Source of the DNA: Terriglobia bacterium
Lineage (GTDB): Bacteria; Acidobacteriota; Terriglobia; Bryobacterales; UBA6623
Assembly (NCBI GenBank): GCA_963824095.1
Contig: CAWGNS010000009.1
Location: forward strand, 348,272 to 412,271
Length of the DNA: 64,000 nt
Direction: 5' to 3'
The notes beneath the pieces were generated by a model that saw only the letters and a list, made by a program, of their open reading frames with translations, ran no database searches and had not been told where the DNA came from. Within the stretch, counting starts at the first letter, position 1, and each line of letters begins with the position of its first letter. Positions 1 through 64,000 of this stretch are shown one piece after another. The position numbers and the translations under genes were made by a program.

Positions 1-197
1 GCCTGTCGGCCGGAGCGAAGCGGAGGCCCTACGGGCATGCGCCAGTCGCCCAGTCCCGCGCCAGTTGTGTCCCGAGGCAACACTTGTGTCTCGGGTCAAA
101 ATGCAAGACCAGGAGGATACGGCGTCAGCGCCTGCGCCTGGGTGGGTACGAACGCTGCCTCTGGATGGGTACAAACGCAAGGGGCCGCCTGGCGGCG

Positions 198-248
198 GAG
201 ACAGGCGAGAGCGCCTGTCTCTACAAGGACAGACAAGATTGTCTGTCC
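198..248. repeat. repeat family B: two adjacent perfect hairpins/palindromes
   Basis: gagacaggcg-agag-cgcctgtctc (198-221, 10-bp stem) then ggacagacaa-ga-ttgtctgtcc (227-248). The same units recur at 2724, 34552, 54711, 56893 and in arrays at 49586 and 57757. Confidence 0.8.
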
Positions 249-388
249 CACCACTTTGTCTCTTTTCTCGAGATGTCCAGCCAAAGAACAAGGGCGGAAG
301 CCCCAGCGCGCCCGCTGAAAATCTGGGTACTTCCGCCCTGCTTCTGGACAGCGCCAAAGGCCCTGCCCAAACTCGAAATCCCTTGCGT

Positions 389-1288
389 CTAACGGCTCGC
401 CATCTGCACCTTCGGACGTGCCAGGTAACCGCTGACGCTGTTCTTTTCCACCTTCGTGATCACCAGCTCGTAAGGCTGGGCCGTCTCGCCCATGTAGAAC
501 ATCACGGGCTCTGCCGCTTGGCGGTCCTTCTTGACGAACGTCTTGTCGTCCGCCAGGATTTCCACCGTGAACTTGTTGCGCTTCATGTCGGTGTCGCGCA
601 AACGAAGTTGGATATCGGCGACGCGCTGCATCTGTTTCGACTTGGTCAGCCGGAAGCGCACGTGATCGCGCTCCGACAGCCGCCGCAGCGAAGCGATCTC
701 CGAGCGGTTGTCGTCCACCATGCCGCTGATCTCGCTGACGTCGTCGGTGGTCTGGTCCAGCAAAGAAGCGGTTTCGTAGAGGTGAGCGTTGGCATCCTCG
801 ACGTCGGCCTTCATGCCCAGCAGGTCGTTGCGGACGACCTGGACTCCTGTGTTGGCCTCGTCGGCGGCGCTGCGAGCGTCGTGAATCCCGCCCATAAGCT
901 CTTCTTGCTGGCGTTGTTGTTGTTGGGTCAGATTTTTCGCCACCTGGTCGGCACGGCGGCTGGCTTCGCGCTGCGCCCGCCCGGCGGCTTCCTTCCGGGC
1001 GTCTTCAATCTGTTGGCGCAGGTTTTCCAATTCGCGCCGGGCCTGCCCGGCGTGGAGGTTCGTGCTCTCCTCCACCCCGCCGATCTGCTGTCGCATGGTC
1101 GATTGCAAGCTTTCGGTTTCCGTCTGCAAGCTGTCGACTCGCGAGATCAGATAAACGTTACCGACAGCCAGCGCGGCAATCACCACGCCCAGGAAGATTC
1201 CTTTGCCTTTGGAACTCTTGGGCGGTTGGTAAGGCTCGGTGTGTTCGGAATGAATCGTCATTTCAGAGTCTGCGTTGAACAGCGACAT
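389..1288 (-). CDS. membrane-anchored coiled-coil protein of unknown function
   Basis: In ORF 389..1330(-). Start moved to ATG 1288 (MSLFNADSEM) because GGGAGG lies 9 nt upstream. One TM helix (IFLGVVIAALAVGNVYLI), a long Q/E/R-rich coiled-coil-like segment and a beta-rich C-terminus. No family recognised. Confidence 0.6.
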   Translation of the reverse strand: MSLFNADSEMTIHSEHTEPYQPPKSSKGKGIFLGVVIAALAVGNVYLISRVDSLQTETESLQSTMRQQIGGVEESTNLHAGQARRELENLRQQIEDARKEAAGRAQREASRRADQVAKNLTQQQQRQQEELMGGIHDARSAADEANTGVQVVRNDLLGMKADVEDANAHLYETASLLDQTTDDVSEISGMVDDNRSEIASLRRLSERDHVRFRLTKSKQMQRVADIQLRLRDTDMKRNKFTVEILADDKTFVKKDRQAAEPVMFYMGETAQPYELVITKVEKNSVSGYLARPKVQMASR

Positions 1289-1670
1289 TTGTCGTTGCCT
1301 CCCTGTTAATCCGTTTTCCGCGAGAACCACCGAGCTCGGTTATTCGATGTACGCCAGGAAGGTACGCAATTGCCATGCCACATTGCGCGGAGTGCCACCA
1401 AGCGCCTCGCGGGCAGCGGCTAACTGACTGTCGTAGAAATACTTAAGGGGCTGCAGGCGATGCGCCGTTAGCGGCCCGGGCGAGCCGGGGCCTTAGACGC
1501 CAAACACCGCCCGCCGGGCATTTATGACGGCAAGCGGCGAAAAACTTACGCGGTCTTAATCGCCCTATCTGTGGAAAAACAAACTACGCCGCGAGAATTC
1601 GATCCCCCCTCGGAGGCGGGCCGGGTTGGGGCGCGCGGCCTTGTTGTGGTGGCTGCTCGGCAAGCGCCGG

Positions 1671-2660
1671 TCATTTGTTGCTCATCGCCGGCTCGAACGG
1701 CAACGGAATTTCGCTCGACCGCAAGTGCAGATCGCGTTGCGGGAAGGGAATCTCGATGTCGTGATGCCGGAACGTCTCGAAGATCGAAAAATACAGCTCG
1801 CTGCGCATCACCTGCGGCGTTTGTACCTGCTTTTCGGTCCACACGCGAAGCTCGAAATCGAGCGAGCTGTCGCCGAATCCCCGGAAAATCACGTCGGGCG
1901 GGGGCTGCTTGAGCACGTCGGGATGGTGGCGCGCGACTTCGATCAGAACCTGGCGCACCTGGGCCGGGTCGCTGTTGTAGGAGACGCCCAGCGCCACCGC
2001 GATGCGCACGCGGCGGTCATTCGCCGTCCAGTTGGTGACGCGGCCTTCGATGAACTCGCTGTTGGGAACGATGATCACGACGTTGTCGTTGGTGCGAACC
2101 CAGGTGGCGCGCCCACCGATCTGAATGACGTCTCCCAGCAGCGCCTCCAGTTGCACGCGGTCGCCGACTTTCACCGGGTTTTCGAACAGCAGGATCAACC
2201 CCGACGCGAAGTTCTTGGCGATCGTTTGCAAGCCCAGGCCGATACCGATGCCGATGGTGCCTCCCAACAAAGCCAGGCTTGTCAGGTTGATCCCTTGCGA
2301 CTGCAGCCCGATCAGCAGGCCGACCGTGAAGATGAAATAGCCCGAGATCTTCTCGATCGCAAACCTCTGCCCGGGGCCGAAGGAGGAGTACTTGAGCACG
2401 CGAGTTTGCAGCAGCCGCCGCCCAAAGCGCGACAGCATGGTGAGTAAAACCACGAAGATAAACCACTTGATGAGTACGGCGGGAGTGATCGGCAGGTTGC
2501 CCACGGTGAAGTAAGGCTGCGACCAAAGGTCGCGCACATCGCCGCTCACCGAATTCACCATCCGGGGCAGGCTGAAAGGACTATAGAGCCGCCAGGCGAT
2601 CATCGCCGCCAGCGTGAGCGCGAACCAGATCAAAGCCCGAGCGCCTTTGGAAACCGTCAT
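1671..2660 (-). CDS. mechanosensitive ion channel, MscS family
   Basis: ORF 1671..2888(-). Start moved to ATG 2660 (MTVSKGARAL), GGAGGTGG upstream. TM helices then an MscS-type segment GGTIGIGIGLGLQTIAKNFASGLILLFENPVKVGDRV...IIVPNSEF. Confidence 0.85.
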   Translation of the reverse strand: MTVSKGARALIWFALTLAAMIAWRLYSPFSLPRMVNSVSGDVRDLWSQPYFTVGNLPITPAVLIKWFIFVVLLTMLSRFGRRLLQTRVLKYSSFGPGQRFAIEKISGYFIFTVGLLIGLQSQGINLTSLALLGGTIGIGIGLGLQTIAKNFASGLILLFENPVKVGDRVQLEALLGDVIQIGGRATWVRTNDNVVIIVPNSEFIEGRVTNWTANDRRVRIAVALGVSYNSDPAQVRQVLIEVARHHPDVLKQPPPDVIFRGFGDSSLDFELRVWTEKQVQTPQVMRSELYFSIFETFRHHDIEIPFPQRDLHLRSSEIPLPFEPAMSNK

Positions 2661-2723
2661 CGACTGCCACCTCCGCGCTCCAACATAGCAGCTTCTTTCG
2701 CAGCCCTCCAAAGGCCCCAGTGA

Positions 2724-2743
2724 CACGGACAATCCTGTCTGTG
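2724..2743. repeat. repeat family B single copy
   Basis: cacggacaatcctgtctgtg, imperfect palindrome related to ggacagacaagattgtctgtcc. Confidence 0.6.
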
Positions 2744-2874
2744 ATAACCGCCCCGTAATCCAATCCGCGCACCGCCGAAACGAACAACTCGCAACAACAG
2801 AGCCGCAGCCGAAACAGGCCGCGGAAAATGGGCATTGAGGTCCGGCCGTGGCATCCTCCAGCACAGCTTCGGTG

Positions 2875-2957
2875 GTGTGGGGCCCCACGTCGCGACGAAT
2901 CGCGACGCGGCAAACCTGGAGGTTCGCGCCAGGGGTGCGGTCTCTTGCCTCTGTGCC
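2875..2957 (+). repeat. repeat family A (about 80 nt dispersed intergenic element), copy 1
   Basis: gtgtggggccccacGTCGCGAcgaaTCGCGACgcggcaaacctggaggttcgcgcc...ctctgtgcc. Close matches at 20412, 38498, 58912 (opposite orientation) and a partial at 40622. Confidence 0.85.
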
Positions 2958-3259
2958 TCAAGCCCCCACCCAAGAGCCGCCCCCACCCCGTCCCAGGGGA
3001 CTGCCCTACTCCGTTTAAGGTCTTCGCCCAAATTACACTGCGCCGTTGGGGGGACCACAATCGAGAAAGGGCAAGGAAGTTGTGCGGCAGCCGGGCGCCT
3101 GCGTGCGCCCTATCGGTAACCCTTCCTCGAGCCGCGTGCTATGGCCGCAAGTCCCAGGGTTGTCCGTACGCTTCCCGAGGAGTCCTACAGGCGTTCCCGG
3201 CAATCTCCGCCCCAGACCCATGGCGGACAAACTCCGCCCGCGACCGAACGTCAGGCCCG

Positions 3260-4045
3260 ATGGTGCTGGATAACGTCATCCCGCGAAGCCCGCAACCCGA
3301 GCTGGAGCGCCCCAAGGCCCGCCGCCGCGGCATTCTCGCGGCCTGCGGCGCGCTAGCCCTATTGGCCGGCGGCTGGTCCCCCGCGCGGGCCGGTACCCCC
3401 GGAAGGGCCGAGATCCACGGCGCCATCCGCATCACCAAGCGCCTTACCAAACGTCCCGTGGCGCCGGTCTCCACTGCCTATCACCGCGGCGTCACCGTGC
3501 AGCCGCCGAGTTCCGACGAAGACTTCGTAAAGGCCGAGCTGGACCGCGTCGCCATTTACCTGGAGAGCGAGCAGTCTCTCCCCAGCGCCCCCAGAACCGC
3601 GACCTTGCAGCAAAAAGACCGCAGCTTCGTGGAAGACACGGTCGTCATCCCGGCCGGGTCGACCGTCTCCTTCCCCAACCTCGACCCGATCTTCCACAAC
3701 GTGTTCTCACTCTCGCGTGCGAAGTCGTTCGACCTGGGCAACTATCCCCAGAACCATACGCGCACGGTCACCTTTCCCAGGCCGGGCATCGTGCGCGTCT
3801 ACTGCCATCTCCACCCCAACATGAGCGCGTCGATCGTGGTCACGCCCAATCGCTGGGCCGTCAAGCCCGACGACCAGGGAAACTTCCGCCTCAGCGACGT
3901 GCCGCCGGGCAGGCACACGGTGGTGGTGTGGCACAAGTCGGCCGGATTCTTTCAGGAACCCGTCACTCTGACGGCGGGCCAGAGCGTCGAGTTGGACTTC
4001 ACGATTCCGGTGGGGGCCAGCTCGCCGTCCCACGCGGAGCCATGA
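3260..4045 (+). CDS. Tat-signal periplasmic cupredoxin-like protein with C-terminal CarboxypepD_reg-like beta-sandwich
   Basis: ORF 2828..4045(+). The 5' part runs through repeat A1, so start placed at ATG 3260. RRRGILAACGALALLAGG twin-arginine-like signal. Candidate type-1 Cu ligand pattern FHNVF...CHLHPNM. C-terminal GNFRLSDVPPGRHTVVVWH. Confidence 0.6.
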   Translation: MVLDNVIPRSPQPELERPKARRRGILAACGALALLAGGWSPARAGTPGRAEIHGAIRITKRLTKRPVAPVSTAYHRGVTVQPPSSDEDFVKAELDRVAIYLESEQSLPSAPRTATLQQKDRSFVEDTVVIPAGSTVSFPNLDPIFHNVFSLSRAKSFDLGNYPQNHTRTVTFPRPGIVRVYCHLHPNMSASIVVTPNRWAVKPDDQGNFRLSDVPPGRHTVVVWHKSAGFFQEPVTLTAGQSVELDFTIPVGASSPSHAEP

Positions 4046-5736
4046 CCGTGCCCTTCGCAGTCCGGGTGTTCGTGCTCTCGTTCGCGCCGCTGTGCATGCT
4101 GCTGATCGGCAGCTTCTGGTCCATCCAGTACATGGTCGGCCAGCAGGTCAAAAACGGCCTGCGCAACTCGCTGCGCCAGAGCCACGCCTTCGTCTCGCGC
4201 GTGCGCACCAACTACGAGCTGCAAAACAGCCGCCTGCTCACCGTGCTCGCCGAAAACCCCAGCCTCAAGGCTGGCTTCGACCTGGTGCGGCTGGAGCGCG
4301 ACAATCGCGGCGCGCAGCGCACGCTCGAAGATCAGTTGCACGAGCTGAGCGAATCGCTGGGCTTCGACCTGATGGCGGCCGCCGACACCAACGACCGGCT
4401 GCAGGCCGGCGTCGTGCGCGTCCGCGGCCAGCTCACCCACATCGACCTCGACCGCGCCCCGCCACTCAAGGAGGGCGCCGTTTCCTTCGGCGACTCGATC
4501 TACGTGCTGGCCCGCATTCCGGTCAACCTCGAGCACGAGAGCCTCGGCAGCCTGTTCGTCGGGCGCGTCTTCGACGTCTCGGAGTTCACCACCCCCACCG
4601 TGCTGACGCATGACGGCAAGGTGGTGCTGTCGAACCTGCCGGGCGTCCGCGCCGCCGAGCTGGAAAGCGGGCTGCAGCCGTGCTCTCCGCAGGAGGAATG
4701 CGAGGTCTCGCTGCGCAACGAAACCTATCTTTGCCTGCCGCTGGAAAGCATCCGCCTGGGGGACGGCTACGTGCTGCGCAGCCTGCAGTCGGTCGACGCC
4801 GCCAGCCGGCCGCTGCGCGCCGTGGTGCAGCAGGTGTTTCTGGTGGCCGGGACGCTCGCGCTGCTGGCGGTCTCGGTGCTGTCGCTGCTTTCCTCCAAGG
4901 GCATCGTCAAGCCTCTCACGGGTCTGATCACGCGATTAAGAGAAAGCGAAAGCAGCGGCGTGCTGCCGACCTTCGAAACCTCCTCGTCGACGCGCGAGGT
5001 GAATCAGTTGGTCGACGCTTTCAACCGCGCCGCAACCGCCATCACCGACGCCCGCCAGCGGCTGAGCTTCGCCTACCGCGAATTCACGCAGTCGCTTTCG
5101 AGCGCCATCGACGCCCGCGACGTCTACACCGCCGGCCATAGCCGCCGCGTCTCGACCTACGCCGTCGCGATCGCGCGCGAGATGAAACTGCCCGACGAGG
5201 AACTCGAAATCATTCGCGAAGGAGCCTTGCTGCACGACGTCGGCAAGATCGGCATCTCCGACCGCGTGCTGCAAAAGCCCGGCAATCTCTCGCCCGAGGA
5301 ATTCGAGTTGATCCGGCGCCACCCGCTGATCGGCCGCCGTATCATCGAGCGCGTCGAAGGTCTCGCGCCTTACTTGAACATCGTCGAGCTGCACCACGAG
5401 AACTATGACGGTACCGGCTACCCCTGGCAGTTGGTGGGCGAAAAGACGCCGCGCGACGCGCGTGTCATCCACGTCGCCGACGCCTACGACGCGATGACCT
5501 CCGACCGCCCCTACCGCAAGGGCATGAAGCCCGATCAGGCCCTGAGCATTCTCAAGGCCAACGCCGGAACGCAATTCGATCCCGACGTCGTCGCCGCTTT
5601 CGTGCGGCTGCACGGCCGCGTTGTGCAAGACGAAAAACGCTCCGCCGAAACGCCCTATGAGCCCGACCTCGACCGCCTGAGCCGCGCGCTGGGTTCGGCC
5701 GCCGATGTCGACGCCACCAAGGAGCTCATGTCATGA
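4042..5736 (+). CDS. HD-GYP domain c-di-GMP phosphodiesterase with periplasmic sensor domain and HAMP
   Basis: ATG 4042 overlaps the upstream stop (ATGA). Two TM helices flank a ~260-aa extracytoplasmic region. HD-GYP signature HDVGKIGI...HHENYDGTGYP...HVADAYDAMTSDRPYR. Confidence 0.85.
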   Translation: MTVPFAVRVFVLSFAPLCMLLIGSFWSIQYMVGQQVKNGLRNSLRQSHAFVSRVRTNYELQNSRLLTVLAENPSLKAGFDLVRLERDNRGAQRTLEDQLHELSESLGFDLMAAADTNDRLQAGVVRVRGQLTHIDLDRAPPLKEGAVSFGDSIYVLARIPVNLEHESLGSLFVGRVFDVSEFTTPTVLTHDGKVVLSNLPGVRAAELESGLQPCSPQEECEVSLRNETYLCLPLESIRLGDGYVLRSLQSVDAASRPLRAVVQQVFLVAGTLALLAVSVLSLLSSKGIVKPLTGLITRLRESESSGVLPTFETSSSTREVNQLVDAFNRAATAITDARQRLSFAYREFTQSLSSAIDARDVYTAGHSRRVSTYAVAIAREMKLPDEELEIIREGALLHDVGKIGISDRVLQKPGNLSPEEFELIRRHPLIGRRIIERVEGLAPYLNIVELHHENYDGTGYPWQLVGEKTPRDARVIHVADAYDAMTSDRPYRKGMKPDQALSILKANAGTQFDPDVVAAFVRLHGRVVQDEKRSAETPYEPDLDRLSRALGSAADVDATKELMS

Positions 5737-5752
5737 CCGGGGGCCGCCTGTC

Positions 5753-6835
5753 ATGAAACCGCGAGCGGCTGCCTGCCTGGCCGTTTTGCTCTGGCCGCTG
5801 CTCGTGCCGGCCCAGGAAAGCGTCGCCGGCTTCGAGATGCCGCTCACCCTCAGCGGCGGCGCGTTCGTCACCGAGCGCACCGAGCAGCCGCCCCGCTCGG
5901 CCTCGAGCTTCACCGCGGGCACGCGCCTGGTCGCCTACCCGACCTTGCGCCTCAACGAGCACTGGTTTTTCTCGGGCGCCGTGCAGTTCCACTCGCGCCC
6001 TTACTATTTTCAGGAACTGGGGACGCAAGGCTACGGCGCCGAGGTCGACGTGCTGCAGGCCTACGCCGGATACGAGCGTTTCTGGGGACGCAACGTCGTC
6101 ACGATTCGCGCCGGGCAGCTCACCTCGGCCTTCGGATCGTTCCTGCTGCGCTACGACGACGCCGTCAATCCGCTGATCGATCTGCCGCTTTCCTACGGCT
6201 ACTACACTTCGCCGGTGACGAACCTGGGACTGGTGGGCGCGCAGGCCGACGTTACCCTCAACCACCTCGACCTGCGGGCGCAGTTCACCAACAGCTCGCC
6301 CGCCAATCGCCGCAGCATCTTCGACCCCGACCAATACGGCACCTGGACCGGCGGCGTCGGCTACACGATTGTGCAAGGCCTGCGCGTCGGCGTCTCCGCG
6401 TATCGAGGCCCCTACCTCGATCGCGAATTCCCCTTCTATTTCCCCGGCGAGCGCCCGCCGAAAGAACTGCCGGCCAGCGGCTACGGCCTCGAAGGCGAAA
6501 TGGCGCGCGGCCACTGGAACTTTCACGCCGAGGCGCACCGCTTTCAGAGCGCCTACAAAGCGATTCCGACCGTCAACCGTTTCTTCGCCTACGGAGAAGC
6601 CCAATACGCCTTCCGCCCGCGCTGGTATGCCGCGGTGCGCGTCAACCACGGCCACTCGAACGTATCGCGCGACCAGAACGTCTACGAATTCGCCATCGGC
6701 TACCGCCCCAACCGCTTTCAACTCGTTAAAGTCGGCTATGAACTCGTCAAAGGCTCGCCGCGCGATGGGGCCCCCGGAGACGTCTTCGCGATTCAACTGG
6801 TGACGACCCTGAGGCCGATCTCCAAAGCCTGGTGA
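5753..6835 (+). CDS. putative outer-membrane beta-barrel protein
   Basis: ORF 5705..6835(+), start at ATG 5753 (MKPRAAACLAVLLWPLLVPAQE signal peptide). Alternating beta-strand pattern rich in Y/G/R, terminal aromatic (..ISKAW). 17 nt after the HD-GYP stop. Confidence 0.55.
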   Translation: MKPRAAACLAVLLWPLLVPAQESVAGFEMPLTLSGGAFVTERTEQPPRSASSFTAGTRLVAYPTLRLNEHWFFSGAVQFHSRPYYFQELGTQGYGAEVDVLQAYAGYERFWGRNVVTIRAGQLTSAFGSFLLRYDDAVNPLIDLPLSYGYYTSPVTNLGLVGAQADVTLNHLDLRAQFTNSSPANRRSIFDPDQYGTWTGGVGYTIVQGLRVGVSAYRGPYLDREFPFYFPGERPPKELPASGYGLEGEMARGHWNFHAEAHRFQSAYKAIPTVNRFFAYGEAQYAFRPRWYAAVRVNHGHSNVSRDQNVYEFAIGYRPNRFQLVKVGYELVKGSPRDGAPGDVFAIQLVTTLRPISKAW

Positions 6836-6862
6836 ATTGCCCAAAACCGACAGGGTGCTCGA

Positions 6863-6944
6863 GGGGAACAGTCACCGCGTTTCGCACCTGAGGTTTTCAG
6901 AGGCTTACAGGATTCGCGGGGTGCGAAGCACGGTGACTGTCCCC
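6863..6944. repeat. repeat family C: two inverted copies forming a long hairpin
   Basis: ggggaacagtcaccgcgtttcgcacc (6863-6888) against ggtgcgaagcacggtgactgtcccc (6920-6944). Unit GGGGACAGTCACCGTGYTTCGCRCCCCGCGAATCCTG also at 47202 and 17431. Confidence 0.8.
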
Positions 6945-6966
6945 CTCAGGCAAAGCCGCGAACTCA

Positions 6967-6998
6967 ACAAACAGAGCCGCAGGCGTAAGCCCGCGGGC
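6967..6998 (+). repeat. repeat family D copy
   Basis: aacaaacagagccgcaggcgtaagcccgcgggc. Inverted partner at 7130-7166. Related copies at 33682, 38690, 49492, 51843, 53181, 53260. Confidence 0.75.
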
Positions 6999-7129
6999 CG
7001 AGTCGCCACAGAAGCCAGGGGCGAAGCGCCGCGAACTTGTTTCCGCCAACATTGCCAACGCGCCAGAAACCGGCATGGGGTTCTGCTGCGCCCCCCACAG
7101 CCGCAGGAGTTCGTAACCGCCCGGGGGCT

Positions 7130-7166
7130 TCCGCCCGCGGCTCTGTCTCGTTGTTTGTGGCGACGG
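7130..7166 (-). repeat. repeat family D copy (inverted relative to 6967)
   Basis: ccgggggcttccgcccgcggctctgtctcgttgtttg is the reverse complement of the caaacaacgagacagagccgcgggcggaagccc type. Confidence 0.75.
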
Positions 7167-7203
7167 TGCGGCAGGCCGGCGACGGTGCGGCAGGCCCCGG
7201 GCC

Positions 7204-8514
7204 TCAAGGCGATCCTACGAATTGCCCCGCCTGACCGCGAGCCGCGATGCTCCGTAGATGATCAACCCCAGTACGGCGGCGATCCCGGCGTCGCGAGCCT
7301 GCCCGGCGGTGGCGTTCGACGCCAGCCAGGCGATCAGCAGCAGCGAGACGACGCACACCGCGGTTCCCGCCGGCGTCCGGAATCGCGCCGGCGACGCCCC
7401 GGGCGTGCGGCGCAACACCGGCAAGGCCAGGCAGGTCGTGGCATAGGCCACCAGCCGCGCCAAGCACACTCACCGTTGCGGCGTAGGCGAAGGTTCCCGT
7501 CAGCGTGAGCCCCAGCATGATCGCCGCCGTCGCAACGATCGCGTTGTGCGGCGTGTGAAAGCGGCGATGCGTGGCGGCGACGAAGCGCGGCAGTTCGCGC
7601 CGCTCGGCCATCGCGAACGGCAGCCGCGGCGACACGAGCATCGCTACGTTAAGATTGCCGAAAATCGAAATCAGGGCCCCGGCGGAAAGAATCGTTGCGC
7701 CCAAGGGCCCCAGGAAGCGTCCGGCGGCGTCGGTCAGCGGCCGGCTCGAAGTGGCCAGTTCGGGCAGCGTGCCGACCGCGACGAGTTGGATCAGCAGGTA
7801 GAACAAGCACACCACCGCCAGGCCCAGCAGCAGCGCGCGCGGCAGATCGTGCATCGGGTCGCGCTGCTCGCCGCTGGGGATCGCCGCCATCTCGAAACCC
7901 GTGAAAGCGTACACCAGCAACAGCACGGAGACCGAAAAATCACCGTATCCGGGAAGCGCGCCAAGAGCCAGCCGCGCCGGGTCGATAAAGAAGCAACCCG
8001 CGGCGATGAACAGCGTCAGCGGGACGAGTTTCGCCGCCGTCATCACGTTGCTGAGCACCGCCGCGTCGCGTACGCCCACCACATTGACGACCGTCAGCAC
8101 GACGATGACGACCGTGATGATCGTCACTCGTAATACCCCTGTTTCCGCCGCCGGAACAAAGAAAGCGAGGTAGGAGACCAGCAGGTTGCAGTTGGCCGCA
8201 AAGCCAGTCACCCGCGCGATCCAGGTCATCCAGCCGACCTCGAAACCCGCCAGCGGACCGAACGCCGCCCCGGCATACAAATACGGGCCGCCGGTATCGC
8301 CAAAGCGGCTGCTTACCTCGGCGAAGCACAGCACGATCATCACGACCGCGAGCCCGCAGACCACAAATGCAATCAGGCTATAGGAGCCGATCAGCGCGAA
8401 TACCTTGGACGGCAAACCGAAGATGCCGGCGCCGATGACGGCATTGATGGTCAGCGCGATCAGGTCCCATCTGCGGATCGCGCGCAGCAGACCTTCGCGG
8501 GTTGGTTGTTCCAT
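7204..8514 (-). pseudogene. APC-family amino acid permease with apparent frameshift near 7462-7470
   Basis: ORF 7204..8565(-), start ATG 8514 (MEQPTREGLLRAIRRWDLIALTINAVIGAGIFGLP). After ...TFAYAATVS this frame becomes Arg/Gly-rich noise. The permease-like C-terminus (ARLVAYATTCLALPVLRR...) continues in ORF 7215..7469(-), offset by 1 nt. Confidence 0.7.
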
Positions 8515-8821
8515 GGGTAATTCAGAGCGGGTAGTGCCACATGAGGCTGGGCGACGCTTCGGCAAGGTTCAAGACCCGGCGCCGCGTGCCGAGGACTGGC
8601 ATTGTACCGTGACGGAAGGATTCAGGCGGGAACAAATGCCGGCGGGGGGAAGAAGAAGTAGGAGGGTAACCCCGATCGAAGCCGAAGTCCCATCCAGTGG
8701 CGCGGCCCCGAATCCGACGTTCCCCAAGGGCCCACGAAAAACTCCAACGACAGCCAACAAAAACGCCAGGCACAAACACGAGCACCGCCAGTTCCGTCGG
8801 CGGACACACGGTCCAGCCCGG

Positions 8822-10438
8822 CTACTCATCCAAGCCAAACACAAACAACCCCCGCCCGGCGGTAACCGCAATCCGCTGGCCGCCTTCGCTCTCATAGCTG
8901 ATCGGGTTCGAACGCATCGACCCACCGGCCTGGAAATGCCACACCACTTTGCCGTTGGTCGCATCGAGGGCAAAAATGTCGCCTTCGCCGGTGCCGCCGA
9001 ACACCAGCCCGCCCGCCGTCGATAGGACGCCGCCGCCGGGCGGCGAATGCAGCGGAAACTCCCACTTCAGATCACCCGTCTCGGGCTGGAACGCTCGAAT
9101 CGCCCCGAAGGCCTCTTCACCCGGCACCTTCTGCGCCCCGCCGCCGTTGTACAGGCTGCCGGCCTTAAACTCCGCCGCACCCTTGTAGTAGACGTTACCC
9201 ATTTCTAGCGCCGCCACAAAAAACAGATGTAGTTCGGGGCTGTAGGCCGGGCTCTGCCAGTTCGTGCCGCCGGACAGACTCGGGTAGACCGTATTGCCCT
9301 CTGCAGTTGGAGAAGTATCCGGCAACACCATCGGCCTGCCGTTGTCGTCGAGCCCACTCGCCCAGGTCTGCTTCACGTATGCCTTGCCGCTCACAAATTT
9401 CCCGCTCTCGCGGTCGAGCACGTAGTAAAAGCCGTTGCGATTGGCGAATAGCACCAGCCGGCGCCGCTCACCGCGCACCTCGCCGTCGGCCAGCACGGGA
9501 ACCTGCACCGAATCCCAATCGTGGGTGTCGTGCGGCGTGAACTGGAAATACCACTTCAGTTTGCCGGTATCCGCGTCGAGCGCGACGATGCAGTCGGAAT
9601 ACAGGTTGTCGCCCCCGCGGACGTCGCCGTTCCAATCCGGACCTGGATTGCCCGTCCCCCAATACACGAGGTTCGTTTCGGGATCGTAGGCGCCCGTGAC
9701 CCAGGTCGTAGCCGAGCCCTGCTTCCAGCTTTCACCGGCCCAGGTTTCGGCGCCGGGCTCACCGGCAACAGGGACGGTCCAGAAGCGCCACAGGCGGTCG
9801 CCGGTCTTGGCGTCATAAGCGTCGAGAAAGCCGCGCACACCGTACTCGCCGCCGGCCATGCCGAGAATCACTTTGCCCTGGAGCGCCAGCGGCGCTGCCG
9901 TCATCGAAATGCCGACCTTGTAATCGGCCACCTCGACGTCCCAGCGCACCTGCCCGCTGCGGGCGTCGAGCGCCACCAGGTGCGCGTCGAGCGTGCCGAT
10001 GTAGACCATGTCGTCGAGCACCGCCACGCCGCGGTTCACGCGGCCGCAGCACAGCGGCATGCTGTCGGGAATTTTTCGCTCGTACTTCCACAGCGGCCGG
10101 CCGGTTCGCGCGTCGAGCGCCGTCACGTCGCTGGGCGGCTCGCTGATGTACATGATGTCGCCATCGACCAGCGGCGTCATCTCGAAACCGTGGGTCGTCG
10201 AGGTCTGATAGACCCACAGCGGCCGCAGCCGCGCGGCGTTGTCGGGCGTGATCTGGCGCAGCGGGGAATGCCGTTGCCCGAGGTAATTTCCCGAGTAGGT
10301 CAGCCAGTTGCCGGGCTCCGACGCGGCCGCGTCGCGGATTCGCTCGTAGCTCACCTGGCCCGCCGCCGGTTTCACCACGAAGCCCAGCGCCACGAGCCCC
10401 AGCGCCAATGCCAAACCCCAGCACGCCCGCTTGCTCAT
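8822..10438 (-). CDS. PQQ-dependent dehydrogenase, methanol/ethanol (type I quinoprotein) family
   Basis: Signal peptide. NWLTYSGNYLGQRHSPL, vicinal Cys pair PLCCGRVNRG, GGEYGVRG, TPHDTHDWDSV, repeated propeller W-motifs. Confidence 0.85.
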   Translation of the reverse strand: MSKRACWGLALALGLVALGFVVKPAAGQVSYERIRDAAASEPGNWLTYSGNYLGQRHSPLRQITPDNAARLRPLWVYQTSTTHGFEMTPLVDGDIMYISEPPSDVTALDARTGRPLWKYERKIPDSMPLCCGRVNRGVAVLDDMVYIGTLDAHLVALDARSGQVRWDVEVADYKVGISMTAAPLALQGKVILGMAGGEYGVRGFLDAYDAKTGDRLWRFWTVPVAGEPGAETWAGESWKQGSATTWVTGAYDPETNLVYWGTGNPGPDWNGDVRGGDNLYSDCIVALDADTGKLKWYFQFTPHDTHDWDSVQVPVLADGEVRGERRRLVLFANRNGFYYVLDRESGKFVSGKAYVKQTWASGLDDNGRPMVLPDTSPTAEGNTVYPSLSGGTNWQSPAYSPELHLFFVAALEMGNVYYKGAAEFKAGSLYNGGGAQKVPGEEAFGAIRAFQPETGDLKWEFPLHSPPGGGVLSTAGGLVFGGTGEGDIFALDATNGKVVWHFQAGGSMRSNPISYESEGGQRIAVTAGRGLFVFGLDE

Positions 10439-11211
10439 TGCTCACCTCGCAGCGAAACCAGGTAGGCCACCACATCGGTCAACTCGGCCTCGCTCAACGT
10501 GCCGCCGTAGGCCGGCATCGGCGACTTGCCGCGCTGCTTTTCGATCGTGGACAACTCGTCCTTGCGGAACGAATGCAGTTGGCCGGAGTAGTCGCGGATC
10601 TGAATCGTGAAGGTGTCTTCGTTGAGGCGGACGCCCGTCAGCGCCTGGCCCTCGCGCGTCACCAGGCGCACTTGCAAGAATTCCTGGGGAATCTCGGCCT
10701 CGGGTTCGAGCAGCGCGCGCTTCAAATAGAGCACGCTGCGCCGCGCGCCCACGTCGCTCAGCTCCGGACCCGCCAGCCCGCCGGGAGTCTCGGCCGTATG
10801 GCACGAAAGACAATCCCCCTTGCCGCGAAAAATGCGCTCGCCCGCGACCGGATCGCCGGGAACCTCCTCGGGCGCGCGCTTCCCGAGGGTCTCGACGAAG
10901 TTGGCGACCAGCCACACCTCGCGTCCGTTCATCTGCCAGGCGCTGGGCATTTCCGTGCCCTCCACGCCGTCGCGGATCAGGCGGTAAAGCTCAAGGGGGT
11001 TTGAGGCGCGCCGCAACTTGGGCCGCGCCAGGTTGGCGCCGCGCCCGCCGTCGCCGTGCGGCCCGTGGCAGGGGGCGCACTGGCTCTGAAACAGCGCTTC
11101 GCCGAGCGTCAGGTTTTGGGGAGTGGGGGGCAGCCGCGGCGGCACCGGTTCCTCGTCCTGTTGTGCCCAACAAAGCGTACAGAACAGCGCCAATCCCAAA
11201 GCAAACCGCAT
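10435..11211 (-). CDS. dihaem c-type cytochrome
   Basis: ORF 10435..11454(-), start at ATG 11211 (MRFALGLALFCTLCWA signal). Two CxxCH motifs (CAPCH, CLSCH). Its stop overlaps the PQQ gene start (ATGA at 10435-10438). Confidence 0.8.
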   Translation of the reverse strand: MRFALGLALFCTLCWAQQDEEPVPPRLPPTPQNLTLGEALFQSQCAPCHGPHGDGGRGANLARPKLRRASNPLELYRLIRDGVEGTEMPSAWQMNGREVWLVANFVETLGKRAPEEVPGDPVAGERIFRGKGDCLSCHTAETPGGLAGPELSDVGARRSVLYLKRALLEPEAEIPQEFLQVRLVTREGQALTGVRLNEDTFTIQIRDYSGQLHSFRKDELSTIEKQRGKSPMPAYGGTLSEAELTDVVAYLVSLRGEQ

Positions 11212-11699
11212 AGGCCCCCGGGGATAGAAGAATGTCTGGCGCTGGAGTATAGCACGAAATTCCAGTGCCAATCGCACGCAATTACCGGCGTCGCACCGCG
11301 CCCCAGGCCCTGCGCGGCGTCCCTTTGGCGGGCCGCCATCCACCGCTGTGGCGACTACGCGACCCGCCAACCGTATGGAGCTACGATGAACAGAACGCCA
11401 ACCGATTCGGTACCCTGAGCCATGCGCAACAGATCGCGCCGCGCCGATTGCCACGCGGAGCCGCGAGCGTCAGCTTGCGCTGAGAGCTGGACGGCGAGAT
11501 CGTGTTTTCTAGCCGGACGGTGGTTCCTGGGGCGGTACTTGGCGCGGCCCGCGCCCGCGGTTCCGAGAGACGCCGCCAACCGTTGGCTCGCCGGTTGTTC
11601 GCCCGCCGGCGAGGGTTTGTGCTGCTTCAGCCCGCTGCTCAGGCCTGCGGGCCGGTTCTGGCGCGGTCTTGTTTTTCGAACGCTCGCACACCACTACGT

Positions 11700-12749
11700 A
11701 TGTCCACAAACGATACTGCCCAGCCGCAATCCCCAGCCCCACGGTCTCCGGCCTCGCAACCCTCGGCCCCAAAATCTCCGGCGATGGAAACGCGCGACCT
11801 CGTCAAGACTTATCCCGGCGGCGTGCGCGCCCTCGACGGGCTCACGTTTGCGGTCGAGCGCGGCACGGTGTTCGGTCTGCTCGGACCCAACGGGGCAGGG
11901 AAGTCGACCGCCATCAAGATCCTGACCACGCTGTCGCGGCCCGATTCGGGCACGGCCAGCGTCGCCGGCTTCGACGTCCTGCGCGAGCCGCAGCAGGTGC
12001 GCCGCGCCATCGGCTGCGTCGCGCAGCGCTCCGGCGTCGACATGGAATCCACCGGCCGCGAGAATCTCCGGCTGCAAGGCCAGCTCCACAGCATGCGCGG
12101 CCCCGAACTCGCCACGCGCGCCGCCGAGCTGCTGGAGCGCTTCCGCCTGACCAAATCCGCCGACCTGGTGGCGCGCACCTATTCGGGCGGCATGCAGCGC
12201 AAGCTCGACATCGCCATGGGGCTGATTCACCGGCCTCAGGTGTTGTTCCTCGACGAACCCACGACCGGGCTCGACCCCGAAGCGCGCACCGACCTGTGGG
12301 AAGAGATCGCCCGTCTCTCGCGCGAAGGCCTCACCATTCTGCTCACCACGCACTACCTCGACGAAGCCGACCGGCTCGCCGAGCGGCTGGCGATCGTCGA
12401 CCGCGGCCGGGTCGTCGTCCAAGGTTCGCCCGAGCAGCTCAAGGCCGAGCTGCGCGGCGATTCGATCGAGATTGACCTGGCGGCGACCGAATCGGGCGCT
12501 TCTCCCGAAGAGTCCACCGTGCGGCTGGCGCTGGAAAAGGTCAACGGCGTGCGCGACGTGAGCCTCAACGGCATCGAGCTGCACGCCCGCGCCGACCATG
12601 GCGCCACCGCTGTCCCTGCCATGCTGGCCGCCCTGGAGGCGCAGGGCGCGCGCGTCGCCTCGGTGAAGGTCTCGCGCCCTTCGCTCGACGACGTCTACTT
12701 GCGCTATACCGGCCGCACCTTCGAGCAGGCCGAAGGAGAAACCCGATGA
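11700..12749 (+). CDS. ABC transporter ATP-binding protein (DrrA-like, ABC-2 exporter type)
   Basis: Walker A GPNGAGKST, signature YSGGMQRKL, Walker B VLFLDEPTTGLD. Start uncertain (ATG 11700 or ATG 11784, METRDLVK). Confidence 0.85.
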   Translation: MSTNDTAQPQSPAPRSPASQPSAPKSPAMETRDLVKTYPGGVRALDGLTFAVERGTVFGLLGPNGAGKSTAIKILTTLSRPDSGTASVAGFDVLREPQQVRRAIGCVAQRSGVDMESTGRENLRLQGQLHSMRGPELATRAAELLERFRLTKSADLVARTYSGGMQRKLDIAMGLIHRPQVLFLDEPTTGLDPEARTDLWEEIARLSREGLTILLTTHYLDEADRLAERLAIVDRGRVVVQGSPEQLKAELRGDSIEIDLAATESGASPEESTVRLALEKVNGVRDVSLNGIELHARADHGATAVPAMLAALEAQGARVASVKVSRPSLDDVYLRYTGRTFEQAEGETR

Positions 12750-13519
12750 CGATGATCGCTCACTCCTACTTCATGACCCTGCGGCTGCTGCGGCACCTGT
12801 TGCGCCAGCCCTGGTATATCGCGCTGACCTTGGTGCAGCCCATCATCTGGCTGGTCTTCTACGGCCAGCTCTTTCAGAAAATCTCTTCGCTGCCGGGTTT
12901 CGGAAGCGACTCCTACATCGATTTCCTGGTGCCCGGCATCGTCGTCATGTCGGCGCTGTTCTCCTCGGGCTGGAGCGGTATGGGCATGATTCACGACCTC
13001 GACCGCGGCGTGATGGACCGCTTTCTGGTCTCGCCCGCCAGCCGCCATGCCATCATCGCCGGCCGCCTGCTGCATCTCGCCTTTCAGAATTGCGTCACCG
13101 GCTCGATCCTGATCACGCTCGGCCTGGTAATGGGCGCCCGCTACCACGGCGGAGTACTCGGCGTCGTCGTGCTGCTGTTGTGCGCGGTGCTGCTGGCCGT
13201 CCCGTTCGGGGCGTTATCGAATGCCCTGGCGCTGACTTTGCGCAAACAGGAATCGGTGATCGGGGCGGTGAACTTCGTGTTGCTGCCGCTGCTGTTTCTC
13301 TCGCCGGCCTTCATGCCCTCGGCGTTGATGCCGCCGTGGATTCTGAAGGTGTCGCAGCTCAACCCGGTGAGCTGGAGCGTCTTCGCCGGCCGCGCCGCCT
13401 TGCACGGCACCGCCGACTGGAACGCGACCCTACTGCGCATCGCCTGCCTGATCGGCTTCACCTTCGTCAGCGGCTGGCTGGCAACCGGAGCCTTTCGCAG
13501 CTACCAGCGCTCGGTGTAA
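12746..13519 (+). CDS. ABC-2 type transporter permease
   Basis: ATGA overlap with the ATPase stop, GAAGGAG upstream, six predicted TM helices, typical ABC-2 size (257 aa). Confidence 0.8.
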   Translation: MTMIAHSYFMTLRLLRHLLRQPWYIALTLVQPIIWLVFYGQLFQKISSLPGFGSDSYIDFLVPGIVVMSALFSSGWSGMGMIHDLDRGVMDRFLVSPASRHAIIAGRLLHLAFQNCVTGSILITLGLVMGARYHGGVLGVVVLLLCAVLLAVPFGALSNALALTLRKQESVIGAVNFVLLPLLFLSPAFMPSALMPPWILKVSQLNPVSWSVFAGRAALHGTADWNATLLRIACLIGFTFVSGWLATGAFRSYQRSV

Positions 13520-13571
13520 AAGCGGGCGCCGCGGAACGCAATGCCGGCGATGGGGCGGCTGCGGGTCCTCC

Positions 13572-14704
13572 TCAATGGGTTCTCGAAATCGCCGCCTCGA
13601 ACAGTGCATCGCCAATATCGCTGTGGTCAATTACCTCGAGCCGCAGCGGATCGATGAAGCTGAGCAGGCCGCTGACGCCGTCGAGGTGGATGATGGCGTT
13701 CTCGGTCACTTGCAGGTCATCACCGCTCCCTCGCCGCCGCGCGCCGGGAAGAGCTACGAAATCCGTCAGGGTCGCGGTTGCAACGTCCACGATCCCGATT
13801 CCGACGGTATCGAAATCATTCTCCGACTGCGGCGTCGGTACGTCGGCCACGTAGACCTTCGTCCCAAACGGATCCATAGCGATCTCGGTCGCCTCCCGCA
13901 GCGCCCGCCGCGACGGACTCTGCCCCGCCAGGCCGCCGATTTGCGCGATCACGGTCTGCGTGCGGATGTCGATCGCGTAGAGAAACGGCGTGTCCAGGTT
14001 GGCCAGCACAAACAGCAGCGCGCCATCGGGCGTCATCACGATCTCGCCGCTGCGGCCACCCGGCGGCAGATCGATTCTGCCCGGTCACGGCGCCGCTCTG
14101 CAGATCGACGAGCAGAACCATCTGTTCCCCGGTCTGCCCGCTGGGGCCCAGCACCGAGGTTGAGACATAGGCGGTACGCCCGTCCGGCGAGATCACCAGG
14201 CTCACCGGCCAAAAGGTTTCGTCGAGTTGGATGCGCTTCTCGATGCGCCCGGCGACGGCGTCGATCACGGCCAGGTGGGGCGGCACGGGGTTGGTCGGAA
14301 AAATGCTGCGGTCCGAGCCCCTCGCCGCTACGACGAGCTGCGTGTCATCGAACGTGGACGCCATGTCCTGCGGCTCAAAGAATGCTTCACCCAGGCCTTG
14401 CTGCAGGTCGACCCGAGTCCAATAGGAAAGGTCTTCGGGATTCACAAAGTCGACCGTCGGCGGGCTCGGCGCCGGGCCGCCGTCGCGAAGCATCATGTTG
14501 CCGGGCGTCGTTGAGAACGCGGAGTTGCTTCACGCGCGCTATCCCGGGCGCGCCCGGCGCCGGCGCGAAGGCCCGAATGATGCTGAGCGGCTCGGTGAAC
14601 TGGCCGGTCTGGGCGTCAGGCCACTCTCCACGCTCCACATACCCACGACAGGTCGATTGAGCACCCCAGCCTCGTCGAGGACGCTCGATTGCTTGTGCCT
14701 TCAT
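13572..14704 (-). pseudogene. YVTN/beta-propeller repeat protein disrupted by two 1-nt frame shifts
   Basis: Three consecutive ORFs in different frames (14387..14704, 13816..14496, 13572..14039). Read-through gives ...LLVDLQSGAVT|GRIDLPPGGRSGEIVMTPDGALLFVLAN... (shift ~14078-14090). Second shift ~14497-14535. Confidence 0.6.
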
Positions 14705-15829
14705 GGCATCGCGTCTCTAAGATTTCTATCCTGGCGACCTATCGCCCGGTCCCAACGACTCCGCCACCATCCCTCGATAATGTTCCCGTCAGGATCTTCT
14801 GTTCTTATGTACCGACTTGATTTGTGCCTGAAGTGGTCGGATGCTCCTGATCGATCAGTTTGAGTTCGGCCGCCAGATCCGCAGCCCTCCAGTTGAACCG
14901 ACGGAAAGAGCAGGGCAACCGTAAGCACGACGATCATCGCGGGCGCGAACGGAACTGTTGGGCAAACGGCCTTGCATCAGTCGGTACTCCATCGATTCGG
15001 TCAAAGCCGAGCCGGCAGAGGCGTCGCGAAATCCAGGCCGGAGCCGAAAACCGACCCCGGCTGCGGGCGACAGAATGACGAGCGCGAGATAACCCCTGCC
15101 CGGACGGCAACCGCTGCAGCACCTCGCGAACCGATCGTGAACGTCGCCTGCGCCGCGGCTACGGAGCAGACGAAATACGCTTGCGCATCCTGGGCGATAG
15201 CGGCTGCGGCGCCGGCAATCCACAGGGCCTGATCGGAATCGCCGGCGGCGTCCAGGTCAAGCGTCAGGTCCTGACCGCGATTCGACCGAAGGCCACCGCG
15301 CTTCGGTTGGTCCATTGCGGCGTCGGCGGAACGCTCACCTCCACGTCGAACGCCCCACATCGGCGCCGCCGGACCTTGCAGCCGCACCGTCCCGGTGTTG
15401 GTTCGAGCAGCGAAGGGGACTGTTCGCCAGGCACGGGAGAAACGCGGCCGAGGAAATCGAGATAGCCGGGCAGACCCGCCGGGCTGCGCGCGAAATCAGT
15501 ACCTGCGAACTGCCCGCCGCGGCTCAGGACCAACTCTCCCGCGTCGAGCTCCCGCAGCGGTGGCGCGTACCCAAGGGACGCGGTTTTTCGGCCTGCGCGC
15601 CGCGCCCTTCGTAAACAATGCAAGTGCCGTCGGGCGGGTTTGCATAAGCGGACTGGAAGGCCCACGGTCCGCCTGCTCTTCGGTGAATAGGGCGGAGCCG
15701 AAGTCGGCGCCGATCGCGTTGCCCGGTCGACGTGGCTGGAGCGCCCGCGGAGAGCTGAGACCGCGCCCAGCCGTCCGCCGTGCCGCAAAGCCTCGCCCGC
15801 CGTGATTCCGCGGGTCGCTGCAAGCGGCG
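14701..15829 (-). other. frame-hopping minus-strand coding remnants (boundaries unresolved)
   Basis: Protein-like stretches alternate between three minus frames (e.g. GQDLTLDLDAAGDSDQALWIAGAAAAIAQDAQAYFVCS, YAPPLRELDAGELVLSRGGQFAGTDFARSPAGLPGYLDF, GPWAFQSAYANPPDGTCIVYEG). The last ORF (14701..14937) ends in ATGA overlap with the 14704 start. Confidence 0.3.
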
Positions 15830-16632
15830 CCGTCGGTGCTGATGGCGATCGGTCACGTCGTTGCTCACCATCGCTCCGGCCGTGCGGACCGTCACGGGCA
15901 CGTAGCAACCCGTCGGCGCGTCGGCTGGTATCGCAAACACGATCTGATCGACGCCCGCGCAACACGGCGTGCGTCCGCTGTAGAGCTTGTTCGAGGCGCG
16001 CTTTCCGCCGACGAAAATCTCGACGCCACCGGCAGATCGCCTGCCTGCGGCTGGGCGTTGTCGGCATTGAGGCCGGGGCCAAGGCCGGTCCCCCACAAGG
16101 TCACTACCTGGCCGGGCCGCACCGTCGCGACGGCTGAGTTGACCGGCTGATCGTCTTGCGCCAGGAAGTTCTGCACAATGCCCGGGCCGAAGCCCGCGCG
16201 GTTGACCGCAAAAACTCCCAGACTCGAAGCCGCGACCGTGGCGGGCGAAAAGTTTCCCTCGCCGTTGTAGGTGACGCGAATCGAAACCTCGCCCAGCGGA
16301 GCGTTCGAGGGCATCACGGCGTTGATCTGCCCGGGTGAGACGAACAGCGGAATCGCCGCCACGCAATTGCCGCCCTGGCAGACTTCGATCGAAACGCCGC
16401 CCAACGTCGTTTGCAGCGGAAACGCCAGTGGCGGGCTATCGGTGGGTCCGAGGTCGCGCCCAAAGATCGAAAAAATCGAGCCGCGCGCGATCGAGCCGTT
16501 AGGCAGTCCCGGCGGCGCGAAACTGGCGGCATTCACGATGCCGCGGTAGAACAGGAAAGGTTGCGCGTAGGTCATGCCGGCGCCGAGCGCCAGCAGCAAC
16601 GCCGAACTCAAAATTCGCCAGGCCATTCTCAT
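15830..16632 (-). pseudogene. secreted Ig-like repeat protein with Solibacter-type (TIGR03437-like) C-terminal domain, frameshifted
   Basis: ORF 15892..16632(-) has a signal peptide plus GIVNAASFAP...SIFSIFGRDLGP...VSPGQINAVMP...VTLWGTGLGPG. The domain continues in another frame (VEIFVGGKRASNKLYSGRTPCCAGVDQIVFAIPADAPTGCYVPVTVRTAGAMVSNDVT) after a 1-nt shift at ~16024-16034. 3' end uncertain. Confidence 0.55.
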
Positions 16633-16805
16633 AGACGTTAGCCCAACGCCATCCTTCGAGAGGGGAATTGTGAATTCCGAATTATACTCCCGCCCGTACG
16701 CCGCGCCAGCAAGAATTTCCCGCCTCTGGCCCGGGGGCGACGGCGGAAGACGGCCTTGCCCCCGCGGGCCGGGTTACCGCCGCCCGGACCCCCTCGCGTG
16801 TCTCC

Positions 16806-17339
16806 CTACGCGGGTTCCGGGCGGATCCGCCGGTAGGTCATCGAAACCAACCCCTGGGAAAACGTCTGGCTCTCCAGCAGCTCGAAATTACGCTGCGGAA
16901 AGCCGGCCGGAAACAGCGGGATGCCCGAACCGAGCAAAACCGGAATCAGGCTAAGCGAGAGTTCATCGATCAGGTCCGCTTCGAGAAAAGCCCGCGCCAA
17001 CTCGCCGCCGCCCATGTGGAAGATGTGCTTGCCAGAGACCTCGCGCAGCTCCCGAACGAACTCGGCCGGCGGTTGATCGACGAAGACCATGCCGTCGCGT
17101 TTCCCCGGCGGTAGCGAACGCGAGAACACGTATGTCGTCCACGGCCCTTGCGGAGCCCCGCCCACCGCCCCCGCGGCGTCCAGCGTCTTGCGGCCGAAGA
17201 CCACCACATCGATTGTCGAAAAAAACTCGGCCATCCTTTTCGAAACGTCTTCCGGCATGATCAGGAAATCAACACTGCCGTCCGAACGAGCAATGTAGCC
17301 GTCGAGACTGACGGCGCAACCGAGAATGATCTTGCGCAT
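16806..17339 (-). CDS. dihydrofolate reductase family protein (RibD C-terminal domain)
   Basis: MRKIILGCAVSLDGYIARSDGSVDFL...VVFGRKTLD...HMGGGELARAFLEADLIDELSLSLIPVLLGSGIPLF. Confidence 0.8.
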   Translation of the reverse strand: MRKIILGCAVSLDGYIARSDGSVDFLIMPEDVSKRMAEFFSTIDVVVFGRKTLDAAGAVGGAPQGPWTTYVFSRSLPPGKRDGMVFVDQPPAEFVRELREVSGKHIFHMGGGELARAFLEADLIDELSLSLIPVLLGSGIPLFPAGFPQRNFELLESQTFSQGLVSMTYRRIRPEPA

Positions 17340-17430
17340 GGGCCAATTGTAAGCAAACCAGGCAACCCAATCCGCTACATCCCGATACCGCCAAACTCAA
17401 CAGACCGCCAGGCGTAAACGGGCTGCGTTC

Positions 17431-17461
17431 GAGGATTCGCAGGGTGCGAAACGCGGTCCCC
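17431..17461 (-). repeat. repeat family C copy (shortened)
   Basis: gaggattcgcagggtgcgaaacgcggtcccc is the reverse complement of the ggggaccgcgtttcgcaccctgcgaatcctc type. Confidence 0.65.
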
Positions 17462-17519
17462 TTCCCGCACAAGGCGTCATACTAGATAGCATCCTCGCAG
17501 TCGGCGGGGCTCGTCTGCT

Positions 17520-20394
17520 ATGTCTTGGAATTGCCTTTCGATGCTCAGCGCCCAGCTCCGAGCGCAAGTTGGCGCCGCCCGCTATGACCCCACGCCGAGC
17601 GCCGCCCGCCGGCGTGCGCTGCTATTTGGCGCGCTTTTGATCCTGTTCGGCTCTGCCGCCTGGGCGCAATCCTCGCGTGTGAGTGGCGCGCTGCAAGGCA
17701 TCGTCGTGGACGAAACCGGGGCCGCGGTGCCCGGCGCCGCGATCTCGCTCACCGAGCAGGAATCGGGTTGGCAGCGTACCGCGGTTTCCGGCGCCGACGG
17801 CCGCTTCCTGCTCCAGGGTCTGCCCAGCGGCGAGTATCGCGTCCGCGTGGAGCAGGAAGGCTTTGCCGCGGCCGTCATCGGCGGTGTCGCCATTTCGCTG
17901 GGCGGCACTACGTTGGAGCGCGTTGAACTGAAGCCCGCCGCGGTGACCGAATCGATCGAGGTCGAGGCGCAGGCCGGAGCGGTGGAAACCAGCGCCACTT
18001 CCGCGAGCGCCGCGCTGGGCTCCGAGCGCATCGAGGAAGGCCCTTCCTCGAACCGCAACTTCTTGAACTTCGTGCTGGTGGCGCCCGGCGTCGCGGCTTC
18101 GAACGGGTCCAACGCGCAGCGCTCGCTCACCGGCTTGCGTAGCGCCATGCCCGACAGCGGCTTTGCTTTTGGCGGCATGCGCGGGCGCAACAACAGCCTC
18201 TCCATCGACGGCGTCGACAACCGCGACGAGACCACCGGCGGCAACCGCGTGGCGGTGGGCGTCGAGATGGTGCGCGAGTTCCGCGTGGCGGGCGCCATCC
18301 TCGGCGCCGAGTTCGGCGGCGCGGCCGGCGGCGCGGTCAACGTCGTGACGCGCTCGGGCAACAACCAGTGGCACGGCGACTTCACCTGGTTTTTTCAAAA
18401 CGAAGCCGTCAACGCCCGCGATCCCGAAGTCACCGCCGGCCGCGCGCCCAAGCTCCGCAAATACCAGCCGGGATTTTCCGTAATGGGTCCGCTGCGGCGC
18501 GACCGCACGTTTTTCGCGATGGCGCTCGAACAGGAATGGGAGAACGGCGAGGAATGGTCGGACACTCCCGCCGCCTATGCCCCGGCGATCGACCACGTGC
18601 TGCAAAGCCCTGCTTACGAGCACAGCGGCGTGAGCAGCGTCACGAAGGGCCTGTTCCCCACGGCGTCGTCGGAAACCGAATATTCGTTCAAGATCGACCA
18701 TCAGTTCAGCTCCGCTCAAACCTTCACGGCGCGCTACGCGTTCTCGCGGGGGCGCGTCGACGACCAGGTGCAGGGGCTCGACAATTTCGCCGACCGCTCC
18801 AGCCGCGGCAGCAGCTACGTGCGCGATCACTCGCTGGTGGCGGCGCTAACGAGTGTGCCGCGTCCCAACCTGGTGAACGATCTGCGGTTTCAATACGGCC
18901 GGCGCGACATGTCGCTAGAGCCCAACAGCCCCGGGGCCATGCTCGAAGTGCCGGGCCTGATCACCCTCGGCCAAGCCTATACGCTCGATGCCGCTCGCGC
19001 CGAACAGCACTGGGAAGTCGTCGAGGGCATGAACGTCATTCTGGGCTCTCACCAGCTCGGTTTCGGGGGCAGCCTGCATCAGATCAGCCTGGATGCGCGC
19101 CTGGCCAACCGCTTCGCCGGCGTGTTCGTCTTTCCGACTCTCGACGACTTCCTCCAGGCGCGGCCCGACGTTTTCCTACAGGCGTTCGGCGAAGCGCCGA
19201 CGCGCTATTCCACCACGCCCGCCGGCCTGTGGTTCCAGGAGCGCTGGCAGCCCTGGCAAAGGCTCACCTTCGAAGCCGGTCTCCGCTGGGACGCTCAATC
19301 GCTGCCCGCACCGTTTTCCGGTCCGCGCGCCAATCTCGCCCCCCGGCTGGGGCTGGCCTGGGTGCCGTTCGGCGACCGCTCCTCGCAGCGTCCGTTTGTG
19401 ATTCGCGCCGGGCTGGGCTGGTTCTACGACCGCTTCCCGCTCGCATTTCTCAACGATGCCATCCAGAAAGACGGTGTCCGGGGTTTCGAGCAATACCTGG
19501 TGGGCGACACAGCGGTTCGCGCGCTCCAGCAGGGCGCCGGCGGTCCGCTGGCAATGCCGCTGGCCGGCGAGCCCACCGCCGCCTACCGGCCCGATCCTCG
19601 ATTTCCCCTCGACCTACAGCCGGAAAGTCACGCTCGGAGTGGAAAAGGGCCTCAACAAAGAGACCCGGCTCACCATCGAATATGCCGCCGTGCGCGGCTA
19701 TCATCTGCCGCGCGTGCGCAACATCGCCGGCGGGTTGCCGCCTGCCTATCAACTCGAGCAAACCTCGCGTTCGTCCTATCACGGCGTCACCGTCTCGGTC
19801 GAGCGCAAGCTGATCCGCGACGTCTCGTTTCTGGTGGCTTACGGCTACAGCCGGACCTGGGACGACGCCTCGGACTTCGACGAGCAGCCGCTCGATCCGT
19901 TCGATTTTTCACTCGATTGGGCCTTGTCGCGCCAGCATCAGGCGCAGCGTTTCACCGCCAGCGGATTGTTCGAACTGCAGCCCGAGGAATGGAACTGGGC
20001 TCCGCCGTGGCTGCGCGAGGGCCTCGACGACGTCATTGTTTCGCCGATCTTCACCGCCGGCTCGGGGCGTCCGGTGAACGCGCTCAGCTCAACCGACGTG
20101 TTCCGCACCGGCGCGTTCCCGATCTCGGCCCGCCCGCCAGGCCTGGCGCGAAACCCGTTTCTTTCGCCAGGCACGGTGAATGTCGATCTGCGCATCATGA
20201 AGGGCTTTTGGGTCAAGAACGGCCGTGCTATCGTGCAGGCGGGAATCGAAGCCTTCAACCTTCTCAACCATTCGAACGCCTTGCGCGTGAGCCCCTACTA
20301 CGCCGCCGGCGCCCTGCAACTGCCCTCCTACGGAGAACCGCTCGAAACCCTGGGAGCGCGGCGCATTCAGATGATGGTGCAGTTTGAATACTAA
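17520..20394 (+). pseudogene. CarboxypepD_reg-like / TonB-dependent receptor-type outer-membrane protein with one frameshift
   Basis: N-terminal GIVVDETGAAVPGAAISLTEQESGWQRTAVSGADGRFLLQGLPSGEYRV then plug/barrel-like sequence. Frame 17520 becomes Arg-rich noise after ..AAYRPDPRF. The barrel continues in ORF 19456..20394 (..STYSRKVTLGVEKG...IQMMVQFEY). Shift at ~19600-19612 at a C4 run. Confidence 0.7.
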
Positions 20395-20411
20395 GCGGCC
20401 TGACCGAAAGG

Positions 20412-20496
20412 GGCACAGAAGCAAAAATCGCACTCGTGGCGTGAACCTCCAGGTTTGCCGCGTCGCGATTCGTCGCGACGTAGGGCCCCGCGCCAC
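20412..20496 (-). repeat. repeat family A copy 2
   Basis: ggcacagaagcaaaaatcgcactcgtggcgtgaacctccaggtttgccgcGTCGCGAttcgTCGCGACgtagggccccgcgccac, reverse complement of copy 1, about 85 percent identical by eye. Confidence 0.85.
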
Positions 20497-20845
20497 CTAG
20501 GCCGGCTGGAAAGGTACCACTGCCGGGTTCTAGATGACTGTCGCACACAGAACGGCCTGAATGCCCTTTTTCGGCGGTCTGCTAAACCAACTGGCCGAGC
20601 CGGCGCCACGCCGATTCCCAACCGCGCGCATAGCCTCCTCCCCGACAACGGCAATAAGGCGTTCGCCCCCTCCACGCCACGTTTTCTCAAACAACCCGCC
20701 GCCGGTCCGATAAGACCTGGGTCACCAGCAAAGCAGTTCGCCCTCCCACCCCTCCGCAACGTCCGCGAAGGCCCCCATGGGGCCCGGCGCGCGGAAAACT
20801 CCAACGGGCGCGAGCGCTTGCTTCATTCCAGGAGGAACGTCATCC

Positions 20846-21634
20846 ATGTCGAAGTTGAAATGGCTTCTCGTAGCTCACGCGGCTCTGGCCATCCTGCTCG
20901 CGCCCGCGCGCGCCATCGCCCAAGAGGAAGAGCCCGTGACCTGGGGCTACTCCGGGCCGGGCGGCCCCAGCAATTGGGCCGACATCAACGAGGACTACGC
21001 CATCTGTGGCTCCGGGACCAGCCAGTCCCCCATCGATCTCGATTCGCTCACCAGCACCGCGCGCTACGGCGGGGCCGTCGAGTTTCATTACAACCCAACC
21101 GATCTGACGATCCTCAACAACGGCCATACCATCGAGGTGGAATACGATCCAGGCAGTTGGATCGTCGCCGAGGGCCGCACCTACAACCTCGTGCAGTTTC
21201 ACTTCCACTCCCCCAGCGAGCATACCTTCGGGCGCGGCGCGCACTTCGACATGGAAATGCACCTCGTGCACCGCACCACCTCGGGGTCTCTGGCCGTGGT
21301 TGCCGTCTTGATTCGTGAAGGCAAGGAAAATACGGCGCTGGCCCCGGTCTGGGAGCGCCTGCCCTCCGAAGAAGGTGAGGAAAGGTTCCCCGATGTCGAG
21401 GTCGACGCCACCGACGTACTGCCCAGTGACAGCCGGGCCTTCCACTATATGGGGTCGCTGACCACGCCGCCGTGTAGCGAGAGCGTCCGCTGGTTCGTGC
21501 TGCGCGAGCCCATCGAGATGTCAGCCGAGCAGATCGCTCAGTTTCGAGCCGCCTTGGAGGCGAGTTGCTGCACCCAGAACAATCGCCCAACCCAAAGCCT
21601 CAACGGCCGCCGGATCGGTCTCGACCTCTACTAA
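20846..21634 (+). CDS. alpha-class carbonic anhydrase, secreted
   Basis: AGGAGGA 9 nt upstream of ATG 20846. Signal peptide. WGY..GP..W, SPIDL, zinc-His context QFHFHSPSEH and MEMHLVH, GSLTTPPCSE. Confidence 0.9.
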   Translation: MSKLKWLLVAHAALAILLAPARAIAQEEEPVTWGYSGPGGPSNWADINEDYAICGSGTSQSPIDLDSLTSTARYGGAVEFHYNPTDLTILNNGHTIEVEYDPGSWIVAEGRTYNLVQFHFHSPSEHTFGRGAHFDMEMHLVHRTTSGSLAVVAVLIREGKENTALAPVWERLPSEEGEERFPDVEVDATDVLPSDSRAFHYMGSLTTPPCSESVRWFVLREPIEMSAEQIAQFRAALEASCCTQNNRPTQSLNGRRIGLDLY

Positions 21635-21657
21635 TCGGGCGAATCGCCAAGCCACAA

Positions 21658-21690
21658 GGGCAGGCCGCCGGGCCTGCCCTTTCCGTCCTC
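21658..21690 (+). terminator. candidate intrinsic terminator after the carbonic anhydrase gene (family E hairpin)
   Basis: GGGCAGGCC-gccg-GGCCTGCCC followed by a T-rich tract (tttccgtcctctgttcctttcgcctttt), 24 nt after the stop. Confidence 0.4.
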
Positions 21691-21786
21691 TGTTCCTTTC
21701 GCCTTTTGCCATTTGCCTCGACCCTCATCCCCAAATCCCACCCGATCGAATTGCTACCATGGGCTGGATCTCTTCAACCAATTCCC

Positions 21787-22821
21787 ATGAACACTTCACA
21801 CCCTCCCACGCCGCTCGATCCCGAAGCGCAACGCGCGCTCGAGCTGATCGACGGCATGCGAGTCTCCAAAGCCACCTTCACCGCGCTGTCGCTGGGCGTC
21901 TTCGATACGTTGCACGAAGGTCCGGCCTCACTCGATGAGCTTGCAGAGCGCTTGCACTGCGCCGGCCACGCCCTGGAACGGTTGTTAGGCGCCTGCTGCG
22001 GCCTGGGACTGCTCGAACTGCGTGACGGCAACTATCACAACCGCCCGGTGGCGACGCGCTTCCTGCGGATTCACAGCCCCGAGACCCTCAGCGGATACAT
22101 GCTCTATGCCGACCGCATCAGTTTCCGCCTCTGGGGGCGCCTCGAAGACGCCGTCCGCGAGGGCACCCATCGTTGGGACCAGGAATTCGGCAGCGGCGCC
22201 GACATCTTTGCTCACTTCTTCGCCACCGATGAAGCCAAGCTCACCTTCCTGGCCGGCATGCACGGCCTCGGGCTGCTCAGCTCGCCCGCCATCGCCGCCG
22301 CCTTCGATTTGAGCCGCTTCCACCACCTGGCCGACATTGGCGGCGCCACCGGTCACCTCGTGATGGAGATCTGCCGCCGCTATCCCGAGATGACCGGCTG
22401 CGTCTTTGATCTGCCCGCCGTCACCCCGGTCGCGCGAACCTACATCGCCGAGGCCGGCCTGTCGGCGCGCATCACCACCGTCGACGGTGATTTCTTCAAC
22501 GATCCGCTGCCCCAAGCCGATCTTTGCAGCCTGGGCCGCATTCTCCACGACTGGACCGACGAAAAAGTCCGCTTCCTGCTCGACAAGATTTACAACAGCC
22601 TGCCGCCCGGCGGAGGCCTGCTGCTTTGTGAAAAGACGCTGAGCGAAACGCACGACGGCCCCGCCAGCGGCTACCTGCAATCGCTCAACATGCTGGTCTG
22701 CACCGAAGGCCGCGAGCGCACCGCCGCCGGCTACCGGCAACTCGTCGAACAAGCCGGCTTCACCCAATTCCAACTCTGCCAAACCGGCCGCCCCCTGGAC
22801 GCCATGCTGGCCATCAAATAG
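21787..22821 (+). CDS. class I SAM-dependent O-methyltransferase (Methyltransf_2/COMT-like)
   Basis: ORF 21565..22821(+), start ATG 21787. N-terminal dimerisation-like region. SAM motif LADIGGATGHL, DLP..., GRILHDW, GGGLLLCE. Confidence 0.8.
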   Translation: MNTSHPPTPLDPEAQRALELIDGMRVSKATFTALSLGVFDTLHEGPASLDELAERLHCAGHALERLLGACCGLGLLELRDGNYHNRPVATRFLRIHSPETLSGYMLYADRISFRLWGRLEDAVREGTHRWDQEFGSGADIFAHFFATDEAKLTFLAGMHGLGLLSSPAIAAAFDLSRFHHLADIGGATGHLVMEICRRYPEMTGCVFDLPAVTPVARTYIAEAGLSARITTVDGDFFNDPLPQADLCSLGRILHDWTDEKVRFLLDKIYNSLPPGGGLLLCEKTLSETHDGPASGYLQSLNMLVCTEGRERTAAGYRQLVEQAGFTQFQLCQTGRPLDAMLAIK

Positions 22822-22858
22822 AAAGCCATACCATCCATCCAGCGTACGGGCCGGCACC

Positions 22859-22916
22859 AGTGGGGCAGGGCTCCGGCCTGCCCAAAACAACAAGCACCCC
22901 CACTAAACCAGCCCCC
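22859..22916 (+). repeat. repeat family E copy (upstream of dut)
   Basis: agtggggcagggctccggcctgcccaaaacaacaagcacccccactaaaccagccccc. Direct repeat of 23506-23564 (first 28 nt differ at 1 position). Confidence 0.8.
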
Positions 22917-23063
22917 GGCCGCATTCGCCACGAAGACCCCTCCTGCCCAAACCACAAGACCACCCACCAACCAAGACGACCGCCCGGGTCTGCTATCATC
23001 GCCATCTACCGGCCCCGAGCCGCCGCAGCAACACCCGCGCCGCTGTCCGCGGCGCTCCCATCC

Positions 23064-23507
23064 ATGCAAAAACTCACTATCCCGGTCACCAAACTCCGCC
23101 CCGACGCCCGCTTGCCCGAGTCCTCGCACGGTCCCCACGAAGACGCCGGGCTCGATCTGTTCGCCGTCGAGGATGTCCTGCTCCCGGCCGGTGGCTGGGA
23201 GGGCGTGCCCACCGGGCTGGCGATCGAAATTCCGCCCGGCTACGAAGGCCAGGTTCGCCCCCGCAGCGGCTTGGCGCGCAAGTTCGGCGTCACCCTGCTG
23301 AACTCGCCCGGCACCATCGACCCCGGCTACCGCGGCGAAATCCAAGTGCTGCTGGTGAACCATGGCAAGCAGGACTACGCCATCCGCAAGGGCGACCGCA
23401 TCGCCCAACTCATCCTGGGCGTCTACGCCGCCGTCGACTGGAGCCTCAAGGAAGAGTTGAGCCAAACCGCCCGGGCCGCCAAAGGCTTCGGCTCCACGGG
23501 AACATAG
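23064..23507 (+). CDS. dut: dUTP diphosphatase
   Basis: ORF 22860..23507(+), start ATG 23064 (MQKLTIPV). AGLDL, RPRSGLA, GTIDPGYRGE, RIAQL, C-terminal GFGSTG. Confidence 0.9.
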   Translation: MQKLTIPVTKLRPDARLPESSHGPHEDAGLDLFAVEDVLLPAGGWEGVPTGLAIEIPPGYEGQVRPRSGLARKFGVTLLNSPGTIDPGYRGEIQVLLVNHGKQDYAIRKGDRIAQLILGVYAAVDWSLKEELSQTARAAKGFGSTGT

Positions 23508-23564
23508 TGGGGCAGGCCTCCGGCCTGCCCAAACCGCCAGTGCAACCACCAAGCCAGCTCCCCC
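23506..23564 (+). repeat. repeat family E copy (starts inside the dut stop codon)
   Basis: agtggggcaggcctccggcctgcccaaaccgccagtgcaaccaccaagccagctccccc. Confidence 0.8.
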
Positions 23565-23745
23565 GTTCCCCCAGGGTCGCGATCCTCCAGCCCACCCTGC
23601 CGAGAAAACTCCCCCAAAAACAGGCCATCCGCGGCCTGTCCTGGCGACAAACCGCGGATCGCCCGCCTACCTAGCAAAAACCGGCCCTGGCGCCAGCACG
23701 AACCGTGCCCCATTCGCGATCCGCGACTCAATCCACCGCGCCCAC

Positions 23746-25179
23746 TCACATCTTGTAAGTCCACATCAAAAACGCAACATTCACCCCATGCTCGGGCCGC
23801 GACTGCCTCAAATACTCGCCCTTGAACAGCCGGCCATACCCGCCGAGAAGATCCAGCCGCGAAGAAAACCGGTAGTTGATATGGAAATCCAGCTCGTGCC
23901 CGATGTGGCTGCTGGTGGCGGCCGGGTTGCGGACCAGTTCCGACCCCGAAAAGCTGTACAGCCCGTCCTGGCGGCTGGCCAGGAACAATTCGCGGAACTG
24001 CAGCGTGCCGCGCCAGCGCCGATGCGGCTCGAGTTGCACGCCGGCCACCGGCTCGTGAATGTTGCGCCAGGCAAGATTGTCGGCCGTGCCCCATTTGTGC
24101 GTCGGAAACAGTTGCTGCAGCGTATGCTGCCGGCCGTCGGTGCGGTCGCCGTCGCCCGACGCGAAGCTGTAATCGACAAAGAACCGCGGCGTCCAGCGCC
24201 AGTCGGCGAAGCGCCGGCCCACGTTGGCGTGCGCGCCCCAGGCGCTGACCGGCGCGCCGGCCAGGTCGCCCGTCTGCGTCAGAATTTCCGCTTCGTAGTC
24301 CATCCCCGTATCGCCCTGCCGCGCCAGGCGCGTTCCGAAGGTGTGGACTTGCTCGCCGCCGCGCACACCCAATTCGTTGACGCGGCCCTGAAACGTCGTC
24401 GCCAGCCAATAGGGCTCGATCACGGTTCGTCCGTCGCGCGACTGCCAGGACGCGTAGGCGCCGAACAGCTTCGTGGCCGACGAGAAGCGATCCAACCCAT
24501 CGTCGAGCGAGCGCACCTGCGCCGCCGCCAGGTAGTGCACCCGCAGGTTGCCCACGTGCTGCGTCAACCGCACGCCGTCGAACGCCGGACACACATTGCC
24601 CCAGTTGCTGGTACTCACCAGCCGTTTCGACCCGAAAACCAGCGCCTGCCGCCCCGCGACCAGTTCGAGGGCGCCCTCGCCGGCGTCCCCTACCCGCAGG
24701 TTCATCAGCCGCACGTCGGCGGCGTTCCGCACGCTCGTCGGAGCCCGCGGCGAGGTATCCCAGCCCGGAGCGCGCGAGTCCTGGATCTGGAAGGAGAACT
24801 GCACCTGATCGTGCAGCCGGATCCCCACATCCAGTCGCGCGCGGTGCAGGTAGTAGCTATTGTCGGTCCCGGAAAATCCAACGCCCTGGTCGAGTTCCAT
24901 GCGGCCGCGGACCTCACCGCCGATCGTCAGCCAGCGGGGTAATCCCAGCGGAGGGCGACTGGCGCTGGGCTGCGTAACGGCATTCGCCGCCACGGGGGCG
25001 GGCGTCTCTGCGCGCGCGGCCGGCGAGGTGGGCGTAGAAACAATGGCTGCCGGCGCCGCTGTTACGGCATTCGCCACCGCGGATGCGGGTGGCCCCGCGG
25101 GTGTCGGCACACCATCCGCGGCGAGTAGACCTAGCGATAAGACCGTAGTGGCTACGTAGCCTAGGATCTGTCGTTTCAT
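23746..25179 (-). CDS. outer-membrane porin, alginate-export (AlgE-like) family candidate
   Basis: ORF 23746..25260(-), start ATG 25179 (MKRQILGYVATTVLSLGLLAA signal). Pro/Ala-rich linker then beta-barrel pattern WLTIGGEVRGRMELD...YYLHRARLDVGIRL...FQIQDSR. Confidence 0.6.
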   Translation of the reverse strand: MKRQILGYVATTVLSLGLLAADGVPTPAGPPASAVANAVTAAPAAIVSTPTSPAARAETPAPVAANAVTQPSASRPPLGLPRWLTIGGEVRGRMELDQGVGFSGTDNSYYLHRARLDVGIRLHDQVQFSFQIQDSRAPGWDTSPRAPTSVRNAADVRLMNLRVGDAGEGALELVAGRQALVFGSKRLVSTSNWGNVCPAFDGVRLTQHVGNLRVHYLAAAQVRSLDDGLDRFSSATKLFGAYASWQSRDGRTVIEPYWLATTFQGRVNELGVRGGEQVHTFGTRLARQGDTGMDYEAEILTQTGDLAGAPVSAWGAHANVGRRFADWRWTPRFFVDYSFASGDGDRTDGRQHTLQQLFPTHKWGTADNLAWRNIHEPVAGVQLEPHRRWRGTLQFRELFLASRQDGLYSFSGSELVRNPAATSSHIGHELDFHINYRFSSRLDLLGGYGRLFKGEYLRQSRPEHGVNVAFLMWTYKM

Positions 25180-25440
25180 GAACTTACCTCGGGGGAAGAT
25201 TGGAATCGGGCGGTCCGTTTTCGCCCTGACCTTCTCATCGACCCCGACAAGGCAAGCCAAGAATTTTTTCCTGTAAAACAGGAAATGAAATCAGTTGGGG
25301 GAACTGGTTCCACATCCGTTCGACGACGCCCCCGCGCACACCTCGGCGATGCCCCGGGAAAACAAGCGGGTTCCATCCGCTTTCCAGCACGAGACGTGCT
25401 GCTTTTCCCCGGGACCGTGCGTTGCTGCCGGATCTGCTGT

Positions 25441-26892
25441 TCAGATGCGGAATTGCCCAACGAGTTGTTGGAGGTTGGCGGCCATCTCCGATAGAGATTT
25501 CGCCGCGCTGAGGGTGTCGTTGGCGCCCCGGCTGGTGCTCTGCGCCGCGCCGGCAACACCCGAAATGTTCTGGGCGATCTCGTTGGAGCCGCGCGCCGCT
25601 TCGGAGGCGTTGCGGTTGATCTCGTTGGTGGTGGCAGTCTGTTCTTCGACTGCCGAGGCGATCGTGGTCGACACATCGCTGATCTGATTGATGATCGTGC
25701 CCACCTCGGCGATCGCTTCGACCGCGCCTTTGGTGTCTTCCTGAATCGCCTGAATCTTGTGGCTGATGCCTTCGGTCGCTTTGGCCGTGTCTTTGGCCAA
25801 CTCTTTGACCTCGTTGGCGACCACCGCGAAGCCCTTGCCCGCCTCGCCGGCGCGGGCCGCTTCAATCGTGGCATTGAGCGCCAGCAGGTTGGTTTGCTCC
25901 GCGATCGAGGTGATCAGCTTGATGACTTTGCCTATCTCGGTGCTCGATTCGCCCAGCCGAGCGATCGTTTCGTTGGTGGTGTGGGCCACGTCGACCGCCT
26001 GCCGCGCGATGCGGGCCGACTCCGAAGAATTTTTCGAGATTTCCCCGATCGATGCCGTCATTTCCTCGCTGCTGGTGGCCACCACTTCGATGTTTTTGCT
26101 GACCTGCTCGCTGGCCGCCGACACGACCCCCGCCTGGGTCGAGGTTTCCTCCGAGTTGCCGGCCACCTGTTGGCTCACGGCGTTGAGTTCTTCGGCTGAG
26201 CTTGCCAGGGAATCGGCATTTTGCGCGATGCTTTCGACCGCGTTCTTCAATCCGATCAGCAGCCTGTAGATGACGAAGACCACCGCCACGGCTATGATGG
26301 CGCCGATGGCCATCACCCAGCCGATCTGACCGATAAGCTGCGCATACCCGGTATCGGCGCGGGCGATCGCGTCCTGGGCCGCTTTGTAGTACTCATCGCC
26401 CAAGGCGGTCATCTGTTGGTCCACCTCGTCGAGCGGGGGAGCATACTCGGTATTTCTCAAATCCGCGGCTTCCTGCTTCTTGCCGGCACGCGACAGCTCG
26501 TACACCCTCTGCCGGGTGGCGGCGGCGCTATTTAGCTTGTTCTGCATTGCCTCGAGCAGTGAACGGTCCTTGGCTGCCCCTTCCAACTCCAGCAGGGCCT
26601 TCATTTGCTCGGTCAGTAAGGTGCGGCTTTTATCAATCTTCTGCTCGATCTCGTCCATTCTCTTGGGGGACGACGCCAGGATGTGCTCCATGACGCCCAG
26701 GCGCAAGTTCAGCAGTGTAACGTGGGCGTCCGTCAGCGCGACCTCCGGCTTGAATTCGTTGGTGTTGAGTTTCTGAAACTCCTGCTGCGCGGTTTGGATC
26801 CCCCCAATGCCGCGCCAACCCACAACAATCAAAGCAATCACAACCAGGCCGAAGCCGGCCATAATCTTGACTCGAGCTGTCACGTTCTTCAT
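25441..26892 (-). CDS. methyl-accepting chemotaxis protein
   Basis: Two TM helices around a four-helix-bundle-like sensor, HAMP, and the conserved signalling hairpin [42 protein letters not shown] upstream. Confidence 0.9.
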
Positions 26893-27392
26893 CCTTCCTG
26901 GCAGACGGCCCCGCTGGACCGGCGCACAGAAACCTTGAGCCTGCTTGGGGCGTGGTAGTCCGCCGCGCCTTGGGAGGGTAGGTCGTTGGCCGGTCTATCC
27001 CCGAGCTCTCCCCCGGGAGCCCTTTGCTCCCTGGCACGTCCCACGGAAACCTCGTCCTGACGCCGGTTTCCGGGGCGACATCCGGCTGGCTATGCGGATG
27101 TCTGACTATATTCATCGGCTGTTTACATCCAGCCTTTACGGGCGCTGATGTTTGAACGCGGATAGGGCAGAGGGGTCAGTCCAGGGGTCGCTACAGTGGG
27201 GCCCGTGAAGGAAGAAGACAAAGCTGCTGGCGGCGCGGAATGGGATCCCCGCGAGGCGCCACGCTTCGAACCCGGTGGACGACCGAGCGACCGAGGCGTG
27301 AAACCTTGGTGAAGATCCCCAACGAGCGCGGTGGTCCAGACGGGCGGGAGTGTTCCGGGGCCTGGCTCCACGTACCGCCCGTGAAACCATCC

Positions 27393-28982
27393 CTAGCGGT
27401 CGGCCGCGAAGGTCATCATCTCGTACAGCGCGCGCCCCTGCGAGCCGCTGGGGGTCTCGATCTCGAGCAGCGTCGCCAGGCTCGGCGCCAGGTCGTTGAG
27501 CACCACCGAACGCGCGTAAGTGCCGGGCCGGATGCCGGGGCCCAGAAAGATCAGCGGGATGTGGGTGTCGTAGGAATAGGGAGTCCCGTGGGTCGTCCCT
27601 GAGGCGCCGCGAATCCAGTAGGGGTCGAGTAGAATCTCCAGGTCGCCTGAACGCCGCGCGTTGAAGCTGTGCGCCACGCGCTGGCTCACGGTGTCGCTCG
27701 GCGCCTGGCCAAACAGCAACTGCGTGCGCGTGAACACCCGCGCCACGTGCGGCAGGTTTTCGATCGACTGCGCCGCCACACGCTCCACCTCGCCCATCGC
27801 CAGGCCCTTTTCGGCGACCAGCTTGCGGTCGAAATAGGGCGAGGTGCCGGCCGTGGCCTGGACCCAATTTCCGGCGCCGAATCGCGACGTCAGAGCCTCT
27901 TGCATGGTGTCGAACAGCAGCGTGTTCGAAAAGCGCCCGCCCGGCATGTGGTCCTGCTCGAGCCGCTCGGGCACCGGCACCACGCCGTGGTCGGCCGTCA
28001 GCACGACCAGCACGTGCTGCATGCCGATGGCGCTGTCGAGGAAGGCGAACAGCTTGCCCAGAATGCGGTCGCTCTGCACGCTGATGTCGTGCGCCTGCGG
28101 CGAGTCGGGCCCGTATTTGTGGCCCACCGCGTCGTTCGAGGAAAAGCTCACGGTCAGCACGTCGGTGGCGTCGCGCTGGCCCAGCTTTTCCTGGCGTACG
28201 GCGTCTTCGGCGAAACGCTCCAGCAGTTCATTGCCATAGGTGCTCGTGTAAACGGCTTCGTAGAGTTCTGGCCCCGGCGCCGCCGCAAACTTGAGCATGT
28301 TTGCTGCGCCGGCCCCGAACTTCCACTCCACGCCGGCATACTTGTCGGCCTGGCGCTCGCCGTTGAAGGCCGCCACCCAGGCCGGCAGCGTGGGGAAGTA
28401 GTAGGTGCTGCTGACGAACGCCCCGGTTTTCAAATCCAGCCAGTAGGCGCCGTCGGCCATGTGCCCGGCCGGCAAGATCGCGCTGCGGTCCTTGAACGAA
28501 ACCCCGATGACCTTCGAATCGGCACGGCCCGAGCGCTTCAGCTCGTCACCCACCGTGCTCACCAGCAAGCGCCGCGGCGACGAGCCTGTGCCCGGCGAGC
28601 CGCCCAGCAGCTGCACCGACTTATCCGAAACGCTGGTCACCTGCTCGCCCTCTTCGCGGTCGTACCAGTCGTTGCCGACGATGCCGCTGATCTTGGGCGT
28701 CGCCCCCGACAACATCGTCGAGTGGCCCACCGCAGTTACGGTCGGGTAGTGGTCGAGGTTCGCGTTGACGAAATTCGCCCCGGTGCGCAACAGGCGGTCG
28801 AATCCATGGCTGTATTCGGAGCGGAAACGCGTCAGGTAGTCATAGCGGAACTGGTCGATCGCCACCAGCAGCACCAGGCGCACGTCGCCGCCGGGCGCCT
28901 CTTGGGCGCGTAGCAACGAAGGCGAGCCGATCAGCGCGCACGAGACGAGCAGCAGAACTGCCTTGTGGATGAGTTGCTTCAT
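27393..28982 (-). CDS. alkaline phosphatase family protein (nucleotide pyrophosphatase/phosphodiesterase, PafA-like)
   Basis: ORF 27393..29024(-), start ATG 28982 (MKQLIHKAVLLLVSCAL signal). VAIDQFRYDY, PTVTAVGHSTMLSG (Thr nucleophile context), LTADHG. Confidence 0.8.
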   Translation of the reverse strand: MKQLIHKAVLLLVSCALIGSPSLLRAQEAPGGDVRLVLLVAIDQFRYDYLTRFRSEYSHGFDRLLRTGANFVNANLDHYPTVTAVGHSTMLSGATPKISGIVGNDWYDREEGEQVTSVSDKSVQLLGGSPGTGSSPRRLLVSTVGDELKRSGRADSKVIGVSFKDRSAILPAGHMADGAYWLDLKTGAFVSSTYYFPTLPAWVAAFNGERQADKYAGVEWKFGAGAANMLKFAAAPGPELYEAVYTSTYGNELLERFAEDAVRQEKLGQRDATDVLTVSFSSNDAVGHKYGPDSPQAHDISVQSDRILGKLFAFLDSAIGMQHVLVVLTADHGVVPVPERLEQDHMPGGRFSNTLLFDTMQEALTSRFGAGNWVQATAGTSPYFDRKLVAEKGLAMGEVERVAAQSIENLPHVARVFTRTQLLFGQAPSDTVSQRVAHSFNARRSGDLEILLDPYWIRGASGTTHGTPYSYDTHIPLIFLGPGIRPGTYARSVVLNDLAPSLATLLEIETPSGSQGRALYEMMTFAADR

Positions 28983-29668
28983 GGGGTAGGGAATCCTCGC
29001 AGGTTGGAGCAGGTTGCAGGCCAAGCCAAACTTCCCAGTGTAACCCGAAGCGACCCGAGGCTACGGACGCGCTACCCAGCGGTGCCCGGATTGGTGACCT
29101 GGAGAACCCCGCCGCGAGGCGCATCCGAGCCGCATTCGCGCAGGTACGAGGCTCCTTTGCCTTTCGAGCATTGCCAGTAAGTCCCTCCAGCTTTGCCGCC
29201 TCCAACTGTGAGCCCAGTTGTCTCCGGCCCAGCGACCTTGCGTGCCGGCGCCGGGAACGGTTCGGGCGTGCGGGGGCGCATACCCGTCGCAACAACAGGA
29301 GAACATTTTCGTGAGACAAATCGCTCGTGTGTTGAGCAGGGCGATTGCGGCCGGACAATTGACGTACTTCGAACAGGACAAAGGTAGCAAATCCTGCGGG
29401 AGTTTCTGCGCTCGCTCTAGCGCAAGGTGCGGGCGACCTGCCCAAAAAAACGAACGCCGGGACGCGGCCGCCGTTGGTGCTCCCCCCAGGGTATAGCTCC
29501 ACCTGCGTTGCGTCCCGGCGCCGCAACGGGACTCGGACGATCCAGCCCGGAATTCGCAGACTCGATGGGATCCGCGGCAGGATCGTCCGCGCCGCCGTTG
29601 ATGCCGCACGCCGAAGCGGGAGGGGTGTCCGTCCCACCCCCTGGCCGCCAAGCCGGGTGCGGCCAACC

Positions 29669-29986
29669 TCAAGCGCCCGAGACTTCGATGTTGTTCGTCA
29701 CACGCACGACTCCATCGACGTTCTGGGCCAGTTCGCCGGCCCGTTGCTTCACGTCCGCGGTTTGCACCTTGCCGGCCAGGGTCACCACCCCGTCCGTGGT
29801 GTCGACTTCAATGTTGGTGACCGTCGATAGCTGCACGTCGGTCGCCAGCTTCGTCTTCACGGCCGCGGTGATCGCGGCGTCGTCGGCCTGCTGCCCCGCC
29901 GTCTGCGTCGAACTGCAGGCGATGGCGAGGACCAGCGCAAATGCCACCGATAACAGAAACCCTGTGCGGGCGATATGTTTGCTCAT
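29669..29986 (-). CDS. BON domain lipoprotein (OsmY-like)
   Basis: AAGGAGGAAG upstream. Lipobox-like LAIACS. Single BON domain ITAAVKTKLATDVQLSTVTNIEVDTTDGVVTLAGKV...RAGELAQNVDGVVRVTNNIEV. Confidence 0.8.
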   Translation of the reverse strand: MSKHIARTGFLLSVAFALVLAIACSSTQTAGQQADDAAITAAVKTKLATDVQLSTVTNIEVDTTDGVVTLAGKVQTADVKQRAGELAQNVDGVVRVTNNIEVSGA

Positions 29987-30124
29987 GGACTTCCTCCTTG
30001 CACCATGTCTGTCGAATAGTCGGAATGCGGGGCTCGATGCCTTCCGGCCCCGCGGATGGATCAGGTCGGACCCGGCTTGGCCGGAATCCGTGAATGCGTC
30101 CGCATGGCGGCAGAACGCATCGCT

Positions 30125-30280
30125 TCAAACTCTGCCGAGCAGCACCAGCAGCAGCAGCACCAGCACCACCACCCCCAGCCCGCCGCTGGGGTAGTACCCC
30201 CAGGAGGCGCTGTACGGCCATGCCGGAAGTGCGCCGATCAGCAACAGAACCAACAACACGATGACAACTGTGCCCAACAT
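30125..30280 (-). CDS. DUF3309-family small membrane protein (51 aa; below the ORF-track cutoff)
   Basis: Hand translation gives MLGTVVIVLLVLLLIGALPAWPYSASWGYYPSGGLGVVVLVLLLLVLLGRV*. GAGGTG 7 nt upstream of ATG 30280. The WPYS..WGYYPSGGLG core is the DUF3309 hallmark as I recall it. Confidence 0.7.
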   Translation of the reverse strand: MLGTVVIVLLVLLLIGALPAWPYSASWGYYPSGGLGVVVLVLLLLVLLGRV

Positions 30281-30329
30281 TTGTTTCACCTCTCAAGCTT
30301 CACCAGACATTCGCGATCCCTTGGGGCGG

Positions 30330-31373
30330 TTAGGAGCTTGCCCCACGTTTGAGAACCCTGCCGGCGAGTTTCTCGTCCCCGCCGCGGATTGCCAGGTCTT
30401 CGATCGAAATCACACCCACGAACCGGCGGTTGCCGTCGAGCACCAGCAGCCGGCGGCACGGTTTACGCTCCATGATCTCGGCCGCCTGCAGCACGCTCTG
30501 GCTGTCGAGGCAATAGGCGTATTCGGCGGTCATCGCCGAACGCACCGTGGTCTGTGAGGGGTTGGCGCCTTGCGCGGTGGCCCGCACCGTGATGTCGCGG
30601 TCGGTGATCAGCCCCACGACGTCGTCGCCCGAGCGCACCGGCAGGAAACCGACGCCGCGCGCTTCCATCTGCCGCGAAGCTTCGGTCAACGACGCCTCGG
30701 CGTCGATGGTCTCGACCTCGCGGCTCATGGCGTCGCGCACCAGCACCACGCGGACGTGCGCCGGCACGTCGCTCACGCGCACCCTCGCGTGGCCGTCGGC
30801 CGCCGGGGCGCTGGTTTGCGCCCGCGTTAGCGGCTTGGTGCTATTCGCGAAATCCGCGTGCTCTTCCTGCGCCGTGGAGATGTCTTCGGCGCCGCTCTGC
30901 TCTAGAATCTGCCGCGCGTTGCTGGCCCACTGCGAGCTGTCACAATGCACCGACAGGAGAATGCCGCCCTTGCGGATGCGGCCTTCGTAGCGTTTGGCTT
31001 CGTACTCGGGAATGCCCATGCCGACCAGGCCGCCGACCACTCCGCCGACGGTGCCTCCCGCTCCGACCCCAGCCAACAGGCCCAGAATCGGCCCCGCCGC
31101 GACGAACAGCCCCAGCCCGGGAATCGACAGCGTGCCGATCCCCACCAGCCAGCCGAGCACGCCGCCCACAACGGCGCCCGAGCTCGCCCCGGCCGTTACG
31201 CCCTCGGGCGCTTTGGTGCTCTTCTCGTGCGCCAGATCTTTCGAGCCGGCGTTCTCGGGAAACAGCACCGATATGTCGGTATTGCGAAAACCGTGCGCGC
31301 GCAGGGCTTCCACCCCTTCCTCGGCGCCCGCCCGGCTCGCATAGATGCCAAAAACCGCAATGTTCTTTGTCAT
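30330..31373 (-). CDS. fusion protein: YflT/general-stress-like N-domain + glycine-zipper membrane segment + C-terminal CBS pair
   Basis: AAGGAGG upstream. MTKNIAVFGIYASRAGAEEGVEALRAHGF (YflT-like), GAVVGGVLGWLVGIG...GVGAGGTVGGVVGGLVGMG, IPEYEAKRYEGRIRKGGILLSVH, then two CBS repeats (VRDAMSREVETID...GFLPV; VRSAMTAEYAYC...LLVLD..RFVGVISIEDL). Confidence 0.75.
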   Translation of the reverse strand: MTKNIAVFGIYASRAGAEEGVEALRAHGFRNTDISVLFPENAGSKDLAHEKSTKAPEGVTAGASSGAVVGGVLGWLVGIGTLSIPGLGLFVAAGPILGLLAGVGAGGTVGGVVGGLVGMGIPEYEAKRYEGRIRKGGILLSVHCDSSQWASNARQILEQSGAEDISTAQEEHADFANSTKPLTRAQTSAPAADGHARVRVSDVPAHVRVVLVRDAMSREVETIDAEASLTEASRQMEARGVGFLPVRSGDDVVGLITDRDITVRATAQGANPSQTTVRSAMTAEYAYCLDSQSVLQAAEIMERKPCRRLLVLDGNRRFVGVISIEDLAIRGGDEKLAGRVLKRGASS

Positions 31374-31400
31374 AGCAAAACCTCCTTGCTCTTGCCGCCC

Positions 31401-32204
31401 TCAAAAGCCTTGATCCGAACTGCCGGCCTGCACCGTCAGTTCGTTGTGCACTTTTCCGGCGCCCGCCGCCGCCACGGCTTTGGCCTCGATATCCTGCCGT
31501 TCCGCTTCGCTGCGCACAACGCCCTTGAGCGTCACCCGCCCGTCGCGGCTGATGATCTTCACGTTGTGCGCGTAAGTCGAAAGCGTTTTATCCGCGACCA
31601 CCGCCCGCCGGATCGTCCGTGTCAACTGACGGTCTGAGGCGGTATTGCCCTGGTCATCGGCGGTGAGTCCCTGCTTCGATGCGGTCGTGCTTTTCGCTTC
31701 CTTCGTAACACCGAGAAACACGCTGGCCATCGGATCGCACGACGGTGCAATCTGTTCCACCTTCGTCGCATGGAACACCCGGCCATCGCCTTCCTTGTCG
31801 CCATAGACGCGAACCATGCGGTCTATGTAGTTCTCCAGATCGGGCGAGCCGACGACGGTAATGCGGTCGCCGCCGCCGTCTTCCTTCTCGGTAAGAATGT
31901 AGGGATCGCTCTCGTCGCCGCGCGTCAGGCATCCACGCTTCTCCATGCCTAACGTTTCCTTTAGCTTCTCGCCGGTCTTTTCCAGCGCCTTCCCGACTTC
32001 CTGCTTGGTTTCTTCTAAGGACTTCGATATGGACTCATCCTTATCCCGCTTATCCTGGGTGGCGCCCGCCGTTGATTGAGTGTCGCTGTTTTCCACCTGC
32101 CCGCTGGCGGCTTCTTGTGCCGTCGCGACGGTTCTTGTTTGGGGGTAAGACACTCCCCCCGCAGTCAACGTAACGGCGATGGCAAGAACGATGTGCCGTG
32201 TCAT
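31401..32204 (-). CDS. secreted protein with C-terminal BON domain
   Basis: GGGAGG upstream. Signal peptide MTRHIVLAIAVTLTAGG. Acidic/Lys-rich region. C-terminal BON (IRRAVVADKTLSTYAHNVKIISRDGRVTLKGVVRSEAERQDIEAKA). Confidence 0.7.
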   Translation of the reverse strand: MTRHIVLAIAVTLTAGGVSYPQTRTVATAQEAASGQVENSDTQSTAGATQDKRDKDESISKSLEETKQEVGKALEKTGEKLKETLGMEKRGCLTRGDESDPYILTEKEDGGGDRITVVGSPDLENYIDRMVRVYGDKEGDGRVFHATKVEQIAPSCDPMASVFLGVTKEAKSTTASKQGLTADDQGNTASDRQLTRTIRRAVVADKTLSTYAHNVKIISRDGRVTLKGVVRSEAERQDIEAKAVAAAGAGKVHNELTVQAGSSDQGF

Positions 32205-32657
32205 GATTGCCTCCCTGCCACGGCCCGCGGCCGGCGAAAGCGTCCGGTCCGGTTGGCCGTGGGGTTACGCCCCGTAGATCCCAGACTGCGTTCTTGCGTT
32301 ACTGGGTTCGTTTCCTGCGACGGGCGTCCCCCCGCGCCCCCGCGTGCTGACTGCCCATATCCCCGCTCGGAGCGGCAGGCGCCAGCCCGCGCGGTTTCGT
32401 TGGCCGGATTGCAGTGCCTGAATTTGCACGGTGAGGTACGGCGAAGTAGGGTCAAGCCGCACTTGCGTGAGCGGACGCCCGCGGCTCCAGGGTTGGTGAT
32501 TTTTCGTTGAGTAAATGTCCCCGGGAAATACGCCGCAATTATTGGACAACAGAGTACGAAACCTCACCCGAAAACCATGGCGGTTCGCAGGCCGCGGACA
32601 CAGCCTCGAGCGGTCGTGAGTCTACAGAGCAACTAGCGCTCACCAAAGGAGGTAGAG

Positions 32658-33458
32658 ATGCATCGATTTACAGTTCATTTTTTGGTCGGTTGCCTAGCCA
32701 CCGTTGGTCTGGCGGCCATGCTGCAAGCGGATGCCTGGAATAAAAAGACCGAGCTTACGGTCCACGAAAAAGTGGAAGTTCCCGGCGCGGTCCTGTCTCC
32801 TGGCAAATACGTTGTCAAACTCGTGAATTCCGAATCCAACCGCCACATCGTGCAATTTACGAATGAGGCGGAAAATCAGGTGGTTTCCACGGTGTTGGCA
32901 ATCCCGAACCAGCGCATGGAACCTACTGGCGACAGCGAGTTCACGTTTTACGAATCGCGCGTCGCGGGCACACCGGTGTTGCGCGCCTGGTTCTATCCGG
33001 GTGACACCTTCGGGCAACAGTTCGCTTATCCGAAGGATAAGGCGATCGAACTGGCAAGGGCCTCCGGCGAGGACGTGCCTTCGCTCGACGGTGACGATCT
33101 TTCGTCGGCGCATGTGAGCACGGTTTCGCCTAATGAATCGGAACCGGCCACGCCGCCGCAAGAAAGCGCGGTGACACCGGCCCCGCCGCTGGGGCGAACG
33201 CACACGCAGCCCGCGGCCCCCAAGCCCGAGCCGGCGCCCGACACCACGACATTGGCGCAAGCGCAGCCTCAGGAACAGCCTCCGGCTCGCACGCCGGCAG
33301 CCGCCGCACCGGCTCCTCAGACCACGCAACAGCCTGAGGCCGGCGAACAGCTTCCTTCGACCGCCAGCCCGGCTCCGCTGCTGGGACTGCTGGGCCTGCT
33401 GTCGCTGGCTGGAGCTTTGGGTCTGAACAGGGTGGCCAAGCAACGCGACTCGCGTTAG
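32658..33458 (+). CDS. secreted protein with C-terminal sortase-type sorting signal (LPSTAS + hydrophobic + basic tail)
   Basis: AAAGGAGG 6 nt upstream. Signal peptide ..AAMLQA/DA. ~130-aa unknown domain. ~90-aa P/A/Q-rich linker. LPSTAS at 33351-33368 followed by PAPLLGLLGLLSLAGALGL and NRVAKQRDSR. Confidence 0.7.
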   Translation: MHRFTVHFLVGCLATVGLAAMLQADAWNKKTELTVHEKVEVPGAVLSPGKYVVKLVNSESNRHIVQFTNEAENQVVSTVLAIPNQRMEPTGDSEFTFYESRVAGTPVLRAWFYPGDTFGQQFAYPKDKAIELARASGEDVPSLDGDDLSSAHVSTVSPNESEPATPPQESAVTPAPPLGRTHTQPAAPKPEPAPDTTTLAQAQPQEQPPARTPAAAAPAPQTTQQPEAGEQLPSTASPAPLLGLLGLLSLAGALGLNRVAKQRDSR

Positions 33459-33681
33459 CCGCCAGCCCGGGCATCGCGCTCCACCCAACCATACTTCCAG
33501 GAGAGCAGCGGTGAACACCAAGACCCAAGCCAAGCGGGGAGCAAGAGCAACGCTCTTGTTCCCCGCCGCGCCCGAACACCAACACCGCCAGCCGCGGGAT
33601 CAGCGCCGTCGGGCGACCGAAAGCGCCGCCGCCCGACCCAGAGCATTGTCGCGATCCGAAGCAAAGTCGCCCGACCCAAAG

Positions 33682-33716
33682 CAACAGAGCCGCGGGCGGG
33701 AGCCTGCGGGCTCTCG
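33682..33716 (+). repeat. repeat family D copy between substrate and sortase genes
   Basis: caacagagccgcgggcgggagcctgcgggctctcg (hairpin agagcc-gc.../...gggctct). Confidence 0.6.
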
Positions 33717-33815
33717 CGAATCCGCGGCACGGCACACGGTGGCCCCGGCTGATTCGACCTGGCCCAGCCGAAAACGGCTTGATCTGCCACCGGCACGGGC
33801 AAGGATACGGAACCC

Positions 33816-34529
33816 ATGGTGCACCTAAGAATCCAAGGCCATAGCGAAGTCCGCCTGCTGCGAGGCGCCATCACCCTGCTGCTGGCCGCCGGGCTGGTTT
33901 GCCTGGCCCTATTCTTCTGGTACACATTCGAGGCCCAATACTCCCAGGCCTTGCTCCGCCACGAATTCGATGCGCAACAGAACAACTCCGTATCAACCCC
34001 ATCGCCCAATCCGGCGCCGCCACCGCCCGCTAAACATCCGATGCTCGTGGGCCGCCTCGAAATCCCCAGGCTCGGGGTCGAAGTCATGGTCGTCAACGGA
34101 GCCGATGCTGCCAGCTTGCGGGAAGGCGCCGGCTGGCTGCCCAACACCGCCTGGCCCGGCGACGGCAACGCCGCCATCGCCGCGCACCGCGACACGTTCT
34201 TTCGCCCGCTGCGCCACATCCGGCAAGGCGACACGGTGCTGCTGACCACGCGCGACGCCCGCTACCGCTTCCGCGTCGAGTGGACCGCCGTGGTCGACCC
34301 CGACGACACCGCGATCTTGCGGCCCACCGACGAGCCCGCGCTCACGCTCATCACCTGCTATCCGTTCTACTACGTCGGCAGCGCTCCGCAACGCTTCATC
34401 GTCCGCGCCGCCCGGCAACAACCGCTCGATGGCCCCGCCGCGAAATTGTTCCAGGGCGAGCAGCCTCCCGCCGCGTGTTCGTTCGGACCCCACGGCGGCC
34501 CCGGAAACCTGAGCGGAGCCGCCGATTGA
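33816..34529 (+). CDS. sortase family transpeptidase (membrane-anchored)
   Basis: N-terminal TM anchor (AITLLLAAGLVCLALFFWY). LEIPRLGVEVMVVNG. His context GNAAIAAHRDTFF. Cys context ALTLITCYPFYY. Arg context QRFIVRA. Confidence 0.8.
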   Translation: MVHLRIQGHSEVRLLRGAITLLLAAGLVCLALFFWYTFEAQYSQALLRHEFDAQQNNSVSTPSPNPAPPPPAKHPMLVGRLEIPRLGVEVMVVNGADAASLREGAGWLPNTAWPGDGNAAIAAHRDTFFRPLRHIRQGDTVLLTTRDARYRFRVEWTAVVDPDDTAILRPTDEPALTLITCYPFYYVGSAPQRFIVRAARQQPLDGPAAKLFQGEQPPAACSFGPHGGPGNLSGAAD

Positions 34530-34551
34530 ATCGAGGCGAGGCCTTCGACGT

Positions 34552-34574
34552 GGGACAGGCAATCTTGTCTGTCC
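34552..34574. repeat. repeat family B single palindrome
   Basis: gggacaggcaatcttgtctgtcc, 23 nt after the sortase stop. Confidence 0.7.
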
Positions 34575-34732
34575 TCTCCATGACTCGGGCCAATGGCTGC
34601 AGCAAGGCCGGCCCTGCCGGCCAGAAGCCCGCGCCAAATCAAACAAGCGGAGAAGCGCCTGCGCCAACCGCGCGCGTCTGAATCCGCGTCGGACTAGGAC
34701 ATCACGCCAGAATCGGTCAGACTAGAAGCATC

Positions 34733-35926
34733 GTGCCGTCTCTACTCAGCGACCTCGGCCCCCTCGAAATCCTCGACATCGCGCTCGTGGCCCTGTTCGC
34801 CTACGTGCTCATCATTTCGATGAAACGTGCCCGGGCCGGCCTCACGCTGGTCGGCATTCTCATGCTGGGCGGCGTCTATCTGGCGGCGCGCGCGATCGGC
34901 CTACAGCTCACCGCCTGGATTCTGCAAGGTTTTTTCGCCGCCATCCTGATCATGCTGGTCGTTCTGTTTCAGCGCGACCTGCGGCAGTTGTTCGAGCGCA
35001 TCGCCGTCTGGACGCTGCGCCGCAACACCGGCGTGTCCACTTCCGACGAGGCCGTGCTCTGCCTGGTCGATGCCCTGCGGACTCTGGCGCGCCGCCGCCA
35101 CGGCGCCCTGCTGGTCCTGCCCGGCAAAGATCCCCTCGACCGCCACATCGAGGGCGGCGTCGAACTGGAGGGCCGCGTCAGCTCGCCGCTGCTGATGAGC
35201 CTGTTCGACCCCGACTCGGTGGGCCACGACGGCGCGGTGATCGTCGACGGCGACACGGTGACGCGCTTCTCGGTGCATCTGCCGCTCTCGCGCGATTTCG
35301 ATCAACTCGGCCAACTCGGCACGCGCCACGCCGCCGCGCTCGGCCTCGCCGAACTCTCCGACGCCTTGTGCCTGGTGGTATCCGAAGAGCGCGGCGAAAT
35401 CTCGGTGGCGCGCAATCACCTGCTGCGCCTGCTGCCGACCCGCGAGGCGCTCGAAGACGAGATCGAGCAATTCGTCCAGACCAAGCGAAGGCCCCCCAAC
35501 GAGGGCCGCTCGCTGATTTCGTTTCTCACGACCAACTGGCTCGAAAAAGCCACCGCCGTGGGCCTGGCGCTGGGACTGTGGGTGGTGTTCGTCTCGGGAG
35601 GGCAGGGCGTCCGCCGCGAGCGTGAAGCCCCGGTGCTGGTCGACAACGTGCCCCCCGCCTTCGAAATCAGCGCCGTGACGCCCAAGCAAGTCCAAGTAAC
35701 CCTTTCGGGGCCGCGCCGCGAATTCTATACCCTCGCCGATACCGACCTCGAAGTTCGCGTCGACGGCTTCCTGGCCGGCTTGGGCCGCAGGACCTTCCGC
35801 ATCGACCCCCAGGACGTCCGCCACCCCGAGGGCCTCACCGTGCTGAGCGTAAGCCCGGCGACCGTCACGTTAACCGTCACCCGAATATCCCCAAGCCAAC
35901 CAACGCCGCCCGCGGCAAGCCCCTGA
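34733..35926 (+). CDS. cdaA: diadenylate cyclase CdaA fused to a C-terminal TM + YbbR(CdaR)-like domain
   Basis: GTG start. Three N-terminal TM helices. DAC domain HGALLVLPG...GHDGAVIV (DGA)...LGTRHAAALGLAELSDALCLVVSEERGEISVA (RHR position reads RHA). Then TM ATAVGLALGLWVVFV and a YbbR-like beta domain (VLVDNVPPAFEISAVTPKQVQVTLSGPRRE...). Confidence 0.8.
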   Translation: MPSLLSDLGPLEILDIALVALFAYVLIISMKRARAGLTLVGILMLGGVYLAARAIGLQLTAWILQGFFAAILIMLVVLFQRDLRQLFERIAVWTLRRNTGVSTSDEAVLCLVDALRTLARRRHGALLVLPGKDPLDRHIEGGVELEGRVSSPLLMSLFDPDSVGHDGAVIVDGDTVTRFSVHLPLSRDFDQLGQLGTRHAAALGLAELSDALCLVVSEERGEISVARNHLLRLLPTREALEDEIEQFVQTKRRPPNEGRSLISFLTTNWLEKATAVGLALGLWVVFVSGGQGVRREREAPVLVDNVPPAFEISAVTPKQVQVTLSGPRREFYTLADTDLEVRVDGFLAGLGRRTFRIDPQDVRHPEGLTVLSVSPATVTLTVTRISPSQPTPPAASP

Positions 35927-35936
35927 GCGGCCCCAT

Positions 35937-35982
35937 GTAGGGTAGGCGCTCGCGCCTGCCGCGCCGGAAGCGGCGCCCGCCC
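35937..35982 (+). repeat. repeat family F copy
   Basis: gtagggtaggcgctcgcgcctgccgcgccg + gaagcggcgcccgcc. The 30-nt core is identical to 36533-36562. Confidence 0.85.
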
Positions 35983-36150
35983 CGGCCCAAGTCCACGCGG
36001 GAAGGGACAGTTCGCCGGTGTTTCGCCATCGATTGTTGAGCCGCTGGCGGGCGATTGGTGGGGAGCGGAGCAAGGCTTACAGTATTCGAGGGCTTCGGCC
36101 GCCGGGCAACGAATCGCTTTTTCGCTGCCTGGGCCATCCCAGCGATCACG

Positions 36151-36507
36151 TCACCCCAGCACCCATCGCCAAATCTCGGCGACAAGGCCCACCACAAACA
36201 GCGTCCCGAAGATCGCCTTGTTGTGCCGCGCAATGAACACCGGAAGATAGATATCGAAGTTATCGGAGCGGTCGTCGGTAAACCGCGCCGCAAGATCGGT
36301 AAGCGGGCAGCGGCCTCGATGGAACGCCAGCACCGCGCATTCCATCAAAACGAACGAGGTAAGAATCGCGGCCAAATCCAGAAGCCCCCGCCAGGCCAAG
36401 AAAGGCAGAGCCACAATACACCCCGCAAAGAAAGCCCAGATCACCGTATGCAGAAGCCGAATAGCAACAAGCGCCACAACGCGATTATCGCGCAGCGAAA
36501 AATGCAA
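36151..36507 (-). CDS. small membrane protein (CPLT-motif, DUF2784-like?)
   Basis: 3' part of ORF 36151..36900(-). The upstream part of that ORF runs through repeats F and G, so a TTG (36507) or GTG (36477) start is assumed. Hydrophobic helices (VVALVAIRLLHTVIWAFFAGCIVALPFLAW, LDLAAILTSFVLMECAVLAF), RCPLTDL. Confidence 0.4.
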   Translation of the reverse strand: MHFSLRDNRVVALVAIRLLHTVIWAFFAGCIVALPFLAWRGLLDLAAILTSFVLMECAVLAFHRGRCPLTDLAARFTDDRSDNFDIYLPVFIARHNKAIFGTLFVVGLVAEIWRWVLG

Positions 36508-36532
36508 TGCGGCGTGCCAATGGAAAGCGATA

Positions 36533-36578
36533 GTAGGGTAGGCGCTCGCGCCTGCCGCGCCGCAAACCGGCGCCCGCC
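36533..36578 (+). repeat. repeat family F copy
   Basis: gtagggtaggcgctcgcgcctgccgcgccg + caaaccggcgcccgcc. Direct repeat of 35937. Confidence 0.85.
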
Positions 36579-36582
36579 TTTG

Positions 36583-36614
36583 CCGATCAACCGATCGACG
36601 GATCAACCGGCTCA
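36583..36614 (+). repeat. repeat family G: 8-bp tandem array CCGATCAA-like x4
   Basis: ccgatcaa ccgatcga cggatcaa ccggctca. Lies 75-100 nt upstream of the + strand gene starting 36689/36713. Confidence 0.75.
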
Positions 36615-36688
36615 TTCTTGAGCCCCCCGCGCGTTGCGGGCCGCCGCGCGTTCGGCTTACACTCGGGCGCTGGGTTCGACGAACCAGG

Positions 36689-38476
36689 ATGTCGACGAAC
36701 GGGGGTAGGGCCATGGTCCAACGAATGTGCTTGCCTGCGCCGCGAGCCGCGGCCGCACGCGGCGTCGCGGCGATCGTCGCGGTTTTCTTTGCGGTATTGC
36801 TTGGCGCCCAGCCGGCTCCGCAGCCAGCCCCGCAACAGGCCGCGCGCGCGCAGCCCGAGCCTCCGGCGCCGCCCGCCGACGTATCGGTCGAGGCCGACAT
36901 CGACTACTCCAATGTCGGCGGCCGCATGCAGATGGACGTTGTCCGCCCGCTGCGCGGCAATGGCCCCTTCCCGGCCGTGGTCTGCATCCATGGCGGCGGC
37001 TTCCGCGCCGGCACGCGGCAGAGTTTTCTGCCCATCGCCTACTACCTGGCGCAGCACGGCTACGTCGCTGCCACGGTGACTTACCGCCTCAGCCCGATGA
37101 ATCAGTTTCCCGCGCCGGTCGAGGACGTCAAGGCCGCGGTGCGCTTTCTGCGCGCCAACGCCGCGCGCTTCGATGTCGACCCCGATCGTATCGGCACGGT
37201 CGGCGGCTCGGCGGGCGCCCATCTGGCGTTGATGCTCGGCGTCACGGGCGGCGTGGCCGAATTCGAGGGCTCGGGCCCGAATCTCGATCGCTCCAGCCGC
37301 GTCCAGGCCGTGGTGAGTCTCTATGGGCCGACCGATTTCACCAAGTCCTACGAGCCGGGCAAGAGCGTCGACGCAGCCGAGGTGCTGCCGATGTTTCTGG
37401 GCGGCGATCTCGAGCACAACCGACCGGCGCATCTGCGCGCCAGTCCGCTCTTTTGGGTGAGCCCCGACAGCGCGCCGACACTGGCCGTCCACGGCACCAA
37501 GGACAACTACGTCGCCTATGAGCAGGCCGTGTGGATAACCGAGCGTCTGGAGGCGGCCGGCGTCCCCACCAAACTCGAAACGATCGAAGGCGCCGGCCAC
37601 GGTTTTCACGGCGCTGATCTCGAACGGGCCAAGACGGCGATGCTGGCCTGGTTCGACGAATATCTGGCGCCGCGCTCCACCCAACGCTTGTTGCTGGTCG
37701 CCGATCACGGTCCGCGGGGTGAAATCGTCGCGCTCGACTGGCCCTCGGGCCGCGAGCGCTGGACGCTGCCCAATAACCACGGCCACGACGTACAGCTTCT
37801 ACCCAACGGCCACGTCCTCTACACCACCGGCGACTGGCGCCGCGTCGTCGAGGTCGATCCGCGCAAGATCGGCGGCGGAAACGAAGAGGTCTGGAGCTAT
37901 GGCCTCGCCGAGGGCCTCAAACATCCGGTCGCCGCCGAACGCCTCTCGAATGGCAACACCGTCATCGGCGACATGGAACTCGGCGAAGTCATCGAGGTGG
38001 ACGCGGCGGGCAAGATGGTCTGGGAATACAAGAACCCCGAGATGGCCGGACATCGCATGCGCAGCGTGCGGCGCACCGCCGAAGGCACCACCTTGATTGC
38101 GATCGAGCGGCTCAATAAGGTGATCGAGGTCGACCCCGGCGGCAAGATCATCTGGACCTTCCACGCCACCGGCGGCGACGAGCGCTTTCCCTACCAGGCG
38201 CATCGGCTCCCCAACGGCAACACGCTGATCGGCATGGCCGCGCCCGGCGAAGTCGTCGAAGTGGCCCCCGACGGCAAGATCGTGCGCTCGGTCGGCGGCC
38301 TCAACGACGCGCTGCGCATGGCCTGGTGCTCGGGGCTCGAGCCTCTCCCGGGAGGAGGCTTTATCGTTTCGGATTACACCGGCAGGCGCTTGCTCGAATT
38401 CGATCCAGACTGGAAAATCGTTCACGAACTGCGTATGGGCCCACGCACCATAGCCAGCGTGTCGCTGATCCCCTAG
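36689..38476 (+). CDS. alpha/beta hydrolase (esterase/lipase-like) fused to a C-terminal beta-propeller domain
   Basis: Start ATG 36689 or 36713. Signal-like segment. HGGGF oxyanion motif (CIHGGGFRAG), GGSAGA nucleophile elbow, HGTKD, GAGHGF. C-terminal ~260 aa with repeated ..G..VIEVD..GKIVW.. blades. Confidence 0.75.
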   Translation: MSTNGGRAMVQRMCLPAPRAAAARGVAAIVAVFFAVLLGAQPAPQPAPQQAARAQPEPPAPPADVSVEADIDYSNVGGRMQMDVVRPLRGNGPFPAVVCIHGGGFRAGTRQSFLPIAYYLAQHGYVAATVTYRLSPMNQFPAPVEDVKAAVRFLRANAARFDVDPDRIGTVGGSAGAHLALMLGVTGGVAEFEGSGPNLDRSSRVQAVVSLYGPTDFTKSYEPGKSVDAAEVLPMFLGGDLEHNRPAHLRASPLFWVSPDSAPTLAVHGTKDNYVAYEQAVWITERLEAAGVPTKLETIEGAGHGFHGADLERAKTAMLAWFDEYLAPRSTQRLLLVADHGPRGEIVALDWPSGRERWTLPNNHGHDVQLLPNGHVLYTTGDWRRVVEVDPRKIGGGNEEVWSYGLAEGLKHPVAAERLSNGNTVIGDMELGEVIEVDAAGKMVWEYKNPEMAGHRMRSVRRTAEGTTLIAIERLNKVIEVDPGGKIIWTFHATGGDERFPYQAHRLPNGNTLIGMAAPGEVVEVAPDGKIVRSVGGLNDALRMAWCSGLEPLPGGGFIVSDYTGRRLLEFDPDWKIVHELRMGPRTIASVSLIP

Positions 38477-38497
38477 CCGGGCTCAGACCCTAGCCAA

Positions 38498-38575
38498 GCA
38501 CAGAGGCACGACCGGCCACCGTGGCGTGAACCTCCAGGTTTGCGCCGTCCCGAGTCATCGGGACGTAGGGCCAGC
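38498..38575 (-). repeat. repeat family A copy 3 (hairpin variant)
   Basis: gcacagaggcacgaccggccaccgtggcgtgaacctccaggtttgcgccGTCCCGAgtcaTCGGGACgtagggccagc. The stem carries a paired G>C / C>G change relative to copies 1, 2 and 4. Confidence 0.85.
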
Positions 38576-38689
38576 AACGACATCCGCCTGGGTAACCGCA
38601 CGAACGCCAGGGAGGGGTCCAAGGGAATCAGCGGCGGGGTTTGCCGCCGGCGCGTACCGGCTCGCGCAACTGGCCTGGTGACGCAGGCA

Positions 38690-38726
38690 GCCGGCGGGCT
38701 TCCGCCCGCGGTTCTGTTTTCGCGGG
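38690..38726 (-). repeat. repeat family D copy
   Basis: gccggcgggcttccgcccgcggttctgttttcgcggg. Confidence 0.65.
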
Positions 38727-38873
38727 CCTTGCTTGCGGGGAGTCTTTTTCGAATTGCCGTTTCGAGGGCGGGCACTTCCCGTGGGCCAAGCGAAGCTAGC
38801 CATCGGGAAGCAAAGGCCAGGCTAACCGGGGTCGGCGAGAAACCAGGCGAATCGGAGCAAGCGAGTCAAACCG

Positions 38874-39167
38874 TCAGCGCGGAGACGGCTCTTCGAGGCG
38901 CTCTTCGGGGAAACAGGTTTGCACGGCGGCGGCCGCTTCGCCGTAGATTCTCTTCGCTTCGTCGTTGTCGCCGATGGAGGACAGAAGGTATTTGCGCAGT
39001 GCGCCGCAGCGGGTTTCCGCCCGGCCACTTCCCAGCCCGCCATCGCGGGTTCTGGCAAACCAAACTCTCACGCCGTCCAACTCGCCGCGGCCGATGCGGA
39101 TATCGTGATAGCCCTGAATGCCCGACACGATGACCGATTCATCGGAGAGTACTTCACAATTGACCAT
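38874..39167 (-). CDS. hypothetical protein (orphan, locally lower GC)
   Basis: 97-aa ORF MVNCEVLSDESVIVSGIQGYHDIRIGRGELDGVRVWFARTRDG...KYLLSSIGDNDEAKRIYGEAAAAVQ. Composition is non-shadow-like, no recognised family, no clear SD. Confidence 0.35.
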   Translation of the reverse strand: MVNCEVLSDESVIVSGIQGYHDIRIGRGELDGVRVWFARTRDGGLGSGRAETRCGALRKYLLSSIGDNDEAKRIYGEAAAAVQTCFPEERLEEPSPR

Positions 39168-39609
39168 GTGGTTTTATTGTACGCCCTGTCGCAGGCCGCC
39201 GGGTATCGACTGTGTCGACCCTCACCACAGTGCCCATGTCCTCCGGTGACGCCGTGGCCCTCGAGCGGCGCGGGCCTCCGGCCGGCGGCGGCGAGCCGAA
39301 GGTCGACGTTTCCGATCGAGGTATCGGCTCCGGGTTCGGCTTCCAGGTTCGCAGTCCGTGTTCACCGTCGAGATGCCTGCGAGATTCTGGCTGATTGATT
39401 GTGCCGGGAACGTCGGCGTGCAGGCCGACGCTGCCGGCTGGAAGGCCGCGCCACGGGTGGCGGGAAGCCCTTGCCTCTGGAGGCTGGAAGCCCACGTCTC
39501 TGCAAGAGCCAGGAGCCCGCTCCGCAGGCCACTACTCCTGGGCAGTACAATGGAACGGGCCGCCGGGGTCTCGCTGTGAAGAGACCCAGAGCTTGATGTG
39601 GAGAAGTCG

Positions 39610-40605
39610 ATGAAGCGAACCGTAGTTTGGACCGTTTGTTTTCTGGTTGCCGCCGTGTTTGGCGCGCGCAGCCTGCGCAGCGCCGGCGGCGCCGAGGCCG
39701 TCGCGTTCCACCGCAGCGGCGAGACGATCGACATCCTCGTGGGCGGCAAGCCCTTCACGACCTATCACTTTGAGAGCGAGGTCGCAAAGCCCTATTTTCA
39801 GCCGCTGCGCAGCGCCCAGGGCACCTCGGTTTCGCGCGAGTTTCCGATCGTCAACACGATCCCGCCCGAGCATCTCCACGACAAGAGCATCGAGCCGCAT
39901 CAGCGGGGGATGTATTTCGGCCACGGCAACATCGACGGCGTGGATTTCTGGGGCGAGGAGACATTCTCACACAACAGCGAAGGCACGGTGTTTGGACGAG
40001 CCGTTCTGCTCAAGATCGACGAGCCGCAGGGCGGGCCCGACCACGGCGTGCTGCGGGCCAGCTTCAACCTCGTCGAACCGGGCGGACGCGTCCTGGCCGA
40101 AGAGGACCAGACCTACACCATTCGCGGCGACGAGAACTCGCGCATCATCGATTGCGAAATCACGTTGATCGCCACCGGTGGCTCCGATCTCACGATCGGC
40201 GATTCGAAAGAGGGCACCTTCGGTCTGCGCCTGGGACCGGAACTGAACGCGCCTCCGGGCCACATCGTCAATTCGGAAGGAGCGCGCGACGCCAAAGTCT
40301 GGGGGCAGCGCGCCGACTGGGTGGACTACTACGGAACGGTGGCGGGAGAAAATCTCGGCGTCGCCATTTTCGATAGCCCGAAGAGTTTCCGGCACCCCAC
40401 CTATTGGCACGCCAGGACTTACGGCCTGGCGGCCGCTAACCCCTTCGGTATCCGCGAGTTCACGAACGATCCCCAGCAGGACGGCAGTTGGACCGTACCC
40501 CAGAAAAAGTCGATCACCTTCCGCTACCGGGTCATCATTCACCACGGCGACACGGAGCAGGCCGGCATCGCCAATGCCTATTTGCAGTATGCGGAGGGCG
40601 AGTAG
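39610..40605 (+). CDS. DUF6807 (PmoA-family) domain protein, secreted
   Basis: ORF 39598(GTG)..40605. ATG 39610 preferred (GGAGAAG 5 nt upstream). Signal peptide. GGKPFTTYHFESEVAKPYFQPL, GVDFWGEE, GDSKEGTFGLRL, WGQRADWVDYYG, FRHPTYWHARTYGLAAANPFG. Confidence 0.75.
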   Translation: MKRTVVWTVCFLVAAVFGARSLRSAGGAEAVAFHRSGETIDILVGGKPFTTYHFESEVAKPYFQPLRSAQGTSVSREFPIVNTIPPEHLHDKSIEPHQRGMYFGHGNIDGVDFWGEETFSHNSEGTVFGRAVLLKIDEPQGGPDHGVLRASFNLVEPGGRVLAEEDQTYTIRGDENSRIIDCEITLIATGGSDLTIGDSKEGTFGLRLGPELNAPPGHIVNSEGARDAKVWGQRADWVDYYGTVAGENLGVAIFDSPKSFRHPTYWHARTYGLAAANPFGIREFTNDPQQDGSWTVPQKKSITFRYRVIIHHGDTEQAGIANAYLQYAEGE

Positions 40606-40621
40606 CCACCCCGCCAACGCA

Positions 40622-40685
40622 CCCGAAGCGGGACGCGGCAAAGCGGGAGGTTCACGCCACGGGCAACCGGTCTGGCTTCGGGTGC
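40622..40685 (+). repeat. repeat family A partial copy 5
   Basis: cccgaagcgggacgcggcaaagcgggaggttcacgccacgggc...gcttcgggtg. Fills the gap between two convergent stops. Confidence 0.6.
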
Positions 40686-42769
40686 TACTCGCCCTTCAGC
40701 AGCCCTTTCGCCGTGGCCACCACCAAATCCGGCTCGAACCCAAACTTGGTTTGCAGCTCTTTGAGCGGGGCCGACGCTCCAAACGTGTGCATGCCGATGA
40801 CGCGGCCCGCGTCACCGACATAACGCTCCCACCCGAACGTCGAGGCCTGCTCGATCGCCACGCGGGCTTTCACCTTGCGCGGCAGCACGCTCTCGCGGTA
40901 GTCGGCCGGCTGGCGGTCGAAGATATCCCAGGAGGGCATCGACACCACGCGCGAACGCACGCCGCCGGCGGTCAGCTTTTCGTGGGCGTCGGCCGCCAGA
41001 CTCAGCTCGCTGCCCGTGGCGATCAAGATTACCTCGGGGTCGGCGCCCGGGGCGTCGGCCAGCACGTAGGCGCCGCGAGCCACGCCCGACGCCGGCGCGT
41101 ACTTATTGCGGTCGAGCGTTGGCAGCGCCTGCCGCGAAAGCACCAGCGCCGCCGGTTGATGCCGCAGTTGCAGGATGTAGCGGTAAGCCTCGACGACTTC
41201 GTTGGCGTCGCCGGGGCGCAGCAGGACCAGACCGGGGATGGCGCGCAGCGAAGCGAGCTGTTCCACCGGCTGGTGGGTGGGGCCGTCTTCGCCGTCGCCC
41301 ATCGCGTCGTGGGTGAATACGAAAATCGTGGGCAGCTCCATCAGCGCCGAAAGCCGGATCGCCGGCCGAGCATAGTCGCTGAAGATGAAAAACGTCGCGC
41401 CGTAGGCCCGCAGCTTCGACAGCGACATGCCGTTGACCACCGCCGCCATGGCGTGCTCGCGGATGCCGAAGTGCAGGTTCTTGCCGCCGGGGCTGTCGGG
41501 CTCGAAATCGCCGGCGCCGTCGTAGGTCAACAGCGTGCGGTTCGAGGGCCCCAGGTCGGCCGAGCCGCCCAGCAGCCATGGCACGTTCTGCGCCAGAACG
41601 TTGAGCGCCTTGCTCGAAGCGTCGCGGCCGGCCAGGCCCTTGGGGTCGGCGGGAAACGCCGGCAGGTTGCGGTCCCAGCCGTCGGGCAACTCGCGTCGCT
41701 GCATGCGGTCGATCTCGCCGGCCAGCTCGGGATATTTGCCGCGGTATTCAGCGAACTGCGCTGTCCAGTTTTCGCGGGCCCGGGCGCCGCGCTTGCCGAC
41801 GCCGTCGGCGAAATGCTCGTAGACGCCGTCGGGAACCAGGAACTGAGCATCCTCGGGCCAGCCGTAGCTGCGTTTGGTGAGGCGGACCTCCTCGTCGCCC
41901 AGCGGCTCGCCGTGGGCCGCCGCCGTATCCTGCTTGTTCGGAGAGCCGTAGCCGATGTGGCTGTCGAGAATGATCAGCGTGGGGCGAGCCGTGGTTTCGC
42001 GGAAAACTTTCAGCGCGTGGCCGATGCGGTCGATATCGTTGGCGTCGCCGACGCGCAGCACGTTCCAGCCGTAGCCGAGAAAGCGCGCGGCGACGTCTTC
42101 GGTGAAGGTGATGCTCGTGTTGCCTTCAATGGTGATGTGGTTGTTGTCGTAGATCCAGCAGAGGCTGTCGAGGCGCAGGTGGCCGGCCAGCGAGGCGGCT
42201 TCGGACGCAACGCCCTCCATCAGGCAGCCGTCGCCGCACACGGCGTAGACGTTGTAGTCGAATACGGCGAACTCGGCCCGGTTGTAGCGGTGCGCCAGCC
42301 ATTTTTGGGCGAGGGCCATGCCGACACTGGTAGCGACACCCTGGCCGAGCGGCCCGGTAGTCGTCTCGACGCCCGAAACCCAGTGGTACTCGGGGTGGCC
42401 GGGCGCCTTGCTGTCGAGCTGCCGGAAGTGGCGAATATCGTCGAGCGTCACCGAGGGCTGCCCCAGCCGCTCGTAATCGGCGTTGACGGCCTGCGTGCGC
42501 GTCAGGTGGAGCACCGACCACAGCAGCATCGAGGCGTGGCCGTTCGACAGCACGAAGCGGTCGCGATTGGGCCAGATGGGGTCCCGCGGATCGAACCGCA
42601 TCTCGCGGTTCCACAGCGTGTAGACAAGCGGCGCAAGCGCCATTGGCGTGCCGGGGTGCCCCGACTTCGCCTTCTGCACGGCATCGATCGACAGCGTCCG
42701 GATCGTATTGATACAGAGCTGGTCGAGGTCGACGGTGGTCGCGGTTTCCGCAAGCTCTCCGACGCTCAT
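40685..42769 (-). CDS. tkt: transketolase
   Basis: ORF 40685..42898(-), start ATG 42769 (MSVGELAE). SGHPGTPMALAP, RDRFVLSNGHASMLLW, GPLGQG, GDGCLMEG, FTHDAMGDGEDGPTHQPVE. Confidence 0.95.
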   Translation of the reverse strand: MSVGELAETATTVDLDQLCINTIRTLSIDAVQKAKSGHPGTPMALAPLVYTLWNREMRFDPRDPIWPNRDRFVLSNGHASMLLWSVLHLTRTQAVNADYERLGQPSVTLDDIRHFRQLDSKAPGHPEYHWVSGVETTTGPLGQGVATSVGMALAQKWLAHRYNRAEFAVFDYNVYAVCGDGCLMEGVASEAASLAGHLRLDSLCWIYDNNHITIEGNTSITFTEDVAARFLGYGWNVLRVGDANDIDRIGHALKVFRETTARPTLIILDSHIGYGSPNKQDTAAAHGEPLGDEEVRLTKRSYGWPEDAQFLVPDGVYEHFADGVGKRGARARENWTAQFAEYRGKYPELAGEIDRMQRRELPDGWDRNLPAFPADPKGLAGRDASSKALNVLAQNVPWLLGGSADLGPSNRTLLTYDGAGDFEPDSPGGKNLHFGIREHAMAAVVNGMSLSKLRAYGATFFIFSDYARPAIRLSALMELPTIFVFTHDAMGDGEDGPTHQPVEQLASLRAIPGLVLLRPGDANEVVEAYRYILQLRHQPAALVLSRQALPTLDRNKYAPASGVARGAYVLADAPGADPEVILIATGSELSLAADAHEKLTAGGVRSRVVSMPSWDIFDRQPADYRESVLPRKVKARVAIEQASTFGWERYVGDAGRVIGMHTFGASAPLKELQTKFGFEPDLVVATAKGLLKGE

Positions 42770-42783
42770 GGTTTTCCTTTCGA

Positions 42784-44202
42784 TCAAGCCGCGTTGGCGG
42801 CGCCGCTGGAGGCGGCTTTGCCGCCGTTGTTGGTCACCACCGGGTTGTGCCAGCCCTCGGGTGGCGTGACTCTGCCTTCGACTTCGCTCGGGCCCCACGA
42901 GCCTGGATCGTACTCATAGGTGGGAACCTTGGCGTGCAACACCGGGTCGACGATGCGCCAGGCCTCTTCGACGTAATCTTCGCGGGCGAACAGGGTGGCG
43001 TCGCCCACCATGGCGTCGCCCAGCAGCCGCTCGTAGGCGCCCACCGATTCCGGGGTCGGGTGGCGGCTGACCTGCATCTCCACCGGCTCGCCGGCGATTT
43101 CTTTTCCCGGGACCAGCACCATCAGGTTCATTGCGATGGTGACGTCGGGGTTGATGCGCAGCCGCAAGTAGTTGGGTTTCGACGCCGAGCCGGCATAGAC
43201 GTCGGGCGGCCGTCGCAGCCGCACCAGCACCTCGGTGCAGGTCACCGGCAAGCACTTCCCAGCCCGAATATAGAACGGCACGCCTTCCCAACGCCAGGAC
43301 TTCACGTCCAGGCGCAGCGCCGCGAAGGTCTCGGTGGAAGAGTCCGGCTTGACGCCCTTTTCATCACGATAGCCGCGAAACTGCCCGCGCACGACGTTCT
43401 GAAGATCGAGCGGCGGGATGGCCTTGAGTACCTTGACCTTTTCGTCGCGAATGGATTCGCTATCGGTACGCACCGGTGCTTCCATGGCGAGGTTCACCAG
43501 CACCTGCAGCAGGTGATTCTGCACCACGTCGCGGATCGCGCCGGTGTGATCGTAAAACGCGCCGCGCCCCTGGACCCCGAATTCCTCCGCCATCGTAATC
43601 TGCACGCTTTCGACGTAGTTGCGGTTCCAGAACGGCTCCAGGAACGAATTCGCGAACCGGAAATAGAGCAGATTATTGACTGGCAGCTTTCCCAGGTAAT
43701 GATCGATGCGGCACACCGAGCGGTCGTCGAAGGTGTCGAGCAAAATGCGATTCAGCTCTTGGGCCGAGGCGAGGTCGTTGCCGAACGGCTTTTCGAGAAC
43801 GACGCGGGCGTCGTTGGCGCAGCCCGAATCGCCCAGTTGCGTGATCACCTTTTCGAACAACACCGGCGGAATCGCCAGGTAGTGAACGGGCCGGCGAGCC
43901 GAGCCCAACTGTTTGCGCAGCTCTTGAAAGGTGGCCGGGTCGTTGTAGTCGCCGTCGACATAGCGCAGCAGCGAGCAGAGTTTCTCGAAGGCCGGGCGAT
44001 CGAGCTCGCTGTGCTTTTCGAGGCTATCGCGCGCCCGTTCGCGGAGCTGGTCGAGATTCCATCCGGCCTTGGCGACTCCGATCACGGGCACGTCGAGATG
44101 ACCGCGCTGGATCATCCCCTGCAGCGCCGGAAAGATCTTTTTGTAGGCCAGATCGCCGGTGGAGCCGAAGAAGACCAGAGCGTCGGAATGGAACGTGCTC
44201 AT
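42784..44202 (-). CDS. zwf: glucose-6-phosphate 1-dehydrogenase
   Basis: ORF 42784..44469(-), start ATG 44202 ([27 protein letters not shown]), AAGGAAGG upstream. [13 protein letters not shown]. Confidence 0.95.
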
Positions 44203-44221
44203 GAGAATACCTTCCTTGTGC

Positions 44222-45241
44222 TTATTTTTTTGCGGATTTTTCCAGGTGCCCGCCGAACTGGTAGCGCATCGCCGACAGCAGCTTGTCCTGGTAGTCGGAT
44301 TCGCCGCGCGAGCTGAAGCGCTGGAACAGCGCCGCCGAAAGCACCGGCACCGGCACGGCCTCGTCGATCGCCGCTTTGATGGTCCAGCGGCCTTCGCCCG
44401 AGTCGGAGACCTGGCCGGCGAAGTCGCCCAGCTCCGGATCCTTGACCAGCGCGGCGGCGGTGAGGTCAAGCAGCCAGGAGGCGATCACGCTGCCGCGGCG
44501 CCAGACTTCGGCGATGTCGCGAAGGTTCAGCTCGTATTCGTAGTGGGCGGGGTCGCGTAGCGGGCTGGTCTCGGCGTCGGCGGCGCTTTGTACCTTGCCG
44601 ATATTGGCGTCGCGCAACACGCCGAAGCCCTCGGCGTAGGCCGCCATCACGCCGTACTCGATGCCGTTGTGGACCATCTTGACGAAATGGCCTGCGCCGT
44701 TGGGTCCGCAGTGGAGATAGCCGTGCTCGGCCGTGCCGCCCAGCTTCTCGCGCCCCGGCGTTCGCGCAATGTCTCCGGCGCCGGGAGCCAGCGTCTCAAA
44801 AATCGGGTTGAGGTGCTCGACCACACCGGGCTCGCCGCCGATCATCATGCAATAGCCCCGTTCCAGGCCCCACACCCCGCCGCTGGTGCCTACGTCGACG
44901 TAGTGAATCTGTTTCTCCCGCAACTGCTTGGCGCGGCGGATGTCGTCGACGTAGTAGGAATTGCCACCGTCGATCACGATGTCGCCGGCTTCCAGATGCG
45001 GCGCCAGCGAGGCGATGGTCTTATCCACCACGGCCGCCGGCACCATCAGCCAGATGGCGCGCGGGGTTTCGAGCTTGCCCATGAACTCCTTTGCGTCGGA
45101 CGCTCCGGTGGCGCCGTGGGCTACCGAGTTTTGAACGGCGTCGGGCGACAGGTCGAAGACGGTGCAGGAGTGCCCGCCTTGCAGCAGCCGCCGCACCATG
45201 TTCGAGCCCATGCGTCCCAGGCCTACCATTCCGATTTGCAT
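44222..45241 (-). CDS. gnd: 6-phosphogluconate dehydrogenase, decarboxylating (short Gnd/YqeC type)
   Basis: [62 protein letters not shown]. Confidence 0.9.
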
Positions 45242-45347
45242 TGTGCGTTCTCCTTCCAGCGACGAGGCGGCGTTTCCTCGTCGTTTAGCGATGTTGTCGG
45301 GTGAGCGCCCGGCGTTGGGATAGCCGGCGGCCGCCGGGGGCCGGGCT

Positions 45348-46991
45348 TCAAACGCTCGCCTTGATCGCGCGGTAGCGGCGGATCAGCGCGTTCGTCGAGC
45401 TGTCGTGGTCGAGCGCCGGTTCTTCGCCGCTTTCCAATTCGGGGATGATGCGCTGCGCCAGCGCCTTGCCGAGCTCGACGCCCCACTGGTCGAACGCATC
45501 GATGTTCCAGATCGCCGCCTGCGTAAACACGCTGTGCTCGTAGAGCGCCACCAGCTTGCCGAGGGCTTCGGGCGTCAGCCGCTCGATCAGGATCGTGTTC
45601 GACGGGCGGTTGCCCTCGAAGACGCGATGCGGCACCAGCCGGTCGGGCGTGCCCTCCGCCTTCACTTCGGCGGCCGTTTTGCCGAACGCCAGCGCCTCGG
45701 CCTGCGCCAACACGTTGGCCAGCAGCATGTCGTGATGGCGGCCCAGCGGATTGAGCGAGCGGCCGAAGGCGATGAAGTCGCAGGGAATCAGCTTCGTCCC
45801 CTGGTGGATGAGCTGATAGAACGAGTGCTGCCCGTTGGTGCCCGGCTCGCCCCAGTAGATCGGCCCGGTCTGGTAGTCGATGGCGTTTCCTTCGAGAGTG
45901 ACGTGCTTGCCGTTGCTCTCCATCGTCAACTGCTGCAGATAGGCCGGGAAGCGCTTCAGGTATTGTTCATAGGGCAGCACGGCGATCGTCTGGGAACCGA
46001 AGAAGTTGTTGTACCAGAGGGCCAGCAGCCCCAGCAGCACGGGTAGATTGCGCTCGAACGGGGCGGTGCGGAAATGCTCGTCCATCTGGTGGAAGCCGGC
46101 GAGCATGGCGTTGAAATTTTGCGGACCGATGGCGAGCATGGTCGACAGGCCGATCGCTGAATCCATCGAATAGCGCCCACCCACCCAGTCCCAGAACTCG
46201 AACATGTTGGCGGTGTCGATGCCAAACTCCTGGACCTTGGCGGCGTTGGTCGAGACGGCCACGAAATGCCGTGCGACGGCCTTCTCATCGCCACCGAAAC
46301 GGTCCAGGCTCCAGGCGCGGGCGGTGCGCGCGTTGGTCATCGTCTCGAGCGTGGTGAAGGTTTTCGACGAGACGACGAACAGCGTTTCCTCGGGATCGAG
46401 GTCGTGGACCGCCTCGGCGAAGTCGGTGGCGTCGACGTTCGAGACGAAGCGAAACGTCATCGCCCGCTCGGCGTAGTGTTTCAGCGCCTCGTAGGCCATC
46501 ACCGGGCCCAGGTCCGAGCCGCCGATGCCGATGTTGACCACGTTGCGGATACGCTTTCCGGTGTGACCCTTCCACTCGCCGCCGCGCACGCGTTCGCAAA
46601 ACTTGGCCATCTTGCCGAGCACGGCGTGGACCTGCGGCACGACGTCGACGCCGTCCACGGTGATCGACTGTTCTTTGGGCGCGCGCAAGGCGACGTGCAG
46701 CACCGCGCGGTTCTCGGTGACGTTGATCTTGTCGCCGCGAAACATGGCGTCGATCCGCTGGCGCAGGCCCGACTCGGCGGCCAGTTGCAGCAGCAGCTCG
46801 ATTGTTTCGGCGGTAGCGCGGTTCTTCGAGTAGTCGAGGTAGAGGCCCAGGGCCTCGACGGTCATGCGCTCGCCGCGGCCGGGCTCGTCGGCGAACAGTT
46901 TTCGCAGGTGCAGCCCCTCGATCTGTTGGAAGTGGGCGTCGAGCGCGCTCCAGGCGGCGCTTTGGGCAGCGGTGGTGGCGGTTGGGGTCAT
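45348..46991 (-). CDS. pgi: glucose-6-phosphate isomerase
   Basis: ORF 45348..47252(-), start ATG 46991 ([17 protein letters not shown]). [51 protein letters not shown]. Confidence 0.95.
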
Positions 46992-47201
46992 GGTCGTAGT
47001 CCTTCGGAGCCAAAGGCGGCGAGGCCGCTTTTCCTGTTGCCGGACACTGCCGGCGGTTCTTATTGCCGGAAGCCGCCGCGACCCGGGCGGCGCTCGGGCG
47101 AAAAACAACCGGTGGCAGCGGCGGCCGGAGTGCGCTGCCGCTGTCTTATCGGCAACCGCTCGCGCCCGGCGAGGCGCGATTTCCTGCGGCAAGGGCGGCA
47201 A

Positions 47202-47239
47202 GGGGACAGTCACCGTGTTTCGCGCCCCGCGAATCCTGG
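47202..47239 (+). repeat. repeat family C copy
   Basis: ggggacagtcaccgtgtttcgcgccccgcgaatcctgg. Confidence 0.8.
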
Positions 47240-47330
47240 AAAGGAACGACACATCGAGGAGCGGGTGATTGTTCTCCCATCGGCGTTTGCCGGCGCCGGC
47301 GTGAACCAGCGTCTCTATGTAGATGCTTGC

Positions 47331-47927
47331 TCAGGCGCTTATGTGACGAGTTTCGTTCCACAATCGAATCACCGGCTTGCTCAGGTCTCCGTCGTAGCCC
47401 AGCGCGCTGAGGCTCGCCGTGCTCAGCAGCAGCGAGGCCCAGCATGGCGACAGGTCGACGCCGATCCAGCGCGCCGCGACGACGCGCAGGAAGTGGCCGC
47501 TCGAAAACAACAGCACGTTGCCTCCGACGCCGCGAACGCGCTGGACGACGCGGTCGGCGCGGGCGCTGGCCTGCGCCGGGGATTCGCCTTCCGGGCAGCC
47601 GTCGCGAAACAGTTCCCAATCCGGCCGGCCGGCGCGAATCTCGTCGCTGCGCAGGCCTTCGTATGCGCCGTAGTCCCATTCGACCAGGTCGGGGTCGAAC
47701 TCGGCGCGGGCGAACCCGGCCAGCTCGCAGGTCCGGCTGGCGCGTTGCAGCGGGCTGGTGAAAACCTTGTCGTATTCGAACTCACGTAGCCGCTGGCCCA
47801 GGCTGCGCGCTTTGCGCTCGCCGCGGGCCGTGAGCGGCAAATCGGTGAGGCCGGTGTGTTGGCCGCTGAGGCTCCACTCGGTTTCGCCGTGGCGCGCCAG
47901 GTAGGCGACGGGCAGGTCGGGGTTCAT
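47331..47927 (-). CDS. histidine phosphatase family protein (phosphoglycerate-mutase-like)
   Basis: ORF 47331..48011(-), start ATG 47927. LARHGETEWS (RHG motif), TSPLQRA, SSGHFLR. Confidence 0.8.
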   Translation of the reverse strand: MNPDLPVAYLARHGETEWSLSGQHTGLTDLPLTARGERKARSLGQRLREFEYDKVFTSPLQRASRTCELAGFARAEFDPDLVEWDYGAYEGLRSDEIRAGRPDWELFRDGCPEGESPAQASARADRVVQRVRGVGGNVLLFSSGHFLRVVAARWIGVDLSPCWASLLLSTASLSALGYDGDLSKPVIRLWNETRHISA

Positions 47928-48147
47928 CGGAGGGGCTCCAGGGATGCGATGGGGGCGGTGGCCGCGCCGGCTGAGATCGTTGCCGCTGCGGATTGAGCGG
48001 GTGTAGGCCACCGCTTACGGACGCGCGCGGCTCGGATTGGGGGGTGCGAGGTCACGGCTTTTTTAGGTCCCGGTTCGCTGGCAAGGTCCCGGATCTAGCG
48101 GCATGCTTCGACGGCTGACCGTGCGGTTCGCTGCCGCGCGTGGTTCC

Positions 48148-49140
48148 CTAGGCGGCGCCGCTGCGGCTGGCGGCTTGCTTGGCTCGATCGGGTTGCTTTC
48201 CGATTTGCGGGGCGTCGGCGGTCAAGGCGACCACCAGCTTACCGCGGCCGCTCCTTTCTACTCTACCCGCATAGGCGGCCGGCGCCTGCGACAGCGGCAC
48301 GATGGCGGCGACCGCGGCGCGCAGTTGCCCGGATTGCAGCAGGTTCGCGACTTCGACGAGCTGCTGCTGGTTCGGCTCCACGATGAAGAAGGCTTGCTTG
48401 GTGCGCTCATCGGCGGCCGCCTCTTCGCTGGCGGCGATGGTGACCATCCGGCCGCCCGGTTTGAGCACGCTCCAGGAGCGCCGCAGGGTTTCGCCGCCGA
48501 CGGTGTCGAACACGATATCGACTTTGTGCGCGCTGTCTTCAAAGCGCTGCGTGTGGTAGTCGATGACCTGCTCGGCGCCCAGCCCCAAAACGAAATCGGC
48601 GTCGCGCGCCGAGGCGGTGGCGACGACGCGCGCGCCGTGCAAGCGGGCCAGCTGCACCGCGAAGATGCCCACCGCCCCGGCCCCGCCGTGCACCAGCACA
48701 CGTTCGCCGGGCTGCAGCCGGGCGCGGTCGAACAGCCCTTGCCAGGCTGTCAGCGCGCCGATCGGAACCGCGGCGGCCTCGGAGTGCGTCAGCCGGGCGG
48801 GCTTGGCGGCCACGGCCGACTGCGGCGCCAGACAATACTCGGCGGTCGCGCCTTCCGAAAACCAGTCGTTCATGCCGAACACGTCCTGGCCCACCGCGAA
48901 CGCCGTGGCGCCCTCGCCCGCGCCGGCGACGACTCCGGAGAACTCATGCCCGGGCACGGCGCCGGTTCGCTTCTCGCCCGTCTTGTTGTGCAAGGTGGGA
49001 TACCAGAGCAGCTCGGTGGGGGTCACGCCGGCGGCGCGGACGCGGATCAGCAACTCGCCCGGACCCGGCGCCGGCCGGGCCGCGTCGGCCTCCACCAGCA
49101 GCGGTCCATCGGCAGAATTGACCAGGAGTACGGTTTTCAT
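48148..49140 (-). CDS. NADPH:quinone oxidoreductase-like MDR family protein
   Basis: GAGGTGAGG upstream. GELLIRVRAAGV, PGHEFSGVV, LVHGGAGAVGIFAVQLA (nucleotide-binding). Confidence 0.85.
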   Translation of the reverse strand: MKTVLLVNSADGPLLVEADAARPAPGPGELLIRVRAAGVTPTELLWYPTLHNKTGEKRTGAVPGHEFSGVVAGAGEGATAFAVGQDVFGMNDWFSEGATAEYCLAPQSAVAAKPARLTHSEAAAVPIGALTAWQGLFDRARLQPGERVLVHGGAGAVGIFAVQLARLHGARVVATASARDADFVLGLGAEQVIDYHTQRFEDSAHKVDIVFDTVGGETLRRSWSVLKPGGRMVTIAASEEAAADERTKQAFFIVEPNQQQLVEVANLLQSGQLRAAVAAIVPLSQAPAAYAGRVERSGRGKLVVALTADAPQIGKQPDRAKQAASRSGAA

Positions 49141-49491
49141 GCCTCACCTCGCTCGGCATTTCTTATCATCGGCGATTCTTGTTTCACCACGGTTGCGCCG
49201 CAGCCTTCCCCGCCCGCGCGGGGGATCAGTGGTTCATCTTCGCCGGCATCCTACGCTCGTAGTTTCTCTTCGTGGGCGCTCTCTACGGCGTGCCGAGCCT
49301 TGCGACCTTTCTTAGTTTGCCCCTTCCCGCACCGCCGGGTCATCACGACATGGAGGGCGATTGCGCTAACCCATAAGGTAGGAATGCGGCTACCACGTTC
49401 GGGGTATGTGGCCGGCCGATGCGATCCGCTGCGGCTCAGCAGGGCGCCACGATCAAAGCTGTGGGGCGGGGTTTAGGCGCCCGAAGCGAGC

Positions 49492-49527
49492 GAACAGAGC
49501 CGCAGGCTTCCGTCAGCGGCTCTGTTC
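49492..49527. repeat. repeat family D hairpin
   Basis: gaacagagccgc-aggcttccgtca-gcggctctgttc (12-bp stem). Confidence 0.75.
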
Positions 49528-49585
49528 CCGTGCTCTGCTGCTGTCTTGCGTTTCGCCTGGCTCGGGAGGCTGTGCCACGCTGCTC

Positions 49586-49640
49586 CACAGGCAGGATTGC
49601 CTGTGCACGTCCTTCGCAGCCAGGATTGCCTGTGCCGCGC
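49586..49640. repeat. repeat family B variant, two copies
   Basis: cacaggcaggattgcctgtgc ... cagccaggattgcctgtgc, immediately downstream of the SLC13 gene stop. Confidence 0.7.
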
Positions 49641-49643
49641 GGC

Positions 49644-51443
49644 TCAGAAAGGCCAGACCAGCGGCGCCACGATCAGAGCCGTCAACCCCACCAGCAGACT
49701 GATCGGCACGCCAATGCGCGTGTAATCGGTGAATCGATACCCGCCGGGGCCGTAGACCATCAGGTTGGTCTGATAGCCGATCGGGGTTGCGAAGCTGGCC
49801 GAGCCGGCGATCATCAGCACCATCACAAAGGGCAGCAGGTTGACCCCGAGCTGTTGCGCCGCCGAAATCGCGATCGGGAACATCAGGGCGACGGCGGCGT
49901 TGTTGGTGAGAATTTCGGTCAGCAGCCAAGTCACCAGATAGACGCCGACCAGCGTCAGATAGGGATTGCCGCCGGCCGCGCCGAGCACGCTGCCGGCGAG
50001 CAGTTGGGCGGCGCCCGATTGCTCGATCGCCGCACCGATGCCGAGCGCGGCGCCGATCACGATCAGCACGCCCCAGTCGACGCTGTTGCGCGCTTCGATC
50101 AGGCCGCAGCAGCGCGTCAGCACCATCAGCGCGGCGGCGACCACGGCGGCTACCAGCATGCTGACGACGCCCGAAGCGGCCAGCACGACCATGCCGGCCA
50201 GGATCAGCAGCGCCAGCAGCGCACGCTCGTGGCGCCGCGGCGTGGAGTCTTCGATCGCGCTCACCAGGAAGAAGTCGCGCGAGTCGCGATTTTGTTGCGC
50301 AAACGTCGGCGCGGCCTCGATCAGCAGCGTGTCGCCGGGGCGCAGCTCGATGTCGCCGATCTTGCGCTGGATGCGCTCGCCGCCGCGCGCCACCGCCAGC
50401 ACCACCGCGTTGTAGCGGTTGCGGAAACGCCCGTCGCGGATCGTCTTGCCGGCCAGCGGGCAAGTGTTCGACACCACGGCCTCGAAAAGCTGCCGCCGGT
50501 AGCGCGGCGAGTCGAGCTTGAACACCTGATTGGTGGCCGGCACCAGGCCGCGCAGGTTTTGCAGGTCGCGAATCGATTCGACGATGCCGGCGAAGATCAG
50601 CCGGTCGTCGGCCTGCAGGGTCTCCTCGGGACCCACCGCCAGAATGCTCATCCCCTGGCGATCGATCTCGGTGAGATACGACCCTGGCAGATGGCGCAGG
50701 CCGGCCTGCTCGATCGATTTGCCGACCAGCGGGCTGCCTACGGGCACGATCATCTCGGCGGTGTATTGGCGCGGGTCGCTCATCTCGGCCGCCGGCGAGC
50801 CGCGCGTCGGCAGCAGCCTGGGCCCGAACAGCAGCAAAAACAGCGAGCCGACCACGGCGCACGGCAGCCCCACCCAGGTCACGTCGAACATACCCAGCGG
50901 CGGCAGGTTGGTCTGCGTCTGCACCAGCCCGGCGACCACCAGGTTGGTGCTGGTGCCGATCAGAGAGCAGATCCCGCCCAGAATCGCCGCATAGCTGAGC
51001 GGGATCATCAGCTTCGACGGCGTGAGATTCAGCTTTTTGGCCCAGTCGCTGACCGCCGGGATCAGCATCGCTACCACCGGCGTGTTGTTCAAAAACGTGC
51101 TGAGCGCGACCACCGGGAACAGGATGCGAACCAGCGCCATGCGCACGGTCTTAGGGCGCCCCAATACCGATTGCGCGATCCAGTCGATGCCGCCGGTCTC
51201 GCGCAGGCCCGTGACGACGATGAACAGCACCCCGACCGCGAGCATGCCCGGGTTCGAGAAACCGCCGAAGGCTTGCGCGGTGGTGATGACGCCCAGCTTC
51301 CAGCCCGCGGCAAGCGGCACCGGGGCGACCAGCAGCAAGGTCAGGCCGCCGACCAGCACCGCATCGGGCGGGATGCGCGTGAAGATCAACAGGCCGAGCA
51401 CCAGCGCCAGCACGGCCAGCACGATGCCGGCTTCAACGCCCAC
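49644..51443 (-). CDS. SLC13/DASS-type anion permease with two central TrkA-C (RCK_C) domains
   Basis: 599 aa, many TM helices (TFLNNTPVVAMLIP, IGTSTNLVV, ATPIGYQTNLMVYGPGGY). Two cytoplasmic TrkA-C-like repeats (GKSIEQAGLRHLPGSYLTEIDRQG...; GKTIRDGRFRNRYNAVVLAVARGG...). Confidence 0.85.
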   Translation of the reverse strand: MGVEAGIVLAVLALVLGLLIFTRIPPDAVLVGGLTLLLVAPVPLAAGWKLGVITTAQAFGGFSNPGMLAVGVLFIVVTGLRETGGIDWIAQSVLGRPKTVRMALVRILFPVVALSTFLNNTPVVAMLIPAVSDWAKKLNLTPSKLMIPLSYAAILGGICSLIGTSTNLVVAGLVQTQTNLPPLGMFDVTWVGLPCAVVGSLFLLLFGPRLLPTRGSPAAEMSDPRQYTAEMIVPVGSPLVGKSIEQAGLRHLPGSYLTEIDRQGMSILAVGPEETLQADDRLIFAGIVESIRDLQNLRGLVPATNQVFKLDSPRYRRQLFEAVVSNTCPLAGKTIRDGRFRNRYNAVVLAVARGGERIQRKIGDIELRPGDTLLIEAAPTFAQQNRDSRDFFLVSAIEDSTPRRHERALLALLILAGMVVLAASGVVSMLVAAVVAAALMVLTRCCGLIEARNSVDWGVLIVIGAALGIGAAIEQSGAAQLLAGSVLGAAGGNPYLTLVGVYLVTWLLTEILTNNAAVALMFPIAISAAQQLGVNLLPFVMVLMIAGSASFATPIGYQTNLMVYGPGGYRFTDYTRIGVPISLLVGLTALIVAPLVWPF

Positions 51444-51842
51444 GGCGAAGCTCCGATCGGATCAGAGCCGGCCGCCGGACTTGGGCTACCGCCGGGTGAG
51501 TCATCCGTTGCCGTTTCCCGCCCCGGCAAGTCCGCCCGGAGCCGCTGGCGGCTGGAGATACGAGGGGGAATGGCATCTGTATCGGGGTCGGGAGGATGGC
51601 CTGTGGCGCCAGCGAACGGCTGTTGAGATAGCGACTCTTTAGATAGTAATGCCAAACGCGGGGAAAGTGTTGGCGGCGCAAGTCGCGGCCTGGGCGTCTT
51701 GGCACGTGCCGTGAACCGCCAAGAATCGCCACGAATCGGGACAAACCGCCGCGAATCGCCACTCAGAGCCGCGGACTTGAGCCCGCGCTGCGTGGCACGG
51801 CGCAGCGCCATCGCCCGACTCCCAGCACTGTAGCCCGGCCAG

Positions 51843-51879
51843 GCCGCACAGCGCGGGCTCACGCCCGCGGCTCCGAGTG
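51843..51879 (+). repeat. repeat family D, 37-nt copy identical to 53260-53296
   Basis: gccgcacagcgcgggctcacgcccgcggctccgagtg (contains hairpin cgcgggc-tcac-gcccgcg). Confidence 0.9.
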
Positions 51880-51924
51880 GGAATAAAGGCGATTCAGCCC
51901 GCCGCCCGTTTAACCCGCCGGCCT

Positions 51925-53139
51925 TCAACCCGCAAGCATCCACAACCATACCGCCGCAATCCCCAGTGTCGCCAAGGTTACCGGCACCCCCACCCGCGCA
52001 TGGTCGCGCCAGGAAACTTTTACGCCCAGCCGCCCGGCCTGGTCCGCCACGATGATGTTGGCGATGCTGCCGACCAGGAACAGGTTCCCCGCCAGCGTGC
52101 TCGCCAGCGCCAGCACGGCGCCGGCCATCGGGTGCGTCGCCGCCGGCAGCAGCAGCATCACCGCCGGCACGTTCGACACCAGGTTCGAGAGCACCACCGC
52201 GGCGGCGAACAGCCAGCCGGGCCGCGACAGATCTACGCCCGCTCCGCGCACGCCGTCGAAAACCTGCGTCAGCGCTCCCGACGCAGTCAACGCGTGATTG
52301 ACGACAAACAGCCCGATGAACAGCACCAGCAGTTGCCAATCCACCTCGCCGAGCATGTCGCGCGAAGCCATGCGGCGGCTCATCAGCAGCAGCCCGGCCG
52401 CCGACAGCGCCGCCACTTCGCGCGGCACGTCGGTCCACAGAAAAACCGCCACCAGCAGCGCCAGCACGGCAAAACCCTTGGCGGTCTGCCAGCGGTCGAA
52501 CGGTGCCGCGACGGCCTGAATGCCCCGCGGCGGCGCCTGCCAGCGTCCCCGGAACTGCCGGCAGATGATCGCCCATACGGCCGCCAGGCTCAGCACGGCG
52601 GGAACGCCCGCGTCCCACAAATAGCCCCCAAACGACAGGTTGAGCCGTTGGCCGATCAACATGTTTTGGGGGTTGCCGATCAACGTCGCCGCCGACCCGG
52701 CGTTGGAAGCGCAGGCCAGCGCCAGCAGGAACGGCAGGGGATGGAGGCCGCGCCGGTCGCAGCCCTCAATCAGCACGGGGGCCATCGCCAGGCACACTAC
52801 ATCGTTGGCCAGCAACGCCGACAGGGCGCCGGCGATCACGATCAACGCCGCCAGCAACGCGGCCGGCCCCACCTCGGCGGCGGCGATCCTGCGGGTGAGC
52901 CGCGTATAAAAACCGCCCAGCCGGAACTGCGCCGACACGACCATCAGTCCGAACAACAGCCCGATGGTAGGCACATCGACCGCCGCCCAGGCCTGCCCGG
53001 GAGTCAACCGCCCGGCGGCCAGCAGCCCGATCGCCCCCAGCAAAGCCACGCCCGCCCGCTCGAGCGCCAGCCCGGGAATGCCGCCCAAAAGCATCCCGAG
53101 GTAAACGAACGCAAACACGAGAGCGACGACCGTGTCCAT
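51925..53139 (-). CDS. ArsB/NhaD-superfamily anion permease
   Basis: ORF 51925..53367(-), start ATG 53139 (MDTVVALVFAFVYLGMLLG). The upstream part of the ORF covers repeats. Motifs SNAGSAATLIGNPQNMLIG and 10+ TM helices. Confidence 0.8.
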   Translation of the reverse strand: MDTVVALVFAFVYLGMLLGGIPGLALERAGVALLGAIGLLAAGRLTPGQAWAAVDVPTIGLLFGLMVVSAQFRLGGFYTRLTRRIAAAEVGPAALLAALIVIAGALSALLANDVVCLAMAPVLIEGCDRRGLHPLPFLLALACASNAGSAATLIGNPQNMLIGQRLNLSFGGYLWDAGVPAVLSLAAVWAIICRQFRGRWQAPPRGIQAVAAPFDRWQTAKGFAVLALLVAVFLWTDVPREVAALSAAGLLLMSRRMASRDMLGEVDWQLLVLFIGLFVVNHALTASGALTQVFDGVRGAGVDLSRPGWLFAAAVVLSNLVSNVPAVMLLLPAATHPMAGAVLALASTLAGNLFLVGSIANIIVADQAGRLGVKVSWRDHARVGVPVTLATLGIAAVWLWMLAG

Positions 53140-53259
53140 GTTTGAGGATAAAAGAGCACAGAGGCGCGAAGAACCGCCGCTCACAGCCGCGGGCGTAAGC
53201 CCGCGCCATGCGCATGACCGGGCCGCAGTGCCAAAACTCGAGGCCAAGCGCCGGGCCGA

Positions 53260-53296
53260 GCCGCACAGCGCGGGCTCACGCCCGCGGCTCCGAGTG
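53260..53296 (+). repeat. repeat family D, 37-nt copy identical to 51843-51879
   Basis: gccgcacagcgcgggctcacgcccgcggctccgagtg. A further related unit at 53181-53207 (tcacagccgcgggcgtaagcccgcgcc). Confidence 0.9.
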
Positions 53297-53335
53297 ACAA
53301 TGCGCGGCGCAACCGCCCACGGCCCAGCCGCTTCA

Positions 53336-53389
53336 CCGATCAACCGATCAACCGATGAACCGATCAACGGCTCCGCCGATCAACGATCC
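53336..53389 (+). repeat. repeat family G: 8-bp tandem array CCGATCAA x6-7
   Basis: ccgatcaa ccgatcaa ccgatgaa ccgatcaa cggctccg ccgatcaa cgatcc. Ends 43 nt upstream of ATG 53432. tgtatact follows immediately. Confidence 0.85.
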
Positions 53390-53431
53390 TGTATACTAAC
53401 GTGTTCGCGAAAGCGGAAAGGAGTTTCCCCC

Positions 53432-54556
53432 ATGAACGTGCCGTTCTATGGCCACGTCAAGCAGTATCACAACATTAAGTCGGAGATCGACGCCAATATT
53501 CAGGAGGTGCTCGAGAGCGGCCAACACGTCATGGGGCCGATGCTCAAGCGCTTCGAGCGCGAATTCGCCGACTATCACGGATTGAAATACGCGGTGGGCG
53601 TCGGCAACGGCACCGACGCGCTGTGGCTGACGTTCATGGCCCTGGGCATCGGCCCGGGCGACGAGTGCATCACGACCACCAATACATTTTTCGCGACGGC
53701 CGAGGCGATCTGGACCACCAACGCCACCGCGGTGTTCGTCGATTCCGATCCGAAAACCAACTGCCTCGACCCGGCCCGCATCGAGGCCGCCATCACGCCC
53801 AAGACCAAGGCGCTGGTGCCGGTGCACCTCTACGGGCAGTGCGCTGACATGAAAGCGATCCGCGCCATTGCCGACAAGCACAAGCTGCTGGTGATCGAGG
53901 ACAACGCGCAGGGCGTCGGCTCGGCCGGCAACGGCTTCCGCGTCGGCGAGCTGAGCGACGCGGTCTGCACCAGCTTCATCATTCAGAAGAACCTGGGGAC
54001 GTTCGGCGACGGCGGCGCCGTGGTGACCAACAACCCCGAGATCGACCGCATCATCCGCAAGCTGCGCAACCACGGGTCCGACAAACGCTCGGTGCACAGC
54101 ATGGGTTTCAACTCACGGCTCGACGACATCCACGCCGGCGTGCTCAGCGCCAAGCTCAAGCACATCGATTCGTGGAATGACCAGCGCCGCAAATGGTCGG
54201 CGCACTACACCTCGTGCCTCAAAGAGGCCGCCAACTTCACGCTGCCCTACGAAGTTCCCGGTGGCCGTCATGTGTTTCACCTCTACGTCATCGAGACGAA
54301 AAAGCCCGAGCACCGCGACCCGTTGCTGAAGTTCCTCAACGACAGCGGCATCGACGCCAAGTGCCACTACCCGATCGCCATTCACCAGCAGGAAGGCTAC
54401 CCCTGGGGCAAGCAAGCCCGCATCGTGGGCCCGATTCCCAACTCCGAGCGCAACGCAGCCTGCTGCGTCTCGCTGCCGATGTTCCCCGAACTGACGCAGC
54501 AAGAGGCTGACTTCGTCATCGAGAAAACGCTGGAGTGGGATCGCAGCGCCAGCTAG
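53432..54556 (+). CDS. DegT/DnrJ/EryC1/StrS family sugar aminotransferase
   Basis: ORF 53132..54556(+), start ATG 53432 with GGAAAGGAG upstream. GNGTDAL, VHLYGQ, EDNAQ, PLP-Lys context SFIIQKNLGTFGDGGAV. Confidence 0.9.
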   Translation: MNVPFYGHVKQYHNIKSEIDANIQEVLESGQHVMGPMLKRFEREFADYHGLKYAVGVGNGTDALWLTFMALGIGPGDECITTTNTFFATAEAIWTTNATAVFVDSDPKTNCLDPARIEAAITPKTKALVPVHLYGQCADMKAIRAIADKHKLLVIEDNAQGVGSAGNGFRVGELSDAVCTSFIIQKNLGTFGDGGAVVTNNPEIDRIIRKLRNHGSDKRSVHSMGFNSRLDDIHAGVLSAKLKHIDSWNDQRRKWSAHYTSCLKEAANFTLPYEVPGGRHVFHLYVIETKKPEHRDPLLKFLNDSGIDAKCHYPIAIHQQEGYPWGKQARIVGPIPNSERNAACCVSLPMFPELTQQEADFVIEKTLEWDRSAS

Positions 54557-54710
54557 GCGAGAGCGATTCCAGCCAGCGAGGCTCGCCGGGTCGGCGCCTT
54601 TGTGGTGGCACAGGCCATCCCAACTGTGCTATTGGGCTCGTTTTTCGCGTCGATGTGTTGAAAACAAAGATCCTAATTGGATTACGAGAGCGCAAAGGCC
54701 AAGAGTGGAT

Positions 54711-54732
54711 AGACAGACAAGATTGTCTGTCC
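54711..54732. repeat. repeat family B palindrome
   Basis: agacagacaa-ga-ttgtctgtcc. Confidence 0.75.
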
Positions 54733-54874
54733 CACGTCAGAGGGACCAAACCACGAGGGCCGCGCACGGGAAAAGCTTAGCGGGTTTTCACCGCCCGCGC
54801 GGGGGGTGCGGAGGATCACGGCGCTCGATTGGAGAGTTGGAACGCGCCAGCGTCCCTTAGGGCTGCGAAAATTC

Positions 54875-55144
54875 TCAGGCGGAAACCAATCGCATCACCA
54901 GATATCCCATGCCGTTGGCGATCGAGAAGAACAACCACAACACAAACGCCGAAGCGAAGATCGGCTTCGGATCGCTTCTCGCGGGACGCAGCATCGCGGC
55001 GACGATGGCCCACAGCGTGGTGGTGACCAGTACGAAAATCCAGGCCTCTTCAAAACTGATGGCGGTATGCGGGGAAAAGACGAACCGAATGATCCCGAGC
55101 ACGATGCCCGTAACCGAAACTCCCACATACCATTTGCGCATCAT
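54875..55144 (-). CDS. small membrane protein (3 predicted TM), unknown function
   Basis: ORF 54875..55171(-). ATG 55144 (MMRKWYVG) preferred because GAGGAGG lies 8 nt upstream. Locally lower GC. Confidence 0.45.
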   Translation of the reverse strand: MMRKWYVGVSVTGIVLGIIRFVFSPHTAISFEEAWIFVLVTTTLWAIVAAMLRPARSDPKPIFASAFVLWLFFSIANGMGYLVMRLVSA

Positions 55145-55486
55145 CAACTTCGCCTCCTCGCCAGTCACCATCCATTAAGACTCCGCCACGAGCGCGGAAG
55201 TTTCTTTTACTCGCAATCGCAGTCGCGATCCAACAATCATAATCCGGGCTGCAATGCGGTGAGGGCGAGCAATCGCGCACTCTGCTTCAATTCAGTACTC
55301 GTTGCGAGAACTGCGCGGCGATTCGCGTAAAAAGAGAATTGTTCCGAAAAATAATTTTCTTGGCAGTTTGTCTTCGTACAGTCAAACGCGAGTGGCAGGC
55401 GCGCACCGCCCGCCGGCAGTTCTCCACCAACAAGGCGGCGGCAGAACCCACGCCAGCCTGGCATGGCGCGAGAGACTACAGGGCGA

Positions 55487-55645
55487 GGATCACACATAGC
55501 GAGGCAGGATTACACCGCGCCGGGATCATAGCGGCACACCGCACATGGATCACAGCGGCCGGCACCGTGGTCCTGGCCCTGCGGCTCTGGCCCTGCGGCC
55601 CCGACAATGCGGCCCCGACAAGATGCGGCTACATCACTGCGGCAC
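55487..55645. repeat. degenerate tandem repeat tract with 14-nt phasing
   Basis: ggatcacacatagc.. ggattacacc.. ggatcatagcggc.. ggatcacagcggc.., then TGCGGC recurs at 55580, 55594, 55608, 55624, 55638. Confidence 0.65.
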
Positions 55646-55870
55646 GGCGCTCAGCAGCGACGGCGGCAGGGGAGCCGCGTCCGCCTGCGCGGGAGATTCG
55701 CGCCAGTTGAGGTATTGGAAACTCCAGCGGTAGTTTTGTGTGAACTGCTTGCCGCCGTCGAGATAGGCGCGCTGCACGCCGGAAGTGAAGATGCGGTCGC
55801 CGATGTCGCGGTATTTCACGTCGCCGGTCTGCTGAAACAGCCAGCCGTAGAGCGGCGCGATCATCAGGTT
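55634..55870 (-). pseudogene. orphan 3' gene fragment (family not recognised)
   Basis: Only the last ~75 codons of ORF 55634..55954(-) look protein-like (LMIAPLYGWLFQQTGDVKYRDIGDRIFTSGVQRAYLDGGKQFTQNYRWSFQYLNWR). No plausible N-terminal part upstream in any frame. Confidence 0.3.
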
Positions 55871-56036
55871 CAGGTCGGGCGCCGGCCCGAGCCCGCGACA
55901 CAAACGCCATGCCGGAACAAAGAATCGGCGTGGACAACCCCAGAGTCTCGCCAACCTGCCGTCCCCTTCGAACCACGGCTCTGGCGCCTCGCAAAGCCGC
56001 AGGTCCGGCGAAGCGCCAGCTCTGTGCTACCGGGCC

Positions 56037-56402
56037 TTAGGCCACCTGCATCGAGTCGTAGCGCAGTTCGTCTTCGAGCTCCTGCTGGCAGGCGACGCAG
56101 TTGGCCGCCCACGGCAGAGCATTCAGACGGCGCGGCTCGATCGGCTCGCCGCAGCGGTCGCAGTGGCCGTATTCACCGCGATGGATGCGTTCGAGGGCGA
56201 CCTTGATGGCGCGCCGCGTGGCGTAGTCGGTGTTGACGGTGGTGACGGCGACATCCAGCGCGTTGCGCGCCACCGCGTCGTCAAGCGGGTCGGCCGCCGC
56301 CTCGGCCACCAGACCCTTGCGAACCTCGGGACTGGCCGCCTCATCCAGCCGAGACTGGAGCTGCTGCTGCAACGCCTTGAGCTGTTGCTTGGTGATGGAC
56401 AT
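56037..56402 (-). CDS. DksA/TraR-family C4 zinc-finger protein
   Basis: ORF 56037..56498(-), start ATG 56402 with AAGGAG upstream. Coiled-coil N-part. CDRC...17 aa...CVAC zinc finger. Confidence 0.85.
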   Translation of the reverse strand: MSITKQQLKALQQQLQSRLDEAASPEVRKGLVAEAAADPLDDAVARNALDVAVTTVNTDYATRRAIKVALERIHRGEYGHCDRCGEPIEPRRLNALPWAANCVACQQELEDELRYDSMQVA

Positions 56403-56812
56403 GGTGTCTCCTTGCGAACCGGCTGCGCGAGCCCTGTGGCGCGAACCGTATGCGAGATCTGGAATAGCGCGACCCGGACCGGGCCCAACGGGCGGCACGA
56501 ACCGGGCTGCGAAGCTGGCTGCGCGGCGCGACGCCTTCTCTCGCCGCGCGGCACAAGCTCAAATCCCCCAACTTCGATAGCCATTGTTCGCTGAATGGCG
56601 CCTCGCGAACAATGGAGCGGTGGTACCGATTTTGATTAAGGGGGAAGACTTACCGGAACCCTGGGAGTGATGCAGGCCCACCGAGGCGGGAGGTGGTACT
56701 GGCGGGAGAGATCCGGTCAGAGGCTTGCCGGCCACAGGTCCCCGAGGCGCTGTGTCGCCAAGGGATGTTGTAACCCAGCGGGTCCCAGGTCGGAAATGGA
56801 GTATCGCCCTTG

Positions 56813-56915
56813 CGTGGAACAGACAATCCTGGCTGTTTCTTTTTGCCTGCCCGCTCGTCCTTGTACCTGCTCGGCTCGCTGTCCCGCGCCGCGGACAGGC
56901 GGGAGCGCCTGTCTC
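56813..56915. repeat. repeat family B units
   Basis: ggaacagacaatcctggctgtttc (56815-56838) and ggacaggcg-ggag-cgcctgtctcta (56893-56917). The latter is nearly identical to 199-223. Confidence 0.75.
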
Positions 56916-56922
56916 TATCCTG

Positions 56923-57693
56923 TTACTTCTCGTAAGGCCAGGGGCCCCGCGTGAACAGGCCGCCGTCGACATAGATCGTCTGCCCAGTAATGAACTCGGC
57001 CTCGTCGGCGGCCAGGAAACAGACCGCGGCGGCGACGTCCTGCGGTTTGCCGACGCGCTGCATCGGCGTCAGCGGCGCCCAGGTTCCGGCGTAGTCGGGG
57101 GCTTCGGTCTTGGTGCGCTCGATCTCGATCGCGCCCGGCGCCACGCAATTCACGGTGATGCCGTAAGGCCCCAGCTCGGCGGCGGCCACCTTGGTGAACA
57201 TTTCAATGCCGCCCTTGCTGGCGGTGTAATCGACCAGGTTGGGGAAGGCGACCTTGTTGCAGCCCGAGCCGATGTTGATGATGCGCCCGCCGTGGTGGTC
57301 TTTCATGTGGCGGCCGGCGCGCTGCGTGCACAGGAAGTTGCCCTTCAGGTTGGTGTCGATGACGCGGTCCCACTCGGCTTCCTCAAGATCGAGCAGCGGC
57401 TTCCAGGTCTGGACCCCGGCGTTGTTGACCAGGATCGACAGGTGCCCGAACGCGGCCAGCACCTCGTCGAACATCGCCTGAACGTCGCCGGACTCCCCGA
57501 CGCTGGCGCGCACCGTCACCGCGCTGCGGCCCAGCTTTTCGATGGCGGCGGCGGTTTCGAGCGCGCCGGCTTCGTCGGCATTGTAGTTGACGGCGACGTC
57601 GCAGCCGCGGCGGGCCAGTTCGAGCGCGATGCCGCGGCCGATGCCTTTGCTGGCTCCGGTGACCAGCGCGGTTTTGGATTCCAGGGTTTGCAT
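56923..57693 (-). CDS. short-chain dehydrogenase/reductase (SDR)
   Basis: ORF 56923..57843(-), start ATG 57693 (MQTLESKTALVTGASKGIGRGIA). NNAG. YTASK (YxxxK). Confidence 0.9.
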   Translation of the reverse strand: MQTLESKTALVTGASKGIGRGIALELARRGCDVAVNYNADEAGALETAAAIEKLGRSAVTVRASVGESGDVQAMFDEVLAAFGHLSILVNNAGVQTWKPLLDLEEAEWDRVIDTNLKGNFLCTQRAGRHMKDHHGGRIINIGSGCNKVAFPNLVDYTASKGGIEMFTKVAAAELGPYGITVNCVAPGAIEIERTKTEAPDYAGTWAPLTPMQRVGKPQDVAAAVCFLAADEAEFITGQTIYVDGGLFTRGPWPYEK

Positions 57694-57756
57694 GGGAGTC
57701 GATTCTATTGCGCGGACGGAATGTTCGAATGGGACGGAGCAGCCCTTTGCCCGGTC

Positions 57757-57870
57757 CAGGTTGCACAGCCTAGATTGCGCAGCCCGGGTTGCACAGCTTA
57801 CGTTGCACGGACCGGATTGCACAGACAGGGATGTCTGCGCCACTGCAACAGACAGGATTGTCTATTCTGC
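57757..57870. repeat. 14-bp phased tandem array (about 8 units) of family B half-sites
   Basis: TTGCACAG-type cores start at 57761, 57775, 57789, 57803, 57817 (exact 14-nt steps). The array then continues as palindromic atgtctgc / ctgcaacagac / attgtctat. Confidence 0.8.
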
Positions 57871-57888
57871 CGGGCCGGCTGCGCTGTG

Positions 57889-58665
57889 CTAGATGTGGCC
57901 GAACACCGGCTCGGCTTCGCGCCGCGTGGGCGTGGCCGACAGCATCGCCGTGCGCACGGCCTGGATGATGGCGTGCTTTTCGCGGTGGCGCAGCGAGCGG
58001 CGGTTCACCAGCAGCCGGGCCGTCGAGCTGGGCAGTACCTTTTCGATGATCTTGAGGCCGTTGGCGCGCAGCGTGCGGCCGGTCTCGGTGTTGTCGACGA
58101 TCGCGTCGCCGTCTTCGGGCGGCTTCGACTCGGTCGCGCCGAAGGAATGAAACACCGCCACCGGCGACGAGCTACGCCGCTCGACATGCAGCCGCGAGTA
58201 GGGGCTGTAGAGCGACGGCTCGAGATCGGTGTGCTGCCGGACCAGCGCTTCGGTGAGGTTCAGATACTCGGTCCAGATGCGCAGCGGGTGCGTGCCCGTC
58301 GAATTGACGAATTTCTCGAACAGATCGGCGGCGCTGTTGACGTCTTCCCAGGCGGCCGGCACGGCCAGCACGATATCGACGCGGCCGAAGCCCAGGTCGA
58401 GCAGGTCTTCGACGTTCGAAGCGCACTCGCTTTCGCGGTACCAGTCGAGCCCGGAAATGCCCATGTCATAAAAGCCGGCGGCGATCATGTAGGGGATTTC
58501 CTGCGGCCGCAGCACCTTCACGGTGACGTCTTCGAGGTCGAGAGTCGGGCGATAGCTGCGGCTGCCGTCCCCGTAGCCTTGCGGACGCAGACCGGCGCGC
58601 TCGAGAAACGGCAACGTGGATTTTTCGAGGCTGCCCTTGGGTATGGCGAAACGAACGAGGCTCAT
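57889..58665 (-). CDS. hisG: ATP phosphoribosyltransferase (HisG, no long C-terminal regulatory domain evident)
   Basis: ORF 57889..58956(-), start ATG 58665 (MSLVRFAIPKGSLEK). RPQEIPYMIAAGFYDMGISGLDW, GATESKPPEDGDAIVDNTETGRTLRANGL. 258 aa. Confidence 0.8.
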   Translation of the reverse strand: MSLVRFAIPKGSLEKSTLPFLERAGLRPQGYGDGSRSYRPTLDLEDVTVKVLRPQEIPYMIAAGFYDMGISGLDWYRESECASNVEDLLDLGFGRVDIVLAVPAAWEDVNSAADLFEKFVNSTGTHPLRIWTEYLNLTEALVRQHTDLEPSLYSPYSRLHVERRSSSPVAVFHSFGATESKPPEDGDAIVDNTETGRTLRANGLKIIEKVLPSSTARLLVNRRSLRHREKHAIIQAVRTAMLSATPTRREAEPVFGHI

Positions 58666-58692
58666 GGCAGGTTGATTCTCAATGTAACACTG

Positions 58693-58724
58693 TTGATCGG
58701 TTGACCGGTTAATCGGTTGATCGG
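58693..58724 (-). repeat. repeat family G: 8-bp tandem array (TTGATCGG x4 on + strand = CCGATCAA on - strand)
   Basis: ttgatcgg ttgaccgg ttaatcgg ttgatcgg. Begins 28 nt upstream of the minus-strand hisG start, in the gene orientation. Confidence 0.85.
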
Positions 58725-58911
58725 TTCGCGCTTGACCCGGCAGGCTGCTTTGGCCCACCAGCCACCCGGCCCTTTCAGGCAACCGCCCCTCCAGCGACTC
58801 GGAGGCGTGGACGTGAGTCCGCGCTGCGCGGCATCGACCGGGCTCCATTGCTCGTCCGCCGGCCACACTCCCCCGGCCCTCCGAAGCAAAAATCCACTCG
58901 GGTGGCCTACC

Positions 58912-58988
58912 GAAGCCACAAAAACCCGCCCGTGGCGCGAACCTCCAGGTTGCCACGCCGCGATTCGTCGCGACATAGGGCCCACGCT
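58912..58988 (-). repeat. repeat family A copy 4
   Basis: gaagccacaaaaacccgcccgtggcgcgaacctccaggttgccacgccgcgattcgtcgcgacatagggcccacgc. Confidence 0.8.
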
Positions 58989-59071
58989 ACCGATGCCCGC
59001 GGGAGGGCTGCCAACACCGGACCTGAATGGAGTTTTTGCTCAGACTGGCAAGCCCGCCGCTCCGAGCTGCC

Positions 59072-60541
59072 TTACCCGAGCTTTGCCGCCAGCGCGTCCG
59101 CCGTCAACGGCACGTCCTCGCCGGCCGCAGTCTTGCCGTTGCCCAACTTCACCACCGCTACCGGCTGCTCGCCACGCACGCTGCCGACCCACTCGGCTTT
59201 GTGCTCGCGGCAATCGTCGGGCCCGGGCTTTTCCAGATCTCCTTGCACGACGCCGATGCGGAAACCCTGGCGCCGCAACTGCTCGGCCACGGCGACCGCC
59301 TCGGCCAGCAGTTCCTCCGAGGCGGCGACCAACACCAGTTGATAATCGCGAGGGGCCGTCCAGGCGCCGGCGGCGATGAATCCATCGACGATGTCGTCGA
59401 AGCGGAACCCGCAGCCGGTTGAAGGCAGCGGCGGACCTCCGAACTCCTCGACCAGGCTGTCGTAGCGGCCACCGCCGCAGTACTTCACGCCGCCCGCGCC
59501 GTTGGCGGCGGAAATCTCGAACACCGTGCTGGTGTAAAACGTGAAGCCGCGCGCGATCCCCAGCACCACCTCGAAATCGCCCACCGCGGGATACATCGCC
59601 ACGTGCCGCGCCACCGCCAGCAACTCTTCGAGACCGGCCGTGGCCGGGGTTCCCGCCAGCAGGCTGGCCGCTTCCTGGTGCACCTTGTCGAGCGAGCCGC
59701 GCAGCCGCGAGGCGCGCAGCAGCAGCTCGGCGGTCGCCTCCGACACCAGTTCCTGCACGCTCCAGACGCGGCGGAAGGTCGCCTCGGCTTCGAGCGGCAT
59801 GCGGACGATCAGCTCGGTCTCGGAAAGCTGCGGGCAGTCGGCGATCGCGTAAGGGCCCGAAAAGTTGGCTTCGGCCTGCATCGCGGCCAGGTCGATGCGG
59901 TCCATCTTGAGATCCTCAAGCAGCACCGGATCGGGCCGTTCGGCGATCAGCGCGCACTTCTCGTCGATCGAGATGAGGTGGTCGAGGTGGCCGATGACCA
60001 CGGCTTGGTCTTCGGCGTCGAGCTCGGCGCCCAGCAGTTCGCGGAAGATCCGGCTGGTGCCGATTTTGAGCGAAAAGCCGGGCAGGCCGACGGCCCGCAG
60101 AAAGCCGCACGCCGCGGCAATGACTTCGGCGTCGGCGGCCGGCCCCGCCGCGCCCAGGCATTCGATGCCGGCCTGGGTGAACTCGCGATAGCGGCCCGAG
60201 TGCGGCCGGCAGTAGCGGAAGCAGGAGCCGGCGTAGTGGAAGCGGTAGGGCGGCTCCGTGCCCTCCAGCGCTCCCGAGGCCAGCAGCCGGCACACCGGCG
60301 CGGTCATCTCGGGGCGCAGCGCGAACTCCTCGTGGTCGCTGTGGAAGGTCAGCATCGACCCTTTGACTTCGGGTCCGGAACGGGCCAGAAACAGCTCGAC
60401 GGCCTCGTAGACCGGCGTCTGGATGGGGCGGTAGCCGTAGGATTCGGCGACCTGGGCGAAGGTGGCGGCGACGTGGTTGCGCGCGGCGGCCTGAGCCGGC
60501 AGAAAATCGCGCGTCGCTCGCGGAGACTGATATTTTGCCAT
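59072..60541 (-). CDS. histidyl-tRNA synthetase family protein (HisS or HisZ-like regulator; unresolved)
   Basis: 489 aa. PRATRDFLP, class II motif 2-like FRYCRPHSGRYREFTQAGIECLG, ARGFTFYTSTVFEI, motif 3-like CGGGRYDSLVEEFGG..GCGFRFDDIV, and a C-terminal anticodon-binding-like domain. Confidence 0.8.
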   Translation of the reverse strand: MAKYQSPRATRDFLPAQAAARNHVAATFAQVAESYGYRPIQTPVYEAVELFLARSGPEVKGSMLTFHSDHEEFALRPEMTAPVCRLLASGALEGTEPPYRFHYAGSCFRYCRPHSGRYREFTQAGIECLGAAGPAADAEVIAAACGFLRAVGLPGFSLKIGTSRIFRELLGAELDAEDQAVVIGHLDHLISIDEKCALIAERPDPVLLEDLKMDRIDLAAMQAEANFSGPYAIADCPQLSETELIVRMPLEAEATFRRVWSVQELVSEATAELLLRASRLRGSLDKVHQEAASLLAGTPATAGLEELLAVARHVAMYPAVGDFEVVLGIARGFTFYTSTVFEISAANGAGGVKYCGGGRYDSLVEEFGGPPLPSTGCGFRFDDIVDGFIAAGAWTAPRDYQLVLVAASEELLAEAVAVAEQLRRQGFRIGVVQGDLEKPGPDDCREHKAEWVGSVRGEQPVAVVKLGNGKTAAGEDVPLTADALAAKLG

Positions 60542-60619
60542 GTCTTGGATTCGAACCCTGGCGGGAAATCGCGCCTGGCAGGCGGGCCGTCGGACCGCCG
60601 CACATTGGGTAGATTGCGG

Positions 60620-60652
60620 TATCGCTGAAAGTTTCGCTGAATTCGCTGAAAA
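60620..60652 (+). repeat. three direct TCGCTGAA repeats in a divergent intergenic region
   Basis: tatcgctgaa agt ttcgctgaa t tcgctgaa at 60622, 60634, 60643. Confidence 0.6.
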
Positions 60653-61074
60653 ATTCCGGTGCCCCGGGTATACGGCCCGCCAAAGGATCCGCGCCCTTGT
60701 GGACGAACCCGCCGGTCCTGGCGCCGTTTCTGGGGCGAAGTCCTTAAGTTTACACTAGCGCCGGGCGCTGCCCGCAACGCGATCGGCGCGCGAGCCATCC
60801 TACTCCCAGGGGAGAGCGCGAGCGAAGCTTGCCGCTCGATCCGGTGGACCGAAGGCTTGCCGGCGGCCCCGACGCCGCCCTGGAAGATTCGAGCCGCGGA
60901 CGATTCGAATTTGCGCCGGGAAACCCCGCCAGGCGCGGTCTCGAGCCGCGTAGGGCGGTTTCCAATTGAAACCGAGTTGTTTGGCTCTGTGCATCGCGCC
61001 AACCGACTCGTTATAATGAATCTTACTTACCCGCGCTTTGGAATCTTGCCTCGACCCACCTCGAAAGGAAAGAA

Positions 61075-62912
61075 ATGGCGACAGTAGAAGCTATACCTGT
61101 CGATAGTCCTCTGCCTCCCTCGACGGATCTGGTAGTCAACGACTTCAGCATTCAGGTAGCTACGGTAAACGGATCCGGCAGCCAGACAGCCAATCTGGTG
61201 TTGCTGCGTTCGCTGTTCCAGATGGGCATCCCGGTGTCGGGGAAGAACCTGTTCCCCTCGAACATCGCCGGATTGCCGACCTGGTACACCATCCGCACGA
61301 ACAAGCGTGGATTCATCGGCCGCAAAAAGGAAATCGACTTTTTGGTGGCGATGAACCCGGAAACGGCGCGCGAGGACGTGATCGAGCTACCGTCGGGGGC
61401 GGCGGTGGTCTACGACGAACCTCTCAACCTCAAGTCGGTGCGCACCGATCTGCACTTTTATCCGGTGCCGTTCGACAAACTGGTGGCCCCGGTTTGTCCC
61501 GACGCGAAGCTACGCCGGCTGGTGCGTAACATCATCTACGATGGGGTTCTGGCGCACTTGCTGGGGGTGGAGCTCGAAGAGATCCACAAGGCGCTGTTCA
61601 AGCAGTTCAGCACCAAGCCCAAGGCGGCCGAGCTTAACTGGAACGCGGTGCAGGCCGGCTATGAGTTCGCCACCAAGGAACTCACCAAGGTCGATCCGTT
61701 CCGCGTCGAGCGCATGAACGCCACCGCCGGCAAGATCATCATCGAAGGCAACGCCGCGGCCGCGCTGGGCGCGATGTTCGCCGGCGTCAGCGTGGTGACC
61801 TGGTATCCGATCACGCCGTCGTCGTCACTGCCCGAAGCGCTCACCGAGTACGCGCGGCGCTACCGCATGGATCCCGAAACCGGCAAGGCGACGTTTGCCA
61901 TCGTGCAGGCCGAAGACGAGCTATCTTCGATCGGCATGGCGATCGGCGCCGGCTGGGCCGGGGCGCGCTCGATGACCGCCACCGCCGGCCCGGGCATCTC
62001 GCTGATGTCGGAGTTCGTCGGGCTGGGCTACTTTGCCGAGATCCCGGTGGTGCTGATCGACGTGCAGCGCATGGGGCCCTCGACCGGGCTGCCGACGCGC
62101 ACCGCGCAGGGCGATCTGCTGTGCATCGCGCTGCTGTCGCACGGCGACACCAAGCATCCCATGCTGCTGCCCTCCAGCCCCGAGGAATGCTTTTCGATGA
62201 CGGTCGACGCCTTCGACCTGGCCGAACAACTGCAGACGCCGGTGTTCGTGATGCTCGACCTCGACCTGGGCATGAACTATTGGATGGCCGAGCCGTTCGA
62301 ATATCCGAAAAAGCCGTTCGAGCGCGGCAAGGTGCTCAACGCCGCCGACCTGGAGCGGCTGGGCGGGTTTGGGCGCTACGAGGACGTCGACGGCGACGGC
62401 ATCTGCTACCGCACCCTGCCCGGCACCAAGAGCGACAAGGCCGCCTACTTCACGCGCGGCACCGGGCACAACGAAAAAGCGCAATACAGCGAGCGGCCCG
62501 CCGACTGGGTCCGCAACATGGACCGGCTGACGCGCAAGTTCGAGACCGCCCGCAGCATGGTGCCCGGCCCGATCGTCGACCGCGTCGAAGGCGCCGAGAT
62601 CGGCATCATCGCCTGCGGTACCAGCGACTACTCGGTCGTCGAGAGCCGCGATCAGCTTCTCAATGAACACAGCCTCAAGACTTCCTACCTGCGGCTGCGG
62701 GCCTTCCCCTTCAGCCGCGAGGTCGAGGAGTTCATTCGCCGCCACGACCGGACGTACGTGATCGACCAGAACCGCGACGGCCAGCTTTGGCAGTTGCTGC
62801 AGATGGAAACGCCGGCCGAATTGCATACACGGCTGCGGAGCGTGCGCTACTACGGGGGTATTCCGCTGGATGCGCGCACCGTCACCGACGAGATCATGGA
62901 ACAGGAGAGCTT

Positions 62913-62916
<4 letters not shown>
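61075..62916 (+). CDS. korA: 2-oxoacid:ferredoxin oxidoreductase, alpha (fused gamma-alpha) subunit
   Basis: FSIQVATVNGSGSQTANLVL (gamma-like), then IIEGNAAAALGAMFAGVSVVTWYPITPSS, GPGISLMSEF, IDVQRMGPSTGLPT. Confidence 0.9.
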
Positions 62917-63965
<1,049 letters not shown>

Positions 63966-64000
63966 CGGTTATTTCCGAAAACAACGAAACGAAAACGGCC

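Follow-up and report, generated by a model that had tools for sequence, protein, structure and literature searches.

Does the close grouping of a CBS-domain protein, a sortase, its substrate and a diadenylate cyclase on acidobacterial DNA mark a c-di-AMP-linked envelope module, or do separable systems share a neighbourhood there? The question concerns positions 29669 to 35926 of a 64,000-nucleotide stretch from a Terriglobia bacterium (hereafter the window), which a previous sequence-only reading had interpreted as such a module. Our analysis partly supports that reading. We lean towards a clade-restricted neighbourhood in which three separable units, all related to the envelope, are loosely linked without making up an obligate module.

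Gene content of the locus

Pfam and NCBIfam models applied to the window ORFs recovered every gene described previously, each in its place and including both BON proteins; a 51-aa DUF3309 gene had been overlooked (Table 1). The minus-strand genes run in the order BON, YflT/DUF3341-2TM-CBS, DUF3309, BON lipoprotein, and the plus-strand genes in the order substrate, sortase, CdaA_N-DAC-TM-YbbR fusion, with gaps of 357 and 203 bp. What had been called a sortase pair does contain a sortase and a substrate, but it is one enzyme with one LPSTAS protein, not two sortases. The CBS and diadenylate cyclase genes are indeed the only ones of their kind in the window: an iterated CBS HMM and a DAC HMM, each run on all six-frame ORFs, gave one match apiece, and Pfam scans of 49 window ORFs gave no further CBS or DAC. 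Their starts lie 3.36 kb apart, in agreement with the spacing of ~3.4 kb given before. The divergent intergenic region yielded no sigma-70-like promoter, convincing terminator or Rfam match; a ydaO (c-di-AMP) riboswitch was also looked for and is absent.

Table 1. Features of the locus, in window coordinates
Feature	Position	Strand	Size and model scores
BON-domain lipoprotein, last cassette gene	29669..29986	-	105 aa; Pfam BON 65.2 bits
DUF3309 small membrane protein	30125..30280	-	51 aa; PF11752
YflT/DUF3341-2TM-CBS membrane protein, putative stress protein	30330..31373	-	347 aa; CBS 80 bits, YflT 26.3 bits
Secreted BON-domain protein, first cassette gene	31401..32204	-	267 aa; Pfam BON 46.5 bits
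Divergent intergenic region, cassette / sortase-substrate gene	32205..32657		453 bp
Sortase substrate, LPSTAS	32658..33458	+	266 aa; Gram_pos_anchor 19.4 bits, cut-off 20
Membrane-anchored sortase, class D-like	33816..34529	+	237 aa; Pfam Sortase 108.9 bits
Diadenylate cyclase CdaA with cis-fused YbbR	34733..35926	+	397 aa; DAC 113.1 bits

The CBS protein and its cassette

The 347-aa protein starts with a YflT/DUF3341-like domain that a Gly-zipper membrane hairpin interrupts (residues ~60–120, with hydrophobic segments at 66–117), then has a linker and a CBS pair (205–340). Pfam YflT narrowly exceeds its cut-off of 26.2 bits, ActD scores 24.5 bits, and the CBS score is spread over two stretches. 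AF2 models the CBS pair at pLDDT above 90 and assembles the N-domain from residues 5–37 plus 138–169; none of the solved structures searched spans the N-terminal half. That half by itself is a very common acidobacterial family (~70% identity), whose stand-alone members go by the names “DUF3341 domain-containing protein”, YflT / general stress protein 17M, and ActD of alternative complex III. Full-length homologues number about 30, and the CBS fusion to DUF3341 is rare, found in a handful among 449 50%-identity clusters with E ≤ 1e-30. Since both domain orders exist, the CBS pair looks like a regulatory add-on.

Both CBS motifs retain the G-x-x-[ST]-x-x-D ribose-binding pattern, at positions that are invariant or nearly so (G254/T257/D260 and G320/S323/D326). 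The closest solved pairs are those of the Burkholderia 9z6r protein, Hrp1/Rv2626c, and AMP-, SAM- or ATP-binding pairs. A DarB/CbpB- or OpuCA-type identity was not supported: the pair has no specific sequence relationship to these or to MgtE and resembles the Hrp1/Rv2626c type; DarB/CbpB is neither in the best 60 sequence matches nor in the best 50 fold matches. Such missing similarity does not disqualify c-di-AMP as a ligand, because the CBS pairs of OpuCA, DarB/CbpB and MgtE, the last of these listed as a c-di-AMP-binding protein in B. subtilis, themselves bind it by dissimilar modes (PMC9293649, PMC10636490). We regard c-di-AMP binding by the window pair as plausible if quite improbable, and on present evidence AMP/ATP-type ligands appear at least as likely.

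Among its cassette partners, the 105-aa BON protein begins with a hydrophobic segment (residues 5–23) followed by Cys24, its signal peptide ending ...LAIAC, and the 267-aa protein bears a C-terminal BON domain (190–259). Of the 10 CBS-fusion loci, 8 have a homologous BON gene immediately upstream of DUF3341, as do 43 of the 80 standalone loci. The DUF3309 gene, called with PF11752 on an identical Logan contig (L001), is also found 3′ of the CBS-protein gene in L006, L169, L170 and the P0007 locus; in the last two, the 105-aa BON gene again comes after DUF3309. The core conserved across loci is BON-DUF3341(±CBS)-DUF3309. Elsewhere its neighbours include typical general-stress genes (DUF892/YciF-like, Csp, CsbD, MgtC, PRC, ECF sigma); these, together with the family names, point to a probable stress role for the cassette.

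Sortase, substrate and CdaA-YbbR

The substrate comprises a signal peptide, a conserved beta-rich domain of ~110–130 aa, a Pro/Ala/Gln-rich spacer, the LPSTAS motif, a hydrophobic stretch and a basic tail. Its homologues number more than 1300; among them L232, P233, T235 and A236 vary little or not at all, and the motif reads LPxTA[SG]. The AF2 model of the domain (pLDDT 84–95) found no match in the PDB by Foldseek (best E 0.67). The sortase has a TM segment at residues 17–35 and, among NCBIfam models, scores best with NF058671 (“class D sortase, LPxTATN-specific”), where its 138.5 bits fall just short of the 140 required. Its translation shows His (in AAHRDTFF), Cys (in LITCYPF) and Arg (in RFIVRA).

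CdaA also matches Pfam CdaA_N (27.2 bits) and YbbR (24.0 bits, cut-off 22.3), and stays below the cut-off of TIGR00159 (169.8 versus 188.8 bits). Three N-terminal TMs (~residues 10–79) precede the DAC domain, a fourth TM (275–293) and YbbR; the DGA motif is at 166 and RHA at 198. This ~400-aa CdaA-YbbR architecture occurs in 77 of the 80 cdaA-anchored loci from many phyla that served as our control set, and is spread over many Gram-negative phyla.

Linkage among relatives and in other phyla

As a conserved unit the 6.3-kb stretch did not hold up. Only 3 of the 10 CBS-fusion loci, representing 2 of 9 lineages, have cdaA within 10 kb; it is missing from the available 5.6–10 kb flank of the other seven, including P0005, P0007 and P0008 (73%, 68% and 65% identity). 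A sortase is near the cassette in 4 of the 10. Adjacency of cassette and cdaA does return in relatives, but none of the 80 control loci has the DUF3341-CBS fusion or a sortase. In L002–L004 (57% / 53% identity) cassette and cdaA diverge just as in the window, with other genes between them, while L008, a close relative, has the whole block with both flanks unrelated to those of the window. L170 keeps the cassette and sortase pair together in a different arrangement, with a VWA protein between substrate and sortase. The surroundings of cdaA vary among relatives: OmpA/PKD is upstream in L172, L009 has an OsmY-like BON gene 78 bp upstream, and nothing related is present in L029.

In the control loci, CBS ORFs lying over 1.5 kb away from cdaA number 3 in 869 kb. 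At that density ~2% of genomes would have a CBS gene within ±3.4 kb of cdaA through chance alone; the proximity in this single window is unusual but not compelling. Other phyla show an enrichment of CBS genes directly beside cdaA (6 of 9 within ~1 kb, P≈0.003–0.01). They are MgtE and small CBS pairs, in Spirochaetales, Phycisphaeraceae, a MAG labelled Actinomycetes and Deltaproteobacteria/Smithella MAGs. The DUF3341 loci offer a second contrast: cdaA is nearby in 3 of 10 fusion loci but in none of the 29 standalone loci that span 5 kb or more (hypergeometric P≈0.013, or 0.05 with the window and L008 counted once), a hint that having the CBS domain is associated with proximity to cdaA. Two lineages place cassette and cdaA within 3.5 kb of each other in the same divergent topology with no further shared synteny; at a chance of ~0.1% per lineage, some selective or historical tie must exist.

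Interpretation

Were the locus a true c-di-AMP envelope module, CdaA-YbbR would sense the envelope, the DUF3341 CBS pair would be a c-di-AMP receptor controlling the BON proteins, and their joint function would keep the genes together. The recurrences in L002–L004 and L008, the BON gene beside cdaA in L009, the CBS genes adjoining cdaA in other phyla and the varied modes of c-di-AMP binding by known CBS pairs all speak for this. Against it, besides the seven fusion loci with cdaA-free flanks, the DUF3341-CBS gene and cdaA of Bryobacteraceae TGS_ACI2 are on separate contigs, the fusion is missing from cdaA relatives of 71%, 67% and 46% identity, the linked lineages do not form a single clade, and outside the window's subclade no sortase adjoins cdaA in the loci examined; the Hrp1-type affinity of the CBS pair and the absent riboswitch weigh on the same side. 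We consider such a module unlikely. The adjacency might instead be coincidental or purely historical, an ancestral gene order partly eroded around functionally unrelated parts. The cassette stands alone in most loci, cdaA contexts differ widely even among relatives, neither the plus-strand gaps nor the divergent spacer gives a sign of tight co-transcription, and a coincidence in a single window has the ~2% chance given above. Yet the window shares with L002, L008 or L170 the module genes only, which argues against plain residual synteny, and pairings of cassette with cdaA, cassette with sortase and BON with cdaA return in varied arrangements; we find this account rather doubtful too.

The loosely linked neighbourhood of three units, our preferred reading, has to accommodate the two-lineage tie, the fusion/standalone contrast and the enrichment of CBS genes by cdaA, all of which count against it. 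The minus-strand genes would make up a general/osmotic-stress cassette, in which both BON proteins and the small peptide may act at the periplasmic or membrane side, while the DUF3341 protein would put its glycine-zipper hairpin into the inner membrane and the cytoplasmic CBS (Bateman) pair would bind an adenine nucleotide and switch the state of the membrane part. The dedicated sortase and its single LPxTA[SG] substrate probably form an independent surface-anchoring system. The third unit would be a housekeeping c-di-AMP synthase with its regulator domain in cis; because YbbR follows the fourth TM helix, it is predicted to lie in the periplasm, where it could couple envelope state to c-di-AMP synthesis. 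The CBS pair has c-di-AMP as a possible ligand, and CdaA may signal to the CBS protein. Because close relatives show the grouping only here and there, this link is a testable, weakly supported idea.

Comparison with known systems

The N-terminal 185 residues of the CBS protein are ~60–70% identical to hundreds of stand-alone proteins of the acidobacterial BON-DUF3341 two-gene cassette, from which the window differs by a CBS pair appended in few clusters only. The window BON proteins share the BON domain and a signal peptide or lipoprotein signal with OsmY and DolP (YraP), but each has a single BON domain, and the OsmY/DolP NCBIfam equivalogs match only partially (55 versus a cut-off of 174, and 42 versus 184).

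Rv2626c (hypoxic response protein 1) is associated with stress or dormancy. With 9z6r, 4fry and Atu1752 it is among the nearest solved relatives of the window CBS pair (E 1e-13 to 1e-29; TM-score 0.88–0.90 on the target; 28–35% identity); these are soluble stand-alone proteins of ~130 aa, whereas in the window the pair forms the C-terminal part of a membrane protein. DarB/CbpB, OpuCA and MgtE share the Bateman (CBS-pair) module with canonical ribose-binding motifs, and in OpuCA and MgtE, as may be the case here, the CBS pair controls a membrane protein (PMC9293649, PMC10636490). The window pair is joined to a DUF3341/YflT membrane hairpin instead of a transporter, and OpuCA (5ks7) ranks only 36 among matches to it, with CBS2 alone aligned.

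Like class D (NF058671) and class GN “marine” sortases, the window enzyme is N-terminally anchored, has His, Cys and Arg, and adjoins a single substrate with an LPxTA-type signal. Its motif is LPxTA[SG]-P, not the LPxTATN of NF058671, and the N-terminal domain of the substrate belongs to no described family.

CdaA resembles the enzyme of the Firmicutes cdaA-cdaR(ybbR)-glmM operon, known as dacA-ybbR-glmM in S. aureus and exemplified also by B. subtilis and L. monocytogenes, in its three N-terminal TM helices, its DAC domain with DGA motif and a YbbR-domain regulator outside the cytoplasm (PMC8316131, PMC6368335). It differs in having RHA in place of RHR, no glmM downstream, and one YbbR fused in cis after a fourth TM instead of a separate multi-YbbR CdaR.

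Gene content of the locus

GC3-based gene calling and an ORF listing, combined with Pfam and NCBIfam scans, resolve 29669-35926 into a minus-strand cassette and, across a divergent spacer, plus-strand genes for a sortase substrate, a sortase and the diadenylate cyclase CdaA. The sequence-only reading took the CBS gene and the DAC gene to be the only ones of their kind in the 64-kb window, and this was borne out: no others came up when all six-frame ORFs were searched with a DAC HMM and an iterated CBS HMM, or in Pfam scans of 49 ORFs. Its “sortase pair” is indeed a surface-anchoring pair, but one made up of a sortase and its substrate rather than of two sortases. The DUF3309 gene (30125-30280, minus strand) was absent from its list; such a gene also lies 3′ of the CBS-protein gene in four of the related loci compared here (L006, L169, L170 and the P0007 locus). 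Both BON proteins contain the BON domain PF04972 (65.2 and 46.5 bits) and begin, in translation, with a hydrophobic leader typical of an export signal. A consensus promoter and terminator scan of the locus was uninformative, and a GTAAC...TCT motif suggested by the sequence upstream of the BON genes was not upheld when sought as a pattern, either within the window or across another 19 upstream regions.

Features of the locus in the window, and CBS genes lying near cdaA in other sequences
Sequence	Feature	Position	Strand	Basis or relation to cdaA
Window	105-aa BON lipoprotein	29669-29986	-	Pfam
Window	51-aa DUF3309 membrane peptide, between the CBS protein and BON lipoprotein genes	30125-30280	-	
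Window	347-aa CBS protein: YflT/DUF3341-like N-terminal domain, glycine-rich membrane hairpin (~60-120), C-terminal CBS pair	30330-31373	-	Pfam
Window	Secreted 267-aa protein, C-terminal BON	31401-32204	-	Pfam
Window	Divergent spacer, 453 bp, between minus-strand cassette and plus-strand genes			
Window	266-aa sortase substrate: signal peptide, C-terminal LPSTAS, hydrophobic stretch, basic tail	32658-33458	+	
Window	Membrane-anchored sortase	33816-34529	+	Best model class D, LPxTATN-specific
Window	397-aa CdaA: three N-terminal TM helices, DAC, fourth TM helix, YbbR	34733-35926	+	
L027	MgtE	11168-12484		4 bp downstream
L085	MgtE	5768-7171		11 bp upstream
L050	MgtE	9738-11054		1 kb downstream
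L012	148-aa stand-alone CBS pair	2832-3278		Upstream
L036	148-aa stand-alone CBS pair	9082-9528		Upstream
L042	148-aa stand-alone CBS pair	12-458		Upstream

The sortase scores 108.9 bits against PF04203, with the catalytic His (AAHRDTFF), Cys (LITCYPF) and Arg (RFIVRA) in its translation, and narrowly misses the cut-off of the class D model NF058671 (138.5 versus 140 bits). The C-terminus of the substrate is a tripartite sorting signal, LPSTAS followed by PAPLLGLLGLLSLAGALGL and then NRVAKQRDSR, in which L, P, T and A of the sorting motif are invariant or nearly so in 28 homologues; the Pfam anchor model falls just below its cut-off (19.4 versus 20). The substrate family (alignment A3), for which neither Pfam nor NCBIfam has a model, numbers more than 1300 uncharacterised members of ~250 aa, and the LPxTA[SG] signal is conserved among them. 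Conservation is strong in the N-terminal beta-rich domain (WFYPGD.FGQEFAYP), which is confidently predicted (pLDDT 84-95) but which Foldseek matches to nothing in the PDB (best E 0.67).

CdaA scores 113.1 bits for the DAC domain (PF02457; cut-off 27) and 27.2 bits for CdaA_N (cut-off 23.8), with hydrophobic segments at residues 4-79. It misses the TIGR00159 equivalog cut-off (169.8 versus 188.8 bits), though this is still the top-scoring model (residues 12-247). Of the catalytic motifs, DGA is at residue 166, and the second reads R198-H-A instead of RHR (residues 198-200, window 35324-35332); since S, G or A occupies the third position across the ~400-aa CdaA-YbbR family (pattern GTRH[SGA]AALGL), the RHA variant is family-wide. 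YbbR lies inside the protein, at residues 301-382, and downstream lie a 249-aa ORF without family assignment and an ORF for a BD-FAE hydrolase. The YbbR protein of Firmicutes, CdaR, is described in PMC8316131 as extracytoplasmic and as acting via the membrane domain of CdaA; by analogy, the fourth TM helix would place the YbbR of the window protein in the periplasm.

This fused architecture of ~400 aa is common beyond the window locus. Homologues are abundant at ~50% identity and 95-100% coverage, and a profile search of genome contigs with the CdaA alignment (A2) retrieved 80 cdaA loci, 77 of them with a YbbR-like C-terminus, from Deltaproteobacteria, Myxococcota, Binatia, Elusimicrobiota, Latescibacterota, Spirochaetes, Planctomycetes and others; the same contigs gave no match with the single CdaA protein as query. 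The genomes nearest to the window belong to Bryobacterales, in the Acidobacteriota. We found no description of the cis-fused form in the literature searched, though it is widespread in databases, and nothing there on c-di-AMP signalling in Acidobacteriota; to our knowledge, such signalling is known almost wholly from Firmicutes and Actinobacteria.

As to other clues to c-di-AMP, neither a ydaO-type riboswitch nor any other Rfam family matches the window at the gathering score, and the region 27000-37500 has no match at E<=1. Just past the cassette lies a PF01663 protein (27393-29024, minus strand), of the same Pfam family as the c-di-AMP phosphodiesterase AtaC (PMC7132281). We rejected it as an AtaC-like enzyme because it has a signal peptide and aligns over its full length with PafA (E 3.5e-99, PDB 5tj3) and PhoK, both alkaline phosphatases, and from its sequence assign it as a secreted PafA/PhoK-like alkaline phosphatase. 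A CitMHS-family transporter with two TrkA_C/RCK_C domains is encoded 14 kb from cdaA (49644-51443, minus strand); RCK_C domains are among the known binders of c-di-AMP as a class. Elsewhere the window encodes an MscS-type mechanosensitive channel, an HD_5/HD-domain protein and a pentose-phosphate cluster of transketolase, G6PD, 6PGD-like and PGI genes (1671-2888(-), 3928-5736(+), 40685-47252(-)).

Linkage across related loci

We compared ten loci that carry the CBS fusion, with flanks of 5.6-10 kb on each side of the CBS gene, and in three of them, representing two of nine lineages, cdaA lies within 10 kb. The cdaA-linked state is not monophyletic in a neighbour-joining tree, where the window protein clusters with relatives that lack the linkage and P0017 falls in a different clade.

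The ten CBS-fusion loci and their neighbours, with identity to the window CBS protein unless stated
Locus	Identity	Cassette	Sortase system	cdaA
Window	100%	BON, CBS, DUF3309, BON	Substrate and sortase adjacent	3.36 kb
L008	CBS 77% over intact N-terminal half, cdaA 83%	On frameshifted long-read contig	Substrate and sortase	Yes, block whole
L002-L004 (P0017)	57%	BON, CBS, 51-aa gene	No sortase	2.5 kb, divergent; DUF6962 and CREG-like gene between
L169 (P0005)	73%	Yes	No sortase	None in flank
P0007 locus	68%	Yes	No sortase	None in flank
L170 (P0008)	65%	Yes	Substrate, VWA, sortase, convergent downstream	None in flank
L005 (P0021)	55%	CBS only, without BON	No sortase	None in flank
L006 (P0024)	56%	Yes	Sortase ~6 kb off	None in flank
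L007 (P0028)	55%	Yes	No sortase	None in flank
L171 (P0022)	52%	CBS only, without BON	No sortase	On other contig (L029)

Starting from cdaA, neither a DUF3341-CBS fusion nor a sortase was found in any of the 80 cdaA-anchored loci, and both are absent beside the cdaA genes of L172 (71%), L009 (67%) and L029 (46%). As a control set, a metagenome scan with the fusion alignment (A1) yielded stand-alone DUF3341 genes only, matching residues 3-190: a BON gene lies directly upstream in 43 of these 80 loci and cdaA occurs in none, 29 of the 80 being at least 5 kb. With cdaA linkage this patchy from both anchors, the 6.3-kb stretch does not hold up as a conserved unit; the unit that is conserved is BON-DUF3341(±CBS)-DUF3309(-BON).

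Where parts of the neighbourhood do recur, general synteny is ruled out as the source. When whole loci were compared with the 64-kb window by tblastn, the module genes were all that L002, L008 and L170 had in common with it and their other flanking genes differed, so the recurrences are not a by-product of wider colinearity. The window and L002 have the same divergent cassette-cdaA topology with unlike filler genes, and in L170 the cassette and the sortase pair are again together, differently arranged and with a VWA protein between substrate and sortase. In L125 (14929-19757) and L135 (3470-7924), too, a stand-alone DUF3341 gene has homologues of the sortase and its substrate at a distance of 1-5 kb; these flank two genes, one for an Nramp-like transporter and the other encoding ~590-650 aa. 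Four pairs of equal-sized contigs from the same source are circumstantial candidates for being single contigs: CBS protein P0002 with substrate P0243 (4308 bp), P0361 with P0242 (10155 bp), CdaA P0123 with substrate P0258 (3774 bp), and P0362 with P0253 (5903 bp). If so, they would add cassette-substrate and substrate-cdaA adjacencies.

Two other neighbours were observed. In L009, a Bryobacterales MAG, an OsmY-like two-BON gene (9309-9878) lies 78 bp upstream of cdaA (9992-11191) on the same strand, with no DUF3341-CBS gene near. Four related loci, L006 (13878-16819), L008 (14397-16788), L170 (1402-5412) and L173 (4698-7396), have an MlaE-MlaF-MlaD lipid-transport operon no more than a few kb away from either the cassette or cdaA; the operon does not occur in the 64-kb window.

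The CBS fusion protein and its putative ligand

The CBS protein has two tandem PF00571 domains (80 bits in two stretches), and the pair is modelled by AF2 at pLDDT >90 and matched by Foldseek to many CBS pairs at probability 1.0. Two segments of the model, residues 5-37 and 138-169, form the N-terminal domain around the inserted membrane hairpin; the YflT match of this domain is barely above the gathering score (26.3 versus 26.2) and its ActD match below it (24.5 versus 25.7). There are ~30 full-length homologues at 50-77% identity, and the N-terminal 185 residues have hundreds of stand-alone acidobacterial DUF3341 homologues at ~60-70% identity. In a 50%-identity representative library, no more than a handful of clusters join DUF3341 to CBS; the fusion is a rare variant within a family that is common and itself uncharacterised. 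Two clusters have the reverse order (P0416 and P0514, with the CBS pair N-terminal and DUF3341 matched in a second stretch), which suggests that the modules fused independently there.

Both CBS motifs retain the canonical G-x-x-[ST]-x-x-D pattern. By sequence and fold, the nearest solved pairs are Burkholderia 9z6r, Mycobacterium tuberculosis Hrp1/Rv2626c and AMP-, SAM- or ATP-binding pairs; DarB/CbpB is not among the best 60 profile matches or the best 50 fold matches, and OpuCA 5ks7 ranks 36th (E 2e-9), by its CBS2 part only. Because the high ranks are held only by generic CBS pairs, we dropped ligand typing by sequence and fold. CBS pairs bind c-di-AMP by widely differing modes with no common signature (PMC9293649), so the CBS sequence speaks neither for nor against this ligand.

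An iterated CBS HMM found nine CBS-containing ORFs in the 80 cdaA-anchored loci, six of which lie within ~1 kb of cdaA, a zone that makes up 20% of the sequence (binomial P 0.003; 0.01 with two near-identical loci merged). Three of the six encode MgtE, a listed c-di-AMP-binding protein of Bacillus subtilis (PMC10636490, PMC9293649), and three a stand-alone CBS pair. The enrichment, together with the reported binding by MgtE, lends general support to the idea that cdaA-adjacent CBS genes may be receptors, and such an enrichment across phyla is by itself a cheap, testable lead.

Interpretation

All components of the locus are from known families, most of its content is ordinary and the comparative evidence is patchy. 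On balance we lean slightly toward reading it as three envelope-related units that share a loosely linked, clade-restricted neighbourhood: the cassette, which would serve in general or osmotic stress and whose membrane protein carries a putative adenine-nucleotide-sensing CBS pair; an independent sortase-substrate system; and a housekeeping CdaA with its cis-fused YbbR as a presumed periplasmic sensor domain. The stress role of the cassette is suggested by how its families are named (general stress protein 17M for YflT, an OsmY-type domain for BON) and by neighbours in other loci (DUF892, Csp, CsbD, MgtC, PRC and an ECF sigma factor).

The stronger proposal, of a CBS pair that acts as a c-di-AMP effector in a locus working as one functional unit, we consider possible but unlikely: the CBS genes beside cdaA in other phyla are in its favour, and the absence of the fusion from the cdaA-anchored loci weighs against it. 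About as likely is pure coincidence, or eroded ancestry without function; the unlinked fusion loci agree with this, and the recurrence of the module genes between unlike flanks in L002, L008 and L170 tells against it. Improbable as a whole, yet the most far-reaching, is the view of DUF3341/YflT-CBS as a candidate new class of membrane-embedded c-di-AMP receptor in Acidobacteriota. Here CdaA would sense the periplasm through its cis-fused YbbR, the c-di-AMP that it makes would bind the CBS pair and so switch the glycine-zipper membrane module, and under osmotic or desiccation stress this module, working with the BON proteins, would protect the envelope or remodel it.

The locus offers a concrete and cheap biochemical test. 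If the CBS-tagged DUF3341 protein bound c-di-AMP, it would be a first receptor candidate in Acidobacteriota, a major soil phylum, and would give a handle on the role of the very common, uncharacterised BON-DUF3341 stress cassette; were the full receptor scheme true, cdaA-adjacent CBS genes (MgtE, small CBS pairs) would predict c-di-AMP receptors across Gram-negative phyla. If it did not bind, genes for stress, surface anchoring and housekeeping signalling would lie side by side here in an ordinary juxtaposition.

Comparison with known systems

The window CBS pair has no specific sequence or structure relationship to the c-di-AMP-binding CBS families DarB/CbpB, OpuCA and MgtE. Genomic linkage to c-di-AMP metabolism would support membership among such receptors rather than define it, and here it is patchy. 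The sortase system differs from that of class D sortases specific for LPxTATN (NF058671) in that the substrate family motif here is LPxTA[SG]P. In contrast to the cdaA-cdaR-glmM operon, no glmM follows cdaA, and YbbR is fused in cis to the cyclase rather than encoded by a separate cdaR gene.

Follow-up and report, generated by a model that had tools for sequence, protein, structure and literature searches.

In firmicutes such as Bacillus subtilis, Listeria monocytogenes and Staphylococcus aureus, the diadenylate cyclase (DAC) CdaA, also called DacA (TIGR00159; PF19293 and PF02457), consists of three transmembrane (TM) helices followed by a cytoplasmic DAC domain. Its regulator CdaR (PF07949; PDB entries 5hqh, 4qdy, 3lyw, 2kq1 and 2l3u) is a single-pass protein carrying three or four extracytoplasmic YbbR repeats; Lmo2119, named in the PDB title 'YbbR like domain of lmo2119', is presumably a CdaR as well. 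CdaR and CdaA contact each other through their TM domains (PMC10243994; PMC8316131), and binding of GlmM requires residue R126 of B. subtilis CdaA (PMC8573169). CdaA-CdaR 'large fusion proteins' have been noted in 'some streptococcal strains' (UniProt A5LQF8, E1M7C3 and V8IIN0; PMC10243994), and the same review reports AlphaFold models in which the TM helix of CdaR lies beside the first TM helix of CdaA (PMC10243994). Outside firmicutes, split cdaA-cdaR-glmM operons (e.g. L081 from GCA_026004195.1, L083 and L086) encode the same type of cyclase as the protein described here, and their CdaR proteins are the closest standalone relatives of its YbbR domain. They differ from it in possessing a CdaA of 248-250 aa with the RHR motif, a multi-repeat CdaR and glmM immediately downstream.

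The window, by which we mean the whole 64-kb stretch of DNA analyzed, contains an ORF of 397 aa with a GTG start located exactly at 34733-35926 on the + strand. The original prediction had read it as three TM helices, a DAC domain, a fourth TM helix and a C-terminal domain, and Pfam, hydropathy and AlphaFold2 (AF2) models all agree with this architecture. The DAC, CdaA_N and YbbR families each score above their Pfam cut-offs. The features are as follows.

34733-35926, + strand: whole gene, CdaA-type diadenylate cyclase with a TM helix and one YbbR domain (stop included; homologues are full-length)
34763-34966, + strand: three N-terminal TM helices forming the CdaA_N module, residues about 11-29, 37-55 and 58-78 (Pfam, hydropathy and charge, AF2 helices)
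35069-35416, + strand: cytoplasmic DAC catalytic domain, residues 113-228 (Pfam, Foldseek, PDB profile)
35141-35146, + strand: R137-H138, a family-specific pair, 95-96% conserved, where split-type CdaAs have [D/E]-[Y/F]
35225-35236, + strand: HDGA catalytic motif, H165-D166-G167-A168, equivalent to H170-D171-G172-A173 of B. subtilis (motif position and residue mapping)
35321-35332, + strand: T197-R198-H199-A200, the RHR motif reading RHA (A200 codon at 35330-35332)
35381-35392, + strand: S217-E218-E219-R220, with Ser-Glu-Glu equivalent to S222-E223-E224 of B. subtilis (alignment)
35441-35530, + strand: cytoplasmic helical linker from the DAC domain to TM4, residues about 237-266 (AF2 secondary structure)
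35534-35596, + strand: fourth TM helix (TM4), NWLEKATAVGLALGLWVVFVS, residues 268-288, with an invariant W283 (AF2 helix 269-288, hydropathy)
35609-35884, + strand: YbbR domain predicted to face the periplasm, single repeat, residues about 293-384 (Pfam, PDB profile, AF2, Foldseek)
35885-35923, + strand: short Pro/Ser-rich C-terminal tail, residues 385-397 (variable in alignments, low confidence; AF2 pLDDT below 50 at residues 388-397)

The N-terminal part of the protein corresponds to that of firmicute CdaA. Pfam detects CdaA_N at residues 12-82 (27.2 bits for a cut-off of 23.8), and the alignment of the family profile with the full-length CdaA structure 9g69 runs through the TM region. The DAC domain is recognized with an E-value of 7.5e-33 (113.1 bits for a cut-off of 27 bits), and the family profile matches PDB chains of CdaA at E-values of 1e-35 to 1e-48. 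In Foldseek comparisons with CdaA crystal structures, it reaches a target-normalized TM-score of about 0.9 with an rmsd of 1.4 Å and 35-40% identity, and the residues HDGA, TRH and SEE are shared with the firmicute enzymes. On the other hand, the protein scores 169.8 bits against the CdaA equivalog model TIGR00159, under its cut-off of 188.8, and therefore belongs to a divergent CdaA subfamily. It also differs from firmicute CdaA by about 150 additional C-terminal residues (linker, TM4 and YbbR domain), by RHA in place of RHR, by the residues R137/H138, D159, G164 and R220, and by the lack of a cdaR/glmM operon.

The identity of the C-terminal domain as a YbbR repeat is upheld by several comparisons. 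Pfam YbbR covers residues 301-382 with 24.0 bits (cut-off 22.3) and is detected in 87 of 116 family members at E≤0.1, while the only PDB entries matched by a profile of the C-terminal domain, 2l3u and 5hqh, are both YbbR entries. Since DAC matches dominated the Foldseek search with the whole protein, the C-terminal domain was modelled separately; the AF2 model is beta-rich with a pLDDT of 90.9, and its top five Foldseek matches are all YbbR structures (5hqh, 3lyw, 4qdy, 2kq1 and 2kpu), followed by ribosomal L25/TL5. Four residues of this domain are invariant in the family (P317, R329, D344 and G351) and three others nearly so (R352, R353 and F355).

The resemblance to CdaR extends beyond the fold. 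The alignment of TM4 and the YbbR domain with standalone CdaR proteins is collinear through the TM helix and first repeat of the latter, the two helices share a conserved Trp, and the C-terminal module is homologous to CdaR. The closest proteins that contain this module and no DAC domain are likewise of the CdaR type, with one TM helix and 2-5 YbbR repeats (E-values of 1e-15 to 1e-19 in a search of 1.84 billion representatives). The fold and the predicted extracytoplasmic location are those of CdaR, but the fused module has a single repeat, is covalently joined to the cyclase and displays its own conserved surface (GPRR.FY and LGRRTF motifs). Because of this collinearity, the idea of a regulator built into the cyclase is a reasonable one.

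The topology can be inferred from hydropathy and from the positive-inside rule. The loop MKRARAG between the first two helices (residues 30-36) has a charge of +3 and is predicted to be inside, which would place the N-terminus outside. The best 17 residues of the fourth helix have a family median Kyte-Doolittle hydropathy of 1.95, with median flanking charges of +3 before and +0.5 after the helix; the hydropathy of TM4 in the window protein is modest (1.66 over 19 residues). The chain would thus cross the membrane through TM1-3, form the DAC domain in the cytoplasm and return through TM4 to a periplasmic YbbR domain, and the extracytoplasmic location originally proposed for the latter is also what we predict.

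A trivial explanation would be that neighboring cdaA and cdaR genes have been joined into a single ORF by an assembly or sequencing error. In split systems the two genes do abut or overlap (in L081, cdaA ends at 4004 and cdaR starts at 4001), so that one indel could fuse them, and such an event may account for the sporadic streptococcal fusions. However, the GC content at third codon positions is 0.80-0.90 across all 50-codon blocks of the ORF, which therefore gives no hint of a frameshift or of a merger between two genes. Moreover, this protein, about 400 aa long and equipped with a dedicated linker and a single YbbR repeat, recurs in thousands of independent assemblies, and its DAC domain is only 30-36% identical to those of split CdaAs. 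The probability of an artefact is practically negligible and we rejected it; the ORF stands as one gene and does not split into two.

Homologues form 4,500 clusters at 90% identity, nearly all of about 400 aa and covered over their full length. Relatives are found in at least 571 reference genomes, mainly from Binatia, Myxococcota, Thermodesulfobacteriota and Acidobacteriota, the closest genome being a Bryobacterales MAG (67% identity). Among the genomic ORFs that were called, 73 of 73 have 180-240 residues beyond the RHx motif and hence every one is fused. That the fusion is unusual, as the original prediction might imply, does not hold, for a very large family has it as its standard architecture. 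Literature searches for such a fusion in Myxococcota, Deltaproteobacteria and Acidobacteria returned nothing relevant. Altogether, both the fusion and the RHA motif are real, yet they are standard for a large family of soil and sediment Gram-negative bacteria, and the gene of the window is an ordinary representative of a CdaA subfamily visible in databases. A parallel can be drawn with the streptococcal fusions, which also unite cyclase and regulator in one polypeptide. The latter, which we take from the description in the review to be full-length CdaR plus CdaA, are sporadic and occur in organisms with split operons, whereas the present family is an old lineage of wide distribution, in which a single repeat and a distinctive linker accompany a remodelled DAC site.

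We then come to the active site. As originally noted, an Ala occupies the place of the second Arg of the RHR motif: it is A200 in the TRHA sequence, and it maps to R205 of B. subtilis CdaA. The motif retains its first Arg and its His, and the loss of the second Arg places the protein outside a strict RHR definition. In the alignment of 116 homologues, column 200 contains S 93 times, A 14 times, G 7 times, T twice and R never. RHR was found in 0/120, 1/73 and 1/38 proteins of three sets of fused sequences and, among about 225 fused proteins, position 200 is occupied by Ser, Ala, Gly or Thr with three exceptions (two Arg and one Phe).

This replacement raises the question of whether the enzyme is a dead or weak pseudo-cyclase, in which loss of the second Arg would abolish ATP binding and which would serve as a scaffold, a sensor or a regulator of another DAC. 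That such a loss could matter is suggested by RHR-to-AAA triple mutants, in which the share of the second Arg is not separated from that of the other two residues: the substitution abolishes ATP binding and activity both in Mycobacterium tuberculosis DisA (PMC3328451) and in Mycobacterium bovis CdaM (PMC13022847). The score under the TIGR00159 cut-off would also fit with this explanation. Nevertheless, H165, D166, G167, T197, R198, H199, S217, E218 and E219 are invariant in the 116 homologues and A168 is present in 115 of them, at an overall identity of 45-84%. Dead enzymes normally lose catalytic residues. The replacement is in addition limited to small residues (S/A/G/T) and comes with newly conserved charged residues, which looks like remodelling rather than decay, and no second DAC is near any of 73 loci. 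We thus consider a pseudo-cyclase very unlikely.

Remodelling of the site is suggested by about 15 DAC positions at which the fused family is conserved to at least 85% and differs from all five split CdaAs compared. They include R137/H138, D159, G164, which immediately precedes HDGA, and R220, which immediately follows SEE and is present in 88% of the family where split CdaAs carry Thr or Asp. Judging from this contrast with only five split-type CdaAs, R137-H138, and also R220, could possibly compensate for the lost Arg. That RHA is a change peculiar to this protein and hints at impaired activity, as the original prediction might imply, does not hold either, since the whole family is RH[S/A/G/T], with the other catalytic residues invariant and with co-occurring changes in the active site. 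RHA is the normal state of the family and, as it is accompanied by the new conserved R137/H138, D159 and R220, the nucleotide site is probably remodelled but functional, and not crippled.

One would also wonder whether the remodelled site (RH[S/A], R137/H138, D159 and R220) shifts the substrate or the product, for example towards ADP or another cyclic or linear dinucleotide, which would define a distinct class of cyclases. The family-specific positions, several of which adjoin catalytic motifs (G164 and R220), speak for such altered chemistry. Yet the fold and all known ribose-, metal- and phosphate-contacting residues are unchanged. Furthermore, two fused members hold RHR together with the family residues D159 and R220, one of them also with R137/H138, and Arg is therefore compatible with the remodelled site. 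We give altered chemistry only a slim chance.

The relation to GlmM also sets the family apart. The 64-kb window contains neither a glmM-type active-site motif nor another DAC or YbbR gene and, within about 6 kb of the fused genes at 80 loci, we found no glmM motif, no separate YbbR/cdaR gene and no second DAC. The motif test recognized three real glmM genes used as positive controls. The absence of an adjacent glmM, already remarked upon from the window, extends to 80 related loci. In the column equivalent to the GlmM-docking Arg, the family has E43/R22/D21/H11/Q8, without conservation. Considering this column and the absence of glmM nearby, the fused family appears to have dropped the link to GlmM.

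Altogether, the protein is likely to be an active, membrane-anchored cyclase of the CdaA type, with a CdaR fused to its C-terminus of which only the TM helix and the first YbbR repeat remain. A mechanism can be proposed by analogy with the split CdaA and CdaR, which touch each other via their TM segments. TM4 would pack against TM1-3, and the state of the periplasmic YbbR domain, set by some ligand or partner, could be relayed via the helix bundle and the helical linker to the cytoplasmic DAC domains, where it would alter their head-to-head pairing and thereby change c-di-AMP synthesis.

A more far-reaching hypothesis, which we find rather unlikely, is that the family represents a distinct and ancient class of cyclases of Gram-negative soil and sediment bacteria. 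It would be characterized by a single in-cis periplasmic YbbR sensor, by a nucleotide site that has been rewired (RH[S/A/G/T] with R137/H138, D159 and R220) and by lost GlmM control, its catalysis or its input being unlike those of firmicute CdaA; a connection to trehalose/alpha-glucan metabolism may exist in many Binatia and related 'Deltaproteobacteria' MAGs. Were this true, the union of sensor and enzyme in a single chain could make the family the simplest one in which to identify what YbbR domains sense.

The input of CdaR/YbbR is a long-standing gap in c-di-AMP biology, and for structural and genetic work a single-chain form that has one YbbR repeat and lacks GlmM input is simpler than the three-protein system of firmicutes. 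Nor is the textbook RHR motif universal, since a very large clade has R-H followed by another residue in place of the second Arg, and motif-based screens for 'active' DACs would consequently mark the whole clade wrongly as defective.

Finally, we looked at the surroundings of the gene. An Rfam search of the window detected no riboswitch (including ydaO) and no other RNA family, and a scan for promoters and terminators gave nothing over background. In the clustering of gene neighborhoods, the longest member of 'cluster 1' turned out to be an artefact, an antisense ORF running through cdaA, and typical members were used instead. The neighbors in the window encode a sortase, an LPxT-like protein, an esterase, and BON and CBS proteins. 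Since these genes are not kept beside fused cdaA genes elsewhere, with the exception of a BON protein in the closest genome, we rejected an operon link with them.

The original prediction had placed a fused cdaA on the plus strand as one frame of 397 aa, and we recovered it at the same coordinates. GC3 remains at 0.80-0.90 in every 50-codon block along this ORF, which indicates a single coding frame from end to end. The CdaA_N, DAC and YbbR domains all score above their Pfam gathering thresholds, and both nucleotide-site motifs could be read from the translation.

34733-35926, plus strand: fused cdaA, GTG start, 397 aa
residues 12-82: CdaA_N (Pfam, 27.2 bits; gathering score 23.8)
residues 113-228: DAC (Pfam, 113.1 bits, E=7.5e-33; above gathering score)
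residues 301-382: YbbR (Pfam, 24.0 bits; gathering score 22.3)
35225-35236, plus strand: HDGA motif; H165/D166/G167/A168 match H170/D171/G172/A173 of Bacillus subtilis CdaA
35321-35332, plus strand: TRHA motif; T197/R198/H199 match T202/R203/H204 of B. subtilis CdaA

The initial description of this protein was accurate and the finding is real, including the DGA motif and the RHA reading of RHR, A200 standing at the position of B. subtilis R205. S217/E218/E219 correspond to B. subtilis S222/E223/E224. In the model of the whole protein, the DAC portion superimposes on CdaA crystal structures with an rmsd of 1.4 Å and a target-normalised TM-score of about 0.9. An antisense ORF of 307 aa (34901-35824, minus strand) lying across fused cdaA is a high-GC artefact; its counterpart in the related locus L002 ran into the adjoining GlgX-like gene and skewed the initial neighbourhood clustering.

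The window protein would work like CdaA and CdaR combined. It shares the DAC superfamily and the architectural type of CdaA, yet it departs from canonical CdaA by its score against TIGR00159 (CdaA), its top NCBIfam match (169.8 bits, below the equivalog cut-off of 188.8), by reading RHA instead of RHR and by the lack of a cdaR-glmM operon. The module at its C-terminus is a member of the YbbR domain family without amounting to a complete CdaR. Fusions of CdaA with CdaR are on record in the literature for some streptococci (PMC10243994).

The C-terminal domain, predicted to be YbbR-like, is indeed a YbbR domain. Besides the Pfam match of the window protein, YbbR is matched at E<=0.1 in 87 of 116 aligned homologues (best E 2.9e-7). 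A search of the whole PDB (E<=10) with a profile built from the last 110 residues retrieved two entries only, 2l3u ('YbbR family protein', 2e-4) and 5hqh ('Lmo2119', 3.7e-4), the latter being presumably the Listeria CdaR. Modelled by itself (pLDDT 90.9), the domain has as its top five Foldseek matches in the PDB the YbbR structures 5hqh, 3lyw, 4qdy, 2kq1 and 2kpu, followed by ribosomal L25/TL5, a known structural relative of YbbR (PMC10636490).

Hydrophobic helices lie at residues ~11-29, 37-55, 58-78 and 268-288, the three N-terminal helices and the fourth one being those expected. Lys and Arg are absent from residues 1-10, and the loop 30-36 (MKRARAG) carries a charge of +3. In the fused family, the fourth helix has a median hydropathy of 1.95 over 17 residues, with a median net charge of +3 in the 18 residues preceding it and +0.5 in the 12 following it. 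These positions and charges predict an N-terminus outside, DAC inside and YbbR outside, so that the YbbR domain would share its membrane side with the YbbR repeats of CdaR.

The fusion is widespread. A search of a 90%-identity protein collection (E<=1e-5) gave 4,500 matches, and 115 of the best 120 are 380-450 aa long (query coverage 93-100%, identity 45-84%). When each species was represented by a single genome, a scan with a pattern favouring RH[S/A] found relatives in at least 571 genomes. The best match is a Bryobacterales MAG at 67% identity, which makes an Acidobacteriota relative the probable source of the window. All 73 callable genomic ORFs have 180-240 residues C-terminal to RHx and are therefore all fused. 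The C-terminal profile matched 2,847 clusters at E<=1e-3 and 447 at E<=1e-10 (50% identity, 1.84 billion representatives). Based on these counts, the CdaA-YbbR fusion is the standard architecture of a large clade.

Taxon labels in record titles, best 80 loci of the at least 571 genomes
Binatia/Binatota: 28
'Deltaproteobacteria': 22
Myxococcota and related names: 11
Syntrophobacter(aceae): 5
Thermodesulfobacteriota: 4
Acidobacteriota: 2
'Proteobacteria': 2
Verrucomicrobiia, Elusimicrobia, Spirochaetales: 1 each
unclassified: 3

Sources label proteins of this architecture 'diadenylate cyclase', 'DisA nucleotide-binding domain protein', 'CdaA' or 'hypothetical protein'; none of these names mentions YbbR, which precomputed Pfam annotation marks in only about 8 of the best 120 protein matches. 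A census of DAC architectures published in 2023 (Galperin, J Bacteriol) reportedly centres on N-terminal domains. The window protein is an ordinary example of a CdaA subfamily that is very large, visible in databases and experimentally uncharacterised.

As judged from the sequences, RHA is a family trait: the second Arg is found in 0/120, 1/73 and 1/38 sequences of three partly overlapping samples.

Residue at the second-Arg position
120 closest clusters: S 96, A 14, G 8, T 2, R 0, F 0
73 genomic ORFs (RH[S/A]-favouring scan): S 55, A 14, G 2, T 1, R 1, F 0
38 DAC-bearing representatives at 50% identity: S 8, A 27, G 0, T 1, R 1, F 1

Two fused proteins, L011 and P0234, keep RHR; both have the family residues D159 and R220, and L011 also R137/H138. 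H165, D166, G167, T197, R198, H199, S217, E218 and E219 never vary across the 116-sequence alignment, and 115 of its sequences keep A168. At 15 DAC-domain positions the fused family has a residue of its own, conserved to at least 85% and different from all five split-type CdaAs compared (B. subtilis, the 9g69 chain, and those of the split-operon loci L081, L083 and L086), among them:

R137-H138, fused family; [D/E]-[Y/F], split type
D159, fused family; I/L/M, split type
G164, directly before HDGA, fused family; L/I, split type
R220, directly after SEE, fused family; T/D, split type

The nucleotide site thus appears remodelled, and the new basic residues may stand in for the lost Arg. Mutating all three RHR residues at once abolishes activity (PMC3328451; PMC13022847); these being triple mutants only, they do not establish the role of the second Arg by itself. 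The near-universal loss of this Arg together with co-varying active-site changes is worth keeping in mind.

The predicted absence of an adjacent glmM holds: in six-frame translation, neither the window nor any of the 80 fused loci contains the phosphohexomutase active-site motif [ST][AG]SHNP, whereas it is present in 3/3 split operons. Nor does any fused gene have a separate YbbR gene or another DAC within ~6 kb. At the position of B. subtilis CdaA R126, which is essential for GlmM binding (PMC8573169), the 116 family sequences have E43/R22/D21/H11/Q8, the window protein having Arg. The fused family thus seems to have lost the GlmM link.

After fused proteins and their fragments, the next-best carriers of the domain measure 305-400 aa, except for one of 719 aa. 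They have the architecture of CdaR, a single TM helix at the N-terminus with 2-5 YbbR stretches, and it is always the first, membrane-proximal repeat that is matched. Residues 258-397 of the window protein are collinear with ~3-155 of these proteins (BLASTP, up to 68 bits), through a juxtamembrane 'NW.EK', a TM helix with a conserved Trp (W283) and the entire YbbR domain. Three were traced to contigs, each downstream of a 248-250 aa CdaA with canonical GTRHR and, in 3/3 cases, followed by a gene with a phosphohexomutase active-site motif, Pfam-confirmed as four-domain phosphoglucosamine-mutase-type in 2/3. These are classic cdaA-cdaR-glmM operons, outside Firmicutes:

L081:3258-6372, cdaA-cdaR-glmM with RHR
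L083:490-2826, cdaA-cdaR-glmM with RHR
L086:3043-6117, cdaA-cdaR-glmM with RHR

Compared with their CdaAs, the DAC/TM region of the fused proteins reaches only 30-36% identity. The simplest history would be that cdaA and the 5' part of cdaR fused in the clade ancestor and then diverged. One could retain the opposition between a fused type (one YbbR repeat, no glmM, RH[S/A/G/T]) and a split type (multi-repeat CdaR, glmM, RHR). Around the split operons, tilS lies a few genes upstream in L081 and L086, ftsH directly upstream in L081, and pdxJ follows in L081 and L087; the split cdaA of L086/L087 has HDGG instead of HDGA.

The neighbours of fused cdaA in the window are as follows:

30330-31373 and 31401-32204, minus strand: YflT-domain/TM/CBS-pair protein and BON (OsmY-like) protein, ~2.5-4 kb upstream
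32658-33458, plus strand: 266-aa secreted protein, probable sortase substrate, upstream
33816-34529, plus strand: sortase, upstream, nearest the SrtD and 'GN' classes, under their subfamily cut-offs
36689-38476, plus strand: 595-aa BD-FAE/hormone-sensitive-lipase-type esterase with C-terminal beta-propeller, downstream

At the C-terminus of the 266-aa protein, LPSTAS is followed by a hydrophobic segment and a basic tail; the score for the Pfam LPXTG anchor is 19.4 bits, just short of the 20-bit cut-off. Together with the sortase, this protein looks like a sortase-substrate pair. The esterase, whose propeller consists of PQQ_2 and arylsulfotransferase-like repeats, is an unusual two-domain secreted hydrolase. 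Just downstream of fused cdaA, the competing ORFs 36055-36621 (plus strand, weak GC3 of 0.63) and 36151-36900 (minus strand, C-terminal half membrane-protein-like) overlap; neither has a family match. Scans for a promoter, a terminator or a riboswitch gave nothing convincing. None of the neighbours listed above recurs beside fused cdaA in other loci, except for a BON protein, directly upstream in the closest genome (L001:5309-5878, Bryobacterales MAG). In other proteins, CBS pairs act as receptors for c-di-AMP, and BON proteins have a link to osmotic stress; a tie of either neighbour to fused cdaA is speculative.

Fused cdaA adjoins a GlgE-like GH13 gene together with a TreS-maltokinase fusion in about 33 of 73 loci, most of them from MAGs of Binatia, 'Deltaproteobacteria' and Syntrophobacteraceae; the pair stands in either orientation and is absent from the window. 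This adjacency may tie c-di-AMP to the metabolism of trehalose and alpha-glucan (compatible solutes). Examples are L010:7397-9415 and L010:9425-12796, with others in L004, L012, L023, L047 and further loci; the TreS-maltokinase fusion scores 908 bits with TIGR02456 and 495 bits with TIGR02457.

Follow-up and report, generated by a model that had tools for sequence, protein, structure and literature searches.

Short tandem repeats dispersed over many intergenic loci of a bacterial genome have been described as heptamer families, namely GGGAATC in Xanthomonas campestris/axonopodis and the STRR-type GGGGA(T/C)T (GGGGAYT) in Nostoc PCC 7120 (Rehm et al. 2015, PMC4692102). The G-richer strand of these simple sequence repeats (SSRs) lies antisense less than ~50 nt upstream of ORFs and sense less than ~50 nt past stop codons, sometimes overlapping the stop, and, of the two sides of the G-rich strand, the 5' one has the nearer ORF, regardless of how that ORF is oriented (PMC4692102). 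Their neighboring genes are unrelated and their loci stable, no link to mobile elements and no function were found, and the families have been interpreted via the formation of G-quadruplexes (PMC4692102). Here, we describe a repeat family with the unit CCGATCAA, of which the G-richer strand is TTGATCGG, and with 7- and 9-nt variants, as seen in the window, i.e., the whole stretch of 64,000 nucleotides that was analyzed and that derives from a Bryobacterales-like acidobacterium, and in related public sequences. We hold with moderate confidence that this family is an octamer, non-G-quadruplex member of the known kind of dispersed, ORF-facing SSR and is most likely a tolerated passenger; no evidence points to a switch that depends on methylation or to regulation through a conserved site.

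An earlier note on this DNA had listed three arrays, and their coordinates and orientations are confirmed (Table 1). The arrays are non-random by three scans: the exact 8-mer CCGATCAA occurs nine times in the window against 2.25 expected (0/100 shuffles reach nine), the two-unit 16-mer with at most three mismatches occurs 10 times against 0.56 expected, and a three-unit scan of the 64-kb window finds arrays 1, 2 and 3 only. Two exact copies, at 52652 and 52676, were rejected as arrays, being Leu-Ile-Gly codons in a minus-strand CitMHS transporter gene. The density of three arrays per 64-kb window compares with a single marginal array in related soil DNA totalling 359,797 nt, which was fetched without regard to arrays (Poisson P = 8e-4). 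All three arrays (3/3) are intergenic and fit the start-side polarity rule described below, reading in sense toward the downstream ORF. As had been proposed, they lie upstream of and face three unrelated genes, and Pfam bears out the identities of these as DegT, hisG and an alpha/beta hydrolase. The genes flanking the arrays have unrelated housekeeping or metabolic functions. Among the genes of the window we found no methyltransferase domain, no transposase and no candidate repeat-binding regulator, and Rfam 15 at gathering threshold gave zero matches anywhere in the window.

Table 1. Repeat arrays, neighboring genes and candidate expression signals in the window.
Feature	Position	Strand	Description
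Array 3	36583..36614	+	~3.5 units: CCGATCAA CCGATCGA CGGATCAA CCGGCTCA
Possible -10 hexamer TACACT	36658..36663	+	Between array 3 and the hydrolase gene; a weak assignment from reading the sequence
BD-FAE / alpha-beta hydrolase gene	36713..38476	+	Downstream of array 3; Pfam PF20434, E=3.8e-53
Array 1	53336..53389	+	~6.9 units of CCGATCAA (TRF 6.9 copies), four exact, 3' end a partial CGATCC; order: CCGATCAA CCGATCAA CCGATGAA CCGATCAA CGGCTCCG CCGATCAA CGATCC
DegT -10 element TGTATACT	53390..53397	+	TATACT at 53392-53397; directly 3' of array 1
DegT Shine-Dalgarno (SD) GGAAAGGAG	53415..53423	+	AAGGAG conserved among orthologs
DegT/DnrJ/EryC1 aminotransferase gene	53432..54556	+	Downstream of array 1; Pfam PF01041, E=3.6e-115
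hisG, short-form ATP phosphoribosyltransferase	57889..58665	-	Downstream of array 2; Pfam PF01634
Putative extended -10 box of hisG TGTTACATT	58681..58689	-	3 nt after array 2, ends 15 nt before the ATG
Array 2	58693..58724	-	Four units, minus strand: CCGATCAA CCGATTAA CCGGTCAA CCGATCAA
HisS/HisZ-like gene	59072-60541	-	Upstream of hisG; Pfam PF13393

At the DegT locus, 42 nt separate array 1 from the DegT ATG (53432), a start codon that was found independently by the codon-model gene caller. The tgtatact after this array, which the earlier note had read as a possible -10 element, is genuine: the box TGTATACT is invariant across alignment A1 of DegT orthologs, and most of 80 DegT orthologs have TAnnnT variants at the same place, ~30-38 nt before the ATG. 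The -10 box, the SD and the ATG are invariant in the ortholog alignment and nothing is conserved upstream of the box; a consensus scan found no canonical sigma-70 promoter or terminator at array 1. The array spans roughly -17 to -70 of the DegT promoter, and its placement suggests that it is promoter-upstream DNA which replaces the -35/upstream region and lies outside the transcript of that promoter. With the conserved -10 box downstream of it, the array does not belong to the 5'-UTR of that promoter, a role that had also been suggested, and since the neighboring gene upstream is divergently oriented, an operon transcript is not expected to cross it either. A homologous array with the same flanks, its junction with the -10 box kept, is present in a sister lineage with 93% protein identity (L187), but was not found in a lineage with 89% identity (L188) or in 80 orthologs at 75-87% identity. 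It constitutes a clean insertion of ~50 nt: the empty site reads GCAGCTTT joined directly to TGTATACT, with no proto-repeat seen, whereas the filled sites read GCCGCTT.., then the array, then TGTATACT. The arrays of the window and of L187 are one whole unit apart (an 8-nt indel), and units of 7, 8 and 9 nt are seen. Constraint on the array was considered from the identity between window and L187 as compared with four-fold sites (0.72) and was rejected, since repeats inflate alignment identity and can be homogenized.

At hisG, 27 nt separate array 2 from the ATG (58665), and the extended -10 box between them is a putative assignment, inferred from the array-free hisG ortholog L101, which carries TGCTACAGT at the same box-to-ATG distance (15 nt), and from a TGCTAGACT box in L085 and L089. 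Only lineages at 92-93% HisG identity (L085-L090) carry the array, which was not found at 90% identity (L101-L104) or at 82-83% (L091-L095). In L085 and L089 it sits between the -10-like box and the ATG, without an SD, and the array and the putative -10 box are thus on opposite sides of each other in different sister lineages. L089 and L105 are 100% identical in the array region, but this was rejected as a sign of constraint, as a recombination breakpoint inside hisG explains it. Between array 3 and the first ATG (36689) there are 74 nt, and 98 nt separate it from the start called in the database for the hydrolase gene (36713), which corresponds to a 100% identical database protein (P0241, 587 aa).

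Being confined to sister lineages with at least 92-93% protein identity, the arrays are young. Compared across lineages, they are recent and clean insertions, by which tracts already made up of several units entered untranslated DNA at the edges of unrelated genes in one narrow Bryobacterales lineage; the inserted tracts later drifted via whole-unit indels and point changes. The cis-regulatory role that had been proposed is unlikely to be that of a conserved site, given the restriction of the arrays to the closest sisters, the varying side of the hisG box and the unrelated genes.

The earlier note had further described a GATC every 8 bp and, with it, a methylation-sensitive switch. The spacing holds only approximately, with five, two and three GATC sites in arrays 1, 2 and 3, respectively, and GATC does not form a conserved core: positions 1, 7 and 8 are kept at 0.88-0.91 and G-A-T-C (positions 3-6) at 0.75-0.80, and GATC is kept in 75 of 235 imperfect units (32%). 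The presence of GATC in most units, the promoter-proximal placement of the arrays and the whole-unit indels between lineages could be taken to favor a GATC-methylation-sensitive or slippage-driven phase-variation switch for the downstream genes. Such a switch is nevertheless extremely improbable in view of the weaker conservation of the GATC positions, the interrupted tracts of the window, which have at most two consecutive perfect units, and the targets, which are housekeeping or metabolic and not surface, virulence, restriction-modification or contingency genes. Variation in unit number, which had been anticipated, is seen as the one-unit difference between the window and L187, but repeat number is unchanged and the arrays are identical between ~99.4%-identical contigs from different samples that are 15-19 SNPs apart. 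A search for a GATC methyltransferase found none encoded in the 64-kb window, which is weak evidence against a switch and uninformative for the whole genome. The hmw genes of Haemophilus influenzae offer a phase-variable precedent, an (ATCTTTC)n SSR in the promoter/5'-UTR, the repeat RNA of which can make up one arm of a long hairpin, a substrate of RNase III (PMC12721329). The arrays of the window resemble it in being 7-8-nt tandem repeats just upstream of a gene, but they are short, interrupted, invariant between close strains and located beside housekeeping genes, and the DegT array is upstream of the -10 box and not in the 5'-UTR. We conclude that the arrays are most probably neither a GATC-methylation switch nor a hypermutable contingency locus.

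Contiguous heptad units overlapping the promoter form the operators of the omega protein of pSM19035. The 'metbox' operators of MetJ are tandem 8-bp units, of which each dimer binds one box and at least two adjacent boxes are required (PMC3228920). The arrays resemble both in having contiguous 7-8-bp units at a promoter, and arrays 1 and 2 (2/3 in the window) abut a -10-like box within 3-8 nt, like those of L022 and L016, and could have a promoter role. We accordingly weighed an iterated DNA operator or promoter element, in which a repeat-binding protein, for example of the ribbon-helix-helix type, would repress or activate the gene from an array beside the -10 box. The MetJ precedent is consistent with it, as are the tandem 8-bp units at DegT and, putatively, hisG, which lie 3-8 nt before a -10-type hexamer and overlap the promoter, the junction at DegT being kept in L187, and the array-then-TAnnnT arrangement that also occurs in L022 and L016. 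Unlike the MetJ and omega operators, however, the arrays precede functionally unrelated genes that form no coherent regulon, and they lack conservation among orthologs, being limited to the closest lineages and missing in 80 DegT orthologs and in hisG orthologs at 90% identity or less. Their position with respect to the hisG box differs among sister lineages. The unit length varies between 7, 8 and 9 nt, and phasing is therefore not kept; elsewhere, the arrays also occur at stop codons and inside coding sequence, and a candidate regulator is absent among the genes of the window. On balance, an operator is quite unlikely.

The placement of the family with respect to genes was analyzed in a public set of 86 arrays from 84 loci. 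Gene positions in these loci were obtained with a self-trained codon log-odds caller, validated on the Pfam-verified genes of the window and on 15 Pfam-checked genes, which was used instead of a simple GC-frame gene calling that mis-called shadow frames. Intergenic positions account for 78 of the 86 public arrays. With respect to start codons, the bias in orientation and distance, for which the earlier note had suggested a genome-wide search, is real and generalizes over the 84 public loci: within 100 nt of a start codon 20 arrays are in sense and five in antisense (p=0.004), and within 30 nt the counts are 11 and 0 (p=0.001). Orientation along the gene, which had been thought to hold always, holds before starts but is only half of the rule. 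Within 15 nt of a stop codon, 28 arrays of the 84 loci are antisense and three are not (p=5e-6), and the arrays in coding sequence form in-frame TDQPINRST linkers, with CCGATCAA in sense only. The general polarity is that the ...CAA-3' end abuts the nearest ORF, i.e., sense before starts and antisense after stops. The median gap to the nearest gene is 21.5 nt at the 3' end of an array as against 135 nt at its 5' end (p=2e-10), and 48 of 61 arrays are nearer to a gene on their 3' side, the majority being the same in 36 of 48 genomes. With regard to the stop-side arrays, 28 of 43 begin within 15 nt of the natural stop of a full-length gene, where ~3 would be expected if positions were uniform. 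An origin of these stops by truncation or from spurious ORFs was rejected, as 10/10 tested genes are real and full-length. Directional growth of arrays toward the ORF was likewise rejected, since there is no overall purity gradient (p=0.10) and the start-side gradient runs the wrong way.

The unit CCGATCAA recurs at many loci in many phyla, including Acidobacteriota, Planctomycetota and Verrucomicrobiota, and in other phyla many of the arrays are 3-30 nt away from an ATG. The array frequency is one per ~16-18 kb in sister contigs, and a related Bryobacterales MAG has at least seven. A control in viral contigs gave one match for the motif and two, two and zero matches for permuted octamers, counts that are uninformative as to whether this octamer is commoner than others across bacteria.

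The octamer arrays are akin to the Xanthomonas and Nostoc heptamers in having short (6-9 nt) tandem units at apparently dispersed and overwhelmingly intergenic loci that are stable, with occasional inverted pairs, the same start/stop polarity, functionally unrelated neighbors and no link to mobile elements. They differ in the 8-nt unit, in their distribution over other phyla (Acidobacteriota, Planctomycetota, Verrucomicrobiota and others; three copies are visible in the window) and in TTGATCGG having no GGG run. Without a G-run the octamer cannot form G-quadruplexes, which makes it a non-G4 member of the broader kind, outside the G4 subclass. A further difference is that the stop-hugging strand of the octamer has TGA in all three frames, whereas GGGAATC has no such TGA. 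The occurrence of the same positional polarity in a quadruplex-incapable octamer across several phyla indicates that polarity is a general property of this ORF-facing repeat class, and it points to strand asymmetry (G-poor versus G-rich) or to the complementarity of paired arms as the relevant variable.

Paired arms bring in a different explanation, at the level of RNA. The C-rich, G-poor strand (CCGAUCAA)n would be the one meant for reading into the ORF, and together with a (UUGAUCGG)n arm at the previous stop it would zip an untranslated insert into a long stem, which would hold stop and start adjacent (translational coupling) or form an RNase III site; lone arrays of the type in the window would serve as leaders without structure or start codons, as ribosome landing pads or as Rho-loading pads. 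An inverted partner was found for 11 of 89 arrays, in the arrangement (TTGATCGG)-spacer-(CCGATCAA) in 13 of 14 partner observations, and in the related Bryobacterales MAG LejiaD_62_10 pairs bracket inserts of ~190 nt at the fliP-fliQ, mraY-murD and GT2-GT1 junctions. Arrays located inside operons there imply that they are transcribed. The predicted stem has more than 32 bp, begins 1 nt past the UGA and ends immediately upstream of the AUG (z=-5.2). The hisG array of L085 and L089, with its place between the -10-like box and the ATG and no SD, and the commonness of arrays 3-30 nt from the ATG in other phyla are in line with this explanation, which also accounts for the hugging of stops as well as starts. 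It has a precedent in the SSR-containing, RNase III-processed 5'-UTR hairpin of hmw (PMC12721329), to which the paired arrays of the MAG are comparable.

The arrays of the window, however, are unpaired, and no complementary partner, even a decayed one, was seen for any of them; the DegT array is upstream of a conserved -10 box and next to a divergent gene, so that no operon transcript is expected across it. The lone arrays fold like shuffles, with no structure beyond these, nor do they stand out as unstructured, since their GAUC palindromes pair. The absence of arrays from most orthologs further means that they are not required. A polar module acting in RNA is an unlikely explanation. Its fuller form is somewhat less probable still, namely that the arrays are strand-polar RNA modules in which stop and start arms zip inserts, as coupling or RNase III sites at mraY-murD and fliP-fliQ, and in which the arrays of the window are half-sites. 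The C-rich, G-poor strand of a half-site would then be, for instance, a pad for Rho loading or ribosome standby and would in this way police the transcripts that run into the ORF. Were this true, the ORF-facing polarity that the family has in common with the Xanthomonas and Nostoc repeats would for the first time have a mechanistic rationale, and polarity would be shown to be independent of G-quadruplexes.

The pairs can also be viewed at the level of DNA. The Correia repeat-enclosed elements of Neisseria are small inverted-repeat insertions that are co-transcribed with genes, and their RNA can fold and be bound or cleaved by RNase III (PMC2649163). Paired arrays are similar to Correia, REP and REPIN elements in being inserts at gene junctions that are bounded by inverted repeats and able to fold in RNA. 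Correia elements and REPINs, however, have a conserved core and fixed termini, whereas here the arms are tandem octamers, the enclosed DNA is non-homologous between loci and the arrays of the window are unpaired. An arm-cargo-arm insertion of foldback or MITE-like type, with outward-facing octamer arrays as terminal inverted repeats, would render the arrays of the window single surviving ends. The clean DegT insertion into an empty site without a proto-repeat, the bracketing of extra DNA between normally contiguous operon genes and the outward polarity of 13 of 14 partner observations all suit such a terminus. It is very unlikely all the same, as the spacers between arms have no homology even inside one genome, i.e., no conserved core, and neither conserved flanks nor target duplications were found; there is no transposase nearby among the window genes, the window's arrays have no partner and the published heptamer families have no association with mobile elements. 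A MITE or foldback element with a conserved core was rejected outright, the spacers not being homologous.

The preferred reading, that of a mostly tolerated passenger, draws on the asymmetry between the two strands of the repeat. The strand CCGATCAA contains no ATG, GTG or TTG, is stop-free in all frames and has one G per eight nucleotides, and its complement has TTG as well as TGA in every frame. The tracts would mostly be passengers, which persist only at places and in orientations that have the 'silent' strand reading toward or into a gene, and the orientation lock would reflect tolerance and not a dedicated regulatory site. For the three genes of the window, any effect of the insertions would be limited to a modest and incidental alteration of the DNA upstream of promoters that are probably not reliant on a conserved -35. 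Several observations count against a purely passive origin. A filter of tolerance cannot by itself account for the concentration of arrays at the edges of ORFs that is seen at stops, and the recurrence of one unit at many loci in many phyla needs a copying mechanism or selection. The complementary array pairs inside operons of the related MAG also look organized, which again counts against the passenger reading.

For annotation the consequence is modest. The arrays are marks of recent remodelling in the promoter regions of DegT, hisG and the hydrolase gene, and the labels operator, riboswitch-like leader and methylation switch should not be applied to them. A physical link between arrays and REP-like hairpins was considered and rejected, as the arrays of L187 and L085 have no adjacent hairpin; a REP/REPIN-like hairpin family does occur in the same intergenic regions of the window.

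The three arrays of the octamer CCGATCAA (Family G) that the earlier note placed upstream of the DegT, hisG and alpha/beta hydrolase genes are all present as described, and the identity of the flanking genes was confirmed with Pfam. The exact octamer occurs nine times in the window against 2.25 expected, and a two-unit pattern allowing up to three mismatches gives 10 matches against 0.56 expected, counts that no shuffle reached; a three-unit scan of the window recovers arrays 1-3 and no others. Exact octamers at 52652 and 52676 were rejected as arrays, since they encode Leu-Ile-Gly within a CitMHS transporter gene on the minus strand. The density of three arrays per 64 kb compares with one marginal match in 359,797 nt of related DNA chosen without regard to array content (P = 8e-4). 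The DegT and hydrolase proteins have 100% identical entries in public databases, and for HisG the identity is 83% to proteins that carry the names Bryobacterales or Acidobacteria, rising to 90-93% for soil-metagenome proteins.

Octamer arrays and other repeats of the window, with the paired arrays of the Bryobacterales MAG LejiaD_62_10 (loci L035 to L051)
Feature	Position	Strand	Details
Array 1	53336-53389	+	CCGATCAA CCGATCAA CCGATGAA CCGATCAA CGGCTCCG CCGATCAA CGATCC; 42 nt to DegT ATG (53432)
Array 2	58693-58724	-	minus-strand reading CCGATCAA CCGATTAA CCGGTCAA CCGATCAA; 27 nt to hisG ATG (58665)
Array 3	36583-36614	+	CCGATCAA CCGATCGA CGGATCAA CCGGCTCA; 74 nt to first ATG, 98 nt to public-protein start (36713) of hydrolase gene
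GCGGGCTCACGCCCGCGGCTC hairpin	6974-6994	-	
GCGGGCTCACGCCCGCGGCTC hairpin	7123-7143	+	
GCGGGCTCACGCCCGCGGCTC hairpin	33687-33707	-	
GCGGGCTCACGCCCGCGGCTC hairpin	38694-38714	+	
GCGGGCTCACGCCCGCGGCTC hairpin	51766-51786	-	
GCGGGCTCACGCCCGCGGCTC hairpin	51853-51873	+	
GCGGGCTCACGCCCGCGGCTC hairpin	53184-53204	-	
GCGGGCTCACGCCCGCGGCTC hairpin	53270-53290	+	
GCGGGCTCACGCCCGCGGCTC diverged copy	about 58790-58830		
Tandem repeat	7159-7196		period 19
Tandem repeat	33630-33684		period 18
Tandem repeat	51713-51762		period 10
Tandem repeat	51893-51933		period 16
TTGCACAGC-core array	57756-57824		periods 14/28; between hisG stop and adh_short start
TTGCACAGC-core array	21939-21962		period 11
Paired arrays	L035:2247-2494		
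Paired arrays	L043:3742-4010		
Paired arrays	L048:2119-2296		
Paired arrays	L051:1498-1726		

The DegT array is missing from 80 of 80 orthologs at 75-87% identity (public loci L107-L186), most of which have, 30-38 nt ahead of the ATG, a TAnnnT hexamer (TATACT, TATAAT, TACAAT and others) and after it the Shine-Dalgarno sequence AAGGAG. In an alignment of six orthologs TGTATACT is invariant, with no conservation farther upstream, which bears out the earlier guess of a -10 element directly after array 1. The array of a 93% lineage (L187) is homologous; it is one unit shorter, has units of 7, 8 and 9 nt and shares its left flank AGCCGCTT and right junction AACGATCC-TGTATACTAACG with the window, and an 89% lineage (L188) has an empty site, GCAGCTTT joined to TGTATACT, with no proto-repeat there. 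Together with the invariant box, these two lineages argue, on comparative sequence grounds, that the DegT array arose as a clean insert of some 50 nt, spanning promoter positions -17 to -70 approximately; since it lies upstream of the -10 box, it is outside the 5'-UTR and the suggestion of a 5'-UTR element does not hold at this gene. The box (53390-53397 in the window), or a TAnnnT variant of it, keeps a fixed spacing to the ATG, as does the AAGGAG, among the approximately 80 orthologs, which share no conserved -35 element; a promoter of uncultured Acidobacteriota is thereby visible with unusual clarity.

At hisG, lineages at 92-93% identity carry a degenerate array oriented as in the window; it separates a conserved TGCTAGACT box from the ATG, and a Shine-Dalgarno sequence is absent. 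The window's own array is upstream of a TGTTACATT box. Thus, the arrays stand on opposite sides of one putative -10 box in sister lineages. The 90% lineage is without an array, its TGCTACAGT box ending 15 nt ahead of the ATG as does that of the window, and the lineages at 82-83%, also without an array, have purine-rich Shine-Dalgarno leaders. In both the window and the relative L101, a TGnTAnnnT box ending only this far from the ATG, together with the lack of a Shine-Dalgarno sequence, points to a very short leader. The hisZ-like gene (a HisS paralog) and hisG are separated by 406 nt in the window (58666-59071) versus 56-166 nt in relatives (L085, L091, L093, L101).

The earlier note pointed to the GATC within the unit and listed a methylation-sensitive switch among the possible roles. 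Among 235 imperfect units the positions conserved most are 1, 7 and 8 (0.88-0.91), those of G-A-T-C reach 0.75-0.80 and GATC is kept in only 75, which speaks against GATC as the conserved core; no methyltransferase is encoded within the 64-kb window. The suggested slippage of unit number is not seen between close strains: arrays are identical in contigs that come from different samples and are 15-19 SNPs apart across 3-3.7 kb, and whole-unit changes are confined to comparisons of lineages with about 28% divergence at four-fold sites. We regard a methylation or phase-variation switch as highly improbable. An apparent extra conservation of the array region was discarded as the product of a recombinant haplotype. 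Loci L105 and L106 are mosaic, being identical to L089 up to 6788 within hisG and L085-like downstream, which indicates that the sister lineages of these soil metagenomes have recently exchanged DNA by homologous recombination.

A scan of public genomes (one per species, three-unit pattern) found 84 loci in many phyla, for example Planctomycetota, Verrucomicrobiota, Acidobacteriota, Bacteroidota, Pseudomonadota and Actinomycetota, with 2-7 array loci in each of several genomes, the count being for this octamer alone; among viral contigs it gave one hit, and permuted octamers gave two, two and none. Genes were called with our own self-trained codon model, which recovered all Pfam-verified genes of the window, start codons included; 15 more genes were checked with Pfam. 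Among non-redundant arrays at these loci 78 of 86 are intergenic, and it is the 3' end of the array, read as CCGATCAA, that abuts a gene: the median distance to the nearest gene is 21.5 nt on the 3' side versus 135 nt on the 5' side (p = 2e-10), the 3' side is the nearer in 48 of 61 arrays (p = 8e-6) and 36 of 48 genomes have a 3'-side majority (p = 7e-4). Sense arrays outnumber antisense ones by 20 to 5 within 100 nt of a start (p = 0.004) and by 11 to 0 within 30 nt (p = 0.001). Within 15 nt of a stop, the gene's strand reads TTGATCGG, the G-richer complement, in 28 cases versus CCGATCAA in three (p = 5e-6); the stop codon is often the array's own first TGA, and 10 of 10 stop-side genes tested are real and full-length. 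Read directly, the CCGATCAA strand contains no ATG, GTG, TTG or stop codon in any frame, whereas its complement contains TTG, and TGA in all frames, and the occurrence of in-frame arrays within genes solely in the CCGATCAA sense is consistent with this. Two Verrucomicrobiota loci (L014:3119-3150, L069:841-864) translate the array as a (T)DQPINRST linker from signal peptide to sulfatase-type domain, and L028, L079 and L005 also have in-frame translated arrays.

Inverted partners within 700 nt accompany 11 of 89 arrays, and 13 of 14 partner observations have the form (TTGATCGG)n-spacer-(CCGATCAA)n with CAA ends outward. In LejiaD_62_10 the pairs flank inserts of about 100-190 nt within conserved operons (fliO-fliP-(pair)-fliQ, murF-mraY-(pair)-murD and GT2-(pair)-GT1). 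Neighbours of the fliP-fliQ, mraY-murD and GT2-GT1 type are normally contiguous. The spacers show no homology when compared with each other. Folding predicts that the two arms join in a stem exceeding 32 bp, which starts 1 nt past the upstream UGA and stops just short of the downstream AUG (-118.5 kcal/mol, z = -5.2). Arrays 1-3 have no inverted partner in the window, decayed ones included; their RNA folds as shuffles do, and Rfam gave no match in the window. LejiaD_62_10 has an additional sense array (L035:1811-1834) 7 nt ahead of the gene after fliQ.

Rehm et al. 2015 (PMC4692102) described arrays of GGGAATC in Xanthomonas (approximately 185 loci per genome) and of GGGGAYT in Nostoc that are 89-93% intergenic, have the nearer ORF 5' of the G-rich strand in either orientation (28 nt versus 160 nt) and form inverted pairs in some cases. 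Their G-rich strand is antisense in the roughly 50 nt ahead of ORFs and sense in the roughly 50 nt past stop codons, at times overlapping the stop. The neighbour genes are functionally unrelated and the loci stable, ties to mobile elements are absent, and that study found no function. Family G follows the same rules throughout, TTGATCGG being its G-richer strand, yet unlike those arrays it is unable to form G-quadruplexes, and it is best regarded as their octamer counterpart, a further family of dispersed repeats of this type. Its resemblance to phase-variable promoter or 5'-UTR SSRs such as hmw (PMC12721329), to tandem 8-bp MetJ-type operators (PMC3228920) and to Correia/REPIN-type elements (PMC2649163) does not extend to membership of these groups.

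Ready-made tracts have been inserted at gene edges, drift by unit indels, keep a gene-facing polarity and, at DegT, lie promoter-upstream. We favour, with about even confidence, the reading that the arrays are tolerated passengers, whose orientation would be filtered by the sharp contrast between the strands in signals for coding and initiation, and whose effects on promoters, those affected being without a conserved -35, would be at most incidental. Tolerance does not account for the tight hugging of stops and starts, for one unit recurring at so many loci or for the organised operon pairs, and these same points keep three other readings alive. A function at the RNA level is unlikely but deserves consideration; the arrays could, more doubtfully, be iterated operators, and no repeat-binding regulator is encoded within the 64-kb window; that they are mobile insertions appears more doubtful still.

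The intergenic DNA of the source genome is crowded with various repeat families. A family of GC-rich hairpins resembling REP/REPIN elements, GCGGGCTCACGCCCGCGGCTC (stem GCGGGC/GCCCGC, loop TCAC or GTAA), has at least eight copies in the window against 0.01 expected, mostly in inverted pairs 86-150 nt apart, with other tandem repeats beside them and relatives upstream of hisG in L089 and L105. Arrays with the core TTGCACAGC may represent another dispersed short-repeat family. In the low-GC Erysipelotrichaceae MAG H07637 (L009, L011 and two sites in L024), the octamer arrays share a conserved 30-nt left flank ggtgtccaaaatcatttgcacaataatcaa and are succeeded by other 7-8-nt repeats (tagaaat, caattcaa), with related sequence in L032 and L083; in this genome the array may belong to a larger repeated unit. 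One perfect array of nine units is common to two Mycobacterium szulgai contigs (L074, L084), where its AT-rich flanks are also identical and look unlike mycobacterial DNA; it could be a duplicated or foreign segment. The window also holds, at 40685-46991 on the minus strand, a contiguous cluster of transketolase, glucose-6-phosphate dehydrogenase, 6-phosphogluconate dehydrogenase and phosphoglucose isomerase genes, an ordinary pentose-phosphate pathway set.
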